Shown: piece by piece, positions 1 through 32,000 of the stretch
How positions within the stretch are numbered: the stretch's first letter is position 1
How the letters are laid out: each line of letters opens with the position of its first letter
Assembly (NCBI RefSeq): GCF_000017845.1
Contig: NC_010546.1
Coordinates: 3,030,001-3,062,000 of the forward strand
From: Crocosphaera subtropica ATCC 51142
GTDB lineage: Bacteria > Cyanobacteriota > Cyanobacteriia > Cyanobacteriales > Microcystaceae
DNA length: 32,000 bases
Direction of reading: 5' to 3'
Translations under genes and position numbers: made by a program
The notes under the pieces: model-generated
What the model was told of the DNA's origin: nothing
The model's input: the letters and a program-made list of their open reading frames with translations, nothing else
The model's database searches: none

Positions 1-285
1 GCTGGGAACTTGTTCGGCGATCGCTTCTGCATCTTCCCAGACTAAAGTTTTCGGTATATCTAGGGTAGCACGGCGGGCTTTACGACTGCCAGGCACGACA
101 AAAAGCACTTTAGGACCCAATTCATTTAACTGTTCGGTAGCCAATTTTTCAGCCCCTTGACCAATACCAATGGTAGCAACAACTGAAGCGTTACCAATAA
201 TCATGCCTAGCATGGTTAAGCTAGTCCGTAATTTATTGGCAGCTAACATTGAAGTTGCCATTTTAACACTGTCTAAAAAATTCAT
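1..285 (-). CDS. ABC exporter permease, MacB/FtsX-like (DevC-type); N-terminal part only, gene runs off the window
   Basis: My own translation of the minus strand from ATG at 285-283 gives MNFLDSVKMATSMLAANKLRTSLTMLGMIIGNASVVATIGIGQGAEKLATEQLNELGPKVLFVVPG... The first TM helix followed by the start of a periplasmic domain is typical of MacB/DevC permeases. It lies 12 nt downstream of a DevB/HlyD-type adaptor gene. It is absent from the ORF track because it is truncated. Confidence 0.7.
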   Translation of the reverse strand, partial: MNFLDSVKMATSMLAANKLRTSLTMLGMIIGNASVVATIGIGQGAEKLATEQLNELGPKVLFVVPGSRKARRATLDIPKTLVWEDAEAIAEQVPS

Positions 286-297
286 AAAAGTTATTCA

Positions 298-1767
298 TTA
301 AAATAATGATTTATTTTGTTCTTCTTCGGGTAAATCAATAAATACCCTTTCTCCGGGGGTTAATCCAGACAGAATCTGGGTTTTTTCATCTAATACTTGA
401 CCAATGGTAACGGGTTTAAATTTTGGCTTCTCGTTTTCATCCGCCACCATGACCCCAGTTTCTCCATTTTTAGTGACAATAGCGACGGTAGGAACCACCA
501 AAGCATCGTTAATTTCCTGTCCTAAAAAGTTCACATCCACATTCATGCGTGATAATAATTTATCTTGTCCTTCCATTAAGGCAATCGTCACCTCAAATGA
601 GGTCACATTATCTTCTACAACTGCTTCTGGAGCGATTAAAACCACTTGTCCTTTAAATACTTCATTGGGATAAGCATCGGCGGTAATGGTTACTGGTTGT
701 GACTGTTGAATCATAGCAATATCCACTTCTGGGACTTTAGCCACCACTTTTAACCCGCGTGCCAGGGCTAAAATTGAACTGGAGGTGGCTGAGGCTGTGC
801 TGGATGCGGAAGTGGTAGGGGTGACAAATGCCCCTGGGTTGGCGTATTTTTGCGTTACAATGCCGTCAAAAGGAGCGCGAATGGCTGTGTCTTGAAATTG
901 AATCACCATTTGTTCAAGTTCAGCTTTAGCAGCCTCAGCAGCCAATTCTAAGCTAGTGATGTCTATTTTTGCGGTTCTTTTGCGTTCTTCGAGTTGAATT
1001 TGTGCTTCAGCGACCGTTGCTTGAGCGTGTAGCACTTCTTGTTTTAATTGGTCAATTTCTGGGTTTTGGGTCTGGGTTGTCTGTTCTAACCGCTTCTGAA
1101 GTTCCATCAGGCTGGCTTGAGCGTTATTATAGTTGTTGAGCAGTTCATCAAATCGATCTTGAGTGATGGCCCCTTCTCTAAGTAATTCTTCATTGCGTTT
1201 CACACGGGAGGCAGCTAACTCCAAACCTGACTGTGCGGATACGATTTGAGCTTTAATTTGGTCAATTTCTTTAGGAATTCTCTCTGTTGCCCGTTGCAGA
1301 TTGGCTTTTGCTTGTTCTAGCTGAGTTTGTGCTTGAACGTAACGGGTTTGAGCCTGTTGAACTTCACTGGGAATACGAACTTTCGCTGCCTCTAAGTCGG
1401 CTAAGGCTTGATTATATTTAGCTTCGGCAAATTTACCTTGGGCTTTATCCTCACTGTGTTCCATGAGGGCTAAAATTTGCCCTTCTTTGACTTTCATCCC
1501 CTGTTCAACTCGTAACTGCACTAAACGGCCCGGGTTTTTGGGGCTAATATTCACACTTTCAATGGGTTCTACGACTCCACTGGCTTCTATGTCAACAGCG
1601 AGGCTTTCCCGTTGGGCAATGACGGTCATTTTCTCTAGTTTACTCTCGGAAACCGGAGTTTGAGCCATTTTATAGGTTAATCCCCCGACCACCAGTAGTC
1701 CACCTGTCATAACGGCTAAAATCCAAGGAAGAGGACGATTTAATTTATTAGGCACAGGAATTTCCAT
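298..1767 (-). CDS. HlyD/DevB-family membrane-fusion (periplasmic adaptor) subunit of an ABC exporter
   Basis: 489-aa ORF with an N-terminal TM anchor (LPWILAVMTGGLLVVGGL), a long Q/A/E-rich coiled-coil hairpin (aa ~110-290) and a C-terminal beta-rich region. It is immediately followed by the MacB/DevC-like permease gene, which is the devB-devC order. Confidence 0.8.
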   Translation of the reverse strand: MEIPVPNKLNRPLPWILAVMTGGLLVVGGLTYKMAQTPVSESKLEKMTVIAQRESLAVDIEASGVVEPIESVNISPKNPGRLVQLRVEQGMKVKEGQILALMEHSEDKAQGKFAEAKYNQALADLEAAKVRIPSEVQQAQTRYVQAQTQLEQAKANLQRATERIPKEIDQIKAQIVSAQSGLELAASRVKRNEELLREGAITQDRFDELLNNYNNAQASLMELQKRLEQTTQTQNPEIDQLKQEVLHAQATVAEAQIQLEERKRTAKIDITSLELAAEAAKAELEQMVIQFQDTAIRAPFDGIVTQKYANPGAFVTPTTSASSTASATSSSILALARGLKVVAKVPEVDIAMIQQSQPVTITADAYPNEVFKGQVVLIAPEAVVEDNVTSFEVTIALMEGQDKLLSRMNVDVNFLGQEINDALVVPTVAIVTKNGETGVMVADENEKPKFKPVTIGQVLDEKTQILSGLTPGERVFIDLPEEEQNKSLF

Positions 1768-2010
1768 AAAATTGTTTATTTAAGAGATGCAACACCATGA
1801 AAAATTATTTTATCTATACTAGCGTTTCTATAGTGCCATAGCATTACAATACACAGTCTCTCAAGGTTTTGTTGAGAAAATCACCTTATTATTATGATAA
1901 CTCACTCTTAAACAGGGATGATAGGATGATTGAGCAACTTCGTGGCAAAGGTGAAAAAGCTCATTGAAGACTGGATAAGGAAACGGTAGAAAAATTAAGG
2001 AAATAGTTTT

Positions 2011-2868
2011 ATGGTTTTACAAGATGATCGAGATTATCAAATTTTATTTCTCAGTGGTTTTCTAGGATTAGGAATTATTGCCCGTGACTGGTCTTTAAAA
2101 CCTGAATTAATTGTTGTCATTTTCATCAGTTGTTTGTTGACACAATTCTTATTGACCTCTTGGGTTTATTTTTTCAAACAGAATCAGAAAATTAGTTCAA
2201 ATTTATCTCTTATTAATCCTTTATTTATGGCCTCTTGGCGCAGTGCTTTAATTACGGCTTTGGGTTTGTGTTTATTACTACGGGCTAATGATGCTACAAC
2301 TATGATCTTAGCTGGAAGTTTAGCCATTGCTAGTAAGTTCATCTTTCGGGTTAACCAGAAACATTTTTTTAATCCTGCTAATTTTGGCATTATTGCAGCG
2401 TTAACCTTAACCCAAGATGCCTGGGTATCCCCAGGTCAATGGGGTAATGATCTTTGGTTTTTACTGCTATTTCTGGGGGCTGGTGCGATGATTTTAAAAC
2501 GGGTAGGTCGTTGGGAAACTTCGGCAATTTTTTTAGGGTTTTATGCCCTACTAGAAACTATCCGTAATCTTTGGTTAGGATGGAGTTGGGATGTTTTAAG
2601 CCATCATTTAATGACGGGAAGTTTGTTGTTATTTGCTTTATTTATGTTGAGTGATCCCCGTTCTATTCCTAATCATTATATCAGTCGGATAGTCTGGGCG
2701 ATCGCTATTGCTATGGTGACTTTTATGATTCAATATTCTCTTTATCTACCAACAGCCATTTTTTGGGCATTATTTTTCTTATCTCCTCTAACGATTATCC
2801 TTGACTTTTGTTGGTATTCACCTCAATTTACTTGGAAAATTAATTTTAGAAGTCTACCAGAAATATAA
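2011..2868 (+). CDS. Polytopic membrane protein, NqrB/RnfD-like family (stand-alone)
   Basis: 285 aa, almost entirely hydrophobic segments. 'LLLFALFMLSDPRS' resembles the conserved 'FFMATDP' motif of NqrB/RnfD. No other rnf/nqr genes are nearby. Confidence 0.45.
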   Translation: MVLQDDRDYQILFLSGFLGLGIIARDWSLKPELIVVIFISCLLTQFLLTSWVYFFKQNQKISSNLSLINPLFMASWRSALITALGLCLLLRANDATTMILAGSLAIASKFIFRVNQKHFFNPANFGIIAALTLTQDAWVSPGQWGNDLWFLLLFLGAGAMILKRVGRWETSAIFLGFYALLETIRNLWLGWSWDVLSHHLMTGSLLLFALFMLSDPRSIPNHYISRIVWAIAIAMVTFMIQYSLYLPTAIFWALFFLSPLTIILDFCWYSPQFTWKINFRSLPEI

Positions 2869-3001
2869 GGTTAATTTATGAACGAGATTAACTTTCACAA
2901 CCATTATGTACGCTTGCGTACAGACACTTATATTTAGATGGTTTAGTCTAGCCATACATAGATACTCTAAATCATTAGAGAATTTAGGTTAGGGAACAAC
3001 G

Positions 3002-3049
3002 AAAGCTTTAATTTTCTGCCCATCAGTAGGATAAATTAAAGCTTTTTTT
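3002..3049 (+). terminator. Perfect 13-bp stem hairpin followed by a T-run, between convergent genes
   Basis: AAAGCTTTAATTT (3002-3014) pairs perfectly with AAATTAAAGCTTT (3033-3045), with an 18-nt loop. The right arm runs into TTTTTTT (3043-3049). It lies between the stop of the 2011-2868 gene and the stop of glyS (3064). The T-tract is good only on the + strand. Confidence 0.5.
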
Positions 3050-3063
3050 ATTTTGAGGTTAAA

Positions 3064-5199
3064 TCAGTTTTTAACGATAGCACCAAAATCAGCTAAAACC
3101 CGTCCATGATTACGGAGAACCCCTAGTAAATTTAAACGATTTTCTCTGACTTTTTGATTTTCATCCATTACTAAAACACTATTTTCACCATCAAAAAATT
3201 CACTCACTTTAGGAACAATATCCAGTAATCCTTCTGTTAATAACTGATAATTTCTTTCAGATTGTGCTTGGATTGTTTTAGACAATAAAGCCATTAAGCC
3301 ATTATAAAATTCCTGTTCAGAAGACTTTTCAAATAACTTAGTCTCTACTACTTGACTGGGATCTAATACTGTATAGTCTAAGTCTCCTTTGGCTGCTAAA
3401 CGGGTTGAACGGTTGATGGTTTCATAGATTTTATCTAACATTCCATTGCTACGAATTGCTTGTAAAAATTCTGCTCGATCTTTGACATCTAAAAGGTTTT
3501 GTAATGCCCTATCTGTGTATTGGGCATCCGCTTCCCCTAAAACGGCATTGACGAGATCATAATCTATATTGAATTCATCTTGTAATAGGGTTTGTATCCG
3601 TTGAATGAAAAAGGTTTGTAATGCTTCTAAGGGAGATTGTTTATCAACGTGATCCGCCATAAATGCTTCACAGCCTTGTATTAATAATTGGGATAAATTA
3701 ATGGGTAATTGAGCGTCCCAAGTCACACTAATAATAGCATTAGCAGCCCGTCTCAAAGCAAAGGGATCACCAGAACCTGTGGGAATCATCCCCAAGCCAA
3801 ATATACTAATTAAAGTGTCTAAGCGATCGGCAATACCTACCACTTGACCGGTTAAGGTTTTGGGCATGATATCATTCGCCCCACGGGGTAAATAATGTTC
3901 AAAAATACCTTGAGCGACTTGTTCTGATTCCCCACTAACTAGGGCATATTTTTGTCCCATTACCCCTTGTAATTCGGGAAATTCATAGACCATTTGGGTG
4001 ACTAAATCCGCTTTACATAATAGGGCTGTGCTTTCAATTTCTTCTTGTTCTTTTTCTGTGATTTCTAACTGTTCTGCCATTTGTTGTGCCATCTCCATGA
4101 TACGATCAACTTTGTCGCGCATGGTGCCTAATTCTTTTTGAAAGGTGACGTTTTCTAGTTCGGGTAGATAACTATCTAAGGGTTCGTCACAATCAGAGGT
4201 ATAAAAGAATTGTGCATCGGCTAATCTTGCTCTAATCACTCTCTCGTTTCCTTGAGCAATAATGTCTTTTTTGTTGGGATCGCCGTTAGCAATGGTGATG
4301 AAATTGGGTAATAGTTCATTGTCAGATTTCTTCACGGCAAAATATCGCTGATGCTTGACCATTACTGTAATAATAACTTCGGTAGGAAGGTTTAAAAATT
4401 CTGGATCAAACTTTCCTGCAACGGCAGTGGGATATTCAATTAAGTTGATGACTTCTGTTAATAAATCTTCAGGAAGATCGGCTTTTCCTTTTAAGTCTTT
4501 GGCAATGGTTTCGATGTCTTTTTCAATAATTTGCTGACGCTGTTTGGGATCAACTTCTACATAGGCTGATCGTAAGGTTTCTACATAGTCCGATGCTTGA
4601 GAGATACTAACGGGATCAGGGTGTAAAATTCGATGCCCCCGTGATAGGCGATCGCTCTTAATGGTGCTATCTCCGTTAACAATTTCAATGGGTAATATTT
4701 GCTCATCACATAATGCAACCAACCAACGAATTGGACGAGAAAATCTTAATTCTCCATTGCCCCAACGCATGAAGCGTCTACCTTCTAAGCTGTTAATCCA
4801 ATGAGGAATTAATTCCTGTAATATTTCTTTTGTTTGTCTTCCTTTTATTTTTTTCTCCACAAAAACAAAGTCTCCTTTTTCTGTGGGACGAATATCTAAT
4901 TCTTTAATGTCGACTTCCTGTTTACGGGCAAATCCTTCTGCTGCTTTTGTGGGTTTTCCGTTTTTAAAGGCTGCTTTTGCTGGTGGACCTTTGATTACTT
5001 CATCTCGATCTTTTTGTTGTTCTGCCAGTCCAGATATTAAAATAGCTAATCGTCTGGGAGTTCCATAAACAGCAAGGTTATCGGGGGTTAAAAAGTTTTC
5101 TTCTAAACTATTAGGAATTATTTGTTTCCATTGGGCGATCGCTTCATCAATAAAATCTGCGGGTAATTCTTCTGTACCGACTTCCAATAAAAAGAACAT
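3064..5199 (-). CDS. glyS: Glycine--tRNA ligase beta subunit
   Basis: 711 aa. The N-terminus [16 protein letters not shown] is the hallmark GlyS start. Size and the C-terminal anticodon-binding-like region fit the bacterial alpha2beta2 GlyRS beta chain. Confidence 0.93.
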
Positions 5200-5314
5200 A
5201 TTGACTTCAGTTTGATAAGTTAAAATAGGTTATGGAAAAGTATATCTTCTCATCATATCATTATTAGGTTTTAGGATCTATAAAATTTTTATTTTTAAGA
5301 TAATTTTTACTTTT

Positions 5315-6109
5315 TTATTGAAATTTATAAGCAGAGGTCACTTGATAAATTCCTCCAGCCAGTTGAACTTGAATGTCTTGAAAGGCATTTTTTTCTAACC
5401 ATTCAATAATATTACCTTGAGCATAAGTGGCTGAGTAAGGTTCTCTGAACAATTGAGTCAACCATTTCATATGTCTTAATCTATTTTGATTACCATCTAA
5501 AATAATTAACTGTCCTTTGGGCTTGAGTAACCGCCAACTTTCTTTTAGAATGGCTTGAGAAACGGCGTTAGGAACTTCGTGAAAGAGTAAAGAAATGATG
5601 ATTAATTGAAAGGAAGAAGAGGGGATTTCTGTTGATTCAGCGAGTCCTTGTTTCCAAATAATTTCTTGTTGATCTTTCTGGGCTTTTTTGTCTGCTATTA
5701 CTAACATATAAGGAGATAAATCTAAGCCGATCACCACTGCATCAGGAAATGTCTTTTTTAAGTTTATGGTATTTGTTCCTGTCCCACAACCTAACTCCAG
5801 AATTTTTTTAGGGTTTACGGTGATTGCCTTTAATAAATATTGCCGTAGCCATTGTTCACTGGGTAAAGTTGCTAAGGGAGTTATAATATCATAGGTAATG
5901 GCAGCAATAGGATTGAGATAACCGTTTTTGATGCCATGATAGTTAACTAATGTATAATAAGAAGGATAGACTGTCTTACTCCCTTGAAAAGCTCTAATTG
6001 CTTGCTCCCAGTTAATGGTTTTATACCATGTTATTTTTTCTGTTCCCATGACAGTTTCTATCATCTTGTTAAAAAGACTTTTCGGGATTTTCTTTAAGTT
6101 AGTTATCAT
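5315..6109 (-). CDS. Class I SAM-dependent methyltransferase
   Basis: 264 aa with motif I ILELGCGTGTNT and motif II VIGLDLSPYM, followed by a post-I acidic residue pattern. Substrate unknown. Confidence 0.75.
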   Translation of the reverse strand: MITNLKKIPKSLFNKMIETVMGTEKITWYKTINWEQAIRAFQGSKTVYPSYYTLVNYHGIKNGYLNPIAAITYDIITPLATLPSEQWLRQYLLKAITVNPKKILELGCGTGTNTINLKKTFPDAVVIGLDLSPYMLVIADKKAQKDQQEIIWKQGLAESTEIPSSSFQLIIISLLFHEVPNAVSQAILKESWRLLKPKGQLIILDGNQNRLRHMKWLTQLFREPYSATYAQGNIIEWLEKNAFQDIQVQLAGGIYQVTSAYKFQ

Positions 6110-6236
6110 ATAACGATCTCGGTCGTTTTGATCTAAAATAAGGAGAGAATATAAACTTATTTAAGACTAAATTATAACTTATTAATACCTAAAATGCTAT
6201 AGCATACCTAAATTGTTGTCATTGAATGTAAGATTA

Positions 6237-6575
6237 ATGAATTTAAAAGTAGAAGCAAACATTATTAATTATTCCTCCTTTCCATTGATCAAAACCTTAA
6301 TAAAAATTCTCTCTACTGGTTTAATGACTGGGGCAATTATCTGGGAATTAGTGAATATCTATGGAACCCTTAATAATTGGCAATTACCGAGTCACTTAAA
6401 CTGGATTTTTTGGATAGATAGAATTGCTCTTATTAGTCATAGTATAGAAGGGATTATTGCAGCTTATTATGCTAAGTTACAAGACAAAAATCCCTTACAA
6501 TACGGTATCTATACTTTCTTTGTAGGAACAGTGGGTCTGCTAGAATTGAAAACAGGACAAGACGGAAAAGAATAG
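6237..6575 (+). CDS. Small hydrophobic membrane protein, conserved hypothetical
   Basis: The track ORF starts at a TTG (6213); the first ATG is at 6237 (MNLKVEAN...). It has three hydrophobic stretches. Its stop codon TAG (6573-6575) directly abuts the ATG of the next gene. Confidence 0.45.
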   Translation: MNLKVEANIINYSSFPLIKTLIKILSTGLMTGAIIWELVNIYGTLNNWQLPSHLNWIFWIDRIALISHSIEGIIAAYYAKLQDKNPLQYGIYTFFVGTVGLLELKTGQDGKE

Positions 6576-8492
6576 ATGACCATTTTAATCTTACAATCAG
6601 TTGAAAAAGACTTCGGAATCAAAGAGATTTTAAAAGAGGCAACCTTTAGTTTAGAAGAAGGGGATAAAGTTGGTTTAATTGGAACCAATGGTTCGGGTAA
6701 ATCTACCCTCCTTAAAATCATAGCAGGACTAGAACCCATTGATGGAGGAGAATTATGGGTTAATTCGGGGGCTAAAATTGTTTATTTACCCCAACAACCC
6801 AATTTAGATGAAAATCTTACCGTTTTAGAACAGGTTTTTGCTGACTGTGGGGAACAAATGGCACTTATCAGAGAGTATGAAGAAATCTCTCACAAATTAG
6901 CCCATAATCCTCAAGAAACAGATAGTTTAATGTCTCGTTTATCCGCCGTTAACCAACAAATTGAAACCTTAGATGCTTGGGCATTAGAAACCAATGCCAA
7001 AATTGTTTTAAGTCAATTAGGCATCGAAAATTTTGATGCAAAAATTGGAGATTTATCAGGAGGCTATCGCAAAAGAATTGCTTTAGCTTCTGGATTATTA
7101 TCAGAACCCGATGCTTTATTAATGGACGAACCCACAAACCATTTAGATGCCATGTCAGTAGAATGGTTACAAAGTTATTTAAACCGTTATTCAGGGGCAT
7201 TATTATTAATTACCCATGATCGTTACTTCTTAGATAAAGTTACCAATCGTATCATTGAAATTGATCGGGGTGATCTCTATGGCTATTCAGGAAATTACTC
7301 CTATTTCTTAGAAAAAAAAGCAGAGACAGAAGCGTCAGAAATTAGCAGTCAACAGAAACACGCAGGGGTATTAAGACGAGAGTTAGAATGGTTAAAACGG
7401 GGCCCAAAAGCGAGAAGTACCAAGCAAAAAGCCCGTATCGATCGCATTCATGAAATGCAAAACAAAGAGTTTAGACAAACCCAAGGAAAAGTAGAAATCA
7501 CTACCGCTAGTCGTCGTATTGGCAAGAAAGTGATTGAATTAGAGAATATTAATAAAGCCTATGATGATCGGGTTTTAATTAAAGATTTTACCTATATTTT
7601 TAATCCTCAAGATCGAGTAGGAATCATTGGTAAAAATGGGGCAGGAAAGTCAACTTTAATGAATATTATTACAGGAAGAATCGCCCCAGATTCAGGAACA
7701 GTAGATATTGGTCCAACCATTCATTTTGGTTATTTTGATCAACATTCAGAAGACTTATTAGTTAACGAAAATCAACGGGTCATTGATTATTTAAAAGACG
7801 TGGCAGAATTGGTCAAAACTTCTGATGGCAGTGTAATTACTGCATCCCAAATGTTAGAAAGGTTTTTATTTCCTCCTAACCAACAATATGCCCCTATTCA
7901 TAAACTTTCTGGAGGAGAAAAACGAAGATTATTTTTATTACAAGTCTTAATGAGTGCGCCCAACGTCTTAATATTAGATGAACCTACCAATGATTTAGAT
8001 GTACAAACTTTATCTGTTTTAGAAGAATACTTAGAAGAGTTTAATGGTTGTGTTATTGTTGTGTCCCACGATCGCTACTTTTTGGATCGGACAATTGATA
8101 CCATTTTCGCCCTAGAAGAAGGAGGAACCATCAAACAGTATCCTGGGAATTATTCTGTTTATTTAGACTATAAAAAAGCAGCCGAAGAAAAAGAAAAAGA
8201 GTTACAAGTTCAAGTATCTTCTCAAGGGAATAAACCATCAAAACCCTCTAAAAATTCTCAACCCAAGCAATCGAATAAACTCACGTTCAAAGAAAAATAT
8301 GAGTATAAAGACTTAGAGGAAAAAATACCCGTATTAGAAGCAGAAAAAGAAGAATTAGAAGGAAATTTATACAACAATCCCCCTACCGATTTCACTGAAA
8401 TGCAAACCCTAACGGAACGATTATCCCAATTAGTTGAAGAAATTGACAGGGCTACAGAACGATGGTTAGAATTAGCAGAAAGAGAAAGTTAA
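6576..8492 (+). CDS. ABC-F family ATPase (Uup-like, no transmembrane domain)
   Basis: 638 aa with two ABC cassettes: Walker A GTNGSGKST and GKNGAGKST, and signature motifs LSGGYRKR and LSGGEKRR. It also has an inter-domain linker and a K/E-rich C-terminal coiled coil. Confidence 0.9.
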   Translation: MTILILQSVEKDFGIKEILKEATFSLEEGDKVGLIGTNGSGKSTLLKIIAGLEPIDGGELWVNSGAKIVYLPQQPNLDENLTVLEQVFADCGEQMALIREYEEISHKLAHNPQETDSLMSRLSAVNQQIETLDAWALETNAKIVLSQLGIENFDAKIGDLSGGYRKRIALASGLLSEPDALLMDEPTNHLDAMSVEWLQSYLNRYSGALLLITHDRYFLDKVTNRIIEIDRGDLYGYSGNYSYFLEKKAETEASEISSQQKHAGVLRRELEWLKRGPKARSTKQKARIDRIHEMQNKEFRQTQGKVEITTASRRIGKKVIELENINKAYDDRVLIKDFTYIFNPQDRVGIIGKNGAGKSTLMNIITGRIAPDSGTVDIGPTIHFGYFDQHSEDLLVNENQRVIDYLKDVAELVKTSDGSVITASQMLERFLFPPNQQYAPIHKLSGGEKRRLFLLQVLMSAPNVLILDEPTNDLDVQTLSVLEEYLEEFNGCVIVVSHDRYFLDRTIDTIFALEEGGTIKQYPGNYSVYLDYKKAAEEKEKELQVQVSSQGNKPSKPSKNSQPKQSNKLTFKEKYEYKDLEEKIPVLEAEKEELEGNLYNNPPTDFTEMQTLTERLSQLVEEIDRATERWLELAERES

Positions 8493-8539
8493 AATTATTA
8501 ATGTTATAATTAAAAGAAAAGACTAAAGTTGAGGACAAT

Positions 8540-8914
8540 ATGGCAGATTTAAGTAACTTAGTACAAAAAGCATTCTATCTAGGGGTTGGAATTGCTTCCT
8601 ATGCAGCAGAAAAAGGGGGGAAAAATTTACAAGAATTAAGAATTCAAGCTCAAAAAGTCGCTGATGAAATGGTGGCTAGAGGAGAAATAACCGCAGAAGA
8701 AGCCCGCAAATATGTTGACGAGATGATTCAACAAGCCCAACAATCTGACCCTAATGCAACAGATAAAACTAAACAAAAAGAACCTCGTTTGATTGAAATT
8801 GTTTCAGAAGATGATGAAGACAATACCGAAGCATCAAACAAAGAAAATTTAGATGATTTAAAGCAACAAGTCGAATCTTTACAAGACGAATTAAATCGAT
8901 TAAAGCGTCAATAA
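8540..8914 (+). CDS. Small coiled-coil protein, phasin-like (COG3937-type) hypothetical
   Basis: 124 aa. The N-terminal LVQKAFYLGVGIASYAAEKG followed by charged helices resembles phasin/PHA-granule-regulator-like proteins. The assignment is weak. Confidence 0.35.
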   Translation: MADLSNLVQKAFYLGVGIASYAAEKGGKNLQELRIQAQKVADEMVARGEITAEEARKYVDEMIQQAQQSDPNATDKTKQKEPRLIEIVSEDDEDNTEASNKENLDDLKQQVESLQDELNRLKRQ

Positions 8915-8969
8915 TTGACAGTTGATAAGCAAATAATACTTGCTATAAAATTATTTTAGATAAATTGAT

Positions 8970-9395
8970 ATGATGGAAGACTGGCAAAAAGACTTAACAC
9001 AATGGATGGAAAATGTAGCGGTTGCTGTAGAAGGGTTTGTTGATGAAGTGGAACAAACTGTAGAAACAGTTGCTGAGGACTTCCAAAATGATTTAGTCAG
9101 AGAAATTGATCAATTTCTTGATGATGTTCTTACCCCCTTGATTGATGTTTCTATTGAAGAAGAATTTCAGAGTTATTACTACTATCATGAATACAACGAA
9201 GATCCTGATTTCATGCTTTCCCCGAAAATAGAACCCACTCATAATGTCCATCCTGCCTGTCGGGGTTGTATTCATTACCACGGACGACTGCATGGGAGAC
9301 ATTTATTGGTTTGTGGAATGCACCCTTATGGTTCTAATAGTGATTCTTGTCCTGACTGGGAAGGAAATGGAACAAGTCAGAAATCAGAAGTTTAA
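8970..9395 (+). CDS. Hypothetical protein with an acidic N-terminal half and a Cys/His-rich C-terminal module
   Basis: 141 aa. The C-terminus is HPACRGCIHYHGRLHGRHLLVCGMHPYGSNSDSCPDWE (CxxC...C...C plus several His), a putative metal-binding knuckle. Confidence 0.5.
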   Translation: MMEDWQKDLTQWMENVAVAVEGFVDEVEQTVETVAEDFQNDLVREIDQFLDDVLTPLIDVSIEEEFQSYYYYHEYNEDPDFMLSPKIEPTHNVHPACRGCIHYHGRLHGRHLLVCGMHPYGSNSDSCPDWEGNGTSQKSEV

Positions 9396-9401
9396 AATCA
9401 A

Positions 9402-9460
9402 GGTGAGCAAAATTAACCAGTCTTTTTAGTTATTTTATAATCCTTTGAACTTTGCTCACC
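9402..9460. terminator. 10-bp perfect inverted repeat between convergent genes (possible bidirectional terminator)
   Basis: GGTGAGCAAA (9402-9411) pairs with TTTGCTCACC (9451-9460). The 39-nt loop is unusually long. An A-run follows on the + strand (T-run on the minus-strand side upstream of the stem), so terminator function is uncertain. Confidence 0.3.
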
Positions 9461-9480
9461 CTACAGTCAAAAAAAGAAAA

Positions 9481-9882
9481 CTAAGTTTCTAATGTTTGAA
9501 TTAATGACTCAACTTTTTCCTTAATTTCATCTCGAACACGGTAAAAGGTTTCTAAAGGTTGTCCATCGGGATCATCTAATTGCCAATCTTCAAAAATATC
9601 CCTTAATACCCATTCTTGAGGTAAGTTAACCCCACAACCACATAAAGAAATGACTGCATCATAGTTGTGTGCATCAAACTTACTTAAAGGATCGGAGGTT
9701 TGATCAGTAATATTAATACCAATTTCCTCCATCACTTTAATAGCAGTGGGATGGACTCGACTCGCTTCTAAACCTGAACTGCTGACCTCTATTTTCCCTT
9801 TTCCTAGGGTTGTAGCAAAACCTTCTGCCATCTGGGAACGGCAAGAATTCCGTTTACAAACAAACATTACTTTCTTCATCAT
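9481..9882 (-). CDS. arsC: Arsenate reductase, LMW-PTPase fold (Synechocystis ArsC type)
   Basis: 133 aa. The N-terminus [21 protein letters not shown] carries the CX5R(S) P-loop. Further Cys residues (SLCGCG) fit the cyanobacterial hybrid ArsC. Its start overlaps the arsH stop (ATGATGA). Confidence 0.88.
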
Positions 9883-10505
9883 TTTTTCCGTAATTTTAAT
9901 TGTTTTTCTTGGCGTTCACTGTAGCGATCGGTTAAATAGTCCACTTTATCTCGTAATACCAAAGTAAACCGATAAAGTTCTTCCATCACATCAATCACTC
10001 GGTCGCGATAGGCAGAATCTTTCATGCTTCCATCGTCATGAAATTCCTGATAAGCTTTAGGAACGGAGGATTGATTAGGAATCGTAAACATTCTCATCCA
10101 TCGTCCTAAAATTCTTAAAGTATTGACTGCATTAAAAGACTGAGAACCTCCACTGACTTGCATCACAGCTAAAGTTTTTCCTTGTGTGGGACGAATAGAG
10201 CCGATATTCAAGGGTATCCAGTCGATTTGATTCTTGAGAATCCCTGTCACATTGCCGTGCATTTCTGGAGATGACCAGACTTGTCCTTCTGACCATTGAC
10301 TGAGTTCTCTAAGTTCTTGAACCTTTGGATGAGAGTCTTCTACTTGTCCCCGTAAAGGTAAGTCATGGGGATGAAAAAATTTAACCTCTGCCCCCATTTC
10401 TTCAATAATTCGGGCTGCTTCTTCAGCTAATAAACGACTATAAGAACGCTCTCTTAATGACCCATACAGAAATAAAATACGGGGAGGATGATCAAAGTTA
10501 GTCAT
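9879..10505 (-). CDS. arsH: ArsH, NADPH-dependent FMN reductase
   Basis: 208 aa. [26 protein letters not shown] is the conserved ArsH N-terminal flavodoxin-like motif. It sits between acr3 and arsC. Confidence 0.88.
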
Positions 10506-10523
10506 GGAATTGTTTATCTATTT

Positions 10524-11669
10524 CTAGGGCAAAGAATCAATACAACGAGGGTCTAGTAATGTGGCTTTTTCAGGCTCTCTGGGAAACCAAGCAGCCGTTT
10601 TTTTACAGAGTTCAACTAACATTAACATCACAGGAACTTCGATGAGAACCCCTACCACTGTCGCTAAAGCTGCCCCAGAATTCAACCCAAATAACATGAC
10701 GGCCGTAGCAATAGCAACCTCAAAATGGTTACTGGCACCAATTAAGGCCGCAGGGGCAGCATCTTCGTAGGTTAAGTTTAGTTTTAAGCCAGCAACATAG
10801 GCAATTAAAAAGATAAAGTTAGTTTGAATAAATAGAGGAACGGCAATTAAGAGAATATGGAGGGGATTATTAACAATTAATTCTCCTTTGAAGGCAAATA
10901 GTAAAACTAATGTTAATAACAATGCTCCAATGGCAATGGGACTGAGATAATGTAAAAATTGACCCTCAAACCAGTCTCTTCCTTTATGTTTAAAAATCCA
11001 ATAACGGCTATAAATTCCAGCAGCTAAAGGTAAACCAACATAAATTAACACTGAAAAGACGATGGTTTGCCAAGGAACCACTAAATTATTAGCAGACAAG
11101 AGCCATTTTCCTAGGGGTGCATAAAGAAATAACATCGCTAAAGAGTTTACCGCTACCATCACCAAAGTATGACCTTGATTACTATAGGAAAGATAGCCCC
11201 ACATCAGTACCATAGCGGTACAAGGAGCAATACCTAATAAAATACAACCAGCGATGTAGGAGTTGGCTAAGGTAATTTCTGAGCCTCGAATTATCTCCGT
11301 TGCGCTCAAAAGTGGGGCAAATAACCAGCCTAGGAAAAATTGAGCAAATACCACCATCGTAAAGGGTTTAACTAACCAATTAATCACCAAGGTCAAGATA
11401 ACAGGTTTTGGCGTTTTGGCTGCTTGAACCGCTTGAGAAAAATCAATTTTTACCATGATGGGATACATCATGAAAAACAAGCAGATAGCAATGGGAATAG
11501 AGACATTATATAGACTCATAGCGTCTAATGTCCCCGCAATATTAGGAAAGGTTCTTCCTAAAACAATACCAACAATAATACAAATAAATACCCACAGGGT
11601 GAGATATTTTTCAAAAACATTAAGACTGCCCCCTGCTTTAACAGCTTTGGGATTAATGCGAGTGGTCAT
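10524..11669 (-). CDS. acr3: ACR3-family arsenite efflux permease
   Basis: About 10 TM segments with the conserved ACR3 motif [11 protein letters not shown]. The track ORF starts at a TTG (11681); the first ATG (MTTRINPK) is at 11669-11667. Confidence 0.88.
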
Positions 11670-11685
11670 AGGACATATCAAAAAA

Positions 11686-11730
11686 ACTTGATATATAAAA
11701 ATTACATCAAATTAATTTGATATGTCAAGT
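11686..11730. promoter_or_regulatory. Nested palindromic operator candidate in the acr3 / SPOUT-methyltransferase divergent promoter (likely ArsR-type site)
   Basis: There is a perfect 16-bp palindrome ATCAAATTAATTTGAT (11706-11721). It is flanked by the imperfect inverted repeat ACTTGATAT (11686-11694) / ATGTCAAGT (11722-11730). The element starts 17 nt upstream of the acr3 ATG. Confidence 0.5.
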
Positions 11731-11787
11731 CTGAGTTAAAGCTTAAGATAAGAATAAGGCTGATGAGCAACTAAGCTAAGATTAACT

Positions 11788-12531
11788 ATGAATGAAAGTG
11801 CGCTGACTAGAGTTCGTATTGTTTTGGTAGAACCAGCAGGACCGTTAAATGTGGGATCTGTGGCCCGAGTGATGAAAAATATGGGCTTAAATCAGCTAAT
11901 ATTAGTTAAACCCCATTGCGATCGCCTGAGTGATGAAGCGAAACTAATGGCGGTTCATGGGATAGATGTTTTAGAGAAATCTCAAGTCGTTCATACAATT
12001 CCCGAAGCGTTACAGGGGTGTCATCGTATCATCGCTACCACAGGGCGATCGCTGTCTCTACCCACCCATCTCGAAACCCCACGAGAGGCTTTACCCTGGT
12101 TACTGACCGAAAACTTCAACACAGCCTTACTATTTGGGCCTGAAGATCGAGGCTTAAATAATGAAGAATTGAACTATGCTCAACGTTTTGTCTGTATTCC
12201 AGCCAATTCTGACTATTCCTCTTTAAATCTCGCCCAAGCTGTGGCTGTTTGTAGTTACGAACTCCATCAAGCAGCACAAAACCCCATTGAAAGTAAATTA
12301 GACCCTTCTTTTGAGCCTGCCTCCTTTGAAGCGTTAGAAGGATATTATCAACATTTAGAAGCCGTTTTACTAAAAATTGGCTATCTTTACCCCCATACAG
12401 CCAAAGCACGTTTAGAAAAATTTCGCCGACTTTACAATAAAGCTAACTTAACCAACGAAGAAGTTGCCCTATTGCGGGGTATTCTGCGACAAGTTGACTG
12501 GGTTTGTCAGTTTATACCCCCAAAAAAATAA
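11788..12531 (+). CDS. SPOUT (TrmH/TrmJ-like) RNA 2'-O-methyltransferase
   Basis: 247 aa with the motifs RIVLVEPAGPLNVGSVARVMKNMG, LLFGPEDRGL and IPANSDYSSLNLAQAVAVCSYEL, typical of TrmJ/SpoU-class enzymes. Confidence 0.8.
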   Translation: MNESALTRVRIVLVEPAGPLNVGSVARVMKNMGLNQLILVKPHCDRLSDEAKLMAVHGIDVLEKSQVVHTIPEALQGCHRIIATTGRSLSLPTHLETPREALPWLLTENFNTALLFGPEDRGLNNEELNYAQRFVCIPANSDYSSLNLAQAVAVCSYELHQAAQNPIESKLDPSFEPASFEALEGYYQHLEAVLLKIGYLYPHTAKARLEKFRRLYNKANLTNEEVALLRGILRQVDWVCQFIPPKK

Positions 12532-12565
12532 GCAATAATGATTGTTTATTAATCTTCCTCTTCCT

Positions 12566-14536
12566 TCAATTTTGGGGTAAAAGTAACTTGACAGAGGAGT
12601 TTGACCACTTTTCAACAAACAATTGTTCGTTTACTGTCATCTCTTCAATTGGCTCATCTTTACTTGACCTGATAGCAATCAAAGCACAATAATTAAACTG
12701 ATTATAAGGAGATTGATTAGTTAATTTTGCCGAGTAATTTTCAGGGCTAACAATATGAGAAAATTGATAATTTTTTTGAGGATTAAGCTCTGAAATTAAA
12801 ACCCATAATGGATATTCCCATATTTGCCCAGTGTACTGTGTATTCCATCCTAACGAGAGTCCAATATTTGTACATTCTTGTTGGTTTATTAGTTTTGCTA
12901 CCTCATTATAAGATGGTTGAATGTGTTTCCTTCTGAGAAAATAAATATCATTTCTAGGCATCGTTAAAACACTATTTTCTCCTACAAGGGGATGAGAATT
13001 ATTATTAAATAACCAGGGAAGACAACTAATAATTAGAATAAATGTTAATATTTTCAACGGAATCGGTTTAAGGATTTCAGAATAACATAAACCAACAAAA
13101 GGAGAAAAGAGAACAAAAAACGATAAATGATGACGAACAGAAAAAGGTTGAACTTTTAAAAGAAGACTAAATAGTAGAAAAGACCCAATTAAGCTCATTA
13201 AATACTTCAAAGAGAGCCAATTATTTCTTAAGTTTTTATTAAAAATAAAAATAAAAATAGCTAATAAGATCAACGCAAGATGAAGCGGATTCACAGCGAC
13301 ATCCTCATTAAAAGAAACCCCAGGCACTCTAAAAGTCCATCCTGGCGTAGTTATTCTAGGATCACTAGGATCAACATTAAGGATATGTTCATGAATTAAA
13401 TAAACCAGCTTTTCAACCTTACCGGTTATAGGGGTAATAAACTTTTCTAAATGTAAATAGCGAATAATATCACCATGAAAACTTAAATGTCTAATAGCAG
13501 TTGAAACTAATGTTGGTAAACTATAAATATCATTTTGATTTTCTTCTCGATACTCGGCCGCAGAAATAGGAGAACCAAATACTTCTAAATTTCTTGAATA
13601 ATGAGCTATATTAAATAGTAAACCAATCAATAAAACCACAAATAAATATTTCCAAGCTTTCCATTTTTTTTGCTTCCATAACCAAAGCGTTAACCAAACC
13701 AAAAAAGGAAAACTCAAAAAGTAAGCCGAACTTTTAGTAAATAAAGCCAGTCCAAAACTAGAACCAATAGCTAAAATAATCGGCCAAGAAATGGCATAAT
13801 CAGAAACTAAAACTAATGTATAATAAGCTAAACAAACAATAAATAAAGCAACAACATAATCATTTTGAGTGCTAGAACCTTGCAAAATTCCCATCGGTAA
13901 AGTAGCACAAAATGCCGAGGCTAATAATTGTCCCTCTTTACTCGCTCCCAATTGTTTAGCAATCAAAGAAACAGCAATAATACTACTGACCATAGCAAAC
14001 CACTGTACCAAATTAGCAAAGCGATCGCCTCCACTGAGAATTTGTAGGTGCATAATGCCAATTTCTGCTAAAGGAGGATGAACTAATTGAGCAGAATAAT
14101 AGGTGGGATAATGGGCTAAATTTTGATTTTGTATCCAGTGCATCACCCGCGTCATATGGTAAGTCATAGAATCCCAATTATTGGGTGGAGCAATGACAGC
14201 GACGAAACCCACTAACATAGTAATCACACCAATTCCTATCAAAATCAGTCCAGAGAGTCGGGTTATCTTTGGAAAATGAAATGAGGGAAAAACTCGCTGT
14301 TTTTTCGAGATACTTCGGTAGTAAAATCCTGCTAAGACTAGATTAGTGATTATCCAAAAGGTGATAATCATTGGATAAGTAATTAGGTTAAATAAGCTTA
14401 AGAATTCGCTAGAAAGAGCTACTAAACTGCCTAAAATAATAACCGCAGATAAATAAGAAAACCGCCAATCTCGTTCAGGTTGATGAAAGATTAAAAAAAC
14501 GAGTAATAATGTTATTATGGGCAAAATAGCTAACAT
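12566..14536 (-). CDS. Large polytopic membrane protein, GT-C fold glycosyltransferase-like (ArnT/PMT_2, GT39/83-like)
   Basis: 656 aa with more than 12 hydrophobic segments in the N-terminal ~520 aa and a soluble C-terminal ~130 aa. The 'HPPL' loop motif after TM segments resembles that of ArnT/PMT-type enzymes. The gene appears more AT-rich than its neighbours by eye. Confidence 0.5.
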   Translation of the reverse strand: MLAILPIITLLLVFLIFHQPERDWRFSYLSAVIILGSLVALSSEFLSLFNLITYPMIITFWIITNLVLAGFYYRSISKKQRVFPSFHFPKITRLSGLILIGIGVITMLVGFVAVIAPPNNWDSMTYHMTRVMHWIQNQNLAHYPTYYSAQLVHPPLAEIGIMHLQILSGGDRFANLVQWFAMVSSIIAVSLIAKQLGASKEGQLLASAFCATLPMGILQGSSTQNDYVVALFIVCLAYYTLVLVSDYAISWPIILAIGSSFGLALFTKSSAYFLSFPFLVWLTLWLWKQKKWKAWKYLFVVLLIGLLFNIAHYSRNLEVFGSPISAAEYREENQNDIYSLPTLVSTAIRHLSFHGDIIRYLHLEKFITPITGKVEKLVYLIHEHILNVDPSDPRITTPGWTFRVPGVSFNEDVAVNPLHLALILLAIFIFIFNKNLRNNWLSLKYLMSLIGSFLLFSLLLKVQPFSVRHHLSFFVLFSPFVGLCYSEILKPIPLKILTFILIISCLPWLFNNNSHPLVGENSVLTMPRNDIYFLRRKHIQPSYNEVAKLINQQECTNIGLSLGWNTQYTGQIWEYPLWVLISELNPQKNYQFSHIVSPENYSAKLTNQSPYNQFNYCALIAIRSSKDEPIEEMTVNEQLFVEKWSNSSVKLLLPQN

Positions 14537-14843
14537 TTTTATTGCTCCTTCTTAAAGCGAGGGATAATTCAATACTGCGTACCTTAAGAGATTTTCTGTT
14601 TTCTCCCCCGCTTAAATCAACCAGTAAGATTTATTTGTGTCTAGGTACTTATTAACGGGAGAAGGTTTAGCTGGTAGAACGATTCTCCATATTCTACAAG
14701 ATTTCTCGCCAATTGCTATCTTAATCAAAGTTCTTTGAGCTAATTCTATCAGAACTGAGTTCGACGGAAGGGAATCTAGGGAAAACTGACAACCAACAAG
14801 AAGTCTCAAACCCTGATTCCCTCGTTCAAAAAATAAATTTTTT

Positions 14844-15404
14844 ATGAATACAGAAAGATCCCATTTATATTTAATCTGTCCTGGTTTTCATGATCAAGCT
14901 TTGACCCATTCTTTTATCACAAATCTTAGTCATCATTCAATTCATCTAGATAATTTATTGATCTTTCCAACGGATCAATATCCTCCTTATTCTGGTGTTC
15001 ATGTGTCACACTATTTACAAAAAAAATGCCAGAATCAATTACAGGAACTAACCCTCATCGCCTTTAGTGCAGGGGTGGTTGCTGCGGTTACAGCAGCTTG
15101 GCAATGGCAGTTACAAGGTCGTAACATTAAGGGGTTAATTGCCTTTGATGGATGGGGTGTTCCTCTATGGGGTAATTTCCCTATTTATCGCATTAGTCAT
15201 GACCAATTTACTCACGACAGTTCTATGATATTGGGAACTGGATCGATGAATTTCTATGCCGATCCTGCTGTTGAACATTTGGACTTATGGCGATCGCCTC
15301 ATCTCGTTCGAGGTTGGATGACGCAAACCACATCTTTCAACGGAATTGTGTTATCTCAGATGTCTTTAATTGATTTTTTGATGACGATAATAAGTACAAT
15401 CTAA
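14844..15404 (+). CDS. Conserved hypothetical protein, possible alpha/beta-hydrolase-like fold
   Basis: 186 aa. 'LIAFSAGVV' resembles a G/AxSxG nucleophile elbow, with later His/Asp candidates. No firm family assignment. Confidence 0.4.
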   Translation: MNTERSHLYLICPGFHDQALTHSFITNLSHHSIHLDNLLIFPTDQYPPYSGVHVSHYLQKKCQNQLQELTLIAFSAGVVAAVTAAWQWQLQGRNIKGLIAFDGWGVPLWGNFPIYRISHDQFTHDSSMILGTGSMNFYADPAVEHLDLWRSPHLVRGWMTQTTSFNGIVLSQMSLIDFLMTIISTI

Positions 15405-15410
15405 TCTTTA

Positions 15411-16277
15411 TTATTCATCTCGATTTAATGCTGTCATCATCGCTTGTTGTGACACCATTTGATAAACTTGTTGTAGATAATCTTTAACAATTTTTGCCTC
15501 TTCATAAGCTAATGGTATTCTTCCTAAAACATCCAACACCGTTTTGTTATCCGTAGGAGGAACAATAACGACTAAAGATGGATCTAAAGACTCCTTATAT
15601 TGCCAAAAGTTTTTAACATCCAATTCTTGATTACCTGGGTCTTTTTTTGTTTCTATTTTTTCAGTTTGATTAACGGTTTCTGCTAGATTTTCTGAGGAAC
15701 TGTCTTTAGGATCTCGTTCTTGCTTGCGGAACTGTCTTAACCCCTTCAAAATTTGACTTTTTGTTCTTCCTCGTAGTTGAAAAATGATAAAAGGATCTTC
15801 ACTGAATCTTTCGGCTAATTGATAATAAATTGCCCCAATATGTTTACAAGGGTTAGCTTTATCAGGACAACTACAACGGGAGTGAACATCAGATAAAGTA
15901 AACGGAAAAACACTTAACCCATTTTCTATGAAAACTCTCTCAATATTATCTGGCATTCTTCCTGCTAATAATTGAGCCGAGAAAATTGCTTTTTTTGATA
16001 AACTTTCAATGATAAAATTCCAATCTTCATCTGTAAAAGGATCAAGGGAAAGAGAAACCTGATAAGGTTCGGGTTCTGTTCCTTGGACTTTAGCTAACAC
16101 TTGAGAACCAGAAAACTCAATGCTTAAAACATGACCTTCTCTAGCATAATTTCTTGCTCTTTCTAATCGTTTTTTAAAGCGATAAGAATCTAACAATTCT
16201 AACCAACGAATCACCCACCATTCCTGTTGTGGTAAATTACTACTATCTTGAACTCTATTACTTTGTGTCATGCTCAT
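15411..16277 (-). CDS. SWIM zinc-finger domain protein
   Basis: 288 aa. CSCPDKANPCKHIGAIYY matches the SWIM CxCx(n)CxH signature. The gene starts 10 nt after the stop of the VanY-like gene. Confidence 0.75.
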   Translation of the reverse strand: MSMTQSNRVQDSSNLPQQEWWVIRWLELLDSYRFKKRLERARNYAREGHVLSIEFSGSQVLAKVQGTEPEPYQVSLSLDPFTDEDWNFIIESLSKKAIFSAQLLAGRMPDNIERVFIENGLSVFPFTLSDVHSRCSCPDKANPCKHIGAIYYQLAERFSEDPFIIFQLRGRTKSQILKGLRQFRKQERDPKDSSSENLAETVNQTEKIETKKDPGNQELDVKNFWQYKESLDPSLVVIVPPTDNKTVLDVLGRIPLAYEEAKIVKDYLQQVYQMVSQQAMMTALNRDE

Positions 16278-16287
16278 GAAACTTCCC

Positions 16288-17076
16288 TTAATTGACTATA
16301 TTTTCCTCAGAAGAAGACTTATTTTGTAATTGTTGCGCTTCATAAAACGTTTTTAAACTATCAGCATCTCCCACATATCGCCAGTGCCACGGTTCGTAAC
16401 TAATTCCTTGAGGGTTATTACGAGGAAAAGACAATTCAAAACTATATTTGGCTGCATTATTTTCTAACCAACGAAAAGCCGGAGTTTGTTCAAAATTTTC
16501 TGTTAAATTAGTCGCAGGAACTTGACCATCACCGATATCAATAGCGTATCCTGTATGATGTTCGCTATACTTCGGAGGTGCGCTGACTTCGGCTCTTTTT
16601 CGAGTATCTTGGTTCCTTTGACGTTTGATTTCAAAAAAAAGATATTCTTGTTGTTCAACGGTTCTAAAACCAGAAATCGGGGTTAAAATAATACCATTTG
16701 CCCGTGCATCTCGCTGCATTTTTAAGAAGCTATCGGCTGCTTTTTTCCTCAGTTTAATTCTTCCATCATTAGTGACGGCTTTTAATTGATCGGGATCAGC
16801 TTCTTCGTAAGGTAAATGACCTAAAATATTTTCCACCATTTCAGGAGTTGGACTCGGTGACGGGGTAGGTTCAACCGCTACCGTATTGGGATTGGTCTGT
16901 GATGGGGAAGAAACTAGACGCATAATCCCTAGCGTCCCTAGAATAATAATTATTAACCCACTTACCCCCACCATCAACAATTTAGGGTTAAGAGATGATG
17001 AGGTGGGAGACACAGGACTATCTCGCAATGCTTCAGGAATATCTTCGATTGATCCTTGTTGTTGTTTATCGTTCAT
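16288..17076 (-). CDS. D-alanyl-D-alanine carboxypeptidase, VanY / peptidase M15B family, membrane-anchored
   Basis: 262 aa with an N-terminal TM (LLMVGVSGLIIIILGTLGIM), a Pro/Ser/Thr linker, and the Zn-ligand motifs SEHHTGYAIDI and EPWHWRY. Confidence 0.8.
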   Translation of the reverse strand: MNDKQQQGSIEDIPEALRDSPVSPTSSSLNPKLLMVGVSGLIIIILGTLGIMRLVSSPSQTNPNTVAVEPTPSPSPTPEMVENILGHLPYEEADPDQLKAVTNDGRIKLRKKAADSFLKMQRDARANGIILTPISGFRTVEQQEYLFFEIKRQRNQDTRKRAEVSAPPKYSEHHTGYAIDIGDGQVPATNLTENFEQTPAFRWLENNAAKYSFELSFPRNNPQGISYEPWHWRYVGDADSLKTFYEAQQLQNKSSSEENIVN

Positions 17077-17158
17077 TGATAGCTCATAAATACATCAACC
17101 ATAAACAAGTTGAGGTTCTTTAATATTGTAAGATAAGTTGTTCAATTCTAAAGGCTAA

Positions 17159-18379
17159 TTAATTGTTGATAGGTTCTAGACGAATTAATTTACCATTCCT
17201 ATCATCCGTCAAAACATAAATAAATCCATCGGGCCCTTGGCTAACATCCCTAACCCGTTGCTCAAATTTTATTGGATATTTTCCTACAATTTCACCCGCT
17301 TCATTTAAGTCAATACGAATCACTTCCCTGGCCACTAAACCCCCGGCTAATAAGTCTCCTTTCCAGTCAGTAAACTGATCCCCATCGTACAAAGTCAGTC
17401 CCGATGGTGCGATCGCAGGAGTCCAAACTTCCAAGGGATCAACCATACCCGGAAGCGATCGCTGATCTGATATCTCACCTCCTGTATATTCTCGACTATG
17501 AGTCACCACCGGCCATCCGTAGTTTCCTCCTGCTTTAATGTTATTCAGTTCGTCCCCCCCCTTGGAACCGTGTTCCGTTGACCAAATTTCACCGTTTTGC
17601 TTATTCACTGTTAACCCTTGAATATTACGGTGTCCGTAACTCCAAATAGCAGGGTTTGCATTCTCTTGATCCACAAAGGGATTATTCTCAGGGATACTAC
17701 CATCATCGTTTAAGCGTATAATTTTTCCGAGATAGCTGTCCAACTGTTGCGCTTGTTTGCGACTCAACTCCCCATCGATGGTTAAGGGTGGGTTGCCTCC
17801 ATCTCCAATGGACGCTAAGAACGTTCCGTCTTCCAACCACACCAAACGAGATCCGAAATGTTGTCCTCCTGTCTTGCTTGGAGACACTTCAAAAATGACT
17901 TCTAAATCCCGTAATCGATTCTCCTCCAAAATAGCACGGGCAATTCTGGTCTGGTTATCGTTTCGGGTTCCTGAAGCGTAGGTCAAATAGATGTAATTAT
18001 TTTCCTCAAAATTGGGGTGTACAGATACCTCTAATAACCCTCCTTGCCCCACTGCCAAGACCTCTGGAACCCCTTGAATGGGTTGGGGTTCTAATTCGCC
18101 ATTTTTGACAATACGCAGTCTGCCAGGGCGTTCTGTAATAAGCATATCTCCATTGGGAAGCCAGTCCATACTCCAAGGATGTTCTAACCCTTCTATAACT
18201 ATCACTTGTTTAACCTGTTGTTGGGTTTCTGATGCTTGACTGGTTTGATTAGCGGTTGGTTGAATTGTAGAATTATTAGAAGATTCCGAAGAAGAAAAAC
18301 AACCTCCTACACCCAAGAAAATGATGAGGTTAAATATCGTTAGATAAAATCGTTTACCGTTAATTAATCTATTCTTCAT
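17159..18379 (-). CDS. PQQ-dependent sugar (glucose/sorbosone) dehydrogenase, beta-propeller lipoprotein
   Basis: 406 aa with a lipobox-like signal (IFLGVGGC). Motifs GQGGLL, HFGSRL, GDGG, GHRNIQGL and HGSKGGDELN are typical of the soluble GSDH family. Confidence 0.8.
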   Translation of the reverse strand: MKNRLINGKRFYLTIFNLIIFLGVGGCFSSSESSNNSTIQPTANQTSQASETQQQVKQVIVIEGLEHPWSMDWLPNGDMLITERPGRLRIVKNGELEPQPIQGVPEVLAVGQGGLLEVSVHPNFEENNYIYLTYASGTRNDNQTRIARAILEENRLRDLEVIFEVSPSKTGGQHFGSRLVWLEDGTFLASIGDGGNPPLTIDGELSRKQAQQLDSYLGKIIRLNDDGSIPENNPFVDQENANPAIWSYGHRNIQGLTVNKQNGEIWSTEHGSKGGDELNNIKAGGNYGWPVVTHSREYTGGEISDQRSLPGMVDPLEVWTPAIAPSGLTLYDGDQFTDWKGDLLAGGLVAREVIRIDLNEAGEIVGKYPIKFEQRVRDVSQGPDGFIYVLTDDRNGKLIRLEPINN

Positions 18380-18454
18380 ATCAATAATTATCTATGGAAA
18401 CAAAAACCATAGAGGTTAAGGTTTCTTGATATTTATAATGTATCAAATCTTAAC

Positions 18455-18503
18455 TTCCTAACTCCGAACCCCGAACCCTGAACCCCGAACCCCGAACTCC
18501 GGT
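18455..18503. repeat. Heptamer tandem array (CYCCGAA)n, about 7 units (STRR-like)
   Basis: The array reads ttcctaa ctccgaa ccccgaa ccctgaa ccccgaa ccccgaa ctccggt. It is intergenic, upstream of the PEP-CTERM gene. Its reverse complement (GRGTTCG) matches the arrays at 21528 and 28491. Confidence 0.9.
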
Positions 18504-18659
18504 TAGCTAATTTAATCGAAGGTACAAGATATGAGTTGATACGATAACACGAAGTTATACATTAACGTTTACATGAACAATAACATGGGTATGTCAGAAT
18601 AAATTTGAGGAAAACACAATCTTCAATTTGATTCTTGTATATTTGAGGAGATAAAACTC

Positions 18660-19517
18660 ATGTTAGGTTTAAAACCTGCTGCTTTAGGTGCAGCGTTTCT
18701 CGGTACGGCAGCGACCATGACTTTAATGGCTGAGTCTGCTCAAGCTGCTTTTATGGGTTTTCAGTCTAATCCAACAGGTCACACTCTTTCTCCAAATGCT
18801 ACGAGTCCTGCTGATGCAACTAAAAAGGATATTCGCCTTGACTCAATAACTAAAGATGGAAAAACTTTCACCGATTTCCTTTACGTTACTGGTGCTACGA
18901 TTATTCAAAATACTACATCCCTTGGACCAGGAAGTTCCGATCATGGAGATTTAACAGTTGGTGATGACTTTTTAACTCAAGGTCCTGCTAAAGAACAACC
19001 TACTGCTGCTGATGTTGTTGCTAGTTTAGGTAACAATAATTTGAACAGTATTATTGATACAGAAGATAGCGGAGGTACATCAATCTTCGATGTTTATTTT
19101 TCTAACCCAACTAATACCTTTGTTTTCTGGGAAAGAGGAAAAAATAGCGATCTTAAAGTCACTGCTATTCTTGCCGGGTCAGCTGGTGATCTTACCCCCA
19201 CTTTAGGTGATACTTTCACTATTACAGATGATCTTTGGACTAATACTGGTATCATGACAACTTTGTCAATTGATACCACAGAAATTACTGGCAGCAATGC
19301 ACCTCAAGAATTAGGAACTTATGGCTTGATGTACGATCAAGCTATTATCGGTCTTCGTTTACAAGGAGCCCCAGGCCTTAGCGGTCCTGATTACAAAGTT
19401 GTTGGTGTGGTTCCTGAACCTCTCACCATTTTAGGTGCGGGTACTGCCGTTGCTTTCGGTGGTGCGTTCAAGCGTAAACTTGGCAAAAAAGACAAAAAAG
19501 GATCTACCAAAGCATAG
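18660..19517 (+). CDS. Secreted PEP-CTERM sorting-domain protein
   Basis: 285 aa with an N-terminal signal peptide (AAFLGTAATMTLMAESAQA). The C-terminus VPEPLTILGAGTAVAFGGAFKRKLGKKDKK is a PEP motif, a TM helix and a basic tail. Confidence 0.85.
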   Translation: MLGLKPAALGAAFLGTAATMTLMAESAQAAFMGFQSNPTGHTLSPNATSPADATKKDIRLDSITKDGKTFTDFLYVTGATIIQNTTSLGPGSSDHGDLTVGDDFLTQGPAKEQPTAADVVASLGNNNLNSIIDTEDSGGTSIFDVYFSNPTNTFVFWERGKNSDLKVTAILAGSAGDLTPTLGDTFTITDDLWTNTGIMTTLSIDTTEITGSNAPQELGTYGLMYDQAIIGLRLQGAPGLSGPDYKVVGVVPEPLTILGAGTAVAFGGAFKRKLGKKDKKGSTKA

Positions 19518-19661
19518 AATAGAAAAACGAGATAAAGTAAACAACCATTGTTTTTCCTAACCCCTATATCTTTCGTCTATGCTTTAGCAATCCTAAAGTT
19601 ACTTAATGCGAAGTGTTTTGTTTCATTGTATTACTTCGTTGTTTAACACAAACACCCCATT

Positions 19662-19693
19662 TCCCCTGAACTTATTTAGGGGATATTTTTTTT
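19662..19693 (+). terminator. Rho-independent terminator candidate
   Basis: TCCCCT (19662-67) pairs with AGGGGA (19678-83) around a 10-nt loop, followed by TA and then T8 (19686-93). It is 145 nt downstream of the PEP-CTERM gene stop. Confidence 0.45.
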
Positions 19694-19831
19694 GAGAAAA
19701 TAAACTTAAGAGAAAATACTTAGGAGGTTAATGAGATTGCTCATTTCTCATTCCTTAGAAGGACAAATAAGGATATCAAAAATGTCAAACACGAAATTTT
19801 CTATTCCTATAGTAGTAACTTTTTTAATACA

Positions 19832-20050
19832 TCAAGGTTTTGTTGGGTTTCGTTTCTCAACCCAACCTACATCTAAGTCTTGGCGTAAGCCTTTTCCTAT
19901 GTAGAATTTTAAAAGAGCTTCTAAAGACATATCCTGATGATGAGCAATTATTTTTAAAGATTCTAAAGTATCTTTAGGAATAGAAATTGATACCTTTTCT
20001 GAAGGACGAGGTTTAATAGTATAAGTAATTTCTTCGTTAGGTTTGTTCAT
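19832..20050 (-). CDS. brnA: BrnA-type antitoxin (ribbon-helix-helix)
   Basis: 72 aa. KVSISIPKDTLESLKIIAHHQDMSLEALLKFYIGKGLRQ fits a beta-strand plus two-helix RHH. It overlaps the upstream BrnT gene by 14 nt. The last ~12 codons derive from a palindromic element (see 19842-19866). Confidence 0.75.
   Translation of the reverse strand: MNKPNEEITYTIKPRPSEKVSISIPKDTLESLKIIAHHQDMSLEALLKFYIGKGLRQDLDVGWVEKRNPTKP
19842..19866. repeat. Small palindromic element (8-bp perfect stem, 9-nt loop)
   Basis: GTTGGGTT (19842-49), loop tcgtttctc, AACCCAAC (19859-66). Read on the minus strand it encodes ...GWVEKRNPT..., a peptide signature I associate with a dispersed short cyanobacterial repeat. There is no T-tract on either strand, so it is not a classical terminator. 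Confidence 0.6.
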
Positions 20051-20330
20051 ATTGTTTTTTCTCTATACGAGTAGCTAGACGTGCGGAAATAATTCGAGTA
20101 CGTTGGTTTCGTTCAATATAAACAACAAATAAGACACGATAAGCCAAGGAATAACCGAGAATAAATTCTCTTTGTTCACTATTTACTGTCGCATCTCCTG
20201 TTTGATAAAAGGGATCGAAAAATGCTTCGGTGGCTTCTTCAAATGTTACTCCATGTTTCTCAAGATTGATTTGCGCTTTATTGGAATCCCATTCAAATTC
20301 TAAACCCCGTAAGCGATAGACCACATTCAT
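20037..20330 (-). CDS. brnT: BrnT-family toxin (DUF497-type ribonuclease toxin)
   Basis: 97 aa. FEWDSNKAQINLEKHGVTFEEATEAFFDP is the characteristic BrnT N-terminus. The toxin-first gene order with an overlapping antitoxin gene matches brnTA. Confidence 0.8.
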   Translation of the reverse strand: MNVVYRLRGLEFEWDSNKAQINLEKHGVTFEEATEAFFDPFYQTGDATVNSEQREFILGYSLAYRVLFVVYIERNQRTRIISARLATRIEKKQYEQT

Positions 20331-20371
20331 ATAGTATATTGTACTTTAACTTTAGGGTTTAGTTAAAACAC

Positions 20372-20992
20372 TTAATATTGTACAGGTAGGGGGTCAAGAC
20401 TACGCCATAAATACCATGTTGCTACAGTGCGATAGGGTTTCCAAGGTTGTGAAAGTTCTTTAATTTGCTCTTTTGTTAAAAGATTTGTATTCCCGTAATG
20501 ACGTTGAATTGCATTAATTAATCCGAGATCAGCCATAGGAAAAATATCCTTTCGATGTAAATGAAAAATTAAAAACATTTGAGCCGTCCATGAACCAATT
20601 CCTTTAATGGACGTTAACTGTTTTGTAATTTCTTGATCACTCATAGTTTCCCAACTTTGAGGGGTTAAAATACCTTCTTCAAAAGCTTGGGCAACATTAC
20701 GAATATAGAGTATTTTTTGACGTGATAAACCACACTGACGTAAGGATAATTCGTCTATTTCTAAATAATTGTTGATACTAATCGAACCTAGTAAATTTTC
20801 TACTTTTCGACTAATAGAATGAGCAGCAGCTACAGAAATTTGTTGCCCAATAATAGCCTTCATTAAAGTTAAAAATGGATTATAATAGTTAAGCATTGTT
20901 TCAGAGGGATAGGAAGCTATTAACTCAGCTAGAATAGGGTCTTTTAGGGTTAAATATTCTTTAGCTTCGTGCCAATACTTAGGAGAATTCAT
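20372..20992 (-). CDS. DNA-3-methyladenine glycosylase II-like (HhH-GPD superfamily, AlkA-type core)
   Basis: 206 aa with the helix-hairpin-helix IKGIGSWTAQMFLIF and a downstream FPMADLGL with the catalytic-Asp context. It lacks the AlkA N-terminal domain. Confidence 0.75.
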   Translation of the reverse strand: MNSPKYWHEAKEYLTLKDPILAELIASYPSETMLNYYNPFLTLMKAIIGQQISVAAAHSISRKVENLLGSISINNYLEIDELSLRQCGLSRQKILYIRNVAQAFEEGILTPQSWETMSDQEITKQLTSIKGIGSWTAQMFLIFHLHRKDIFPMADLGLINAIQRHYGNTNLLTKEQIKELSQPWKPYRTVATWYLWRSLDPLPVQY

Positions 20993-21085
20993 GGGCTAAA
21001 AATTTTTTTAGATAAATTTTTCTCTTAAATTAATACCAAATCCAGTTATCATAGCTAAAATCTATTTTTTAAAGCAAGGAAATGA

Positions 21086-22663
21086 TTATCTCACTGTAAA
21101 TTTACAACTATCGGCCCCCGTTGCTTTACAACTAATTTCCTCCACAGTTAACCTTGGTAAGTTGGGGATTGAACTTAATAAACCCTGAATCATACCGCGC
21201 AGAAAATAACAGCTAGGGCGATCACTGGTTTTGTAGAGACAAAAGGGATTAGCATGAACGTTCAGTTCATTGTTCTGACTATCAGCAATCATAAAATAAG
21301 AAATCGCAGGAACCACTAATTTATTAAGGGCAGAAACCATATTTTTGGCTGAAACTGCTTTAATTTTACCTTGTTTGACTAACCTTTCCCCTACATATTC
21401 CCCTAATGCCAACATCTGTTGATCATTAATATCTGGGTTGTTGTCCATATCTCGTACAGTAGCAACAAAATCAGGATAAAGGTTAATTAATTCTTGTCCC
21501 ATCTCCAGTAATCTCTTGTCAAGACGTGAGTTCGGTGTTAGGAGTTCGGAGGTCGGAGTTAGAATTTTTTGAACGAGGGAATCAGGGTTTGAGACTTCTT
21601 GTTGGTTGTCAGTTTTCCCTAGATTCTCTTCCGTCGAACTCAGGTTATTCATAAGTAGCGGAGAACTGACTGATTCTAATAGGGAAACCTCTGAAGTTTC
21701 GAGTTGGGTTTGTAATTTTTTGACAGTGCGTCCAATTTCTGCTTCTAGCAGTCCGGTTAATACTTTCCCTGTTTTGATTAATAAATAACTGTCTGGTGTG
21801 CAGTAAGCTAAGATTAAATGCCCTTGTTGACTCTTTAGAGCAATCGTTTCAATCTCTTGCCAGTCCAATTCATCTTGAGTCGTTTGAGCAACATAAAGCA
21901 TGGTTCCTGATAGAATTGAAGTGGTTTCTTCATCCATTCCCATCGGAGTTATTATGGATTTTCCTTCCTGAGAAACTAGAGCAAGGCCTTGAATATCAAG
22001 GGGCTTCATTAATAAATCGTGGAGAATAGTCTCAATAGTTAGAGGATTCATAAGTATTCCCTGATTAACGTCTGAAGATGGGGGTAAAACAGTTAAGGTT
22101 TGGTCAGGATATTGATAATTGAAAGCTGGTTCATTGGCTAGTTTAAAGTTTAAATCCTTAGGAATATATTGACTGATTAATTTACGTCGTTTTAAGGCTT
22201 GTTCTGTTTGTTTTTCAATTTTTTTAGGAATTTCAACCCCTAAACGATCGGACTCATAATCACAATGCTTAGGAATGGTTAGACTCTCTATGTCATAGGT
22301 AGGAGCATTCCGATTAATGTCTAGGATAGGGCCTGATTTTAAACAATTCCAGATGATATCTAACTGAGAAAAAGTCAGTTTTCCAAAGACCAAATAACAG
22401 ATAAAATAAGGAATATTGGTGCGACCGAAATCGTCACTCTCATCATTATACAGCCAACCAAAAAAAGTTTCTTCGAGGGATTTTTGTTGTAGATAAGCGG
22501 CTCGATATCTAGGCTCAGGGGGATTATAACTATTCCAATATCGTTCAACAATGTTTTTAACAAAAAATTGCTGATGTTCCGAAGAAATCAAGGAACTGGA
22601 TAGAATGGTAAAGCCAATGTTAGAAAAACTTGTATAAAAAATTTGTTCGACTGATAAATTCAT
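21086..22663 (-). CDS. Multidomain cytosolic protein: unknown N-terminal domain + Roadblock/LC7 (MglB-like) domain + low-complexity linker + V4R domain
   Basis: 525 aa. The N-terminal domain (aa 1-~115) reads EQIFYTSFSNIGF...YWNSYNPPEPRYRAAYL...FGWLYND..D.FGR.NIPYFICY. The segment aa ~203-318 (IQGLALVSQEGKSIITPMGMDEETTSILSGTMLYVAQ...GHLILAYCTPDSYLLIKTGKVLTGLLEAEIGRTVKKL) has the Roadblock/LC7 pattern. The segment aa ~385-525 ends in CYFLRGMIQGLL...VEEISCKATGADSCKFTV, a V4R-type Cys pattern. Confidence 0.65.
   Translation of the reverse strand: MNLSVEQIFYTSFSNIGFTILSSSLISSEHQQFFVKNIVERYWNSYNPPEPRYRAAYLQQKSLEETFFGWLYNDESDDFGRTNIPYFICYLVFGKLTFSQLDIIWNCLKSGPILDINRNAPTYDIESLTIPKHCDYESDRLGVEIPKKIEKQTEQALKRRKLISQYIPKDLNFKLANEPAFNYQYPDQTLTVLPPSSDVNQGILMNPLTIETILHDLLMKPLDIQGLALVSQEGKSIITPMGMDEETTSILSGTMLYVAQTTQDELDWQEIETIALKSQQGHLILAYCTPDSYLLIKTGKVLTGLLEAEIGRTVKKLQTQLETSEVSLLESVSSPLLMNNLSSTEENLGKTDNQQEVSNPDSLVQKILTPTSELLTPNSRLDKRLLEMGQELINLYPDFVATVRDMDNNPDINDQQMLALGEYVGERLVKQGKIKAVSAKNMVSALNKLVVPAISYFMIADSQNNELNVHANPFCLYKTSDRPSCYFLRGMIQGLLSSIPNLPRLTVEEISCKATGADSCKFTVR
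21528..21562. repeat. Heptamer tandem array (GRGTTMG)5 embedded in frame within a CDS
   Basis: The array reads gagttcg gtgttag gagttcg gaggtcg gagttag. On the coding (minus) strand it yields the 7-aa periodic peptide LTPTSEL/LTPNSRL (aa 368-381). It is the same repeat family as 18455-18503 and 28491-28518. Confidence 0.85.
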
Positions 22664-22903
22664 AAAAAATCGTCAACTGTTGAAAATAATCTAAAGGGGT
22701 TTTTCAGCTTATAACACTAGATAAGCGTTGTTAAGTCGATACTTATCATTGATAATTTTTAAGCAGAGACAAAGAATATTATTTTACTATGATAGTATGT
22801 TGATTATGGGAAAAGATCAGTCATTAGGCGATCGCTCTAGATACCTAATGATATTGTTTCCCTTGAGTTAAACTTCGTCACATTGGTTCCTTAACGATTA
22901 GTT

Positions 22904-22969
22904 TTAGCATTATTGAAGCTTTATCCCAGCGTTAAAGCCATTAATTTTATATTTTTATTAGCATTATTG
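22904..22969. promoter_or_regulatory. Pair of perfect 12-bp direct repeats in a 543-bp divergent intergenic region
   Basis: TTAGCATTATTG occurs at 22904-22915 and 22958-22969, a 54-nt centre-to-centre spacing (about 5 helical turns). Both lie between the divergent 21086-22663 and 23207-24625 genes. There is also an 8-bp inverted repeat TCATTAGG/CCTAATGA (22821-28 / 22844-51) around a HIP1 site. Confidence 0.35.
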
Positions 22970-23206
22970 TTCCCTATTTCCTAACTTAATAACATCTAGA
23001 AAAATGAGGTGAATTGGTAAGTATTCAGCGATCAGCCATCACTTTAAAGCTAACGTAAATTAATCTTGAGAAATTTGAGAGAATTGAAAGTGCAGGAAAA
23101 AGCCGATTAGCTTACTTTATGTGTTTATCATCAAAATTGACTGAGATTAAACGAATGCTGACGTTAGTTATAAGCTTATTGCTATTTTTATCTTTACTTA
23201 ATCAAT

Positions 23207-24625
23207 ATGTCCCAAAGAAAATTTATCAAAATTTTGATTCTCTTCTTGTGTGGATTAATCCTATTTAGTGCCATAGGATTAGTTATATTATGGCTTCAAA
23301 ATACCCAGAGAAATAACGATTTTCAAACTAACACTAACTCAATTTTTCCTAGGGTTGCAAACATTGAAATCAGTCAAGGTCAAAAGGTTTTAATCAGAGA
23401 AGAAAGTGCAGAAACTAAACTAGCTGCAGCCCAAGATATGGCAGCAGAGAACTATCAAATGGCTATGGATAAATTAACCCAATCTCTACAAACCTATCCC
23501 AATGATCCAGAAGCTTTAATTTATCTCAATAATGCACAAATTGGTAATAATAAATCCTATAGCATAGCTGTGGCTGCTCCTATTGCCACTAACACCAACG
23601 GAGCAAAAGAAATTCTTCGGGGAGTGGCTCAAGCACAACAAGAAATTAATCAAGCAGGAGGGATCAAAGGTATCCCTTTAAAAGTTGTGATTGCCAATGA
23701 TCATAATAGTCCTGAAATCGCCAAAAAACTAGCTCAGGAACTGGCTAATGATGCCGATATTTTAGGGGTTATTGGCCATTGGAGTAGTGATGTTACTTTA
23801 GCCTCAGCCGAAATTTATCAATCAGAACAATTAGTGGTTATTTCTCCGGTGAGTACCTCAGTAGAATTATCATCTTTTGGTGATTATATCTTTAGAACTG
23901 TTCCGAGCGATCGCTTTGCCGGTAGTGCGCTTTCTCGTTATATGGTGAATCAATTAGGCAGAAAAAAAGCAGCAATTTTTTTCAATTCACAAAGTAATTA
24001 TAGTCAATCTTTGAAAGATGAATTTACCAAAAGTTTATTTAGCGATGGTGGGGAAATTGTTGGAGAATTTGATTTATCTCAAAAGAATTTTGACCCCAAT
24101 AATGATTGGCAACAAGCCAAAAATCAAGGGGCTGAAGTATTAATGTTAGCCTTAACTACCGATACTATAGAAGAGGCGTTAGCCGTGATTAAAATTAATA
24201 AGAAAGAATTATTTTTATTAGGGGGTGATGATGGCTATAATACAGAACTTTTACAACGAGGTGCAGGGAATGCTGTGGGCATGGTTTTAGCCATTCCTTG
24301 GCATATTTCAGCCCATAATAATGACCCTTTTGTTGGGGTTGCCAAAAGACTCTGGGGAGGGGAAATTAGCTGGCGTACTGCCCTAGCTTATGATGCTACC
24401 CTAGCCTTGATTAATGGGTTAGGGGAAACCCCAAACCCCACCCGTCAAAGTTTGCAAGCAACTTTATCCAAACCCAATTTTTCCTTTCAAGGAGCCTCCG
24501 GTTCTGTCAATTTTTTGCCTTCAGGCGATCGTAATCAAGCGGTTCAATTAGTAAGGGTTAAAGCAAATAATCTGGCTGAATTTGGTTATGAATTCCATAT
24601 TTTTCCCTCTTTAAACAGCAATTAA
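23207..24625 (+). CDS. Membrane-anchored type-I periplasmic binding protein (Leu/Ile/Val-binding-protein-like) with an N-terminal TPR-like helix pair
   Basis: 472 aa with an N-terminal TM (ILILFLCGLILFSAIGLVILWL) and a TPR-like segment AAENYQMAMDKLTQSLQTYPNDPEALIYLNNAQI. This is followed by a LivK/Peripla_BP_6-like core (IAVAAPI...GAKEILRGVAQAQQEINQAGGIKGIPLKVVIANDHNSPE...VIGHWSSDVT...ISPVSTS). Confidence 0.75.
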   Translation: MSQRKFIKILILFLCGLILFSAIGLVILWLQNTQRNNDFQTNTNSIFPRVANIEISQGQKVLIREESAETKLAAAQDMAAENYQMAMDKLTQSLQTYPNDPEALIYLNNAQIGNNKSYSIAVAAPIATNTNGAKEILRGVAQAQQEINQAGGIKGIPLKVVIANDHNSPEIAKKLAQELANDADILGVIGHWSSDVTLASAEIYQSEQLVVISPVSTSVELSSFGDYIFRTVPSDRFAGSALSRYMVNQLGRKKAAIFFNSQSNYSQSLKDEFTKSLFSDGGEIVGEFDLSQKNFDPNNDWQQAKNQGAEVLMLALTTDTIEEALAVIKINKKELFLLGGDDGYNTELLQRGAGNAVGMVLAIPWHISAHNNDPFVGVAKRLWGGEISWRTALAYDATLALINGLGETPNPTRQSLQATLSKPNFSFQGASGSVNFLPSGDRNQAVQLVRVKANNLAEFGYEFHIFPSLNSN

Positions 24626-24793
24626 AATATTGTTATCTAAATAGGATGTCAAAAAAAGAGTTTAATGCTAGAATCATTAGAATTTAAAAAATATCTCAAT
24701 TAAGGTTCTACTTAAGTTACGAGCTTAACCATCTCTATAAATCTGGCAAAAAGGTGGGATTTACTCTATTTCATTTTGAATCTTTTGAATATA

Positions 24794-27049
24794 ATGTCTT
24801 CTAAACCAACATTATCTAGTATTTTAAACTCTAGTCCTCGTTCTTATTCTTCTCCTGCTGACAATTCATCTTGTCCTTATGTGGGTCTAAAATCCTTTGA
24901 AAATAGTGATCGTCATTATTTCTTTGGTCGAGAGACGTTAAGTCAACAACTCTTCAATAATCTTCAAGCGCATAATTTTTTAGCCCTTGTTGGGCCTTTG
25001 GGAGTTGGCAAATCATCGTTAGTACAAGCGGGCGTATTACCCTATTTCTCTTCTTCTCAGGAATGGGAGATTAAAGTCATAAAACCTAGGGAACACCCTC
25101 TAAAAAGTCTGGCCATGACTTTTCTGGATAGTCATTTGCCGACCTTACAAAAAGCTCAACAAATGGCAGATTTTCAACTTTGTTTAGAACAAGGTGCTGA
25201 GGGGTTTTCTCATTTACTACAGAGACTTTCTCGTCCTAAGTTACTCCTCGTTATTGATAATTTTGAAGAAATTTTTACTCTTAGTCAAAATGCTCAAGAA
25301 AGGTGGCAATTTTTAACTGCTTTACTCACTGCGTTAGATCAACATCCTCATCAATTGAAGATTATTACTATAATTAATGAGGAATTTATCAGTTATTGTC
25401 TTGAACAAAAACCCAAAAAACTAGGACAAAAAATTAAAGAAAATTGTATCCTTATTTCTCCTTTAAACGATCAAGAACGCTATGATGCTATCGTTTTACC
25501 AGCGCAACAAGCCAATTTAGAATTAGAATCTCAATTAGTTGAACAGTTACTGCAAGATACTCATCATTTAAAAGGAGGTCTTGCTTTACTTCAATATACC
25601 CTTTGGCAAGTTTGTCGCCTACGCAAAAATGTTAGATTAACTTTAGCTAGTTATGTACAGTTAGGAGAAGTTAAACACGTTTTAGATAAACAAGGGACTG
25701 AAACTTTTTATCAATTAAATAGAAGACAGCGAAACACAGCTAAAAAACTATTGTTAAGTCTGATTCATACCCGTGAAGGCATAGGGCATATTAGTAATTT
25801 AGTTCCACAAAGAAAATTAGAAAATTTACATGATTTCGACTATGTTTTGCAAAAGTTCAAGCAAGTAGGTTTTATTCAAACTGAAGTAGGCAATGACCTA
25901 ACTAACCAAGAAATTTTTTTGCGACTTTCTCACCCTATTGTGATCGAACATTGGAGGTTATTACAAGAGTGGTTAGGGCAACGTCAATCTATTTTTAGAC
26001 AACACCAAAATCTTGAAGCGTTTGCTCAAAGATGGCAAATTTCTAAGAGAGATAAGAAGTATTTATTGACAAGTAAAAAACTAAAAATTGCCCAAGCTTT
26101 AGAAAAACACCAAATAGGGTTTTCACCCTTAACGCAAGAATATATCCAGCAAAGTTCTAAAAAACAATCACGAAATATCCTTGTATATGGAATTTTACCC
26201 CTGACCCTTATTCTTGTTTTGGGTGGGTTGACTTATCGACATTGGCAAATTCAAAAAGCATGGCAAACCCTTGAACTGGCAGAAAATAATCCCTATGATA
26301 TTCGTCGTAAAGATGCTATCGAAAAACTCAATTTTTGGCAGATTAATTTTGAGGAAGTTCCTTTAACTTCTACTTATCTTAAAAATATTAATCTTCCGCA
26401 AGCTAATCTCAGCAATATGGATTTTTCTGGCACTAACTTTGAAAATGCCAATTTAGTGAAATCTGATCTGACCAATAGTAATTTCAAGAATGCTAACTTA
26501 ACGAATAGTCGTCTAATTAAGTCCAATTTATCCCAAAGTAATTTAGAGTTAACTAATTTAACTCAAGGGGATTTAACGGAGGCGAATTTATTTCAAACTA
26601 ACCTGACATTTGCTGCTTTAAATTTTGCTAATTTATCATCGGCTAATTTATCACAGTCTCGTCTCTATTTTGCTAACCTAGAAGATGCAAACCTCTTGAA
26701 AAGTAAGATCAGTCGTAGTAATCTTTCCGGTGCTAATTTAGCTTTTAGTAATCTCATGTTTGCTGATCTTTCTAATTCTAATTTAGCCTCTGCTAATTTA
26801 GTAGAGGCTAATCTTTTATCAACTAATTTAACGAATAGTAATCTTTTAGGTGCTAATTTAATTGAGGTTAAAAACCTTGATCCAAATAACTTAAAGCAAG
26901 CTTGTTTTTGGCAGTATGCTATCTATAAAGGAAAATGGAATACTCAGCAACAAGAATGGGAAATTGATGAAATGGCAAATCGACAATTTATTGAAAAATT
27001 AATCCAGGATAAGGCCTCCGATCCAAGAATCCAACCTACCTGTTCATAA
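24794..27049 (+). CDS. STAND-class P-loop NTPase (nSTAND-like) + single TM helix + C-terminal pentapeptide-repeat domain
   Basis: The track ORF starts at a TTG (24776); the first ATG is at 24794. The N-terminal CPYVGLKSFENSDRHYFFGRE motif directly precedes Walker A GPLGVGKSS (nt 24992-25018). The Walker B-like motif is LLLVIDNFEEIF. A helical/winged-helix-like region follows, then a TM helix ILVYGILPLTLILVLGGLTY (~26176-26238) and about 30 A(N/D)LxX pentapeptide units. Confidence 0.75.
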   Translation: MSSKPTLSSILNSSPRSYSSPADNSSCPYVGLKSFENSDRHYFFGRETLSQQLFNNLQAHNFLALVGPLGVGKSSLVQAGVLPYFSSSQEWEIKVIKPREHPLKSLAMTFLDSHLPTLQKAQQMADFQLCLEQGAEGFSHLLQRLSRPKLLLVIDNFEEIFTLSQNAQERWQFLTALLTALDQHPHQLKIITIINEEFISYCLEQKPKKLGQKIKENCILISPLNDQERYDAIVLPAQQANLELESQLVEQLLQDTHHLKGGLALLQYTLWQVCRLRKNVRLTLASYVQLGEVKHVLDKQGTETFYQLNRRQRNTAKKLLLSLIHTREGIGHISNLVPQRKLENLHDFDYVLQKFKQVGFIQTEVGNDLTNQEIFLRLSHPIVIEHWRLLQEWLGQRQSIFRQHQNLEAFAQRWQISKRDKKYLLTSKKLKIAQALEKHQIGFSPLTQEYIQQSSKKQSRNILVYGILPLTLILVLGGLTYRHWQIQKAWQTLELAENNPYDIRRKDAIEKLNFWQINFEEVPLTSTYLKNINLPQANLSNMDFSGTNFENANLVKSDLTNSNFKNANLTNSRLIKSNLSQSNLELTNLTQGDLTEANLFQTNLTFAALNFANLSSANLSQSRLYFANLEDANLLKSKISRSNLSGANLAFSNLMFADLSNSNLASANLVEANLLSTNLTNSNLLGANLIEVKNLDPNNLKQACFWQYAIYKGKWNTQQQEWEIDEMANRQFIEKLIQDKASDPRIQPTCS
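26378..26870 (+). repeat. Pentapeptide-repeat coding array (15-nt periodicity) inside the STAND NTPase gene
   Basis: The translation reads ...ANLSNMDFSGTNFENANLVKSDLTNSNFKNANLTNSRLIKSNLSQSNLELTNLTQGDLTEANLFQTNL... Recurrent gctaattta / aatcta DNA words appear every 15 nt. The array is in frame, so it is not a CRISPR or a non-coding repeat. Confidence 0.9.
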
Positions 27050-27128
27050 TCATTTCTTGTCCTTACATATAAGTTTTTTAGTTTGATATTTTATTCTAAT
27101 CAAAATATAGTTAAATTACTTTTAACCT

Positions 27129-28472
27129 ATGAATTTTTTATCATCCTCCTCTGAATATCCTCATTTTAATCTTCTGAGTATTGGCCAGCGTGGTGTAGGA
27201 AAAACCGTATTTTTAGCTGGTAGCTACGCAGAAATGAATCAAGTTTCTGCTGATGAAAATCACCAAAAAATTTGGTTTGAATGTGAGAACGAAGAGGATA
27301 AAAAAACCCTCAATTCTATTTTAGACTATGTGAAACGAACTGGCGAATATCCGCCACCAACGTTAAAAATGACCAATTTTGATTTTATTTTAAAACAAAA
27401 AAATCATAAAAAAGCAAAAACACTATGTGATTTTAGTTGGTCTGATATTCCAGGAGAATATTGTGATTTTAATCACCCTGATTTTCAAGACCTGGTGCTT
27501 TCTTCTCATAGTTGTTGTGTCTTTATTAATGGGGAAAAATTGGTCAAAGATCCTACCTATATCGATGAATTAGAAGGATTAGTTAAACAAGTAATGGCCA
27601 TTGCTATTTTAATCGATCAAAAAGCCATAGATTATAGATTTGCTTTGATTATTACTCAATGCGATCGCTTGGCTTCAGGGTCTATGACACGTTTACAAAT
27701 TGAAGAGAATTTACAATTTTTGACCACCCGTCTAGAAGCAGCAGATGCAAACTATCAACGGTTTTATTCAGGAATTCCTATCGTTTCTAACGATAAAGGA
27801 CATTATTTTCAAGTGAAAGGTTCAGCCGCAGCTTTTCTTTGGATTGTCTCAGAATTACAAAAAGGAACCTCGTTATCCCGTCATAATAACTCCTTAGAAG
27901 GGTCGTTAAAAGTTGATATTTCTGCGTTACAATATTGGCTATCTACTTCGCCAAAAATCCTCTGGCCAGTAGTGGGAATTGTGGGTGGTTTATTTGGCTT
28001 AATGGCGGTGGGAATATTGGTACTCAATCAATTGTCACAACCAAACAATGATAATCGAGTAGCCCAACAATTGACTCAACAACTAGAACAAACCATACGC
28101 AACGATCCCAATGACACCGAAAGCAAATTAACGTTAGTGAATCAGTATCTTAATCAAGAAAAAGTCGACCAAGCCATTGATCTTCTTAAGACAATTGTTG
28201 AGCAGGAACCTGATAATTTAGAACGGAAACTTCAGTTAGCTAATTTGTATGAAATCACAGGAAATATACAGCAAGCAGAATCCGTCTACGATAGAATTTT
28301 AGCAGAAAATTCTAGTTATTTTAATGCCCTATTTGGTAAAGCTTTAATCCGTCATAAACAAGGCGATCGCACCACAGCTAAAACCTTATTACAAGAAGCT
28401 GAAAAAAATGCACCTTCAGACGATTTAAGAAGCAAAACGAAGGCAGCTTTAAAACAACTGAATCTAGAATAA
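27129..28472 (+). CDS. Ras-like (TRAFAC-type) GTPase domain + single TM helix + C-terminal TPR repeats
   Basis: 447 aa. The motifs are G1 GQRGVGKT (aa 19-26, nt 27183-27206), a switch-I Thr candidate (PPPTLKMT), G3 DIPGE (aa 106-110) and a G4-like TQCD (aa 176-179). A TM helix ILWPVVGIVGGLFGLMAVGILVL (~27958-28026) follows, then 3-4 TPR-like repeats (aa ~310-447). Confidence 0.65.
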   Translation: MNFLSSSSEYPHFNLLSIGQRGVGKTVFLAGSYAEMNQVSADENHQKIWFECENEEDKKTLNSILDYVKRTGEYPPPTLKMTNFDFILKQKNHKKAKTLCDFSWSDIPGEYCDFNHPDFQDLVLSSHSCCVFINGEKLVKDPTYIDELEGLVKQVMAIAILIDQKAIDYRFALIITQCDRLASGSMTRLQIEENLQFLTTRLEAADANYQRFYSGIPIVSNDKGHYFQVKGSAAAFLWIVSELQKGTSLSRHNNSLEGSLKVDISALQYWLSTSPKILWPVVGIVGGLFGLMAVGILVLNQLSQPNNDNRVAQQLTQQLEQTIRNDPNDTESKLTLVNQYLNQEKVDQAIDLLKTIVEQEPDNLERKLQLANLYEITGNIQQAESVYDRILAENSSYFNALFGKALIRHKQGDRTTAKTLLQEAEKNAPSDDLRSKTKAALKQLNLE

Positions 28473-28490
28473 AAACTTGATAAATAACCT

Positions 28491-28518
28491 GAGTTCGGAG
28501 TTAGGAGTTTAAGGTAAG
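28491..28518. repeat. Heptamer tandem array (GAGTTNG-like), about 4 units
   Basis: The array reads gagttcg gagttag gagttta aggtaag, starting 19 nt after the GTPase gene stop. It has the same orientation and family as the array inside the CDS at 21528-21562. Confidence 0.8.
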
Positions 28519-28673
28519 GTTAATAATAAAAAATAAACCAGAAATAAATTAAAATATCGATTATTAAAATTGAAACCTAGCGTATAATCAACCTAGTTTA
28601 TTAAAAAGATTGTGTTTAAACTTTCTATGGTGTGGGGATGAAGATAATAGTTAGATAATTTTGGAGTTAATCT

Positions 28674-29027
28674 ATGTTTTTAGATGAAGTTAGTTTTCTT
28701 GATATTTTCCTTGAAGGATTAAAAGTCCTGGGAATGATTTTTTTACTGCTAACCTTAGTGGATGCAGCCGAGAAATATCCCTCCTTAGCAGGTAGTCGAT
28801 GGAATCTTATTATTCTTGGGTTTGTCTTGATGTTAGTTGGCTTTGCTTTTGATTGGTCTGATGAGTTTATTAATTATGAAGCTTCTTCTTTATTAAATAT
28901 TATTGAGGTTGTAATTGAAGAAGTGGGATTAATTGGTGGACTTTTTTTAGTCACATTTGGATTTAAAAGTTGGTTTAGGTTTATGAGTCGTTTCTTAGGA
29001 ATCTCATCGGCTAATCGTGACAGGTAG
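28674..29027 (+). CDS. Small integral membrane protein, hypothetical
   Basis: 117 aa with 3-4 hydrophobic helices (VLGMIFLLLTLV, LIILGFVLMLVGFAF, VGLIGGLFLVTFGF). No recognisable motif. Confidence 0.45.
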   Translation: MFLDEVSFLDIFLEGLKVLGMIFLLLTLVDAAEKYPSLAGSRWNLIILGFVLMLVGFAFDWSDEFINYEASSLLNIIEVVIEEVGLIGGLFLVTFGFKSWFRFMSRFLGISSANRDR

Positions 29028-29196
29028 CTATCTTTTCAGCCAACATCAATACTGTATAAGTTTTGACGACTTAACTGAGTTATCTTCAAGGTTAATTTTA
29101 GTTTAACAAAAAGTTATTAAATCAAGAAAGATTTATTGAGAAGATTCTGCTATAAATAACGAGAAATCATCAGAAAATTGACTATTATTTGTTCTC

Positions 29197-30894
29197 ATGA
29201 CCCTTTCTAAAAAACTATCAAATCTGATTGCCTCATCGATTATTCTTGGTTCATTTTTCATGTTTTCCCAATCTGCACAGGGGATGAAACTCTCTTTGAA
29301 TCTTTTGGGGACCCATGAAACCGGCATTTTTGATGAAGGTTCAGCAGAAATTCCAGCCTACGATCCCCTTAGTGGTAGAGTGTTTGTCGTCAATGGATTT
29401 GCCAATGAACTAACGGTTTTGGATATTAATAATCCGAGAAATCCTATTGCTTTATCTCCCATTAGTTTAACGGGAGGAGGGGTTAATAGTGTAGCGGTGA
29501 AAAATGGTGTTGTGGCCGTAGCAGAACAAGCAACCATCAAAACCGATCCAGGAATGGTGTCCTTTTATAACACCGATGGACTCTTTTTAAACAGTGTTAT
29601 GGTGGGCGCTTTACCGGATATGTTGGACTTTACTCCAGATGGTAGCAAAATTTTAGTGGCCAACGAAGGAGAACCGAACGATGATTATACAATCGATCCA
29701 GAAGGTTCGGTCAGTATTATTGATATTAGTGGTGGCATTGGTTCTCTGAGTCAATCTAATGTCATTACAGCAGGTTTCCAAGCATTTAATAATAGTCGTC
29801 AGCAATTAATTGATGCAGGGGTTCGTATTTTTGGCCCCGATGCCGACAATCTTACTGATCCTGATGCTATTGCTACTGTAGCGCGAGACTTAGAACCCGA
29901 ATACATTGCCATTTCAGAGGACTCAACCACTGCTTGGGTAGCGTTACAAGAAAACAATGCCTTAGGGGTTTTAGACATCAACAGTGGAACCTTTACCAAT
30001 ATTATTCCCCTTGGGTTTAAGGATTATTCTTTAGACGGTAATTCCTTGGATGCCAGTAACGAAGATGGAACCATTAATCTTCAAACCTATGATAATCTTT
30101 TCGGGATGTATCAACCCGATGCGATCGCTACTTACACCGTCAATGGTCAAACCTATATTGTGACGGCCAATGAAGGAGACTCAAGGGATTACGATGGATT
30201 TAGTGAAGAGGCCAGAGTTGCAGATGTTGTCCTCGATCCAGATGCTTTTCCTAATGCAACTGAACTTCAACAAGACTCAGTTTTAGGTCGTTTAAATATT
30301 ACCACCACGTTAGGTGATATAGATAACGACGGAGACTTTGATGAACTCTATTCCTATGGGGCCCGTTCTTTTAGCATTTGGGATGATGAGGGTAACTTAG
30401 TTTTCGATAGTGGTAATCAATTTGAGGTTCTCTTAGCTCAACTTTTACCTGAATATTTTAATGCCAGTAATGATAACAATACCTTTGATAATCGTAGTGA
30501 CGATAAAGGACCCGAACCCGAAGCCGTTACCATCGGGAGGATAGGTGATCAAATCTATGCCTTTATTGGCTTAGAACGGATTGGCGGGATCATGATTTAT
30601 AACATCACCGATCCTGAGAATCCTTCTTTTGTGAACTATACCAATAATAGAAACTTTACTGAGGATGTCATGACTTCTGCGGCCGGAGATTTAGGGCCTG
30701 AAGGGGTCGTCTTTATTAATCCCGAAGACAGTCCCACCAATTCACCTTTATTAGTCGTTGCCAACGAAATTAGTGGAACAACCAGTGTTTATGGGATTTC
30801 TAAAGTCCCTGAACCCAATGCTATTTTAGGATTAATGACAGTAGGTTTGATGGGAAGTTTCCGACTGTTGAAACACCGCAAAAAATCTAATTAG
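29197..30894 (+). CDS. Secreted beta-propeller protein of the 'choice-of-anchor I' type (phosphatase/phytase-like) with a PEP-CTERM anchor
   Basis: 565 aa with a signal peptide (ILGSFFMFSQSAQG). Motifs LEPEYIAISEDSTTAWVALQENNALGVLD, YQPDAIA, ANEGDSRDY and GPEPEAV fit this family. The C-terminus VPEPNAILGLMTVGLMGSFRLLKHRKKSN is a PEP-CTERM sorting signal. Confidence 0.7.
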   Translation: MTLSKKLSNLIASSIILGSFFMFSQSAQGMKLSLNLLGTHETGIFDEGSAEIPAYDPLSGRVFVVNGFANELTVLDINNPRNPIALSPISLTGGGVNSVAVKNGVVAVAEQATIKTDPGMVSFYNTDGLFLNSVMVGALPDMLDFTPDGSKILVANEGEPNDDYTIDPEGSVSIIDISGGIGSLSQSNVITAGFQAFNNSRQQLIDAGVRIFGPDADNLTDPDAIATVARDLEPEYIAISEDSTTAWVALQENNALGVLDINSGTFTNIIPLGFKDYSLDGNSLDASNEDGTINLQTYDNLFGMYQPDAIATYTVNGQTYIVTANEGDSRDYDGFSEEARVADVVLDPDAFPNATELQQDSVLGRLNITTTLGDIDNDGDFDELYSYGARSFSIWDDEGNLVFDSGNQFEVLLAQLLPEYFNASNDNNTFDNRSDDKGPEPEAVTIGRIGDQIYAFIGLERIGGIMIYNITDPENPSFVNYTNNRNFTEDVMTSAAGDLGPEGVVFINPEDSPTNSPLLVVANEISGTTSVYGISKVPEPNAILGLMTVGLMGSFRLLKHRKKSN

Positions 30895-30905
30895 AGACTT
30901 GGACT

Positions 30906-30960
30906 AGAGGGAGTTTGGATAACTGGTTACTGATCACTGGTAACGGGTAATACTCCCTCT
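30906..30960. repeat. Hairpin (9-bp perfect stem) enclosing a heptamer array (TNACTGG)5; overlaps the 3' end of dusA
   Basis: AGAGGGAGT (30906-14) pairs with ACTCCCTCT (30952-60). The loop is taactgg ttactga tcactgg taacggg taatact (30920-54). A T7 run follows at 30969-75 on the + strand, so this may terminate the convergent 29197-30894 gene. On the minus strand the array encodes the dusA tail EGVLPVTSDQ*. Confidence 0.7.
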
Positions 30961-31940
30961 CTCGGAACTTTTTTTAACCCTTGAACAATCACTTGAGAAT
31001 CTGCACCAGGTAAATGAGCATTTTCGCTAATATGTCGTTTCCACGCTTTTGTCCCTGGAATACCGGAAAAAATGGCTAATAAATGCCGACTAATTTTATG
31101 AAGTTTATGACCCCGACTGACCCAATCATCGATATAAGGTAACATTTTTTCGATGATTTGATGGCGAGTCAACTGCGTTACCTTGTCTCGGTAAATATCT
31201 CGATCAACAGTGGCGAGTAAATAGGGATTATCGTAAGCACTGCGGCCAATCATGACAGCATCCACTAATTTTAAATGATTTCGCACTTGTTCAAGATTGG
31301 TAATGCCTCCATTAATCTCAATAAAAAGCTGAGGAAATTCCTGTTTAAGACGATAAACCTCTTGGTATCGTAAGGGGGGAATATTGCGGTTTTCTTTGGG
31401 ACTTAAGCCTTGTAACCAAGCTTTTCTTGCGTGTACGGTAAAGCGTTGACATCCTGCCTCAGAAACAATCTTGACAAACCGGGCCATGTCTTCATAACTA
31501 TCTTGGTGATCGATACCAATTCGATGCTTAACGGTAACGGGAATAGTAACCCCTTGTTGCATTTTCTCAACACATTGGGCCACTAACTCAGGGTTAGCCA
31601 TTAAACAAGCCCCAAAATGTCCACTTTGAACACGATCGCTGGGACAGCCAACATTCAAATTAACTTCATCATAACCCCAATCTTCGCCAATGATGGCACA
31701 TTCGGCTAATTCTTGGGGGTTGTCTCCTCCTATCTGTAAGGATAGGGGTTTTTCTTCTGGGGAAAAGTCTAATAGTTTCGGGCGATCGCCGTTTATAATG
31801 GCTGCGCTGACAATCATTTCTGTATAGAGTAAGGTGTGACGGGTTATTTGTCGCATAAAGTAACGAAAATGGCGATCGGTATAATCCATCATCGGTGCTA
31901 CACTTAAAGGGTTCATTAAGTTAGTTTGATTGTCATTCAT
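30927..31940 (-). CDS. dusA: tRNA-dihydrouridine(20/20a) synthase DusA
   Basis: LSVAPMMDYTDRHFRYF is the DusA-specific N-terminal motif. It has a TIM-barrel FMN site with the catalytic Cys in NLNVGCPSDRV. The track ORF starts at a TTG (31955); the first ATG (MNDNQTN) is at 31940-31938. Confidence 0.9.
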   Translation of the reverse strand: MNDNQTNLMNPLSVAPMMDYTDRHFRYFMRQITRHTLLYTEMIVSAAIINGDRPKLLDFSPEEKPLSLQIGGDNPQELAECAIIGEDWGYDEVNLNVGCPSDRVQSGHFGACLMANPELVAQCVEKMQQGVTIPVTVKHRIGIDHQDSYEDMARFVKIVSEAGCQRFTVHARKAWLQGLSPKENRNIPPLRYQEVYRLKQEFPQLFIEINGGITNLEQVRNHLKLVDAVMIGRSAYDNPYLLATVDRDIYRDKVTQLTRHQIIEKMLPYIDDWVSRGHKLHKISRHLLAIFSGIPGTKAWKRHISENAHLPGADSQVIVQGLKKVPREGVLPVTSDQ

Positions 31941-31955
31941 TATGAGTCTGACCAA

Positions 31956-31976
31956 TCACTGATAACTGGTCACTGC
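31956..31976. repeat. Heptamer array (TNACTGN)3 in the dusA 5' leader
   Basis: The array reads tcactga taactgg tcactgc, 16 nt upstream of the dusA ATG. It has the same family and orientation as 30920-30954. An inverted unit (ttaccagta) occurs at 31992-32000. Confidence 0.7.
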
Positions 31977-32000
31977 TTTAATAGTTTGCTATTACCAGTA

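What the first reader, a model, noticed from the sequence alone, without database searches (positions are those of the whole stretch)
21086..28472. Divergent four-gene cluster combining a Roadblock/V4R protein with three single-pass membrane proteins (PBP sensor, STAND NTPase-pentapeptide, GTPase-TPR): candidate uncharacterised transmembrane GTPase/STAND system
Seen in sequence: one cytosolic protein (21086-22663, minus strand) carries an unknown N-terminal domain, a Roadblock/LC7 domain and a V4R domain. It faces, across a 543-bp intergenic region, three co-directional genes whose products each have exactly one predicted TM helix. These are a TPR plus type-I periplasmic-binding protein (23207-24625), a STAND-type P-loop NTPase-TM-pentapeptide repeat protein (24794-27049), and a Ras-like GTPase-TM-TPR protein (27129-28472). 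From the position of each TM helix, both NTPase domains would be cytoplasmic. The PBP, pentapeptide and TPR modules would all be extracytoplasmic, where they could assemble into one sensory complex. Established knowledge: Roadblock/LC7 proteins are dedicated partners (GAP/GEF-like) of small GTPases in MglA/MglB, in the actinobacterial conservons (CvnB/CvnD) and in Rag/Ragulator. STAND NTPases with the PYxGLxxF..FFGRE-Walker A N-terminus are usually fused to WD40/TPR sensors and feature in NTP-dependent conflict and signalling systems. V4R domains are small-molecule-binding modules. Inference: this is a ligand-gated, two-NTPase switch system with a soluble Roadblock regulator. I see no nuclease, protease, TIR or pore-forming effector, so signalling or cell-envelope regulation is at least as likely as phage defence. 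The neighbourhood is accessory-like (brnTA, PEP-CTERM gene). Same-orientation heptamer arrays sit at 21528 and 28491, roughly bracketing the cluster. I know of no characterised system with this composition.
Basis: partly seen in the sequence, partly recalled or inferred. Interest (0 to 1): 0.85.

Follow-up and report, generated by a model that had tools for sequence, protein, structure and literature searches.

The report
Cyanobacterial membrane GTPase with longin-like partner
Two of the four genes (a membrane-anchored GTPase and the protein carrying the "unknown" N-terminal domain) form a gene pair conserved across cyanobacteria and apparently undescribed; the partner domain is predicted to fold like the longin platforms that regulate small GTPases in eukaryotes, whereas the STAND ATPase gene is a recent lineage-specific insertion.

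Summary
The window is Crocosphaera subtropica ATCC 51142 (gene D = cce_3014). All four ORFs and nearly all domain calls hold: V4R, Roadblock (family-level), Peripla_BP_6, nSTAND1 + pentapeptide, TPR, one TM helix each in B, C and D, and a TRAFAC GTPase fold in D (a divergent DO-GTPase2).

The system is not the one proposed. In 80 cyanobacterial loci found through D's GTPase domain, the constant neighbour (about 55 loci) is A's unannotated N-terminal domain ("A_N", about 165 aa). It is usually encoded just downstream, and its divergence tracks D's (Mantel r 0.78). A_N has no Pfam or PDB sequence relative, and only 183 of 1.84 billion representative proteins match it. Its model (pLDDT 93) has longin topology, and its only credible fold hits, none significant, are entries of longin-type Rag regulators plus TagF.

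A_N carries interchangeable C-terminal modules: TM-WD40, TM-PBP_like_2, Roadblock, or Roadblock+V4R (Crocosphaera only). B is linked only in Crocosphaera, and other binding proteins or an ammonium transporter take its place in related genera. C occurs only in the three closest relatives of this strain.

Best reading: a periplasmic-ligand-gated GTPase switch for signalling. Defence is less likely.

The parts
22154..22663 (-). Gene A, residues 1-170: 'A_N' domain, the conserved partner of the GTPase. New family with a predicted longin-like fold.
   Evidence: Adjacent to D-type GTPase genes in about 55 of 80 loci. No Pfam hit in 20 members and no PDB sequence hit. 183 hits among 1.84e9 representative proteins, N-terminal or near it in the 150 listed. 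AF2 pLDDT 93.2 with bbabbba topology. Foldseek hits with probability >=0.5: TagF and chains of FLCN-FNIP2 and GATOR1 complex entries.
21704..22054 (-). Gene A, residues about 204-320: Roadblock/LC7 domain.
   Evidence: phmmer against the PDB hits only Roadblock proteins. Family profile against the PDB: 7f8m 1.2e-10, 9jue 1.1e-8, CvnB5 2.4e-5. 18 of 18 members match Robl_LC7.
21092..21268 (-). Gene A, residues 466-524: V4R domain (core matched by Pfam).
   Evidence: PF02830, E 1.4e-11, 44.7 bits against a cut-off of 31. Among A_N proteins it is found only in the Crocosphaera loci.
22664..23206 (.). 543-bp divergent intergenic region between A and B; presumed promoters for both.
   Evidence: sequence. 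No Rfam match. Promoter-like hexamers are not above shuffle expectation.
23207..24625 (+). Gene B: N-terminal TM or signal anchor (residues 9-27) plus a type-I periplasmic binding domain of the Leu/Ile/Val-binding type. Candidate periplasmic ligand input.
   Evidence: Peripla_BP_6, E 4e-41. Closest PDB relatives are LIV/amino-acid-binding proteins, 4mlc 2e-22. Linked to D in L003, L005, L006, L007 and L053 only.
24776..27049 (+). Gene C: nSTAND1 NTPase, TM (468-486), pentapeptide repeats. A lineage-specific insertion between B and D; membership of the system is uncertain.
   Evidence: nSTAND1 E 1.2e-85, Pentapeptide E 8e-30. Present only in L005-L007. Absent from L003, L053, L057, L001, L086 and all other loci.
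27129..27866 (+). Gene D, residues 1-246: cytoplasmic TRAFAC GTPase domain, a divergent DO-GTPase2. G1 GQRGVGKT, G3 DIPGE, G4 TQCD.
   Evidence: Invariant motifs. 14 of 15 relatives match DO-GTPase2, best E 2e-7. AF2 pLDDT 86.6. Foldseek: RagD and RagC TM-scores 0.68 and 0.70, plus eEF1A, Arf, Ras, Ran.
27969..28025 (+). Gene D, residues 281-299: single TM helix.
   Evidence: Hydropathy peak 2.62. A TM helix at about residue 270-320 is present in nearly all D homologues.
28041..28448 (+). Gene D, residues about 305-440: extracytoplasmic TPR tail.
   Evidence: TPR_19 E 3e-15 and other TPR families. Present in about half of D homologues.
28674..29027 (+).
   Evidence: Stays next to B or D through rearrangements in L003/L004, L007 and L053, at 74-87% identity. 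No family match.

Best explanation
The core is a two-protein GTPase switch at the cytoplasmic membrane that is conserved across cyanobacteria.

D is a DO-GTPase2-like TRAFAC GTPase. It is held at the inner face of the membrane by one TM helix and here carries a periplasmic TPR tail. A is its cognate partner through the N-terminal A_N domain. [quoted passage not shown]

In most cyanobacteria the A_N protein is itself a single-pass membrane protein with a periplasmic WD40 or PBP_like_2 domain. There, a periplasmic binding event would be passed across the membrane to the A_N/GTPase pair. In Crocosphaera, A_N is soluble and is fused to a Roadblock domain (a second GTPase-platform module) and a V4R small-molecule-binding domain. 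The periplasmic input is supplied in trans by the membrane-anchored Leu/Ile/Val-type binding protein B, and perhaps by D's TPR tail.

The likely function is nutrient, nitrogen or peptide sensing that sets the GTP state of D. The output goes through unidentified effectors encoded elsewhere.

Gene C (nSTAND1-TM-pentapeptide) was inserted into the B-D operon recently and is at most an accessory.

Shown: domain identities, the GTPase fold, deep D-A_N synteny and co-divergence, the modular architectures, and the lineage restriction of B and C.
Inferred: a direct A_N-D interaction, GAP/GEF activity, topology, the ligand, and the output.
For: - Synteny: A_N lies next to the D GTPase in about 55 of 80 loci spanning Nostocales, Chroococcidiopsidales, Leptolyngbyaceae, Acaryochloris, Thermosynechococcaceae, Pseudanabaenaceae and Chroococcales. 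Intergenic gaps are often 0-40 bp or overlapping.
- Linkage survives four gene orders in Crocosphaera and Gloeothece.
- D and A_N distance matrices correlate: Mantel r 0.78, against a maximum of 0.30 in 2,000 permutations. Paralogous pairs within one genome are deeply diverged in both proteins.
- D: invariant G1/G3/G4 motifs, including the DxxGE glutamate described for DO-GTPases (PMC7159879). 14 of 15 relatives match DO-GTPase2. GTPase fold.
- A_N: pLDDT 93, longin element order (topology definition from PMC3747258). All Foldseek hits with probability >=0.5 are TagF or chains of FLCN-FNIP2 and GATOR1 complex entries.
- Roadblock confirmed; V4R confirmed.
- Periplasmic sensor-type modules recur. 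A_N-TM-WD40 occurs about 24 times and A_N-TM-PBP_like_2 about 11 times. A separate PBP_like_2 gene lies next to D in L001, L067 and L086, and B lies next to D in Crocosphaera.
- B is of the LIV-binding type and no ABC permease genes are adjacent.
- No effector and no PADLOC hit.
- An Amt gene lies divergently next to D in about 12 loci plus the two Gloeothece genomes.
Against: - The longin assignment is not statistically secure: best Foldseek E is 0.009, TM-score normalised to the query is about 0.33, no sequence-profile link exists, and it rests on a predicted structure.
- The identities of the matched complex chains (FNIP2, NPRL2) come from my own knowledge, not from the tool output.
- No D-A_N fusion protein was seen among the listed A_N hits.
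- No physical-interaction model could be run.
- About 25 of 80 D loci have no A_N within 10 kb, including D's closest non-Crocosphaera relatives (L008-L022). At least one A_N gene has no D nearby (L085).
- In the window itself A is divergently transcribed and separated from D by B and C.
- No output component is identified.
- The Mantel correlation is partly explained by shared species phylogeny.
- D's relationship to the conflict-associated DO-GTPases leaves a defence role open.
Confidence: 0.5

Rival explanations
1. It is an NTP-dependent conflict (anti-phage or abortive) system of the DO-GTPase type described by Kaur et al. A_N would play the role of GAP1, its variable C-terminal modules would sense an invader, and the STAND NTPase would add a second threshold switch.
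For: - D's family matches DO-GTPase2 and has the Walker-B glutamate.
- The partner is encoded just downstream and carries variable non-enzymatic modules, as described for GAP1.
- Several paralogous pairs occur per genome.
- An nSTAND1 gene was inserted here.
- A brnT/brnA-like toxin-antitoxin pair lies nearby.
Against: - No GAP1-N/M/C, GASH or FNIII partner was found among A, the 20 A_N members or the other neighbours scanned.
- No nuclease, protease, TIR or pore effector was seen in the window or in the recurrent neighbours.
- No PADLOC hit.
- The flanks are housekeeping-like and partly conserved between relatives, including the choice-of-anchor gene.
- The recurrent neighbours are nutrient-related (Amt, binding proteins) or peptide exporters, not effectors.
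- The variable modules would be periplasmic, an odd place to sense phage replication.
Confidence: 0.2
2. One reading: all four genes form one integrated system. The Roadblock domain is the dedicated regulator of the GTPase, the STAND NTPase is a second obligatory switch, and the three extracytoplasmic modules (PBP, pentapeptide, TPR) assemble into one sensory complex.
For: - B, C and D are co-directional with short gaps (150-168 bp and 79 bp) and no intergenic terminator-like hairpin.
- C is retained at 63-80% identity in L005-L007.
- Extracytoplasmic pentapeptide lipoproteins lie directly next to D/A_N pairs in L063, L069 and L072.
- The Roadblock domain is real.
Against: - C is absent from L003, L053, L057, L001, L086 and more than 70 other loci.
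- Most A_N partners of D-type GTPases have no Roadblock domain.
- B is confined to the Crocosphaera loci.
- L063, L069 and L072 look like one orthologous locus, so they count as a single event.
Confidence: 0.15
3. The D/A_N pair belongs to a secreted-peptide circuit, as receptor, immunity factor or export regulator for a double-glycine peptide. The Crocosphaera cluster would be a derived version that has lost the exporter genes.
For: - Five-gene co-directional clusters HlyD > C39-peptidase ABC exporter > ~90-120-aa peptide > D > A_N-TM-WD40 occur in L024, L031-L034, L037, L048 and L060. Partial versions occur in about 10 further loci.
- The peptide has a double-glycine-type leader resembling LSxxEQExhxGG and a conserved core.
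- The layout parallels ComC/ComAB/ComDE-type peptide signalling (my own knowledge).
Against: - The window has no GG peptide, C39 exporter or cluster-adjacent HlyD gene by tblastn.
- D's closest relatives are next to Amt or binding-protein genes instead.
- The association covers only one subclade of the family.
Confidence: 0.1
4. The four genes are neighbours by chance and have unrelated functions.
For: - A is divergently transcribed.
- C is a recent insertion.
- No experimental data were found for cce_3011-3014.
Against: - A-D linkage persists through rearrangements and across cyanobacterial orders.
- Strong co-divergence.
- Start/stop overlaps between D and A_N genes in several genomes.
Confidence: 0.05

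Closest known systems
DO-GTPase / GAP1 'GTPase-centric' systems (Kaur, Burroughs, Iyer, Aravind 2020, eLife; Pfam PF19975, PF19993)
   Same: - A TRAFAC GTPase with a conserved Glu after the Walker-B/G3 motif; 14 of 15 D relatives match DO-GTPase2.
- A constant partner protein encoded immediately downstream that carries variable non-enzymatic modules.
- Frequent TM segments and extracytoplasmic domains.
- GTPase and partner subtypes co-vary.
   Different: - The partner is not GAP1: no GAP1-N1/N2/M/C match.
- No GASH or FNIII third component and no effector domains.
- No paired GTPase paralogues in the locus.
- The lineage is cyanobacterial, which is not listed for either GAP1 subtype in the passages read.
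- The window protein itself scores below the Pfam cut-off.
- The neighbours are Amt, binding proteins or peptide exporters.
MglA/MglB and the actinobacterial conservon (CvnA-D)
   Same: - A small GTPase-fold switch encoded with a Roadblock/LC7-domain protein.
- The A-family Roadblock profile matches CvnB5 (E 2.4e-5) and archaeal or bacterial Roadblock structures.
   Different: - D is not an MglA, Ras or CvnD family member by Pfam, and it is membrane-anchored.
- Roadblock is present in only a minority of partners.
- The constant partner domain is A_N.
- No CvnA histidine kinase or CvnC (DUF742) is present.
Rag GTPases with Ragulator and the longin-domain GAPs (FLCN-FNIP, GATOR1), and TRAPP (longin + Bet3/TRAPPC3 subunits)
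   Same: - D's best small-GTPase fold matches are RagD and RagC.
- A_N's only credible fold matches include chains of FLCN-FNIP2-Rag-Ragulator and GATOR1 complex entries.
- A combines a longin-like domain, Roadblock and V4R; V4R belongs to the TRAPPC3/Bet3 superfamily according to PMC10933270. These are the three fold types of eukaryotic GTPase-regulator platforms.
- There is a plausible link to amino-acid or nitrogen sensing through a LIV-type binding protein and Amt neighbours.
   Different: - No sequence homology is detectable.
- The fold matches for A_N are not significant.
- D lacks the C-terminal Roadblock domain of Rag GTPases and has a TM helix and TPR instead.
- The context is a bacterial inner membrane, not a lysosome.
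- Any evolutionary connection is unproven, and convergence is equally possible.
Asgard archaeal longin / Roadblock / TRAPPC3-V4R proteins (Tran et al. 2024, PMC10933270)
   Same: - A prokaryotic combination of these folds, including a Heimdall longin+TRAPPC3 fusion.
- Rag/Arf-like GTPases.
   Different: - In Asgard archaea the GTPase genes are generally not in operons with these regulators.
- Here the pairing is operonic and bacterial.
- A_N is a distinct sequence family.
nSTAND1 STAND NTPases (Pfam PF20703)
   Same: Gene C matches over the full model (E 1.2e-85) and has intact Walker A and B motifs.
   Different: - C has no N-terminal effector or adaptor domain.
- It has a TM helix and an extracytoplasmic pentapeptide array instead of cytoplasmic WD40 or TPR sensors.
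- It is not part of the conserved module.

Membership tests
DO-GTPase/GAP1 system (Kaur et al. 2020) | The GTPase belongs to the DO-GTPase1/2 family. | tested here: inconclusive
   Window protein: DO-GTPase1 17.1 bits and DO-GTPase2 14.6 bits, against a cut-off of 27. 14 of 15 family members match DO-GTPase2 at E<=1 (best 2e-7), and P0134 passes the cut-off at 27.8 bits. Membership holds at family level by transitivity, not for this sequence alone.
DO-GTPase/GAP1 system (Kaur et al. 2020) | Conserved glutamate in the Walker B motif. | tested here: met
   D106-I-P108-G109-E110; D, P, G and E are invariant in 15 diverse homologues. Feature as described in PMC7159879.
DO-GTPase/GAP1 system (Kaur et al. 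2020) | GAP1 partner (GAP1-N1 or -N2, GAP1-M, GAP1-C) encoded downstream or fused. | tested here: not met
   No GAP1 family hit for A (E<=0.1), for its isolated N-terminal domain (E<=10), or for any of 20 A_N members (E<=10). An unrelated-by-sequence partner, A_N, occupies the same downstream position.
DO-GTPase/GAP1 system (Kaur et al. 2020) | A third component (GASH protein or FNIII-repeat protein) plus variable effectors. | tested here: not met
   None among the window genes or the recurrent neighbours that were scanned with Pfam. Not every neighbour in all 80 loci was scanned.
MglA/MglB-type GTPase-Roadblock pair | Roadblock/LC7 domain in the partner. | tested here: met
   Family profile against the PDB: 7f8m 1.2e-10, 9jue 1.1e-8. 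18 of 18 members match Robl_LC7. A itself is sub-threshold at 16.4 bits against a cut-off of 23.
MglA/MglB-type GTPase-Roadblock pair | The GTPase is of the MglA/Ras-superfamily sequence family. | tested here: not met
   No Ras, MglA, Arf or Roc match above threshold. Only 2 of 15 relatives give weak Roc hits and 1 of 15 a Gtr1_RagA hit.
Conservon (CvnA-D) | CvnA sensor kinase and CvnC (DUF742) encoded with the Roadblock and GTPase genes. | tested here: not met
   No HATPase, HisKA or DUF742 gene in the cluster.
Longin domain (for A_N) | [quoted passage not shown] | tested here: met
   AF2 model at pLDDT 93.2: E3-13, E17-22, H28-42, E53-62, E65-76, E82-93, H98-110, later H147-158. Topology definition from PMC3747258. 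This is a predicted structure, not an experimental one.
Longin domain (for A_N) | Significant structural similarity to solved longin domains. | tested here: inconclusive
   No Foldseek hit at E<=1e-3. Best hits: TagF 9t0n (E 9e-3, prob 0.97), 6ulg_N (E 0.067, prob 0.93), GATOR1 chains 7t3b_B, 7t3a_B and 9o5a_H (prob 0.54-0.66). TM-score normalised to the query 0.31-0.35 over about 100-120 columns. All other hits have prob <=0.2.
Longin domain (for A_N) | Sequence-profile relationship to longin or Roadblock families. | tested here: not met
   No Pfam or PDB profile hit. hhalign of A_N against the family's own Roadblock domains gives probability 0.2%.
Rag/Ragulator-type module | The GTPase carries a C-terminal Roadblock dimerisation domain. 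| tested here: not met
   D has a TM helix and TPR after the GTPase domain. The GTPase fold alone resembles RagC/D, with TM-scores of 0.68-0.70 normalised to the target.
Rag/Ragulator-type module | The longin-domain partner supplies a catalytic arginine (GAP activity). | not testable with these tools
   R81, in the DDxGR loop between beta4 and beta5, is invariant in alignment A2 and nearly invariant in A4, making it a candidate. This is inference only.
nSTAND1 STAND NTPase (gene C) | Full-length match to PF20703. | tested here: met
   E 1.2e-85, 288.9 bits, model positions 1-378 of 379.
   The four genes occur together only in L005 and L006; L007 has B, C and D but is cut off upstream. A, B and D occur without C in L003 and L053; A and D alone in L057; A and D with other neighbours elsewhere.
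Type-I periplasmic binding protein (gene B) | Match to Peripla_BP_6 or the LIV-binding-protein fold family. | tested here: met
   E 4.3e-41. PDB relatives are LIV/amino-acid-binding proteins, best 2e-22.

The most novel reading that the evidence does not exclude
A is a bacterial single-chain counterpart of the eukaryotic and Asgard GTPase-regulator platforms. It would combine a true longin-fold domain (A_N), a Roadblock domain and a V4R/TRAPPC3-superfamily domain, acting as GAP or GEF for a membrane-anchored Rag/Arf-like GTPase. The switch would be gated by periplasmic amino-acid, ammonium or peptide sensing. If so, cyanobacteria carry a widespread transmembrane small-GTPase signalling pathway, distinct from two-component and Ser/Thr-kinase signalling. 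Longin-GTPase pairing would then exist, operon-encoded, in Bacteria.
Probability: 0.25. Interest if true: 0.9.

Novelty: new variant of a known kind. Interest (0 to 1): 0.72.

Why it matters
Small GTPases regulated by longin or Roadblock platforms are central to eukaryotic membrane traffic and nutrient sensing. Their prokaryotic antecedents are known mainly from MglA/MglB and, more recently, from Asgard archaea. Levine 2013 stated that prokaryotes have no longin domains. Tran et al. 2024 noted that Asgard GTPase genes are generally not in operons with their candidate regulators, which makes it hard to match a GTPase to its regulator.

Here the pairing is operonic, conserved across a whole bacterial phylum, and present in genetically tractable organisms such as Anabaena/Nostoc relatives, Gloeothece PCC 7424 and Cyanothece 51142. 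That makes "which platform regulates which GTPase, and how" directly testable.

It would also define:
- a new domain family (A_N);
- a new kind of transmembrane signalling in cyanobacteria, with a periplasmic WD40, binding-protein or TPR ectodomain coupled to a cytoplasmic GTPase switch;
- possible links to nitrogen or amino-acid sensing, or to secreted-peptide communication in filamentous forms.

The analysis also corrects the original proposal. The STAND ATPase is not part of the conserved machine, and the key partner domain is the one that had been left unnamed.

Tried and rejected
- **Pfam, NCBIfam and PADLOC on A's N-terminal domain:** nothing found. A profile search of the PDB gave only a chance UvrB fragment.
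- **hhalign of A_N against the family's Roadblock domains:** no relationship. A_N is therefore not a detectable Roadblock duplicate.
- **GTPase profile against PDB sequences:** only insignificant Rab32/38 hits. The fold search was needed.
- **Heptamer arrays as cluster boundaries:** rejected.
- **Known regulatory RNA in the 543-bp intergenic region or elsewhere in the cluster:** none. Promoter and terminator scans were at background level.
- **GG-peptide, C39-exporter or Amt genes in the window:** absent next to the cluster.
- **Literature on cce_3011-3014:** none found. Surveys of prokaryotic Ras-like GTPases (PMC4316618), DENN/longin evolution (PMC3521125) and cyanobacterial bacteriocin clusters (PMC3140520) turned up no mention of this pair in the passages returned by my term searches.
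- **TagF:** the TagF structure paper does not describe the fold as longin, only as alpha+beta. The TagF hit is therefore not independent support for 'longin'.
- **Pfam summary of 92 full-length A_N proteins:** swamped by WD40 families. It was replaced by my own clustering.
- **First attempt with 100 sequences:** exceeded the residue limit.

Full report
**1. Source and observation.**
Gene D is 100% identical to cce_3014 of Crocosphaera subtropica (Cyanothece) ATCC 51142. The four ORFs are at the stated coordinates.

Pfam confirms V4R in A (E 1.4e-11) and Peripla_BP_6 in B (E 4e-41). It confirms nSTAND1 (E 1e-85) plus pentapeptide repeats in C, and TPR in D. Hydropathy gives one TM helix each in B (residues 9-27), C (468-486) and D (281-299), and none in A.

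Two of the calls needed more work.

- **Roadblock.** It is sub-threshold in A itself (E 0.0075-0.055). However, phmmer against the PDB hits only two chains, both Roadblock proteins. A profile of 18 orthologous middle domains hits 7f8m (1.2e-10), 9jue (1.1e-8), CvnB5 (2.4e-5) and dynein LC7. All 18 members match Robl_LC7.
- **GTPase.** D's N-terminal domain has no family above threshold. The family does conserve G1 GQRGVGKT, G3 DIPGE and G4 T(Q/K)CD. Of 15 relatives, 14 match Pfam DO-GTPase2, with a best E of 2e-7. An AlphaFold model (pLDDT 86.6) gives 514 Foldseek PDB hits at E<=1e-3. Every hit in the displayed top 50 is a TRAFAC-type GTPase. The best small-GTPase matches are RagD and RagC, with target-normalised TM-scores of 0.68 and 0.70.

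The "TPR" in B is one weak motif. The heptamer arrays are real but trivial: one lies inside A's coding sequence, and similar heptamers occur elsewhere in the window.

**2. Synteny: what is actually conserved.**
I scanned one genome per species in GTDB with a profile of D's GTPase domain. This returned 80 loci, most titled as cyanobacteria; several are labelled only 'uncultured bacterium' and one carries a 'Candidatus Gracilibacteria' label. I then searched them with each domain from the window.

| Component | Distribution among the loci |
|---|---|
| A's N-terminal ~165 aa ("A_N") | Next to the GTPase in about 55 of 80 loci |
| Roadblock | About 12 loci by tblastn |
| V4R | Crocosphaera loci only |
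| B | Crocosphaera loci only (L003, L005, L006, L007, L053) |
| C | Only the three closest relatives (L005-L007) |

The loci that carry it span Nostocales, Chroococcidiopsidales, Leptolyngbyaceae, Acaryochloris, Thermosynechococcaceae, Pseudanabaenaceae and Chroococcales. It is usually encoded immediately downstream on the same strand. Gaps are often under 40 bp, and some pairs have overlapping stop and start codons.

In L003 and L053, B and D are directly adjacent, so C is an insertion into the B-D operon.

A and D stay linked through several gene orders:
- window, L005, L006: A< B> C> D>
- L003: A> <D <B
- L053: B> D> A>
- L057: D> A>
- Gloeothece PCC 7424 and PCC 7822: A> Amt< D> PBP_like_2>

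Pairwise divergence of D and of the adjacent A_N correlates strongly. Mantel r is 0.78, and the maximum over 2,000 permutations is 0.30. Paralogous pairs within one genome are deeply split in both proteins.

A 117-aa three-TM gene (28674-29027) also travels with B and D in Crocosphaera.

**3. The A_N domain.**
None of 20 diverse members matches any Pfam family, and a profile search of the PDB finds nothing. An exhaustive HMM search of 1.84 billion representative proteins finds only 183 members. Of these, 178 have E<=1e-10. In the 150 hits listed, the domain starts at residue 1 or within a few dozen residues of the N-terminus. The family is therefore small and sharply bounded.

AlphaFold predicts the domain confidently (pLDDT 93.2). 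[quoted passage not shown] This is the longin topology as defined by Levine 2013 (PMC3747258).

Foldseek against the PDB gives no significant match; the best E is 0.009. The only hits with a probability of 0.5 or more are these:
- T6SS TagF (0.97);
- chain N of the FLCN-FNIP2-Rag-Ragulator complex (0.93);
- chains of three GATOR1 complex entries (0.54-0.66).

Every other hit is at 0.2 or below. From my own knowledge, the complex chains are the longin-bearing subunits FNIP2 and NPRL2; the tool output does not name them. The TagF authors describe its N-domain only as alpha+beta.

hhalign finds no relationship between A_N and the family's own Roadblock domain. I therefore treat "longin-like" as the best-supported fold assignment, but not as proven.

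**4. Modularity.**
A_N carries interchangeable C-terminal modules. Among 185 family members:

| C-terminal architecture | Count |
|---|---|
| Roadblock, no TM (11 also with V4R) | 39 |
| TM + WD40 | about 24 |
| TM + PBP_like_2 | about 11 |
| TM + unclassified or truncated tail | about 60 |

D always has its TM helix at about residue 270-320, with or without a TPR tail.

The general design is therefore two proteins whose N-terminal domains (GTPase and A_N) face the cytoplasm. Their C-terminal repeat or binding domains would be periplasmic. The Crocosphaera and Gloeothece branch instead has a soluble A_N-Roadblock(-V4R) protein plus a separately encoded binding protein. In Crocosphaera this is B, a LIV-type protein whose best PDB relative scores 2e-22. 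In Gloeothece and L067 it is a PBP_like_2 protein.

**5. Recurrent neighbours.**
Three contexts recur.

- **Peptide export.** HlyD > C39-peptidase ABC exporter > a conserved ~90-120-aa peptide > D > A_N-TM-WD40, in at least 8 loci, with partial versions in about 10 more. The peptide has a double-glycine-type leader.
- **Ammonium transporter.** An Amt gene lies divergently next to D+TPR in about 12 Microcystaceae and Snowella loci and in both Gloeothece genomes. Often no A_N gene lies within 10 kb.
- **Binding protein.** The Crocosphaera arrangement with B.

Pentapeptide lipoproteins flank the pair in L063, L069 and L072, which are probably one orthologous locus. OmpR-type response regulators occur nearby in 7 loci.

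None of the exporter, peptide or Amt genes is present in the window. No effector-type domain was seen in the window or among the recurrent neighbours, and PADLOC finds nothing. The flanks are ordinary chromosomal genes, including glyS, methyltransferase, ABC-F, SBF symporter and dusA-like genes. The choice-of-anchor gene is also a neighbour in L003.

**6. Mechanism.**
The best-supported reading is a membrane-associated GTPase switch. A_N is the cognate regulatory platform of D, and periplasmic modules provide the input. The input module is fused in most taxa. In this window it is supplied in trans by B, and possibly by D's TPR tail.

In this window, A's V4R domain would add a cytoplasmic small-molecule input, and its Roadblock domain a second platform or dimerisation module. 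The LIV-type binding protein and the Amt neighbours in sister genera point to nitrogen or amino-acid status as the signal. The peptide-exporter context in filamentous taxa points to peptide sensing there.

The output is unknown. Direct binding, GAP/GEF activity and the ligand are all inferred.

R81, in the DDxGR loop between beta4 and beta5, is invariant in the 20-sequence alignment A2 and nearly invariant in A4. It is a candidate arginine finger, by inference only.

**7. Comparison with known systems.**
D is a divergent DO-GTPase2 and shares the Walker-B glutamate. It also shares the "partner encoded just downstream" logic of Kaur et al. 2020 (PMC7159879). But GAP1, GASH, FNIII and effector components are absent, so this is not a member of those systems.

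It resembles MglA/MglB and the conservon only in pairing a GTPase with a Roadblock protein.

The combination of a Rag-like fold, a longin-like domain, Roadblock and V4R echoes Rag-Ragulator/GATOR, TRAPP and the Asgard proteins of Tran et al. 2024 (PMC10933270). V4R belongs to the TRAPPC3 superfamily according to that paper. The evidence here is structural resemblance only.

I found no publication on this pair or on cce_3011-3014.

**8. Verdict.**
The A-D partnership, transmembrane GTPase signalling, and signalling rather than defence all stand.
- It is corrected on three points. The conserved partner domain is A_N, not Roadblock. The STAND gene is a recent add-on. B is lineage-specific.
- Novelty: a new variant of a known kind, namely a GTPase plus platform-regulator pair, related on the GTPase side to DO-GTPases. 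It has a new partner domain family and a new transmembrane architecture.

Noticed in passing
L024:9397-9678, L033:9702-9980, L060:9659-9958, L032:9591-9905 and others: A conserved family of ~90-120-aa peptides with a double-glycine-type leader (resembling LSxxEQExhxGG) and a conserved core (FFQQTAIDTFAE...SRTGYSFRQTT). It is encoded between a C39-peptidase ABC exporter and the GTPase gene in filamentous cyanobacteria. It has no Pfam match. It may be a secreted signal sensed by the WD40 ectodomain of the A_N protein.
   Followed up: partly
L008, L010-L012, L014, L017-L020, L022, L067, L001, L086: An ammonium transporter (Amt) gene lies divergently adjacent to the GTPase-TM-TPR gene in Microcystaceae, Snowella and Gloeothece. 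This suggests a link to nitrogen status.
   Followed up: partly
window 28674-29027 (+): A 117-aa protein with three predicted TM helices and no family match. It stays next to B or D through rearrangements in related Crocosphaera loci (L003, L007, L053), so it may be a fifth component.
   Followed up: partly
Not scanned against family libraries here.
   Followed up: no
window 20372-20992 (-): HhH-GPD base-excision glycosylase (AlkA-like; Pfam E 2e-16) immediately downstream of gene A on the same strand.
   Followed up: no
window 18660-19517 (+) and 29197-30894 (+): Two secreted proteins with PEP-CTERM-like C-termini (VPEP...hydrophobic...basic). The second is a choice-of-anchor I protein (E 3.5e-145), and a homologous gene is also a neighbour of A in L003.
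   Followed up: no
window 12566-14536 (-): A 656-aa ORF with no Pfam match at E<=1e-5, lying in the lowest-GC stretch of the window (0.31).
   Followed up: no
window 21528-21560 (inside gene A) and 28491-28509: GAGTT(C/A)G heptamer repeats. The first array encodes the 'LTPTSELLTPNS' linker between the Roadblock and V4R domains, so a short-repeat element appears to have been built into coding sequence.
   Followed up: partly
L063:8511-9737, L069:12067-13299, L072:12894-14111: ~405-aa pentapeptide-repeat proteins with lipoprotein-type signal peptides (…L(S/A)ACSP…), encoded directly beside GTPase/A_N pairs in Leptolyngbya-like genomes. This is a second context in which an extracytoplasmic pentapeptide module accompanies the pair.
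   Followed up: partly
L085:6785-8897: In Brasilonema a 298-aa A_N protein is encoded next to a PBP_like_2 gene, with no D-type GTPase within 8 kb. The A_N-GTPase adjacency is therefore not universal.
   Followed up: partly
L001:3432-5384 and L086:1-804: A large IIGP/dynamin-like GTPase gene and a Wza/Wzz polysaccharide-export pair lie a few kb upstream of the A gene in both Gloeothece genomes.
   Followed up: no

Follow-up and report, generated by a model that had tools for sequence, protein, structure and literature searches.

On DO-GTPases, our literature search found, beyond the study that described the "GTPase-centric" DO-GTPase/GAP1 systems (Kaur, Burroughs, Iyer and Aravind, 2020, eLife; PMC7159879), two passing mentions. 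These systems are, by the same account, nearly absent from cyanobacteria (PMC7159879). In eukaryotes, GEF/GAP platforms such as Ragulator, GATOR1, FLCN-FNIP and TRAPP are built from longin, Roadblock and TRAPPC3 folds, and some Asgard proteins fuse a longin domain to TRAPPC3 (PMC10933270, PMC3747258). In PoxR, V4R domains that have Zn-tethering Cys residues take up small hydrophobic ligands, as summarized in PMC10933270. On the cyanobacterial side, searches returned nothing for the PCC 7120 locus tags that we guessed and nothing specific on Roadblock combined with V4R.

How does a cyanobacterial protein that carries both Roadblock and V4R compare with these systems? The protein is encoded at 21086–22663 of the window, a 32,000-nt stretch of Crocosphaera subtropica ATCC 51142 DNA, and it begins with a third, uncatalogued domain (N-dom). 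Most relatives of N-dom are encoded near a GTPase with a membrane anchor, and this suggests a cyanobacterial GTPase signaling module that has yet to be described. What is established is the content of domains, the distribution of the family, and the linkage and fusions of its genes; on this basis, we see in the 21086 protein a soluble partner subunit, located in the cytoplasm, of a two-component GTPase module, a reading to which we give a probability of about 0.6.

Domain organization of the 21086 protein

The original prediction, that three modules share one 525-aa polypeptide, is correct in both architecture and domain boundaries (Table 1), and full-length homologs with 50–65% identity have the same architecture and the same start, MxLxVEQIxYTSF. 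Two linkers separate the modules, with pLDDT <50 over aa 171–204 and aa 323–379 in the AF2 model. The second linker had been described as partly built from a heptamer DNA repeat; the repeat is present but small, only 33 nt. TRF reports a period of 14 (two 7-mers), 2.4 copies, 84% matches and a score of 45; the coding strand reads AACTCCG ACCTCCG AACTCCT AACACCG AACTC, encodes LTPTSELLTPNS and lies within a gap-rich part of the family alignment. A scan of positions 20900–23300 was uninformative: shuffled sequence had more promoter-like sites, and terminators were absent.

Table 1. Features of the 21086 protein and of its gene neighborhood (positions in the window)
Feature	Position	Strand	Description
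ORF, N-dom + Roadblock + V4R protein	21086..22663	-	525 aa + stop, complete, ATG start
N-dom, aa 1-165	22169..22663	-	Uncatalogued domain; predicted strand order b-b-a-b-b-b-a-a, longin-like
Linker 1, aa 166-204	22052..22168	-	Poor conservation (variable alignment columns), predicted disorder
Roadblock/LC7 (MglB-like) domain, aa 205-323	21695..22051	-	Pfam matches of homologs and Foldseek
Linker 2, aa 324-377	21533..21694	-	Low complexity, predicted disorder
Imperfect heptamer (AACTCCG-like) DNA repeat	21528..21560		End of linker 2; TRF
V4R/TRAPPC3-like domain, aa 378-525	21089..21532	-	Pfam core aa 466-524 (nt 21092-21268)
Membrane-anchored periplasmic binding protein	23207..24625	+	Divergent; Peripla_BP_6 Pfam E 4e-41; TM aa 2-20
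nSTAND1 NTPase + TM + pentapeptide-repeat protein	24776..27049	+	nSTAND1 E 1.2e-85; TM aa 465-483
Membrane-anchored GTPase, DO-GTPase2 family	27129..28472	+	GTPase domain aa 1-260, TM aa 276-294, C-terminal TPR
117-aa predicted membrane protein	28674..29027	+	3' of GTPase gene; three hydrophobic segments

Scored on the window protein by itself, the Roadblock domain stays below threshold (Pfam Robl_LC7, PF03259, E 0.13, 12.5 bits vs a cutoff of 23), but it is confirmed through homologs and structure. Robl_LC7 matches 14 of 17 family members (best E 4.1e-6), several homologs carry precomputed PF03259 assignments, and a Foldseek search with this region of the AF2 model places 9jue_F first (E 4.1e-7, TM (target) 0.83, 117 columns). 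Roadblock/MglB/LAMTOR structures, or dynein-light-chain structures related to them, account for all of the top 48 matches and for 49 of the 50 listed, and the region superposes on Asgard Roadblock, MglB and LAMTOR structures. The predicted elements (helices 207–218, 245–266 and 303–322; strands 224–231, 273–278, 281–289 and 292–298) follow the a-b-b-a-b-b-b-a order, with the second strand reduced to a one-residue bridge.

The V4R assignment stands on the window protein itself: the Pfam V4R (PF02830) match passes its cutoff (E 1.4e-11, 44.7 bits vs 31), and C475, C485, C512 and C520 are invariant in 12/12 V4R-bearing homologs. The best PDB sequence match of this domain, over its full length, is Thorarchaeota TRAPPC3 (E 0.12); pLDDT is about 80–90. 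Of about 170 N-dom proteins, just 13 have V4R, and these form a single clade; V4R is thus an accessory part rather than a core one. It may confer the ligand control that the original prediction proposed. An identity as a "4-vinyl reductase/BchJ enzyme" was dropped: the match is sub-threshold and limited to the V4R core. Could the protein still be a V4R small-molecule sensor, or a "4-vinyl reductase"-like protein, that acts independently of any GTPase, with Roadblock and N-dom serving only in oligomerization? NCBI names its homologs "4-vinyl reductase" or "V4R domain-containing protein", and NCBIfam gives weak BchJ (E 1e-4, 22 bits vs 74) and MsvR (E 8e-6, 26 bits vs 220) matches on the V4R core; these fall far under their cutoffs and span about 60 residues, the single-clade distribution of V4R argues against this idea, and a GTPase gene is linked to 6/6 V4R-bearing loci. 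We consider a GTPase-independent sensor highly improbable.

An uncatalogued N-terminal domain

The motifs singled out at the N terminus (YTSF..GF, YNPP, FGWLYND and PYFICY) are genuine and occupy the best-conserved positions in the family alignment; Arg81 and Arg118 are also nearly invariant. N-dom has no match in Pfam, NCBIfam or PADLOC (scans that included GAP1-N models and EADs), and its profile finds no PDB sequence at E <= 10. The family is sharply bounded (182 clusters at E <= 1e-3, 177 at <= 1e-10), and the domain is N-terminal in 149/150 of the matches listed. Wherever the title of a genome locus gives a taxon (80 loci), that taxon is cyanobacterial, Gloeobacterales included, and the family appears to be confined to this phylum. 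Judged by sequence, N-dom would be a new domain family, absent from the catalogues and set apart from GAP1-N by the Pfam models.

N-dom is well predicted (AF2 pLDDT 91.7, pTM 0.88), hence tractable, and the strands of the model are ordered as in longin domains. Foldseek ranks 6ulg_N first (E 0.013, TM 0.37), followed by TagF and GATOR1 chains, with no match at E <= 1e-3; the weak matches include the Rag-GTPase GAP complexes FLCN-FNIP2, GATOR1 and SEAC as well as PAS domains. Pfam Longin matches 1/63 N-dom sequences (E 0.1). From the predicted strand order and the non-significant Foldseek matches, N-dom is tentatively described as longin-like. Comparison of N-dom with the Roadblock domain of its own family by hhalign gives a probability of <1% and no relation, and thus no evidence of internal duplication.

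What follows N-dom varies: in relatives, it is fused to Roadblock, to TM+WD40, to TM+periplasmic binding proteins, to a caspase or to GAF, with solute-binding proteins and WD40 as the commonest modules.

A membrane GTPase is the recurrent neighbor

The product of the 27129 gene carries the motifs GQRGVGKT, T78, DIPGE and TQCD. Taken alone, it matches Pfam DO-GTPase2 (PF19993) below the cutoff (E 0.03, 14.3 bits vs 27) and DO-GTPase1 at E 0.004. DO-GTPase2 matches 45/47 members of its family, orthologs and paralogs together (best E 7.4e-9), and many carry precomputed PF19993 assignments; the G1, G2, G3 and G4 motifs are conserved, Walker B has a Glu, DIPGE is invariant, and a TM segment follows the GTPase domain in 115/120 family proteins. 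By its family-level profile match and its Walker B Glu, the 27129 product belongs to the DO-GTPase2 family. Against PDB sequences, the GTPase profile finds P-loop-level matches only, to Rag/Rab (E > 0.3).

What ties the 21086 protein to a GTPase whose gene lies at a distance of 4.5 kb on the opposite strand, neither adjacent nor co-oriented? The answer comes from the N-dom family, which adjoins homologs of the 27129 GTPase across cyanobacteria, a much stronger link than the one first claimed. A GTPase homolog lies within 10 kb of 59/89 N-dom genes, directly adjacent on the same strand in about 42 cases; at 33 loci it is immediately upstream on that strand, in the order GTPase -> N-dom and separated by <400 bp. 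The genes even overlap, by 1 nt in L017 and L019 and by 4 nt, in reversed order, in L053, L056, L058 and L061. The six loci with N-dom, Roadblock and V4R show three arrangements: the GTPase gene is (i) divergent at 4.5 kb (window, L008–L010); (ii) in tandem across a 61-bp gap (L011); or (iii) in the middle of PBP6 -> GTPase -> N-dom-Roadblock-V4R (L013). No GTPase gene was found within 10 kb at 11/18 loci encoding N-dom and Roadblock without V4R, nor at 10/20 N-dom-TM loci, and no fusion of GTPase and N-dom was found. Across 58 linked pairs, the N-dom and GTPase distance matrices correlate with a Mantel r = 0.70 (0/2000 permutations higher), a value uncorrected for the species tree. Genetically tractable strains also have orthologous pairs, represented by the GTPase BAB76459.1 in Nostoc sp. 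PCC 7120 and the N-dom protein ACK72678.1 in Gloeothece PCC 7424.

The window offers a second candidate partner NTPase, the nSTAND1-pentapeptide protein (24776), whose gene lies between the PBP and GTPase genes in the window and in L001/L008–L010; pentapeptide-repeat proteins also recur next to N-dom genes (cluster 4). The nSTAND1 gene is conserved only in the closest Crocosphaera-type loci and is missing from L011, L013, L002 and by far the most loci with N-dom; the recurrent neighbor is the GTPase, in 55 loci. That nSTAND1 rather than the DO-GTPase2-like GTPase is the partner is thus highly improbable.

Two neighbors remain. The 23207 periplasmic binding protein is a probable sensor partner: its gene is also linked in L008–L010 and L013, and P0098, an N-dom-TM-PBP6 fusion, is 43% identical to it over 411 aa (E 3e-105). 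In Rosetta-stone fashion, N-dom-TM-PBP6 and N-dom-TM-PBP_like_2 fusions mirror neighbor genes that stand alone in the window and in Gloeothece. The 28674 protein may belong to the cluster as a fifth member; L001 has a 117-aa ORF in the same position, and the protein has no family match at E <= 0.001 (CrgA/CbiQ sub-threshold, E 0.016–0.028).

A proposed two-component module

In our preferred reading, that of a GTPase with its partner subunit, the constant pair would unite a DO-GTPase2-family GTPase that crosses the membrane once (in the window, the 27129 product) with a protein that starts with N-dom. For this pair, we infer physical binding, GAP/GEF activity, ligand sensing and a biological output. 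N-dom may dock on the GTPase or regulate it, as its predicted strand order is that of longins, which are GTPase platforms, and Arg81 and Arg118 could touch the nucleotide site. The regions after N-dom look receptor-like where a TM segment precedes periplasmic WD40 or solute-binding regions, effector-like where a caspase follows. In the 21086 protein, Roadblock may act as a second GTPase-platform or dimerization fold and the four-Cys V4R would have a metal or a small hydrophobic molecule as its ligand. Periplasmic input in this clade would probably arrive in trans, from the 23207 binding protein and from the GTPase through its TPR tail. The ligand state of V4R, of the periplasmic sensor or of both would likely alter the hold of the N-dom/Roadblock platform on the GTPase, and through it the GTP/GDP state or assembly.

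If this model is right, cyanobacteria from Gloeobacterales to Nostocales share a conserved, unstudied signaling module in which the partner of a membrane GTPase keeps its N-terminal domain constant and joins it to periplasmic sensors, to a caspase or to Roadblock/V4R. It would extend DO-GTPase systems into a phylum in which they were thought to be nearly missing, add N-dom to the known domain families and offer, in bacteria, a testable example of G-protein coupling to receptors that bind ligands. It would also bear on the evolution of longin, Roadblock and TRAPPC3 GTPase platforms.

A bolder version, which we hold only tentatively, takes the longin likeness literally. N-dom would be a bacterial longin-type GTPase platform, the N-dom/GTPase pair a transmembrane receptor-to-G-protein system in which signals pass from periplasmic solute-binding or WD40 sensors through N-dom to the membrane-anchored GTPase, and the 21086 protein a single-chain longin + Roadblock + TRAPPC3/V4R regulator. 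The three folds of the eukaryotic Ragulator/GATOR/TRAPP platforms would thus be assembled in a bacterium.

Comparison with known systems

The partner-subunit model is close enough to DO-GTPase/GAP1 systems to raise the question of whether the locus is one of them. The linked GTPase belongs to the same Pfam family and shares its Walker B Glu (PMC7159879), the partner gene typically lies just 3' of the GTPase gene, the partner combines a constant N-terminal domain with variable C-terminal modules, including WD40 and a caspase that appears active, and components are often membrane-bound; at the level of the N-dom family, even the GAP1 hallmark of being encoded beside a DO-GTPase gene is present. 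The 21086 protein could then belong to an anti-phage or "biological conflict" system, with N-dom as a highly diverged GAP1-N, the C-termini as sensors or effectors and the nSTAND1 protein, encoded within the gene cluster, as part of the same defense island; HSP70-type neighbors of bona fide DO-GTPase2 genes echo one GAP1-N2 theme. The differences make this reading unlikely. The original prediction suggested a likeness to GAP1 proteins of NTP-dependent conflict systems, and half of it holds: the GTPase is in the DO-GTPase2 family of that paper, but N-dom does not match GAP1-N1 or GAP1-N2: Pfam GAP1 models hit neither the window protein nor 17 homologs nor 63 N-dom sequences at E <= 10. GAP1-M and GAP1-C likewise have no match in the window protein and the 17 homologs; N-dom is followed by Roadblock and V4R or, in relatives, by TM and sensors. 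Among 80 long relatives, the first 25 families listed at Pfam E <= 0.001 include no GAP1 and are all WD40-type. Bona fide DO-GTPase2 genes of a Calothrix plasmid, of Solwaraspora and of a MAG from ENA are followed by partners that form another, unannotated family with no Pfam GAP1 match and no signal against N-dom in hmmsearch or hhalign. PADLOC matches neither the 21086 protein nor the nSTAND1 protein nor the small ORFs, and its matches to the 27129 GTPase (best E 7e-4) all stay below threshold. No GASH or FNIII component is seen, the GTPase has one domain followed by a C-terminal TM segment and sometimes TPR, and the modules fused to N-dom are mostly periplasmic sensors or Roadblock, not toxins. 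Finally, the apparent restriction of N-dom to cyanobacteria contrasts with the reported near-absence of GAP1 systems there (PMC7159879), and its spread from Gloeobacterales to Nostocales, with long-range synteny within Nostocales, is unlike a mobile-island pattern.

With MglA/MglB, the 21086 protein shares a Roadblock domain that is genomically associated with a GTPase and matches the MglB structures 1j3w, 3t1r and 6hjm (Foldseek E 2e-5 to 2e-4). Here, however, the GTPase is not MglA-like and Roadblock is one of three modules; since most N-dom partners of the GTPase are without Roadblock, it cannot be the primary coupling domain. V4R sensors (PoxR/DmpR-type phenol sensors, MJ1460, BchJ) resemble the protein in their above-cutoff Pfam V4R and four conserved Cys, but in the 21086 protein V4R is joined to Roadblock and N-dom instead of a sigma-54 AAA+ or HTH output. 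From the longin/Roadblock/TRAPPC3 platforms, it is set apart by its cyanobacterial host, by a GTPase of another family and by an N-dom similarity that is not significant, with no sequence relation detectable; what it shares with them is composition, as it unites a Roadblock domain, a V4R/TRAPPC3-type fold and a domain with the longin strand order.

A Roadblock and V4R variant of a cyanobacterial domain family

The 21086 gene of the window is genuine. Searching 5.8 billion proteins yields 21 homologues of its product (the window protein); 11 of these are essentially full-length, of Crocosphaera type and 50-65% identical, and they share its start (MxLxVEQIxYTSF) and its domain layout. The original prediction, that an N-terminal domain, a Roadblock/LC7 domain and a V4R domain are fused in this one polypeptide, is confirmed. 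The V4R match at aa 466-524 (E = 1.4e-11) lies above the gathering score and makes the module a Pfam member; the C-terminal folded region (about aa 378-525, pLDDT 80-90 in the AF2 model) exceeds the Pfam V4R core, finds its best PDB sequence match, over its full length and weakly (E = 0.12), in Asgard TRAPPC3, and has four Cys residues invariant in 12/12 V4R-bearing homologues. The Roadblock assignment comes from homologues and Foldseek: the window protein alone gives only a Pfam E of 0.13 (aa 216-297); Robl_LC7 matches 14 of 17 family members (best E = 4.1e-6), and aa 207-322 are modeled with the layout a-b-b-a-b-b-b-a, the second strand being only a bridge. Among the 50 PDB matches listed by Foldseek, led by 9jue_F (E = 4.1e-7, TM 0.83), the first 48, and 49 in all, are structures of Roadblock, MglB, LAMTOR or related dynein light chains; by structure, the module thus belongs to the MglB/LAMTOR fold. 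Both linkers are predicted to be disordered (AF2). The heptamer DNA repeat from which one of them was said to be partly built does exist (TRF score 45; it encodes LTPTSELLTPNS) but is only a 33-nt feature.

Coordinates of the genes and loci discussed (positions in the window or in the fetched locus)
Source	Position (strand)	Feature
Window	12566-14536 (-)	656-aa ORF, no Pfam match at E <= 1e-4; no apparent link to N-dom
Window	19832-20330 (-)	Two small overlapping ORFs; 97-aa product is BrnT ribonuclease toxin (Pfam E 3.3e-26)
Window	21086-22663 (-)	ORF with ATG start, 525 aa: N-dom, Roadblock/LC7, V4R
Window	21528-21560	Heptamer DNA repeat
Window	23207 (start)	Membrane-anchored Peripla_BP_6 (PBP6) protein
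Window	24776-27049 (+)	nSTAND1 NTPase, predicted TM (aa 465-483), pentapeptide repeats; between PBP and GTPase genes
Window	27129 (start)	GTPase
Window	28674 (start)	117-aa membrane ORF
Window	29197-30894 (+)	Choice-of-anchor I domain protein (E 3.5e-145); no apparent link to N-dom
L006 (Brasilonema)	3754-8019	1421-aa protein, no Pfam match
L019	5322-11680	Exporter, GTPase and N-dom genes
L088 (Calothrix sp. PCC 6303 plasmid NC_019728)	103-5773	Second partner family after DO-GTPase2
L091 (Solwaraspora)	8001-11188	Second partner family after DO-GTPase2
L092	8001-10832	Second partner family after DO-GTPase2

The N-terminal domain (N-dom, aa 1-165) has no match in Pfam, NCBIfam or PADLOC scans of the window protein; among 63 diverse N-dom sequences no Pfam model recurs at E <= 10, with GAP1-N1/N2 absent, and the N-dom profile matches no PDB sequence. 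When 1.84 billion representatives are searched exhaustively (HMMER) with an N-dom profile, 182 clusters are retrieved at E <= 1e-3, 177 of them below 1e-10, and N-dom begins within residues 1-40 in 149 of the 150 matches listed. The family is discrete, no outliers being detected, and the window protein is its soluble Roadblock and V4R variant, found in one clade. Scanning GTDB, one genome per species, gives 80 loci whose taxon-naming titles are all cyanobacterial, from Gloeobacterales to Nostocales. In the AF2 model (pLDDT 91.7, pTM 0.88), the elements b(3-13) b(17-23) a(28-42) b(53-62) b(65-76) b(82-93) a(98-110) ... a(147-158) follow the order of longin domains. Foldseek finds nothing significant in the PDB; of the matches that can be interpreted, the best are one chain from the FLCN-FNIP2-Rag-Ragulator complex (E = 0.013, probability 0.99, TM 0.37), TagF, and GATOR1/SEAC chains. 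Because these matches are non-significant and PAS domains appear in the same list, a longin-like N-dom is a lead, not a result.

When 170 family members and 89 genomic copies are classified by local HMM and BLAST searches, and Pfam scans are added, N-dom is seen joined to Roadblock (in about 42 clusters; just 13 of these, all Crocosphaera-type, have V4R as well); to TM and a WD40 propeller, which is what filamentous strains most often have; to a caspase (His/Cys dyad present), TM and WD40; to TM and PBP_like_2, Peripla_BP_6 or a short tail; to GAF; and to pentapeptide repeats. N-dom is therefore a constant cytoplasmic head whose sensor or effector bodies vary. The Peptidase_C14 (ortho)caspase fusions (P0168, P0026 and about 19 other clusters), in which TM and WD40 repeats usually follow, keep the dyad intact, His in SGHG and Cys in DCC.

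A conserved module with a membrane GTPase

The predicted link to a GTPase turned out to be strong. The 27129 product has the motifs GQRGVGKT (the P-loop), DIPGE and TQCD; a single TM comes next, and then TPRs. By itself it is sub-threshold in Pfam (DO-GTPase1, E = 0.004; DO-GTPase2, E = 0.03); DO-GTPase2 matches 45 of 47 family members (best E = 7.4e-9), and many database homologues carry PF19993. The family keeps G1, Thr78, DxPGE and T(K/Q)xD, and the TM follows the GTPase domain in 115 of 120 homologues. An HMM of this domain, run against all ORFs of the fetched loci, detects homologues in 55 loci and within 10 kb of 59 of the 89 N-dom genes; a homologue is nearby for 6/6 N-Robl-V4R, 27/30 N-TM-WD40, 7/8 N-(TM)-PBP_like_2, 10/20 N-TM and 7/18 N-Robl genes. 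Upstream of 33 N-dom genes, a same-strand GTPase gene ends less than 400 bp away; the two overlap by 1 nt in L017 and L019, and L053, L056, L058 and L061 have the reverse order with 4-nt overlaps. Three rearrangements leave the linkage in the V4R clade intact: a divergent layout in which the PBP6 and nSTAND1 genes lie between the two (the window, L001/L008-L010); a tandem one with a 61-bp gap (L004/L011); and the order PBP6, GTPase, N-Robl-V4R (L013). Pairwise distances among N-dom domains and among the GTPase domains linked to them are correlated (Mantel r = 0.70, reached by 0 of 2000 permutations, species phylogeny not corrected for).

Binding proteins belong to the same picture. The 23207 gene is the divergent neighbor of 21086, and in Gloeothece PCC 7424 a GTPase-TPR gene lies 1.6 kb from an N-dom gene, followed by a PBP_like_2 gene. 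Two Rosetta-stone fusions tie such proteins to the module: the C-terminal 411 aa of P0098 (N-dom-TM-PBP6) are 43% identical to the 23207 product (E = 3e-105), and P0044 (N-dom-TM-PBP_like_2) shares 40% identity over 289 aa with the free-standing PBP_like_2 encoded beside the Gloeothece GTPase. The membrane GTPase and the N-dom protein form a conserved two-gene module with modular C-termini, including fusions to periplasmic binding domains.

Of the other neighbors, the 24776 and 28674 genes are kept only in the nearest relatives; pentapeptide-repeat proteins also adjoin N-dom genes in L036, L041, L044 and L054. In Nostocales/Leptolyngbya, the order HlyD, C39-peptidase ABC exporter, ORF of about 100 aa, GTPase, N-dom-TM-WD40 is kept (L019, L027, L029, L034, L051, L052, L057, L062), which hints at a tie to peptide export. 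The 1421-aa Brasilonema protein, with an Hsp70/actin-like motif (WYLGIDLGTTGIS), is encoded upstream of PBP_like_2 and N-dom-TM genes. In the window, a 72-aa ORF without a Pfam match, downstream of the BrnT gene, presumably encodes a BrnA-like antitoxin.

A proposed mechanism

How might a soluble protein act with a membrane GTPase? We consider the window protein a GTPase partner or regulator with a probability of about 0.6; any specific GAP, GEF or ligand role is far less probable. N-dom would contact the GTPase and may do so as a longin/Roadblock-type platform; R81, which lies in the FGWLYNDxxDDxGR hairpin, and R118 are both nearly invariant and are candidates for a role in catalysis or binding. 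In relatives of receptor type, the binding of a ligand in the periplasm would be passed on through the single TM to this contact. In the window protein, Roadblock may serve as a second platform or dimerisation element, the four-Cys V4R may sense small molecules in the cytoplasm, and periplasmic input would come in trans from PBP6 and the TPR tail of the GTPase. Putative ligand control via V4R, part of the original prediction, is plausible.

Comparison with known systems

The closest known systems are those of DO-GTPases and their GAP1 partners (Kaur et al., 2020; PMC7159879), "GTPase-centric" systems described as "nearly completely absent in cyanobacteria". The cyanobacterial module and these systems share the GTPase family, the Walker B Glu, a downstream partner gene, a constant N-terminal partner domain with variable fusions, and membrane association. 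In the N-dom proteins scanned, however, the Pfam HMMs of the defining GAP1-N1/N2, M and C domains find no match; the suggested GAP1 membership of the N-terminal domain is therefore not upheld, and the window protein is not classed as a GAP1. By context it would act like one.

Tracing bona fide DO-GTPase2 genes uncovered a second unannotated partner family downstream (h1, h2, L091_u2, L092_u1). It occurs in cyanobacteria, in one actinobacterium and in one MAG, and the two members scanned, h1 and h2, have no Pfam match. Its motif order (WAPIVYGRT..VDFRFL ... GRPLYxFVGY) loosely parallels that of N-dom (QIxYTSF..GFxxL ... GRxxIPYFICY); hmmsearch and hhalign give no signal between the families. 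In Solwaraspora, an HSP70-family gene precedes the DO-GTPase2 gene.

Roadblock, V4R/TRAPPC3 and a longin-ordered domain in combination parallel the building blocks of eukaryotic and Asgard GTPase platforms, a parallel that is putative for N-dom. New here are a DO-GTPase2 module in cyanobacteria and the domain family to which its partner belongs; the window protein is the clade-specific form with Roadblock and V4R.

Follow-up and report, generated by a model that had tools for sequence, protein, structure and literature searches.

DO-GTPases are TRAFAC GTPases that have a conserved Walker-B Glu as their hallmark and a partner gene downstream, and they sometimes carry a C-terminal transmembrane (TM) helix with outside domains (PMC7159879). 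The published DO-GTPase systems were described as mobile, variable and "nearly completely absent in cyanobacteria" (Kaur, Burroughs, Iyer and Aravind 2020, eLife; PMC7159879). In MglA-MglB of Myxococcus and Thermus and in the conservon pair CvnD-CvnB, a bacterial GTPase is linked genetically to a Roadblock/LC7 protein whose expected role is to control the nucleotide state of the GTPase, and YcjX (DUF463, PDB 6nz5 and 6nz6) is a stand-alone bacterial TRAFAC GTPase carrying an insertion. YcjX is associated with the membrane protein YcjF. Roadblock domains in bacteria are regarded as sporadic, and membrane-spanning GTPase switches of bacteria are, to our knowledge, hardly known. Roadblock and longin domains are established platforms regulating GTPases (PMC13408092; PMC10933270), and the V4R fold, a relative of TRAPPC3/Bet3, binds small ligands (PMC10933270).

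Herein, we analyzed a 32-kb window (the whole stretch of DNA studied, 32,000 nucleotides of Crocosphaera subtropica ATCC 51142), in which the gene at 27129-28472 had been read as a membrane-anchored GTPase. By computation, we established the fold of the G domain, the conservation of its motifs, the TM helix and TPR domain that follow it, the Roadblock and V4R domains of a neighboring protein, and the linkage between the two gene families. The central reading of the product as a GTPase was supported in every test run, and the two proteins most likely constitute a two-protein transmembrane GTPase switch.

Results

G motifs of the 27129-28472 product

The ORF at 27129-28472 (+) starts with ATG and encodes 447 aa, as given by the ORF list and by translation of its coordinates, and the start codon has the same position in the homologue alignment. 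Motif positions were checked by translating the coordinates, and residue conservation was counted over 258 unique full-length homologues. The features of the gene are as follows.

27129..28472, + strand: whole gene, 447-aa bitopic protein with G domain (predicted cytoplasmic), TM helix and TPR tail; ORF list and translation
27129..27893, + strand: G domain, aa 1-255, TRAFAC-class GTPase fold; AlphaFold2, Foldseek and PF19993 matches in relatives
27183..27206, + strand: G1 / Walker A GQRGVGKT, aa 19-26, including Arg21 at the Ras Gly12 position
27264..27341, + strand: insert specific to the family, placed after alpha1 and before switch I, with a strand (aa 47-52) and a helix (aa 55-71) in the modeled structure
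27348..27362, + strand: G2 / switch I candidate YPPPT with Thr78; conservation and position in the model
27444..27458, + strand: G3 / Walker B DIPGE, aa 106-110, Glu110 replacing Ras Gln61
27654..27665, + strand: G4 TQCD, aa 176-179
27765..27773, + strand: G5-like YSG, aa 213-215
27969..28025, + strand: single TM helix VVGIVGGLFGLMAVGILVL, aa 281-299, Kyte-Doolittle 2.62
28053..28460, + strand: TPR tail, aa ~309-444, 3-4 repeats by Pfam TPR models, probably on the periplasmic or lumenal side

The initial annotation had described ordered G1, switch-I Thr, G3 and G4-like motifs, and these were present, canonically placed in the AlphaFold2 model and near-invariant over the 258 homologues. Their order in the product was GQRGVGKT, YPPPT, DIPGE, TQCD and YSG. 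Each site was canonical for a G domain: G1 follows beta1, Thr78 lies just ahead of beta2 (strand 83-91), D106-I-P-G109 (DxxG) closes beta3 (strand 96-106), T176-Q-C-D179 closes beta5 (strand 170-176), and YSG stands at the end of beta6. GQRGVGKT matches the Walker A pattern GxxxxGK[ST] of TRAFAC GTPases, with G19, G24 and K25 in 258/258 homologues and R21 in 255/258. Y74 and T78 of the switch-I candidate were likewise found in all 258 and P75 in 257. In G3, P108 and G109 were conserved in 257/258, and D106 and E110 in 255/258; thus the Glu reported at the position of the catalytic Gln of Ras turned out to be a family-wide trait. T176 and D179 of G4 were found in 258/258, whereas position 177 was Gln in 132/258 and Lys in 122/258. 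TQCD is a variant of the guanine-specificity motif [NT]KxD with Gln for Lys, so the deviation from NKxD noted earlier applies to the whole family as T-x-C-D, but it is only a mild one, with about half of the family having TKCD. S214 of the G5-like motif was present in 210/258 and replaced by Thr in 35/258, and position 215 was A, G or S. Such a motif set is far above chance expectation.

The spacing of the motifs had been called Ras-like, and this did not hold throughout. The distance from G1 to G3 was 87 residues, compared with 47 in Ras, owing to the strand and helix (aa 47-71) inserted between alpha1 and switch I. Low intrinsic hydrolysis, as suggested earlier, is one possibility; the invariant P-loop R21 and the invariant Glu110 could equally well make up a built-in catalytic set. 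We infer that the nucleotide bound by the G domain is GTP.

Fold and family placement of the G domain

The AlphaFold2 model of the G domain had a pLDDT of 90.2 and a pTM of 0.88. A Foldseek search of the PDB with this model gave 458 matches at E<=1e-3. All 50 matches listed were GTPases, and none was a KAP or AAA protein; the check for better matches to non-GTPase P-loop families therefore came out in favor of a GTPase. Among the matches listed, YcjX ranked top (E=4e-7), and the others included eEF1A, RagC/D, K-Ras, EF-Tu, Arf, Ran and SR-beta. The query-normalized TM-scores against known GTPases were moderate (0.4-0.54) because of the insert in the G domain, and rose to 0.6-0.67 when normalized to small-GTPase targets. 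By sequence, single and profile searches of the PDB yielded only non-significant P-loop matches, namely septin Cdc3, Rab32 and Rem2, the latter two with E about 1.

Homologues of the product numbered 599, and every name among them was cyanobacterial. A profile search over 1.8 billion proteins gave 293 matches, of which the remote ones were Pfam-level DO-GTPase1/2 members. PF19993 (DO-GTPase2) was matched by 25/38 family members at E<=0.01, the best at 5.7e-8. The window GTPase itself scored 16.8 and 14.3 bits against the DO-GTPase1 and DO-GTPase2 models (E=0.033 for PF19993), below the cutoff of 27, whereas its relatives P0113 and P0059 scored 27.8 and 26.9 bits against PF19993, at or near the threshold. 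Therefore, the family is peripheral to PF19993 and the window protein is no formal member of it. These results define a cyanobacteria-only family that borders Pfam DO-GTPase2, a clade distantly related to DO-GTPase2 and to the YcjX group of TRAFAC GTPases. Its mean column identity was 56% and its range extended from Gloeobacterales to Nostocales, and it looks vertically inherited rather than mobile. Many genomes, above all those of filamentous cyanobacteria, held 2-3 paralogues.

The Ras-like identity suggested for the protein had to be abandoned, and the Ras superfamily was rejected as its home. The window GTPase matched none of the Pfam families Ras, Roc and Arf; among 38 relatives, one had a weak Roc match and one a weak Gtr1_RagA match. 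The DxxGQ form with the catalytic Gln was replaced by DxxGE in 255/258 members, the window GTPase included, and instead of a compact Ras-type G domain of ~170 aa the protein has one of ~255 aa containing the insert. A place in the MglA family was not borne out either, with no sequence match and no MglA among the 50 listed structural matches. For YcjX, the family profile gave no sequence match and the window GTPase no match to PF04317. No characterized family member, and no biochemical, localization or genetic data on one, appeared in the literature searched, although absence there is no proof.

TM helix and TPR tail

The architecture of one TM helix followed by 3-4 TPR repeats was confirmed. 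The helix at aa 281-299 had a counterpart in 234/258 family members. Around it, the mean number of K+R was 2.65 in the N-flank versus 1.15 in the C-flank, and the N-flank exceeded the C-flank in 179/234 members; this positive-inside bias favors a location of the N-terminus inside. The P-loop begins at aa 19, so the window GTPase has no N-terminal signal sequence. Pfam TPR matches covered aa ~309-435 and were above their cutoffs (TPR_19, 56.6 bits with a cutoff of 25; TPR_14, 41.3 and 23.5; TPR_16, 37.2 and 32.7; TPR_2, 29.4 and 27). By topology rules, the TPR tail would be extracytoplasmic. Against NCBIfam, it gave weak matches to Ycf3, PilW, LapB and BepA, all far under the cutoffs. The tail is optional, as 68 family members stop 10-40 aa past the TM helix, and this short form of 310-340 aa consists of the G domain and a C-terminal TM helix. 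The architecture had been considered unusual; it proved to be common across cyanobacteria, where it is annotated only as "TPR protein".

Domains of the predicted partner protein

The product of 21086-22663 had been named as a possible partner on account of a Roadblock domain. The features of its gene are listed below.

21086..22663, - strand: predicted partner gene, 525-aa protein with N-domain, Roadblock and V4R domains; gene linkage of the N-domain family
22154..22663, - strand: N-domain, aa 1-170; alignments A3 and A4, AlphaFold2 pLDDT 84.7
21704..22051, - strand: Roadblock/LC7 domain, aa ~205-320; profile A5 versus PDB
21092..21268, - strand: V4R domain, aa 466-524, with four Cys; Pfam PF02830, 44.7 bits, cutoff 31

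A single-sequence Pfam scan of the product detected the Roadblock domain at E=0.13 only. With profile A5, the Robl_LC7 proteins 7f8m and 9jue were matched in the PDB at E=5.7e-8, CvnB5 (3leq) at 1.4e-4 and dynein roadblock at ~1e-3, which verified the domain. The ~170-aa N-domain is the constant part of the partner family. Roadblock was present in some partners only, and the modules after the N-domain varied among Roadblock, V4R, WD40 and PBP-type domains. Some partners carried caspase (Peptidase_C14) and WD40 arrays, and a recognizable toxin was absent from most.

The AlphaFold2 model of the N-domain showed the order beta-beta-alpha-beta-beta-beta-alpha, which is longin-like. Its best, weak Foldseek matches were FNIP2, TagF, NPRL2 and DENND10, with LAMTOR also among the top ones; none reached E<1e-3, and the TM-scores were 0.33-0.37. 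The model thus weakly suggests a longin-like N-domain. The N-domain matched nothing in Pfam, even at E<=1, and nothing in the PDB by sequence. A single-sequence search returned no homologues and a profile search only 16 proteins. Considering that 58 copies of the N-domain were present in the related loci, these low yields look like a limit of the search index.

Gene neighborhood and linkage

The suggested link between the GTPase and the 21086-22663 product was strongly backed by the conserved gene neighborhood. An N-domain gene was found within 3 genes of the GTPase gene in 54/80 related loci, and in 46/80 the two were adjacent on the same strand, with gaps of mostly 12-300 bp. The identity matrices of the GTPase and N-domain were correlated (Mantel r=0.78, reached by 0/2000 permutations), a value confounded by the shared species phylogeny. 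The form of the GTPase varied along with that of its partner: short-tailed GTPases had a partner with a TM helix and a long outside domain in 21/28 cases, TPR-tailed GTPases had a soluble partner in 14/27 cases, and in filamentous Nostocales the short GTPase occurred together with WD40 partners. A weak match to the N-domain profile was also given by the gene following P0229, a very distant DO-GTPase2 gene; at locus L085, where the GTPase is a true PF19993 member, the following gene matched weakly at 9.6 bits, and a remote homology to the GAP1-type partners may exist.

The window holds one GTPase-family gene and one N-domain gene only. Here the two are non-adjacent: the partner gene lies 4.5 kb upstream of the GTPase on the opposite strand, with the following two genes between them.

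23207..24625, + strand: possible accessory, a membrane-anchored periplasmic binding protein with N-terminal TM helix, TPR-like segment and Peripla_BP_6; Pfam and sequence
24776-27049: nSTAND1-pentapeptide NTPase gene, immediately upstream of the window GTPase

This layout (partner on the minus strand, Peripla_BP_6, nSTAND1, GTPase) was kept in the Crocosphaera loci L005, L006 and L009, in which the GTPase was 86-88% identical to that of the window. In the closest non-Crocosphaera relatives of the window GTPase (Microcystaceae and Snowella; L008 and L010-L020), no partner gene was found within 8 kb. The closest outgroup homologues of the window partner (L052 and L056; ~50% identity) adjoin another GTPase paralogue, 46-47% identical to the window GTPase. 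Genes of the 23207-24625 type were confined, as neighbors of the GTPase or its paralogue, to loci of the Crocosphaera type (L007, L009 and L052). The nSTAND1-pentapeptide gene was rejected as a general component of the system, being adjacent in 3/80 loci only. A promoter-like site was seen at 27083-27111, just upstream of the GTPase start.

Discussion

A proposed transmembrane GTPase switch

We consider it probable that the window protein is a bitopic GTPase of a cyanobacteria-specific clade and that it forms a conserved two-protein module together with an N-domain protein. The window GTPase would consist of a cytoplasmic G domain (aa 1-255), a linker, the TM helix (aa 281-299) and an extracytoplasmic TPR domain. 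Its partner in the window would be the 21086-22663 product, in which the constant N-domain is followed by the variable modules, here Roadblock and V4R. At the membrane, the platform formed by the N-domain and Roadblock would bind the G domain, whose nucleotide state it may set as a GAP and/or GEF, in the manner of MglB and of longin/Roadblock platforms. On one side, inputs would come from the TPR tail; on the other, they would come from the small-ligand pocket of the partner's V4R domain. In other partners, extracytoplasmic WD40 or PBP domains may serve as inputs instead of V4R. With its nucleotide state controlled by the platform and inputs arriving from both the TPR tail and the partner, the pair would act as a transmembrane switch. 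In this proposal, we infer the membrane topology, the physical interaction of the two proteins, the signal sensed and the direction in which regulation runs.

The module shares several traits with DO-GTPase2/DO-GTPase1 (PF19993/PF19975) and their GAP1 partners. Both have the Glu after DxxG and a dedicated partner gene that is usually directly downstream, and in both some GTPases and some partners carry a TM helix and outside domains. However, DO-GTPases frequently have N-terminal zinc ribbons, for which a P-loop at aa 19 leaves no room, and a paired GTPase paralogue in the locus, whereas the window has one family member only. The partners here gave no match to GAP1-N/M/C, GASH or FNIII (Pfam, E<=1), and the cyanobacteria-wide, conserved distribution of the family differs from the mobile and variable one of DO-GTPase2/1. 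The genetic coupling to a Roadblock/LC7 protein recalls MglA-MglB and CvnD-CvnB, but the window GTPase is neither MglA-like nor Ras-like in sequence and is an integral membrane protein. In the partner, a separate N-domain is here the constant part, with Roadblock in a subset only, and no kinase of the CvnA type or CvnC of conservons belongs to this system. YcjX is the best structural match (query-normalized TM-score of 0.50-0.54) and shares the stand-alone TRAFAC domain with an insertion, but it is a soluble protein of much greater size (458 aa), and no DUF697/YcjF gene neighbors the family members examined or lies in the window.

Alternative explanations

An inversion and a two-gene insertion may have uncoupled the window GTPase from the 21086-22663 protein, leaving the GTPase to act without a partner or with one whose gene lies elsewhere, an explanation that we regard as rather unlikely. 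The opposite strands and the 4.5-kb distance fit it, as do the lack of a nearby partner in the nearest non-Crocosphaera relatives, the association of the partner's nearest outgroup homologues with a different paralogue, and the promoter-like site upstream of the GTPase. However, the same arrangement has been kept in other Crocosphaera, and the window offers a single GTPase and a single N-domain gene. It is unlikely that the GTPase is instead the NTPase core of a biological-conflict system (anti-phage or programmed cell death) of the DO-GTPase-GAP1 type, in which GTPase and partner gate variable effectors such as the partner-fused caspase or the adjacent nSTAND1-pentapeptide NTPase. The homology to DO-GTPase2, described in conflict systems (PMC7159879), would agree with such a role, and so would the caspase and WD40 arrays of some partners, the 2-3 paralogues of many genomes and the nSTAND1 gene immediately upstream. 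But the nSTAND neighbor is lineage-specific (3/80 loci), most partners lack a recognizable toxin, and the high conservation of the family from Gloeobacterales to Nostocales looks vertical. PADLOC, run on five window proteins, returned nothing meaningful, with two sub-significant matches in the TPR tail of the GTPase and none for the other four. In addition, the published DO-GTPase systems use GAP1, which Pfam did not detect here, and are nearly absent from cyanobacteria.

TPR proteins are common assembly scaffolds in cyanobacteria. The GTPase could be a membrane-bound assembly or targeting factor rather than a signaling switch, a GTPase of the receptor type, as are SR-beta, Toc34 and YcjX-YcjF, whose TPR tail scaffolds periplasmic or thylakoid-lumen proteins in envelope or photosystem biogenesis. 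We find this quite unlikely. YcjX as the top structural match, SR-beta among the matches, the tail-anchored receptor layout of the short form and the sub-cutoff matches of the tail to Ycf3, PilW, LapB and BepA speak for it, and the cyanobacterial restriction would suit a thylakoid-related role. Yet the sequence searches connected the protein to none of SR-beta, Toc34 and YcjX, no translocon or assembly gene was among the conserved neighbors in the 80 loci, no YcjF/DUF697 gene accompanied the family members examined, and the conserved partner is of a regulator type, with Roadblock, V4R and sensor-like WD40 or PBP domains. Finally, it is highly improbable that the protein is a non-GTPase P-loop NTPase with chance GTPase-like motifs. 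Single-sequence Pfam matches to AAA_14, AAA_7 and NACHT hint at one, but they were weak, limited to the P-loop and far below the cutoffs. KAP, AAA(+) and STAND ATPases were rejected on the G-domain fold, given that 50/50 listed structural matches were GTPases and that strand order and motif placement were typical of the TRAFAC class, and on the motifs, as DxxG is present and both the G4 Asp and the switch-I Thr are invariant.

Implications and wider comparisons

Hundreds of cyanobacterial proteins that are named only "tetratricopeptide repeat protein" or "hypothetical" carry a conserved membrane-anchored GTPase domain together with a dedicated partner. The DO-GTPase theme thereby reaches a phylum reported as nearly lacking such systems. 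Genetically tractable cyanobacteria allow direct tests of the family. A cyanobacteria-wide module of a TRAFAC GTPase with Roadblock and V4R (Bet3-fold) domains, and possibly a longin-like domain, would offer a tractable bacterial system for learning how such platforms regulate GTPases.

A bolder form of the transmembrane switch reading, which we hold to be doubtful, treats the pair as the bacterial equivalent of eukaryotic membrane GTPase switches for nutrients and trafficking (Rag-Ragulator-GATOR/FLCN and TRAPP-Rab). A membrane-fixed GTPase would be governed by one polypeptide uniting longin-like, Roadblock and Bet3/V4R-like folds, and the V4R pocket and periplasmic binding domains would signal the status of small molecules or nutrients from one side of the membrane to the other. 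If true, the longin/Roadblock/Bet3 toolkit also acts on bacterial membrane GTPases, outside the Ras superfamily and outside archaea. Like Rag-Ragulator/GATOR1/FLCN-FNIP and TRAPP, the proposed module places a membrane-held GTPase under a longin/Roadblock platform and includes the Bet3/V4R fold, and RagC/D was among the top matches of the G domain, with FNIP2, NPRL2 and LAMTOR as weak top matches of the N-domain. The resemblance is limited to parts: neither Rag nor TRAPP subunits are homologous in sequence, the window GTPase itself spans the membrane, and the longin assignment is statistically insecure. The periplasmic domains concerned are Peripla_BP_6 in the window and PBP_like_2 or WD40 elsewhere.

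Toc34-type plastid receptor GTPases are similar to the short family form in layout alone, having an N-terminal G domain and a C-terminal TM helix. A relationship to Toc34 was rejected, since the PDB sequence searches gave no Toc34 or AIG1 match and none was among the 50 listed Foldseek matches. Cyanobacteria are also the lineage of the plastid ancestor.

The GTPase gene and its predicted fold

The ORF at 27129-28472 (+) was an uninterrupted frame of 447 codons with an ATG start, according to the ORF list and the translation. The ordered G1, switch-I Thr, G3 and G4-like motifs described in the initial annotation could be placed at exact translated coordinates, as follows.

aa 19-26, G1 motif GQRGVGKT
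aa 74-78, YPPPT
aa 106-110, DIPGE
aa 176-179, TQCD
aa 213-215, YSG
aa 281-299, hydrophobic helix of 19 residues

TPR models were the sole Pfam matches to the protein (aa ~309-435), several of them above the curated cutoffs, and together with the helix at aa 281-299 they bear out the single transmembrane (TM) helix leading to TPR repeats. When the N-terminal 260 residues were searched alone, no significant match was obtained in Pfam, NCBIfam or PDB sequences, which is why homologues are publicly named "tetratricopeptide repeat protein". A search with aa 1-302 returned 599 homologues, and every named one was cyanobacterial.

Alignments of 38 non-redundant family members (A1 and A2) were used as input to AlphaFold2, and the G-domain model had a mean pLDDT of 90.2 and a pTM of 0.88. 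The elements ran in the order beta1, P-loop, alpha1, insert, switch I, beta2, beta3, DxxG, alpha2, beta4, alpha3, beta5, TQCD, alpha4, beta6, YSG, beta-hairpin and alpha5, which in this model is the order of a TRAFAC G domain. A Foldseek search of the model against the PDB gave 458 matches at E ≤ 1e-3. The best 50 of them were GTPases throughout, including YcjX (4e-7), eEF1A, RagC/D, K-Ras, EF-Tu, Arf, Ran and SR-beta, and no KAP, AAA or STAND protein was found among these 50, in line with the proposed GTPase identity. The TM-scores were moderate (query-normalised 0.4-0.54, up to 0.67 on small-GTPase targets), which would fit a G domain enlarged by the insert, modelled as a strand (47-52) and a helix (55-71) between alpha1 and switch I. 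Owing to this insert, G1 and G3 are 87 residues apart instead of the 47 of Ras, so the Ras-like spacing suggested initially was only partly right.

Motif conservation and candidate catalytic residues

Conservation was assessed in 258 unique sequences spanning the entire G domain. G19, G24, K25, T78, T176 and D179 were invariant, and R21, D106, P108, G109 and E110 were kept in 255-257 of the 258. The Glu noted where Ras has Gln after DxxG is thus a constant of the family, not a decayed Gln. Position 177 was Gln in 132 sequences and Lys in 122, so that the family G4 motif reads T[Q/K]CD. The Asp of NKxD motifs normally reads the guanine base, and D179 was lost in none of the 258 members. Hence TQCD is present as described, but its deviation from NKxD is only mild.

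By simple P-loop register, Arg21 (27189-27191) occupies the Ras Gly12 position. Arg21 and Glu110 could form an intrinsic catalytic set, so that a low intrinsic rate of hydrolysis, though possible, does not follow from the motifs. P-loop arginines at a neighbouring position act as cis catalytic fingers in the dimerising GTPases GBP1 and atlastin; by analogy, Arg21 hints at dimer-dependent hydrolysis. Five more cysteines (C100, C112, C129, C130 and C178) were near-invariant over the 258 members, with C178 inside the G4 motif and C112 two residues past G3. They could represent a redox site, a metal site or merely core packing.

Architecture and topology

A TM helix followed the G domain in 234 of the 258 members. 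The tail beyond it was 10-40 aa long in 68 members and a TPR domain of 100-180 aa in about 160, so the conserved core consists of the G domain and the TM helix, with the TPR domain as an optional module. As the P-loop begins at residue 19, the GTPase has no N-terminal signal sequence. K+R amounted to 2.65 in the 15 residues ahead of the helix versus 1.15 in the 15 behind, and 179 of the 234 members had N>C, a pattern that reads as a positive-inside bias. Since a nucleotide-dependent domain must be cytoplasmic, we infer that the TPR tail lies in the periplasm or the thylakoid lumen.

Relationship to DO-GTPases and distribution

The GTPase scored 16.8 bits on DO-GTPase1 (PF19975) and 14.3 bits on DO-GTPase2 (PF19993), for which the cutoffs are 27. 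PF19993 was matched by 25 of the 38 relatives at E ≤ 0.01 (best 5.7e-8), and some attained the cutoff. When 1.84 billion representatives were searched exhaustively with a profile, just 293 proteins reached E ≤ 1e-3; the more remote of these were Pfam-level DO-GTPase1/2 proteins, some with fused GUN4 domains. On these profile matches, the family is a clade of cyanobacteria that is sister or peripheral to the DO-GTPase1/2 group, and membership in the Ras superfamily was rejected in favour of this placement. DO-GTPases have a GAP1 partner, which is usually encoded downstream, and in some of them a TM helix at the C-terminal end precedes outside domains (PMC7159879). In two of the distant homologues, P0243 and P0266 (943 and 1124 aa), a GUN4-like (porphyrin-binding) domain was fused C-terminally to a DO-GTPase1-type domain; the GUN4 match of a third, P0242 (503 aa), was marginal and partial.

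Scanning a single genome for each species gave 80 loci. Their taxon-named titles were all cyanobacterial bar one, from Gloeobacterales to Nostocales, and several titles read only "uncultured bacterium". The exception (L021) was a MAG labelled Candidatus Gracilibacteria, in which the neighbours of the family gene were typically cyanobacterial; this contig is most likely misbinned. Two or three paralogues often occurred in one genome.

A previously undescribed partner family

The ORFs of the 8-kb flanks were clustered. In 54 of the 80 loci, a gene for a conserved N-terminal domain (N-domain) of ~170 aa was at most three genes away from that of the GTPase. It was directly adjacent on the same strand in 46 loci (37 downstream, 9 upstream), with gaps of mostly 12-300 bp. 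The product of 21086-22663 (-) begins with this domain, its aa 1-168 being 38-45% identical to most of the partners encoded in distant cyanobacteria. A word-indexed homologue search with the N-domain found 0 proteins from a single sequence and 16 from a 31-sequence profile, although 58 copies are present in 84 loci; partner-family counts are therefore lower bounds. Literature searches found no published description of the GTPase family or of its partner family, which includes Roadblock and V4R modules.

Pfam detected the partner Roadblock domain only marginally from the single sequence (E=0.13). With the partner-family profile against the PDB, the Roadblock identity ascribed to this neighbour became clear (Robl_LC7 7f8m and 9jue, E=5.7e-8; CvnB5, 1.4e-4; dynein roadblock, ~1e-3). 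The N-domain had no match in Pfam or in PDB sequences. Its AlphaFold2 model (17 sequences, pLDDT 84.7) showed the order beta-beta-alpha-beta-beta-beta-alpha with more helices after, which is the longin order. Foldseek gave no match to this model at E<1e-3. Its higher-probability matches, FNIP2 (in the FLCN-FNIP2-Rag-Ragulator complex, 0.94), TagF, NPRL2 (GATOR1), DENND10 and LAMTOR, were all GTPase-regulator platform domains, and the rest were low-probability fluorescent-protein noise. We regard a longin-like fold as no more than a lead. Dimeric platforms of Roadblock and longin domains are established GEFs or GAPs of small GTPases (PMC13408092; PMC10933270), and V4R shares the TRAPPC3/Bet3 fold and itself binds small hydrophobic ligands (PMC10933270). 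Four cysteines are retained in the V4R domain in the window, as they are in V4R domains that bind Zn.

Past the N-domain, some partners carried Roadblock alone or Roadblock and V4R (the window and other Crocosphaera-type genomes). Others had a TM helix with a WD40 propeller (26 loci) or with PBP_like_2 (5 loci), and a further architecture combined caspase, TM helix and WD40. Partners with a TM helix and a long outside domain accompanied 21 of 28 short-tailed GTPases, and soluble partners 14 of 27 TPR-tailed ones; one or both subunits had an outside domain of ≥90 aa in 48 of the 55 pairs. Matrices of pairwise identity for the G domains and the N-domains correlated (Mantel r=0.78, reached in 0 of 2000 permutations), with shared phylogeny contributing. 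At one locus (L085, 5524-8526), a DO-GTPase2 gene that is very distant and does not look cyanobacterial (P0229, true PF19993) is followed by a gene for a 264-aa TM protein, whose N-terminus matched the N-domain profile weakly (9.6 bits); a DUF697 (YcjF-type) gene comes after it. This arrangement hints at an ancient link of DO-GTPase, N-domain and YcjX/YcjF systems.

A proposed two-protein membrane switch and its alternatives

The initial observation was confirmed and its interpretation supported with refinements: the family consists of bitopic TRAFAC GTPases that resemble DO-GTPases, are specific to cyanobacteria and have a partner of their own. Such a pair probably works as a two-protein, membrane-embedded GTPase switch, the functional part being inferred computationally. 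The G domain would be the nucleotide switch controlling output, the N-domain/Roadblock platform would regulate it, and the TPR, V4R, WD40 and PBP modules would be inputs on one or the other side of the membrane.

The main alternative is a conflict (defence) system as understood in the DO-GTPase paper, suggested by the homology to DO-GTPases, by the caspase and WD40 fusions among partners and by the paralogy. However, the family is strongly conserved with a phylum-wide, vertical-looking distribution, most partners lack toxin domains, and PADLOC gave no match of note for five window proteins, the two sub-significant matches falling only in the GTPase TPR tail. We regard a defence role as unlikely. 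A role as a receptor or in assembly, like that of YcjX, SR-beta or Toc34, also seems unlikely.

Local gene context

The genes around the GTPase gene are as follows.

21086-22663 (-), partner
23207-24625 (+), membrane-anchored Peripla_BP_6 protein
24776-27049 (+), nSTAND1-pentapeptide NTPase
27129-28472 (+), GTPase
28674-29027 (+), 117-aa protein with several hydrophobic segments and no family match

This order was retained in other Crocosphaera genomes (L005, L006, L009). At L052, a Peripla_BP_6 gene lies directly upstream of a paralogous GTPase gene and an N-domain-Roadblock-V4R gene directly downstream, all on one strand. By comparison with this compact locus, the window looks like a rearranged ancestral form with an inserted nSTAND1 gene. 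Only 3 of the 80 loci, of the Crocosphaera clade, had an nSTAND gene next to that of the GTPase, which makes it probably an incidental insertion and not a component of the system. Its product here has 757 aa, a TTG start, an nSTAND1 domain (PF20703, E=1e-85) and HetL-like pentapeptide repeats.

The 23207-24625 product (472 aa) is anchored by an N-terminal TM helix and has a short TPR-like segment as well as a binding domain of the Peripla_BP_6 (Leu/Ile/Val) type, and such a gene adjoins the GTPase or a paralogue in the Crocosphaera loci L007, L009 and L052. It may serve the TPR tail as a periplasmic accessory that binds a ligand. The gene for the 117-aa protein, which is probably membrane-embedded, is kept on the downstream side of the GTPase gene in L007 and L009, and lies nearby in L052. 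An ammonium transporter (Amt) gene was at most three genes away from the GTPase gene in 12 of 80 loci (L001, L008, L011-L014, L017-L020, L065 and L069), mostly directly upstream and divergent, and may be plain one-clade synteny or a hint of a nitrogen-related role.

A promoter-like site at 27083-27111 immediately precedes the GTPase start codon, in a scan that was overall just ~1.5 SD over shuffled controls (31 sites versus a mean of 24.2, sd 4.5). Elsewhere in the window, a BrnT-family type II toxin gene (PF04365, E=3e-26) sits beside an HhH-GPD DNA glycosylase gene (20037-20330 (-) and 20372-20992 (-)). PEP-CTERM/exosortase-sorted surface proteins, of the types XDP2 (NF041929) and choice-of-anchor I with a PEP-CTERM tail, are encoded on both sides at 18660-19517 (+) and 29197-30894 (+).
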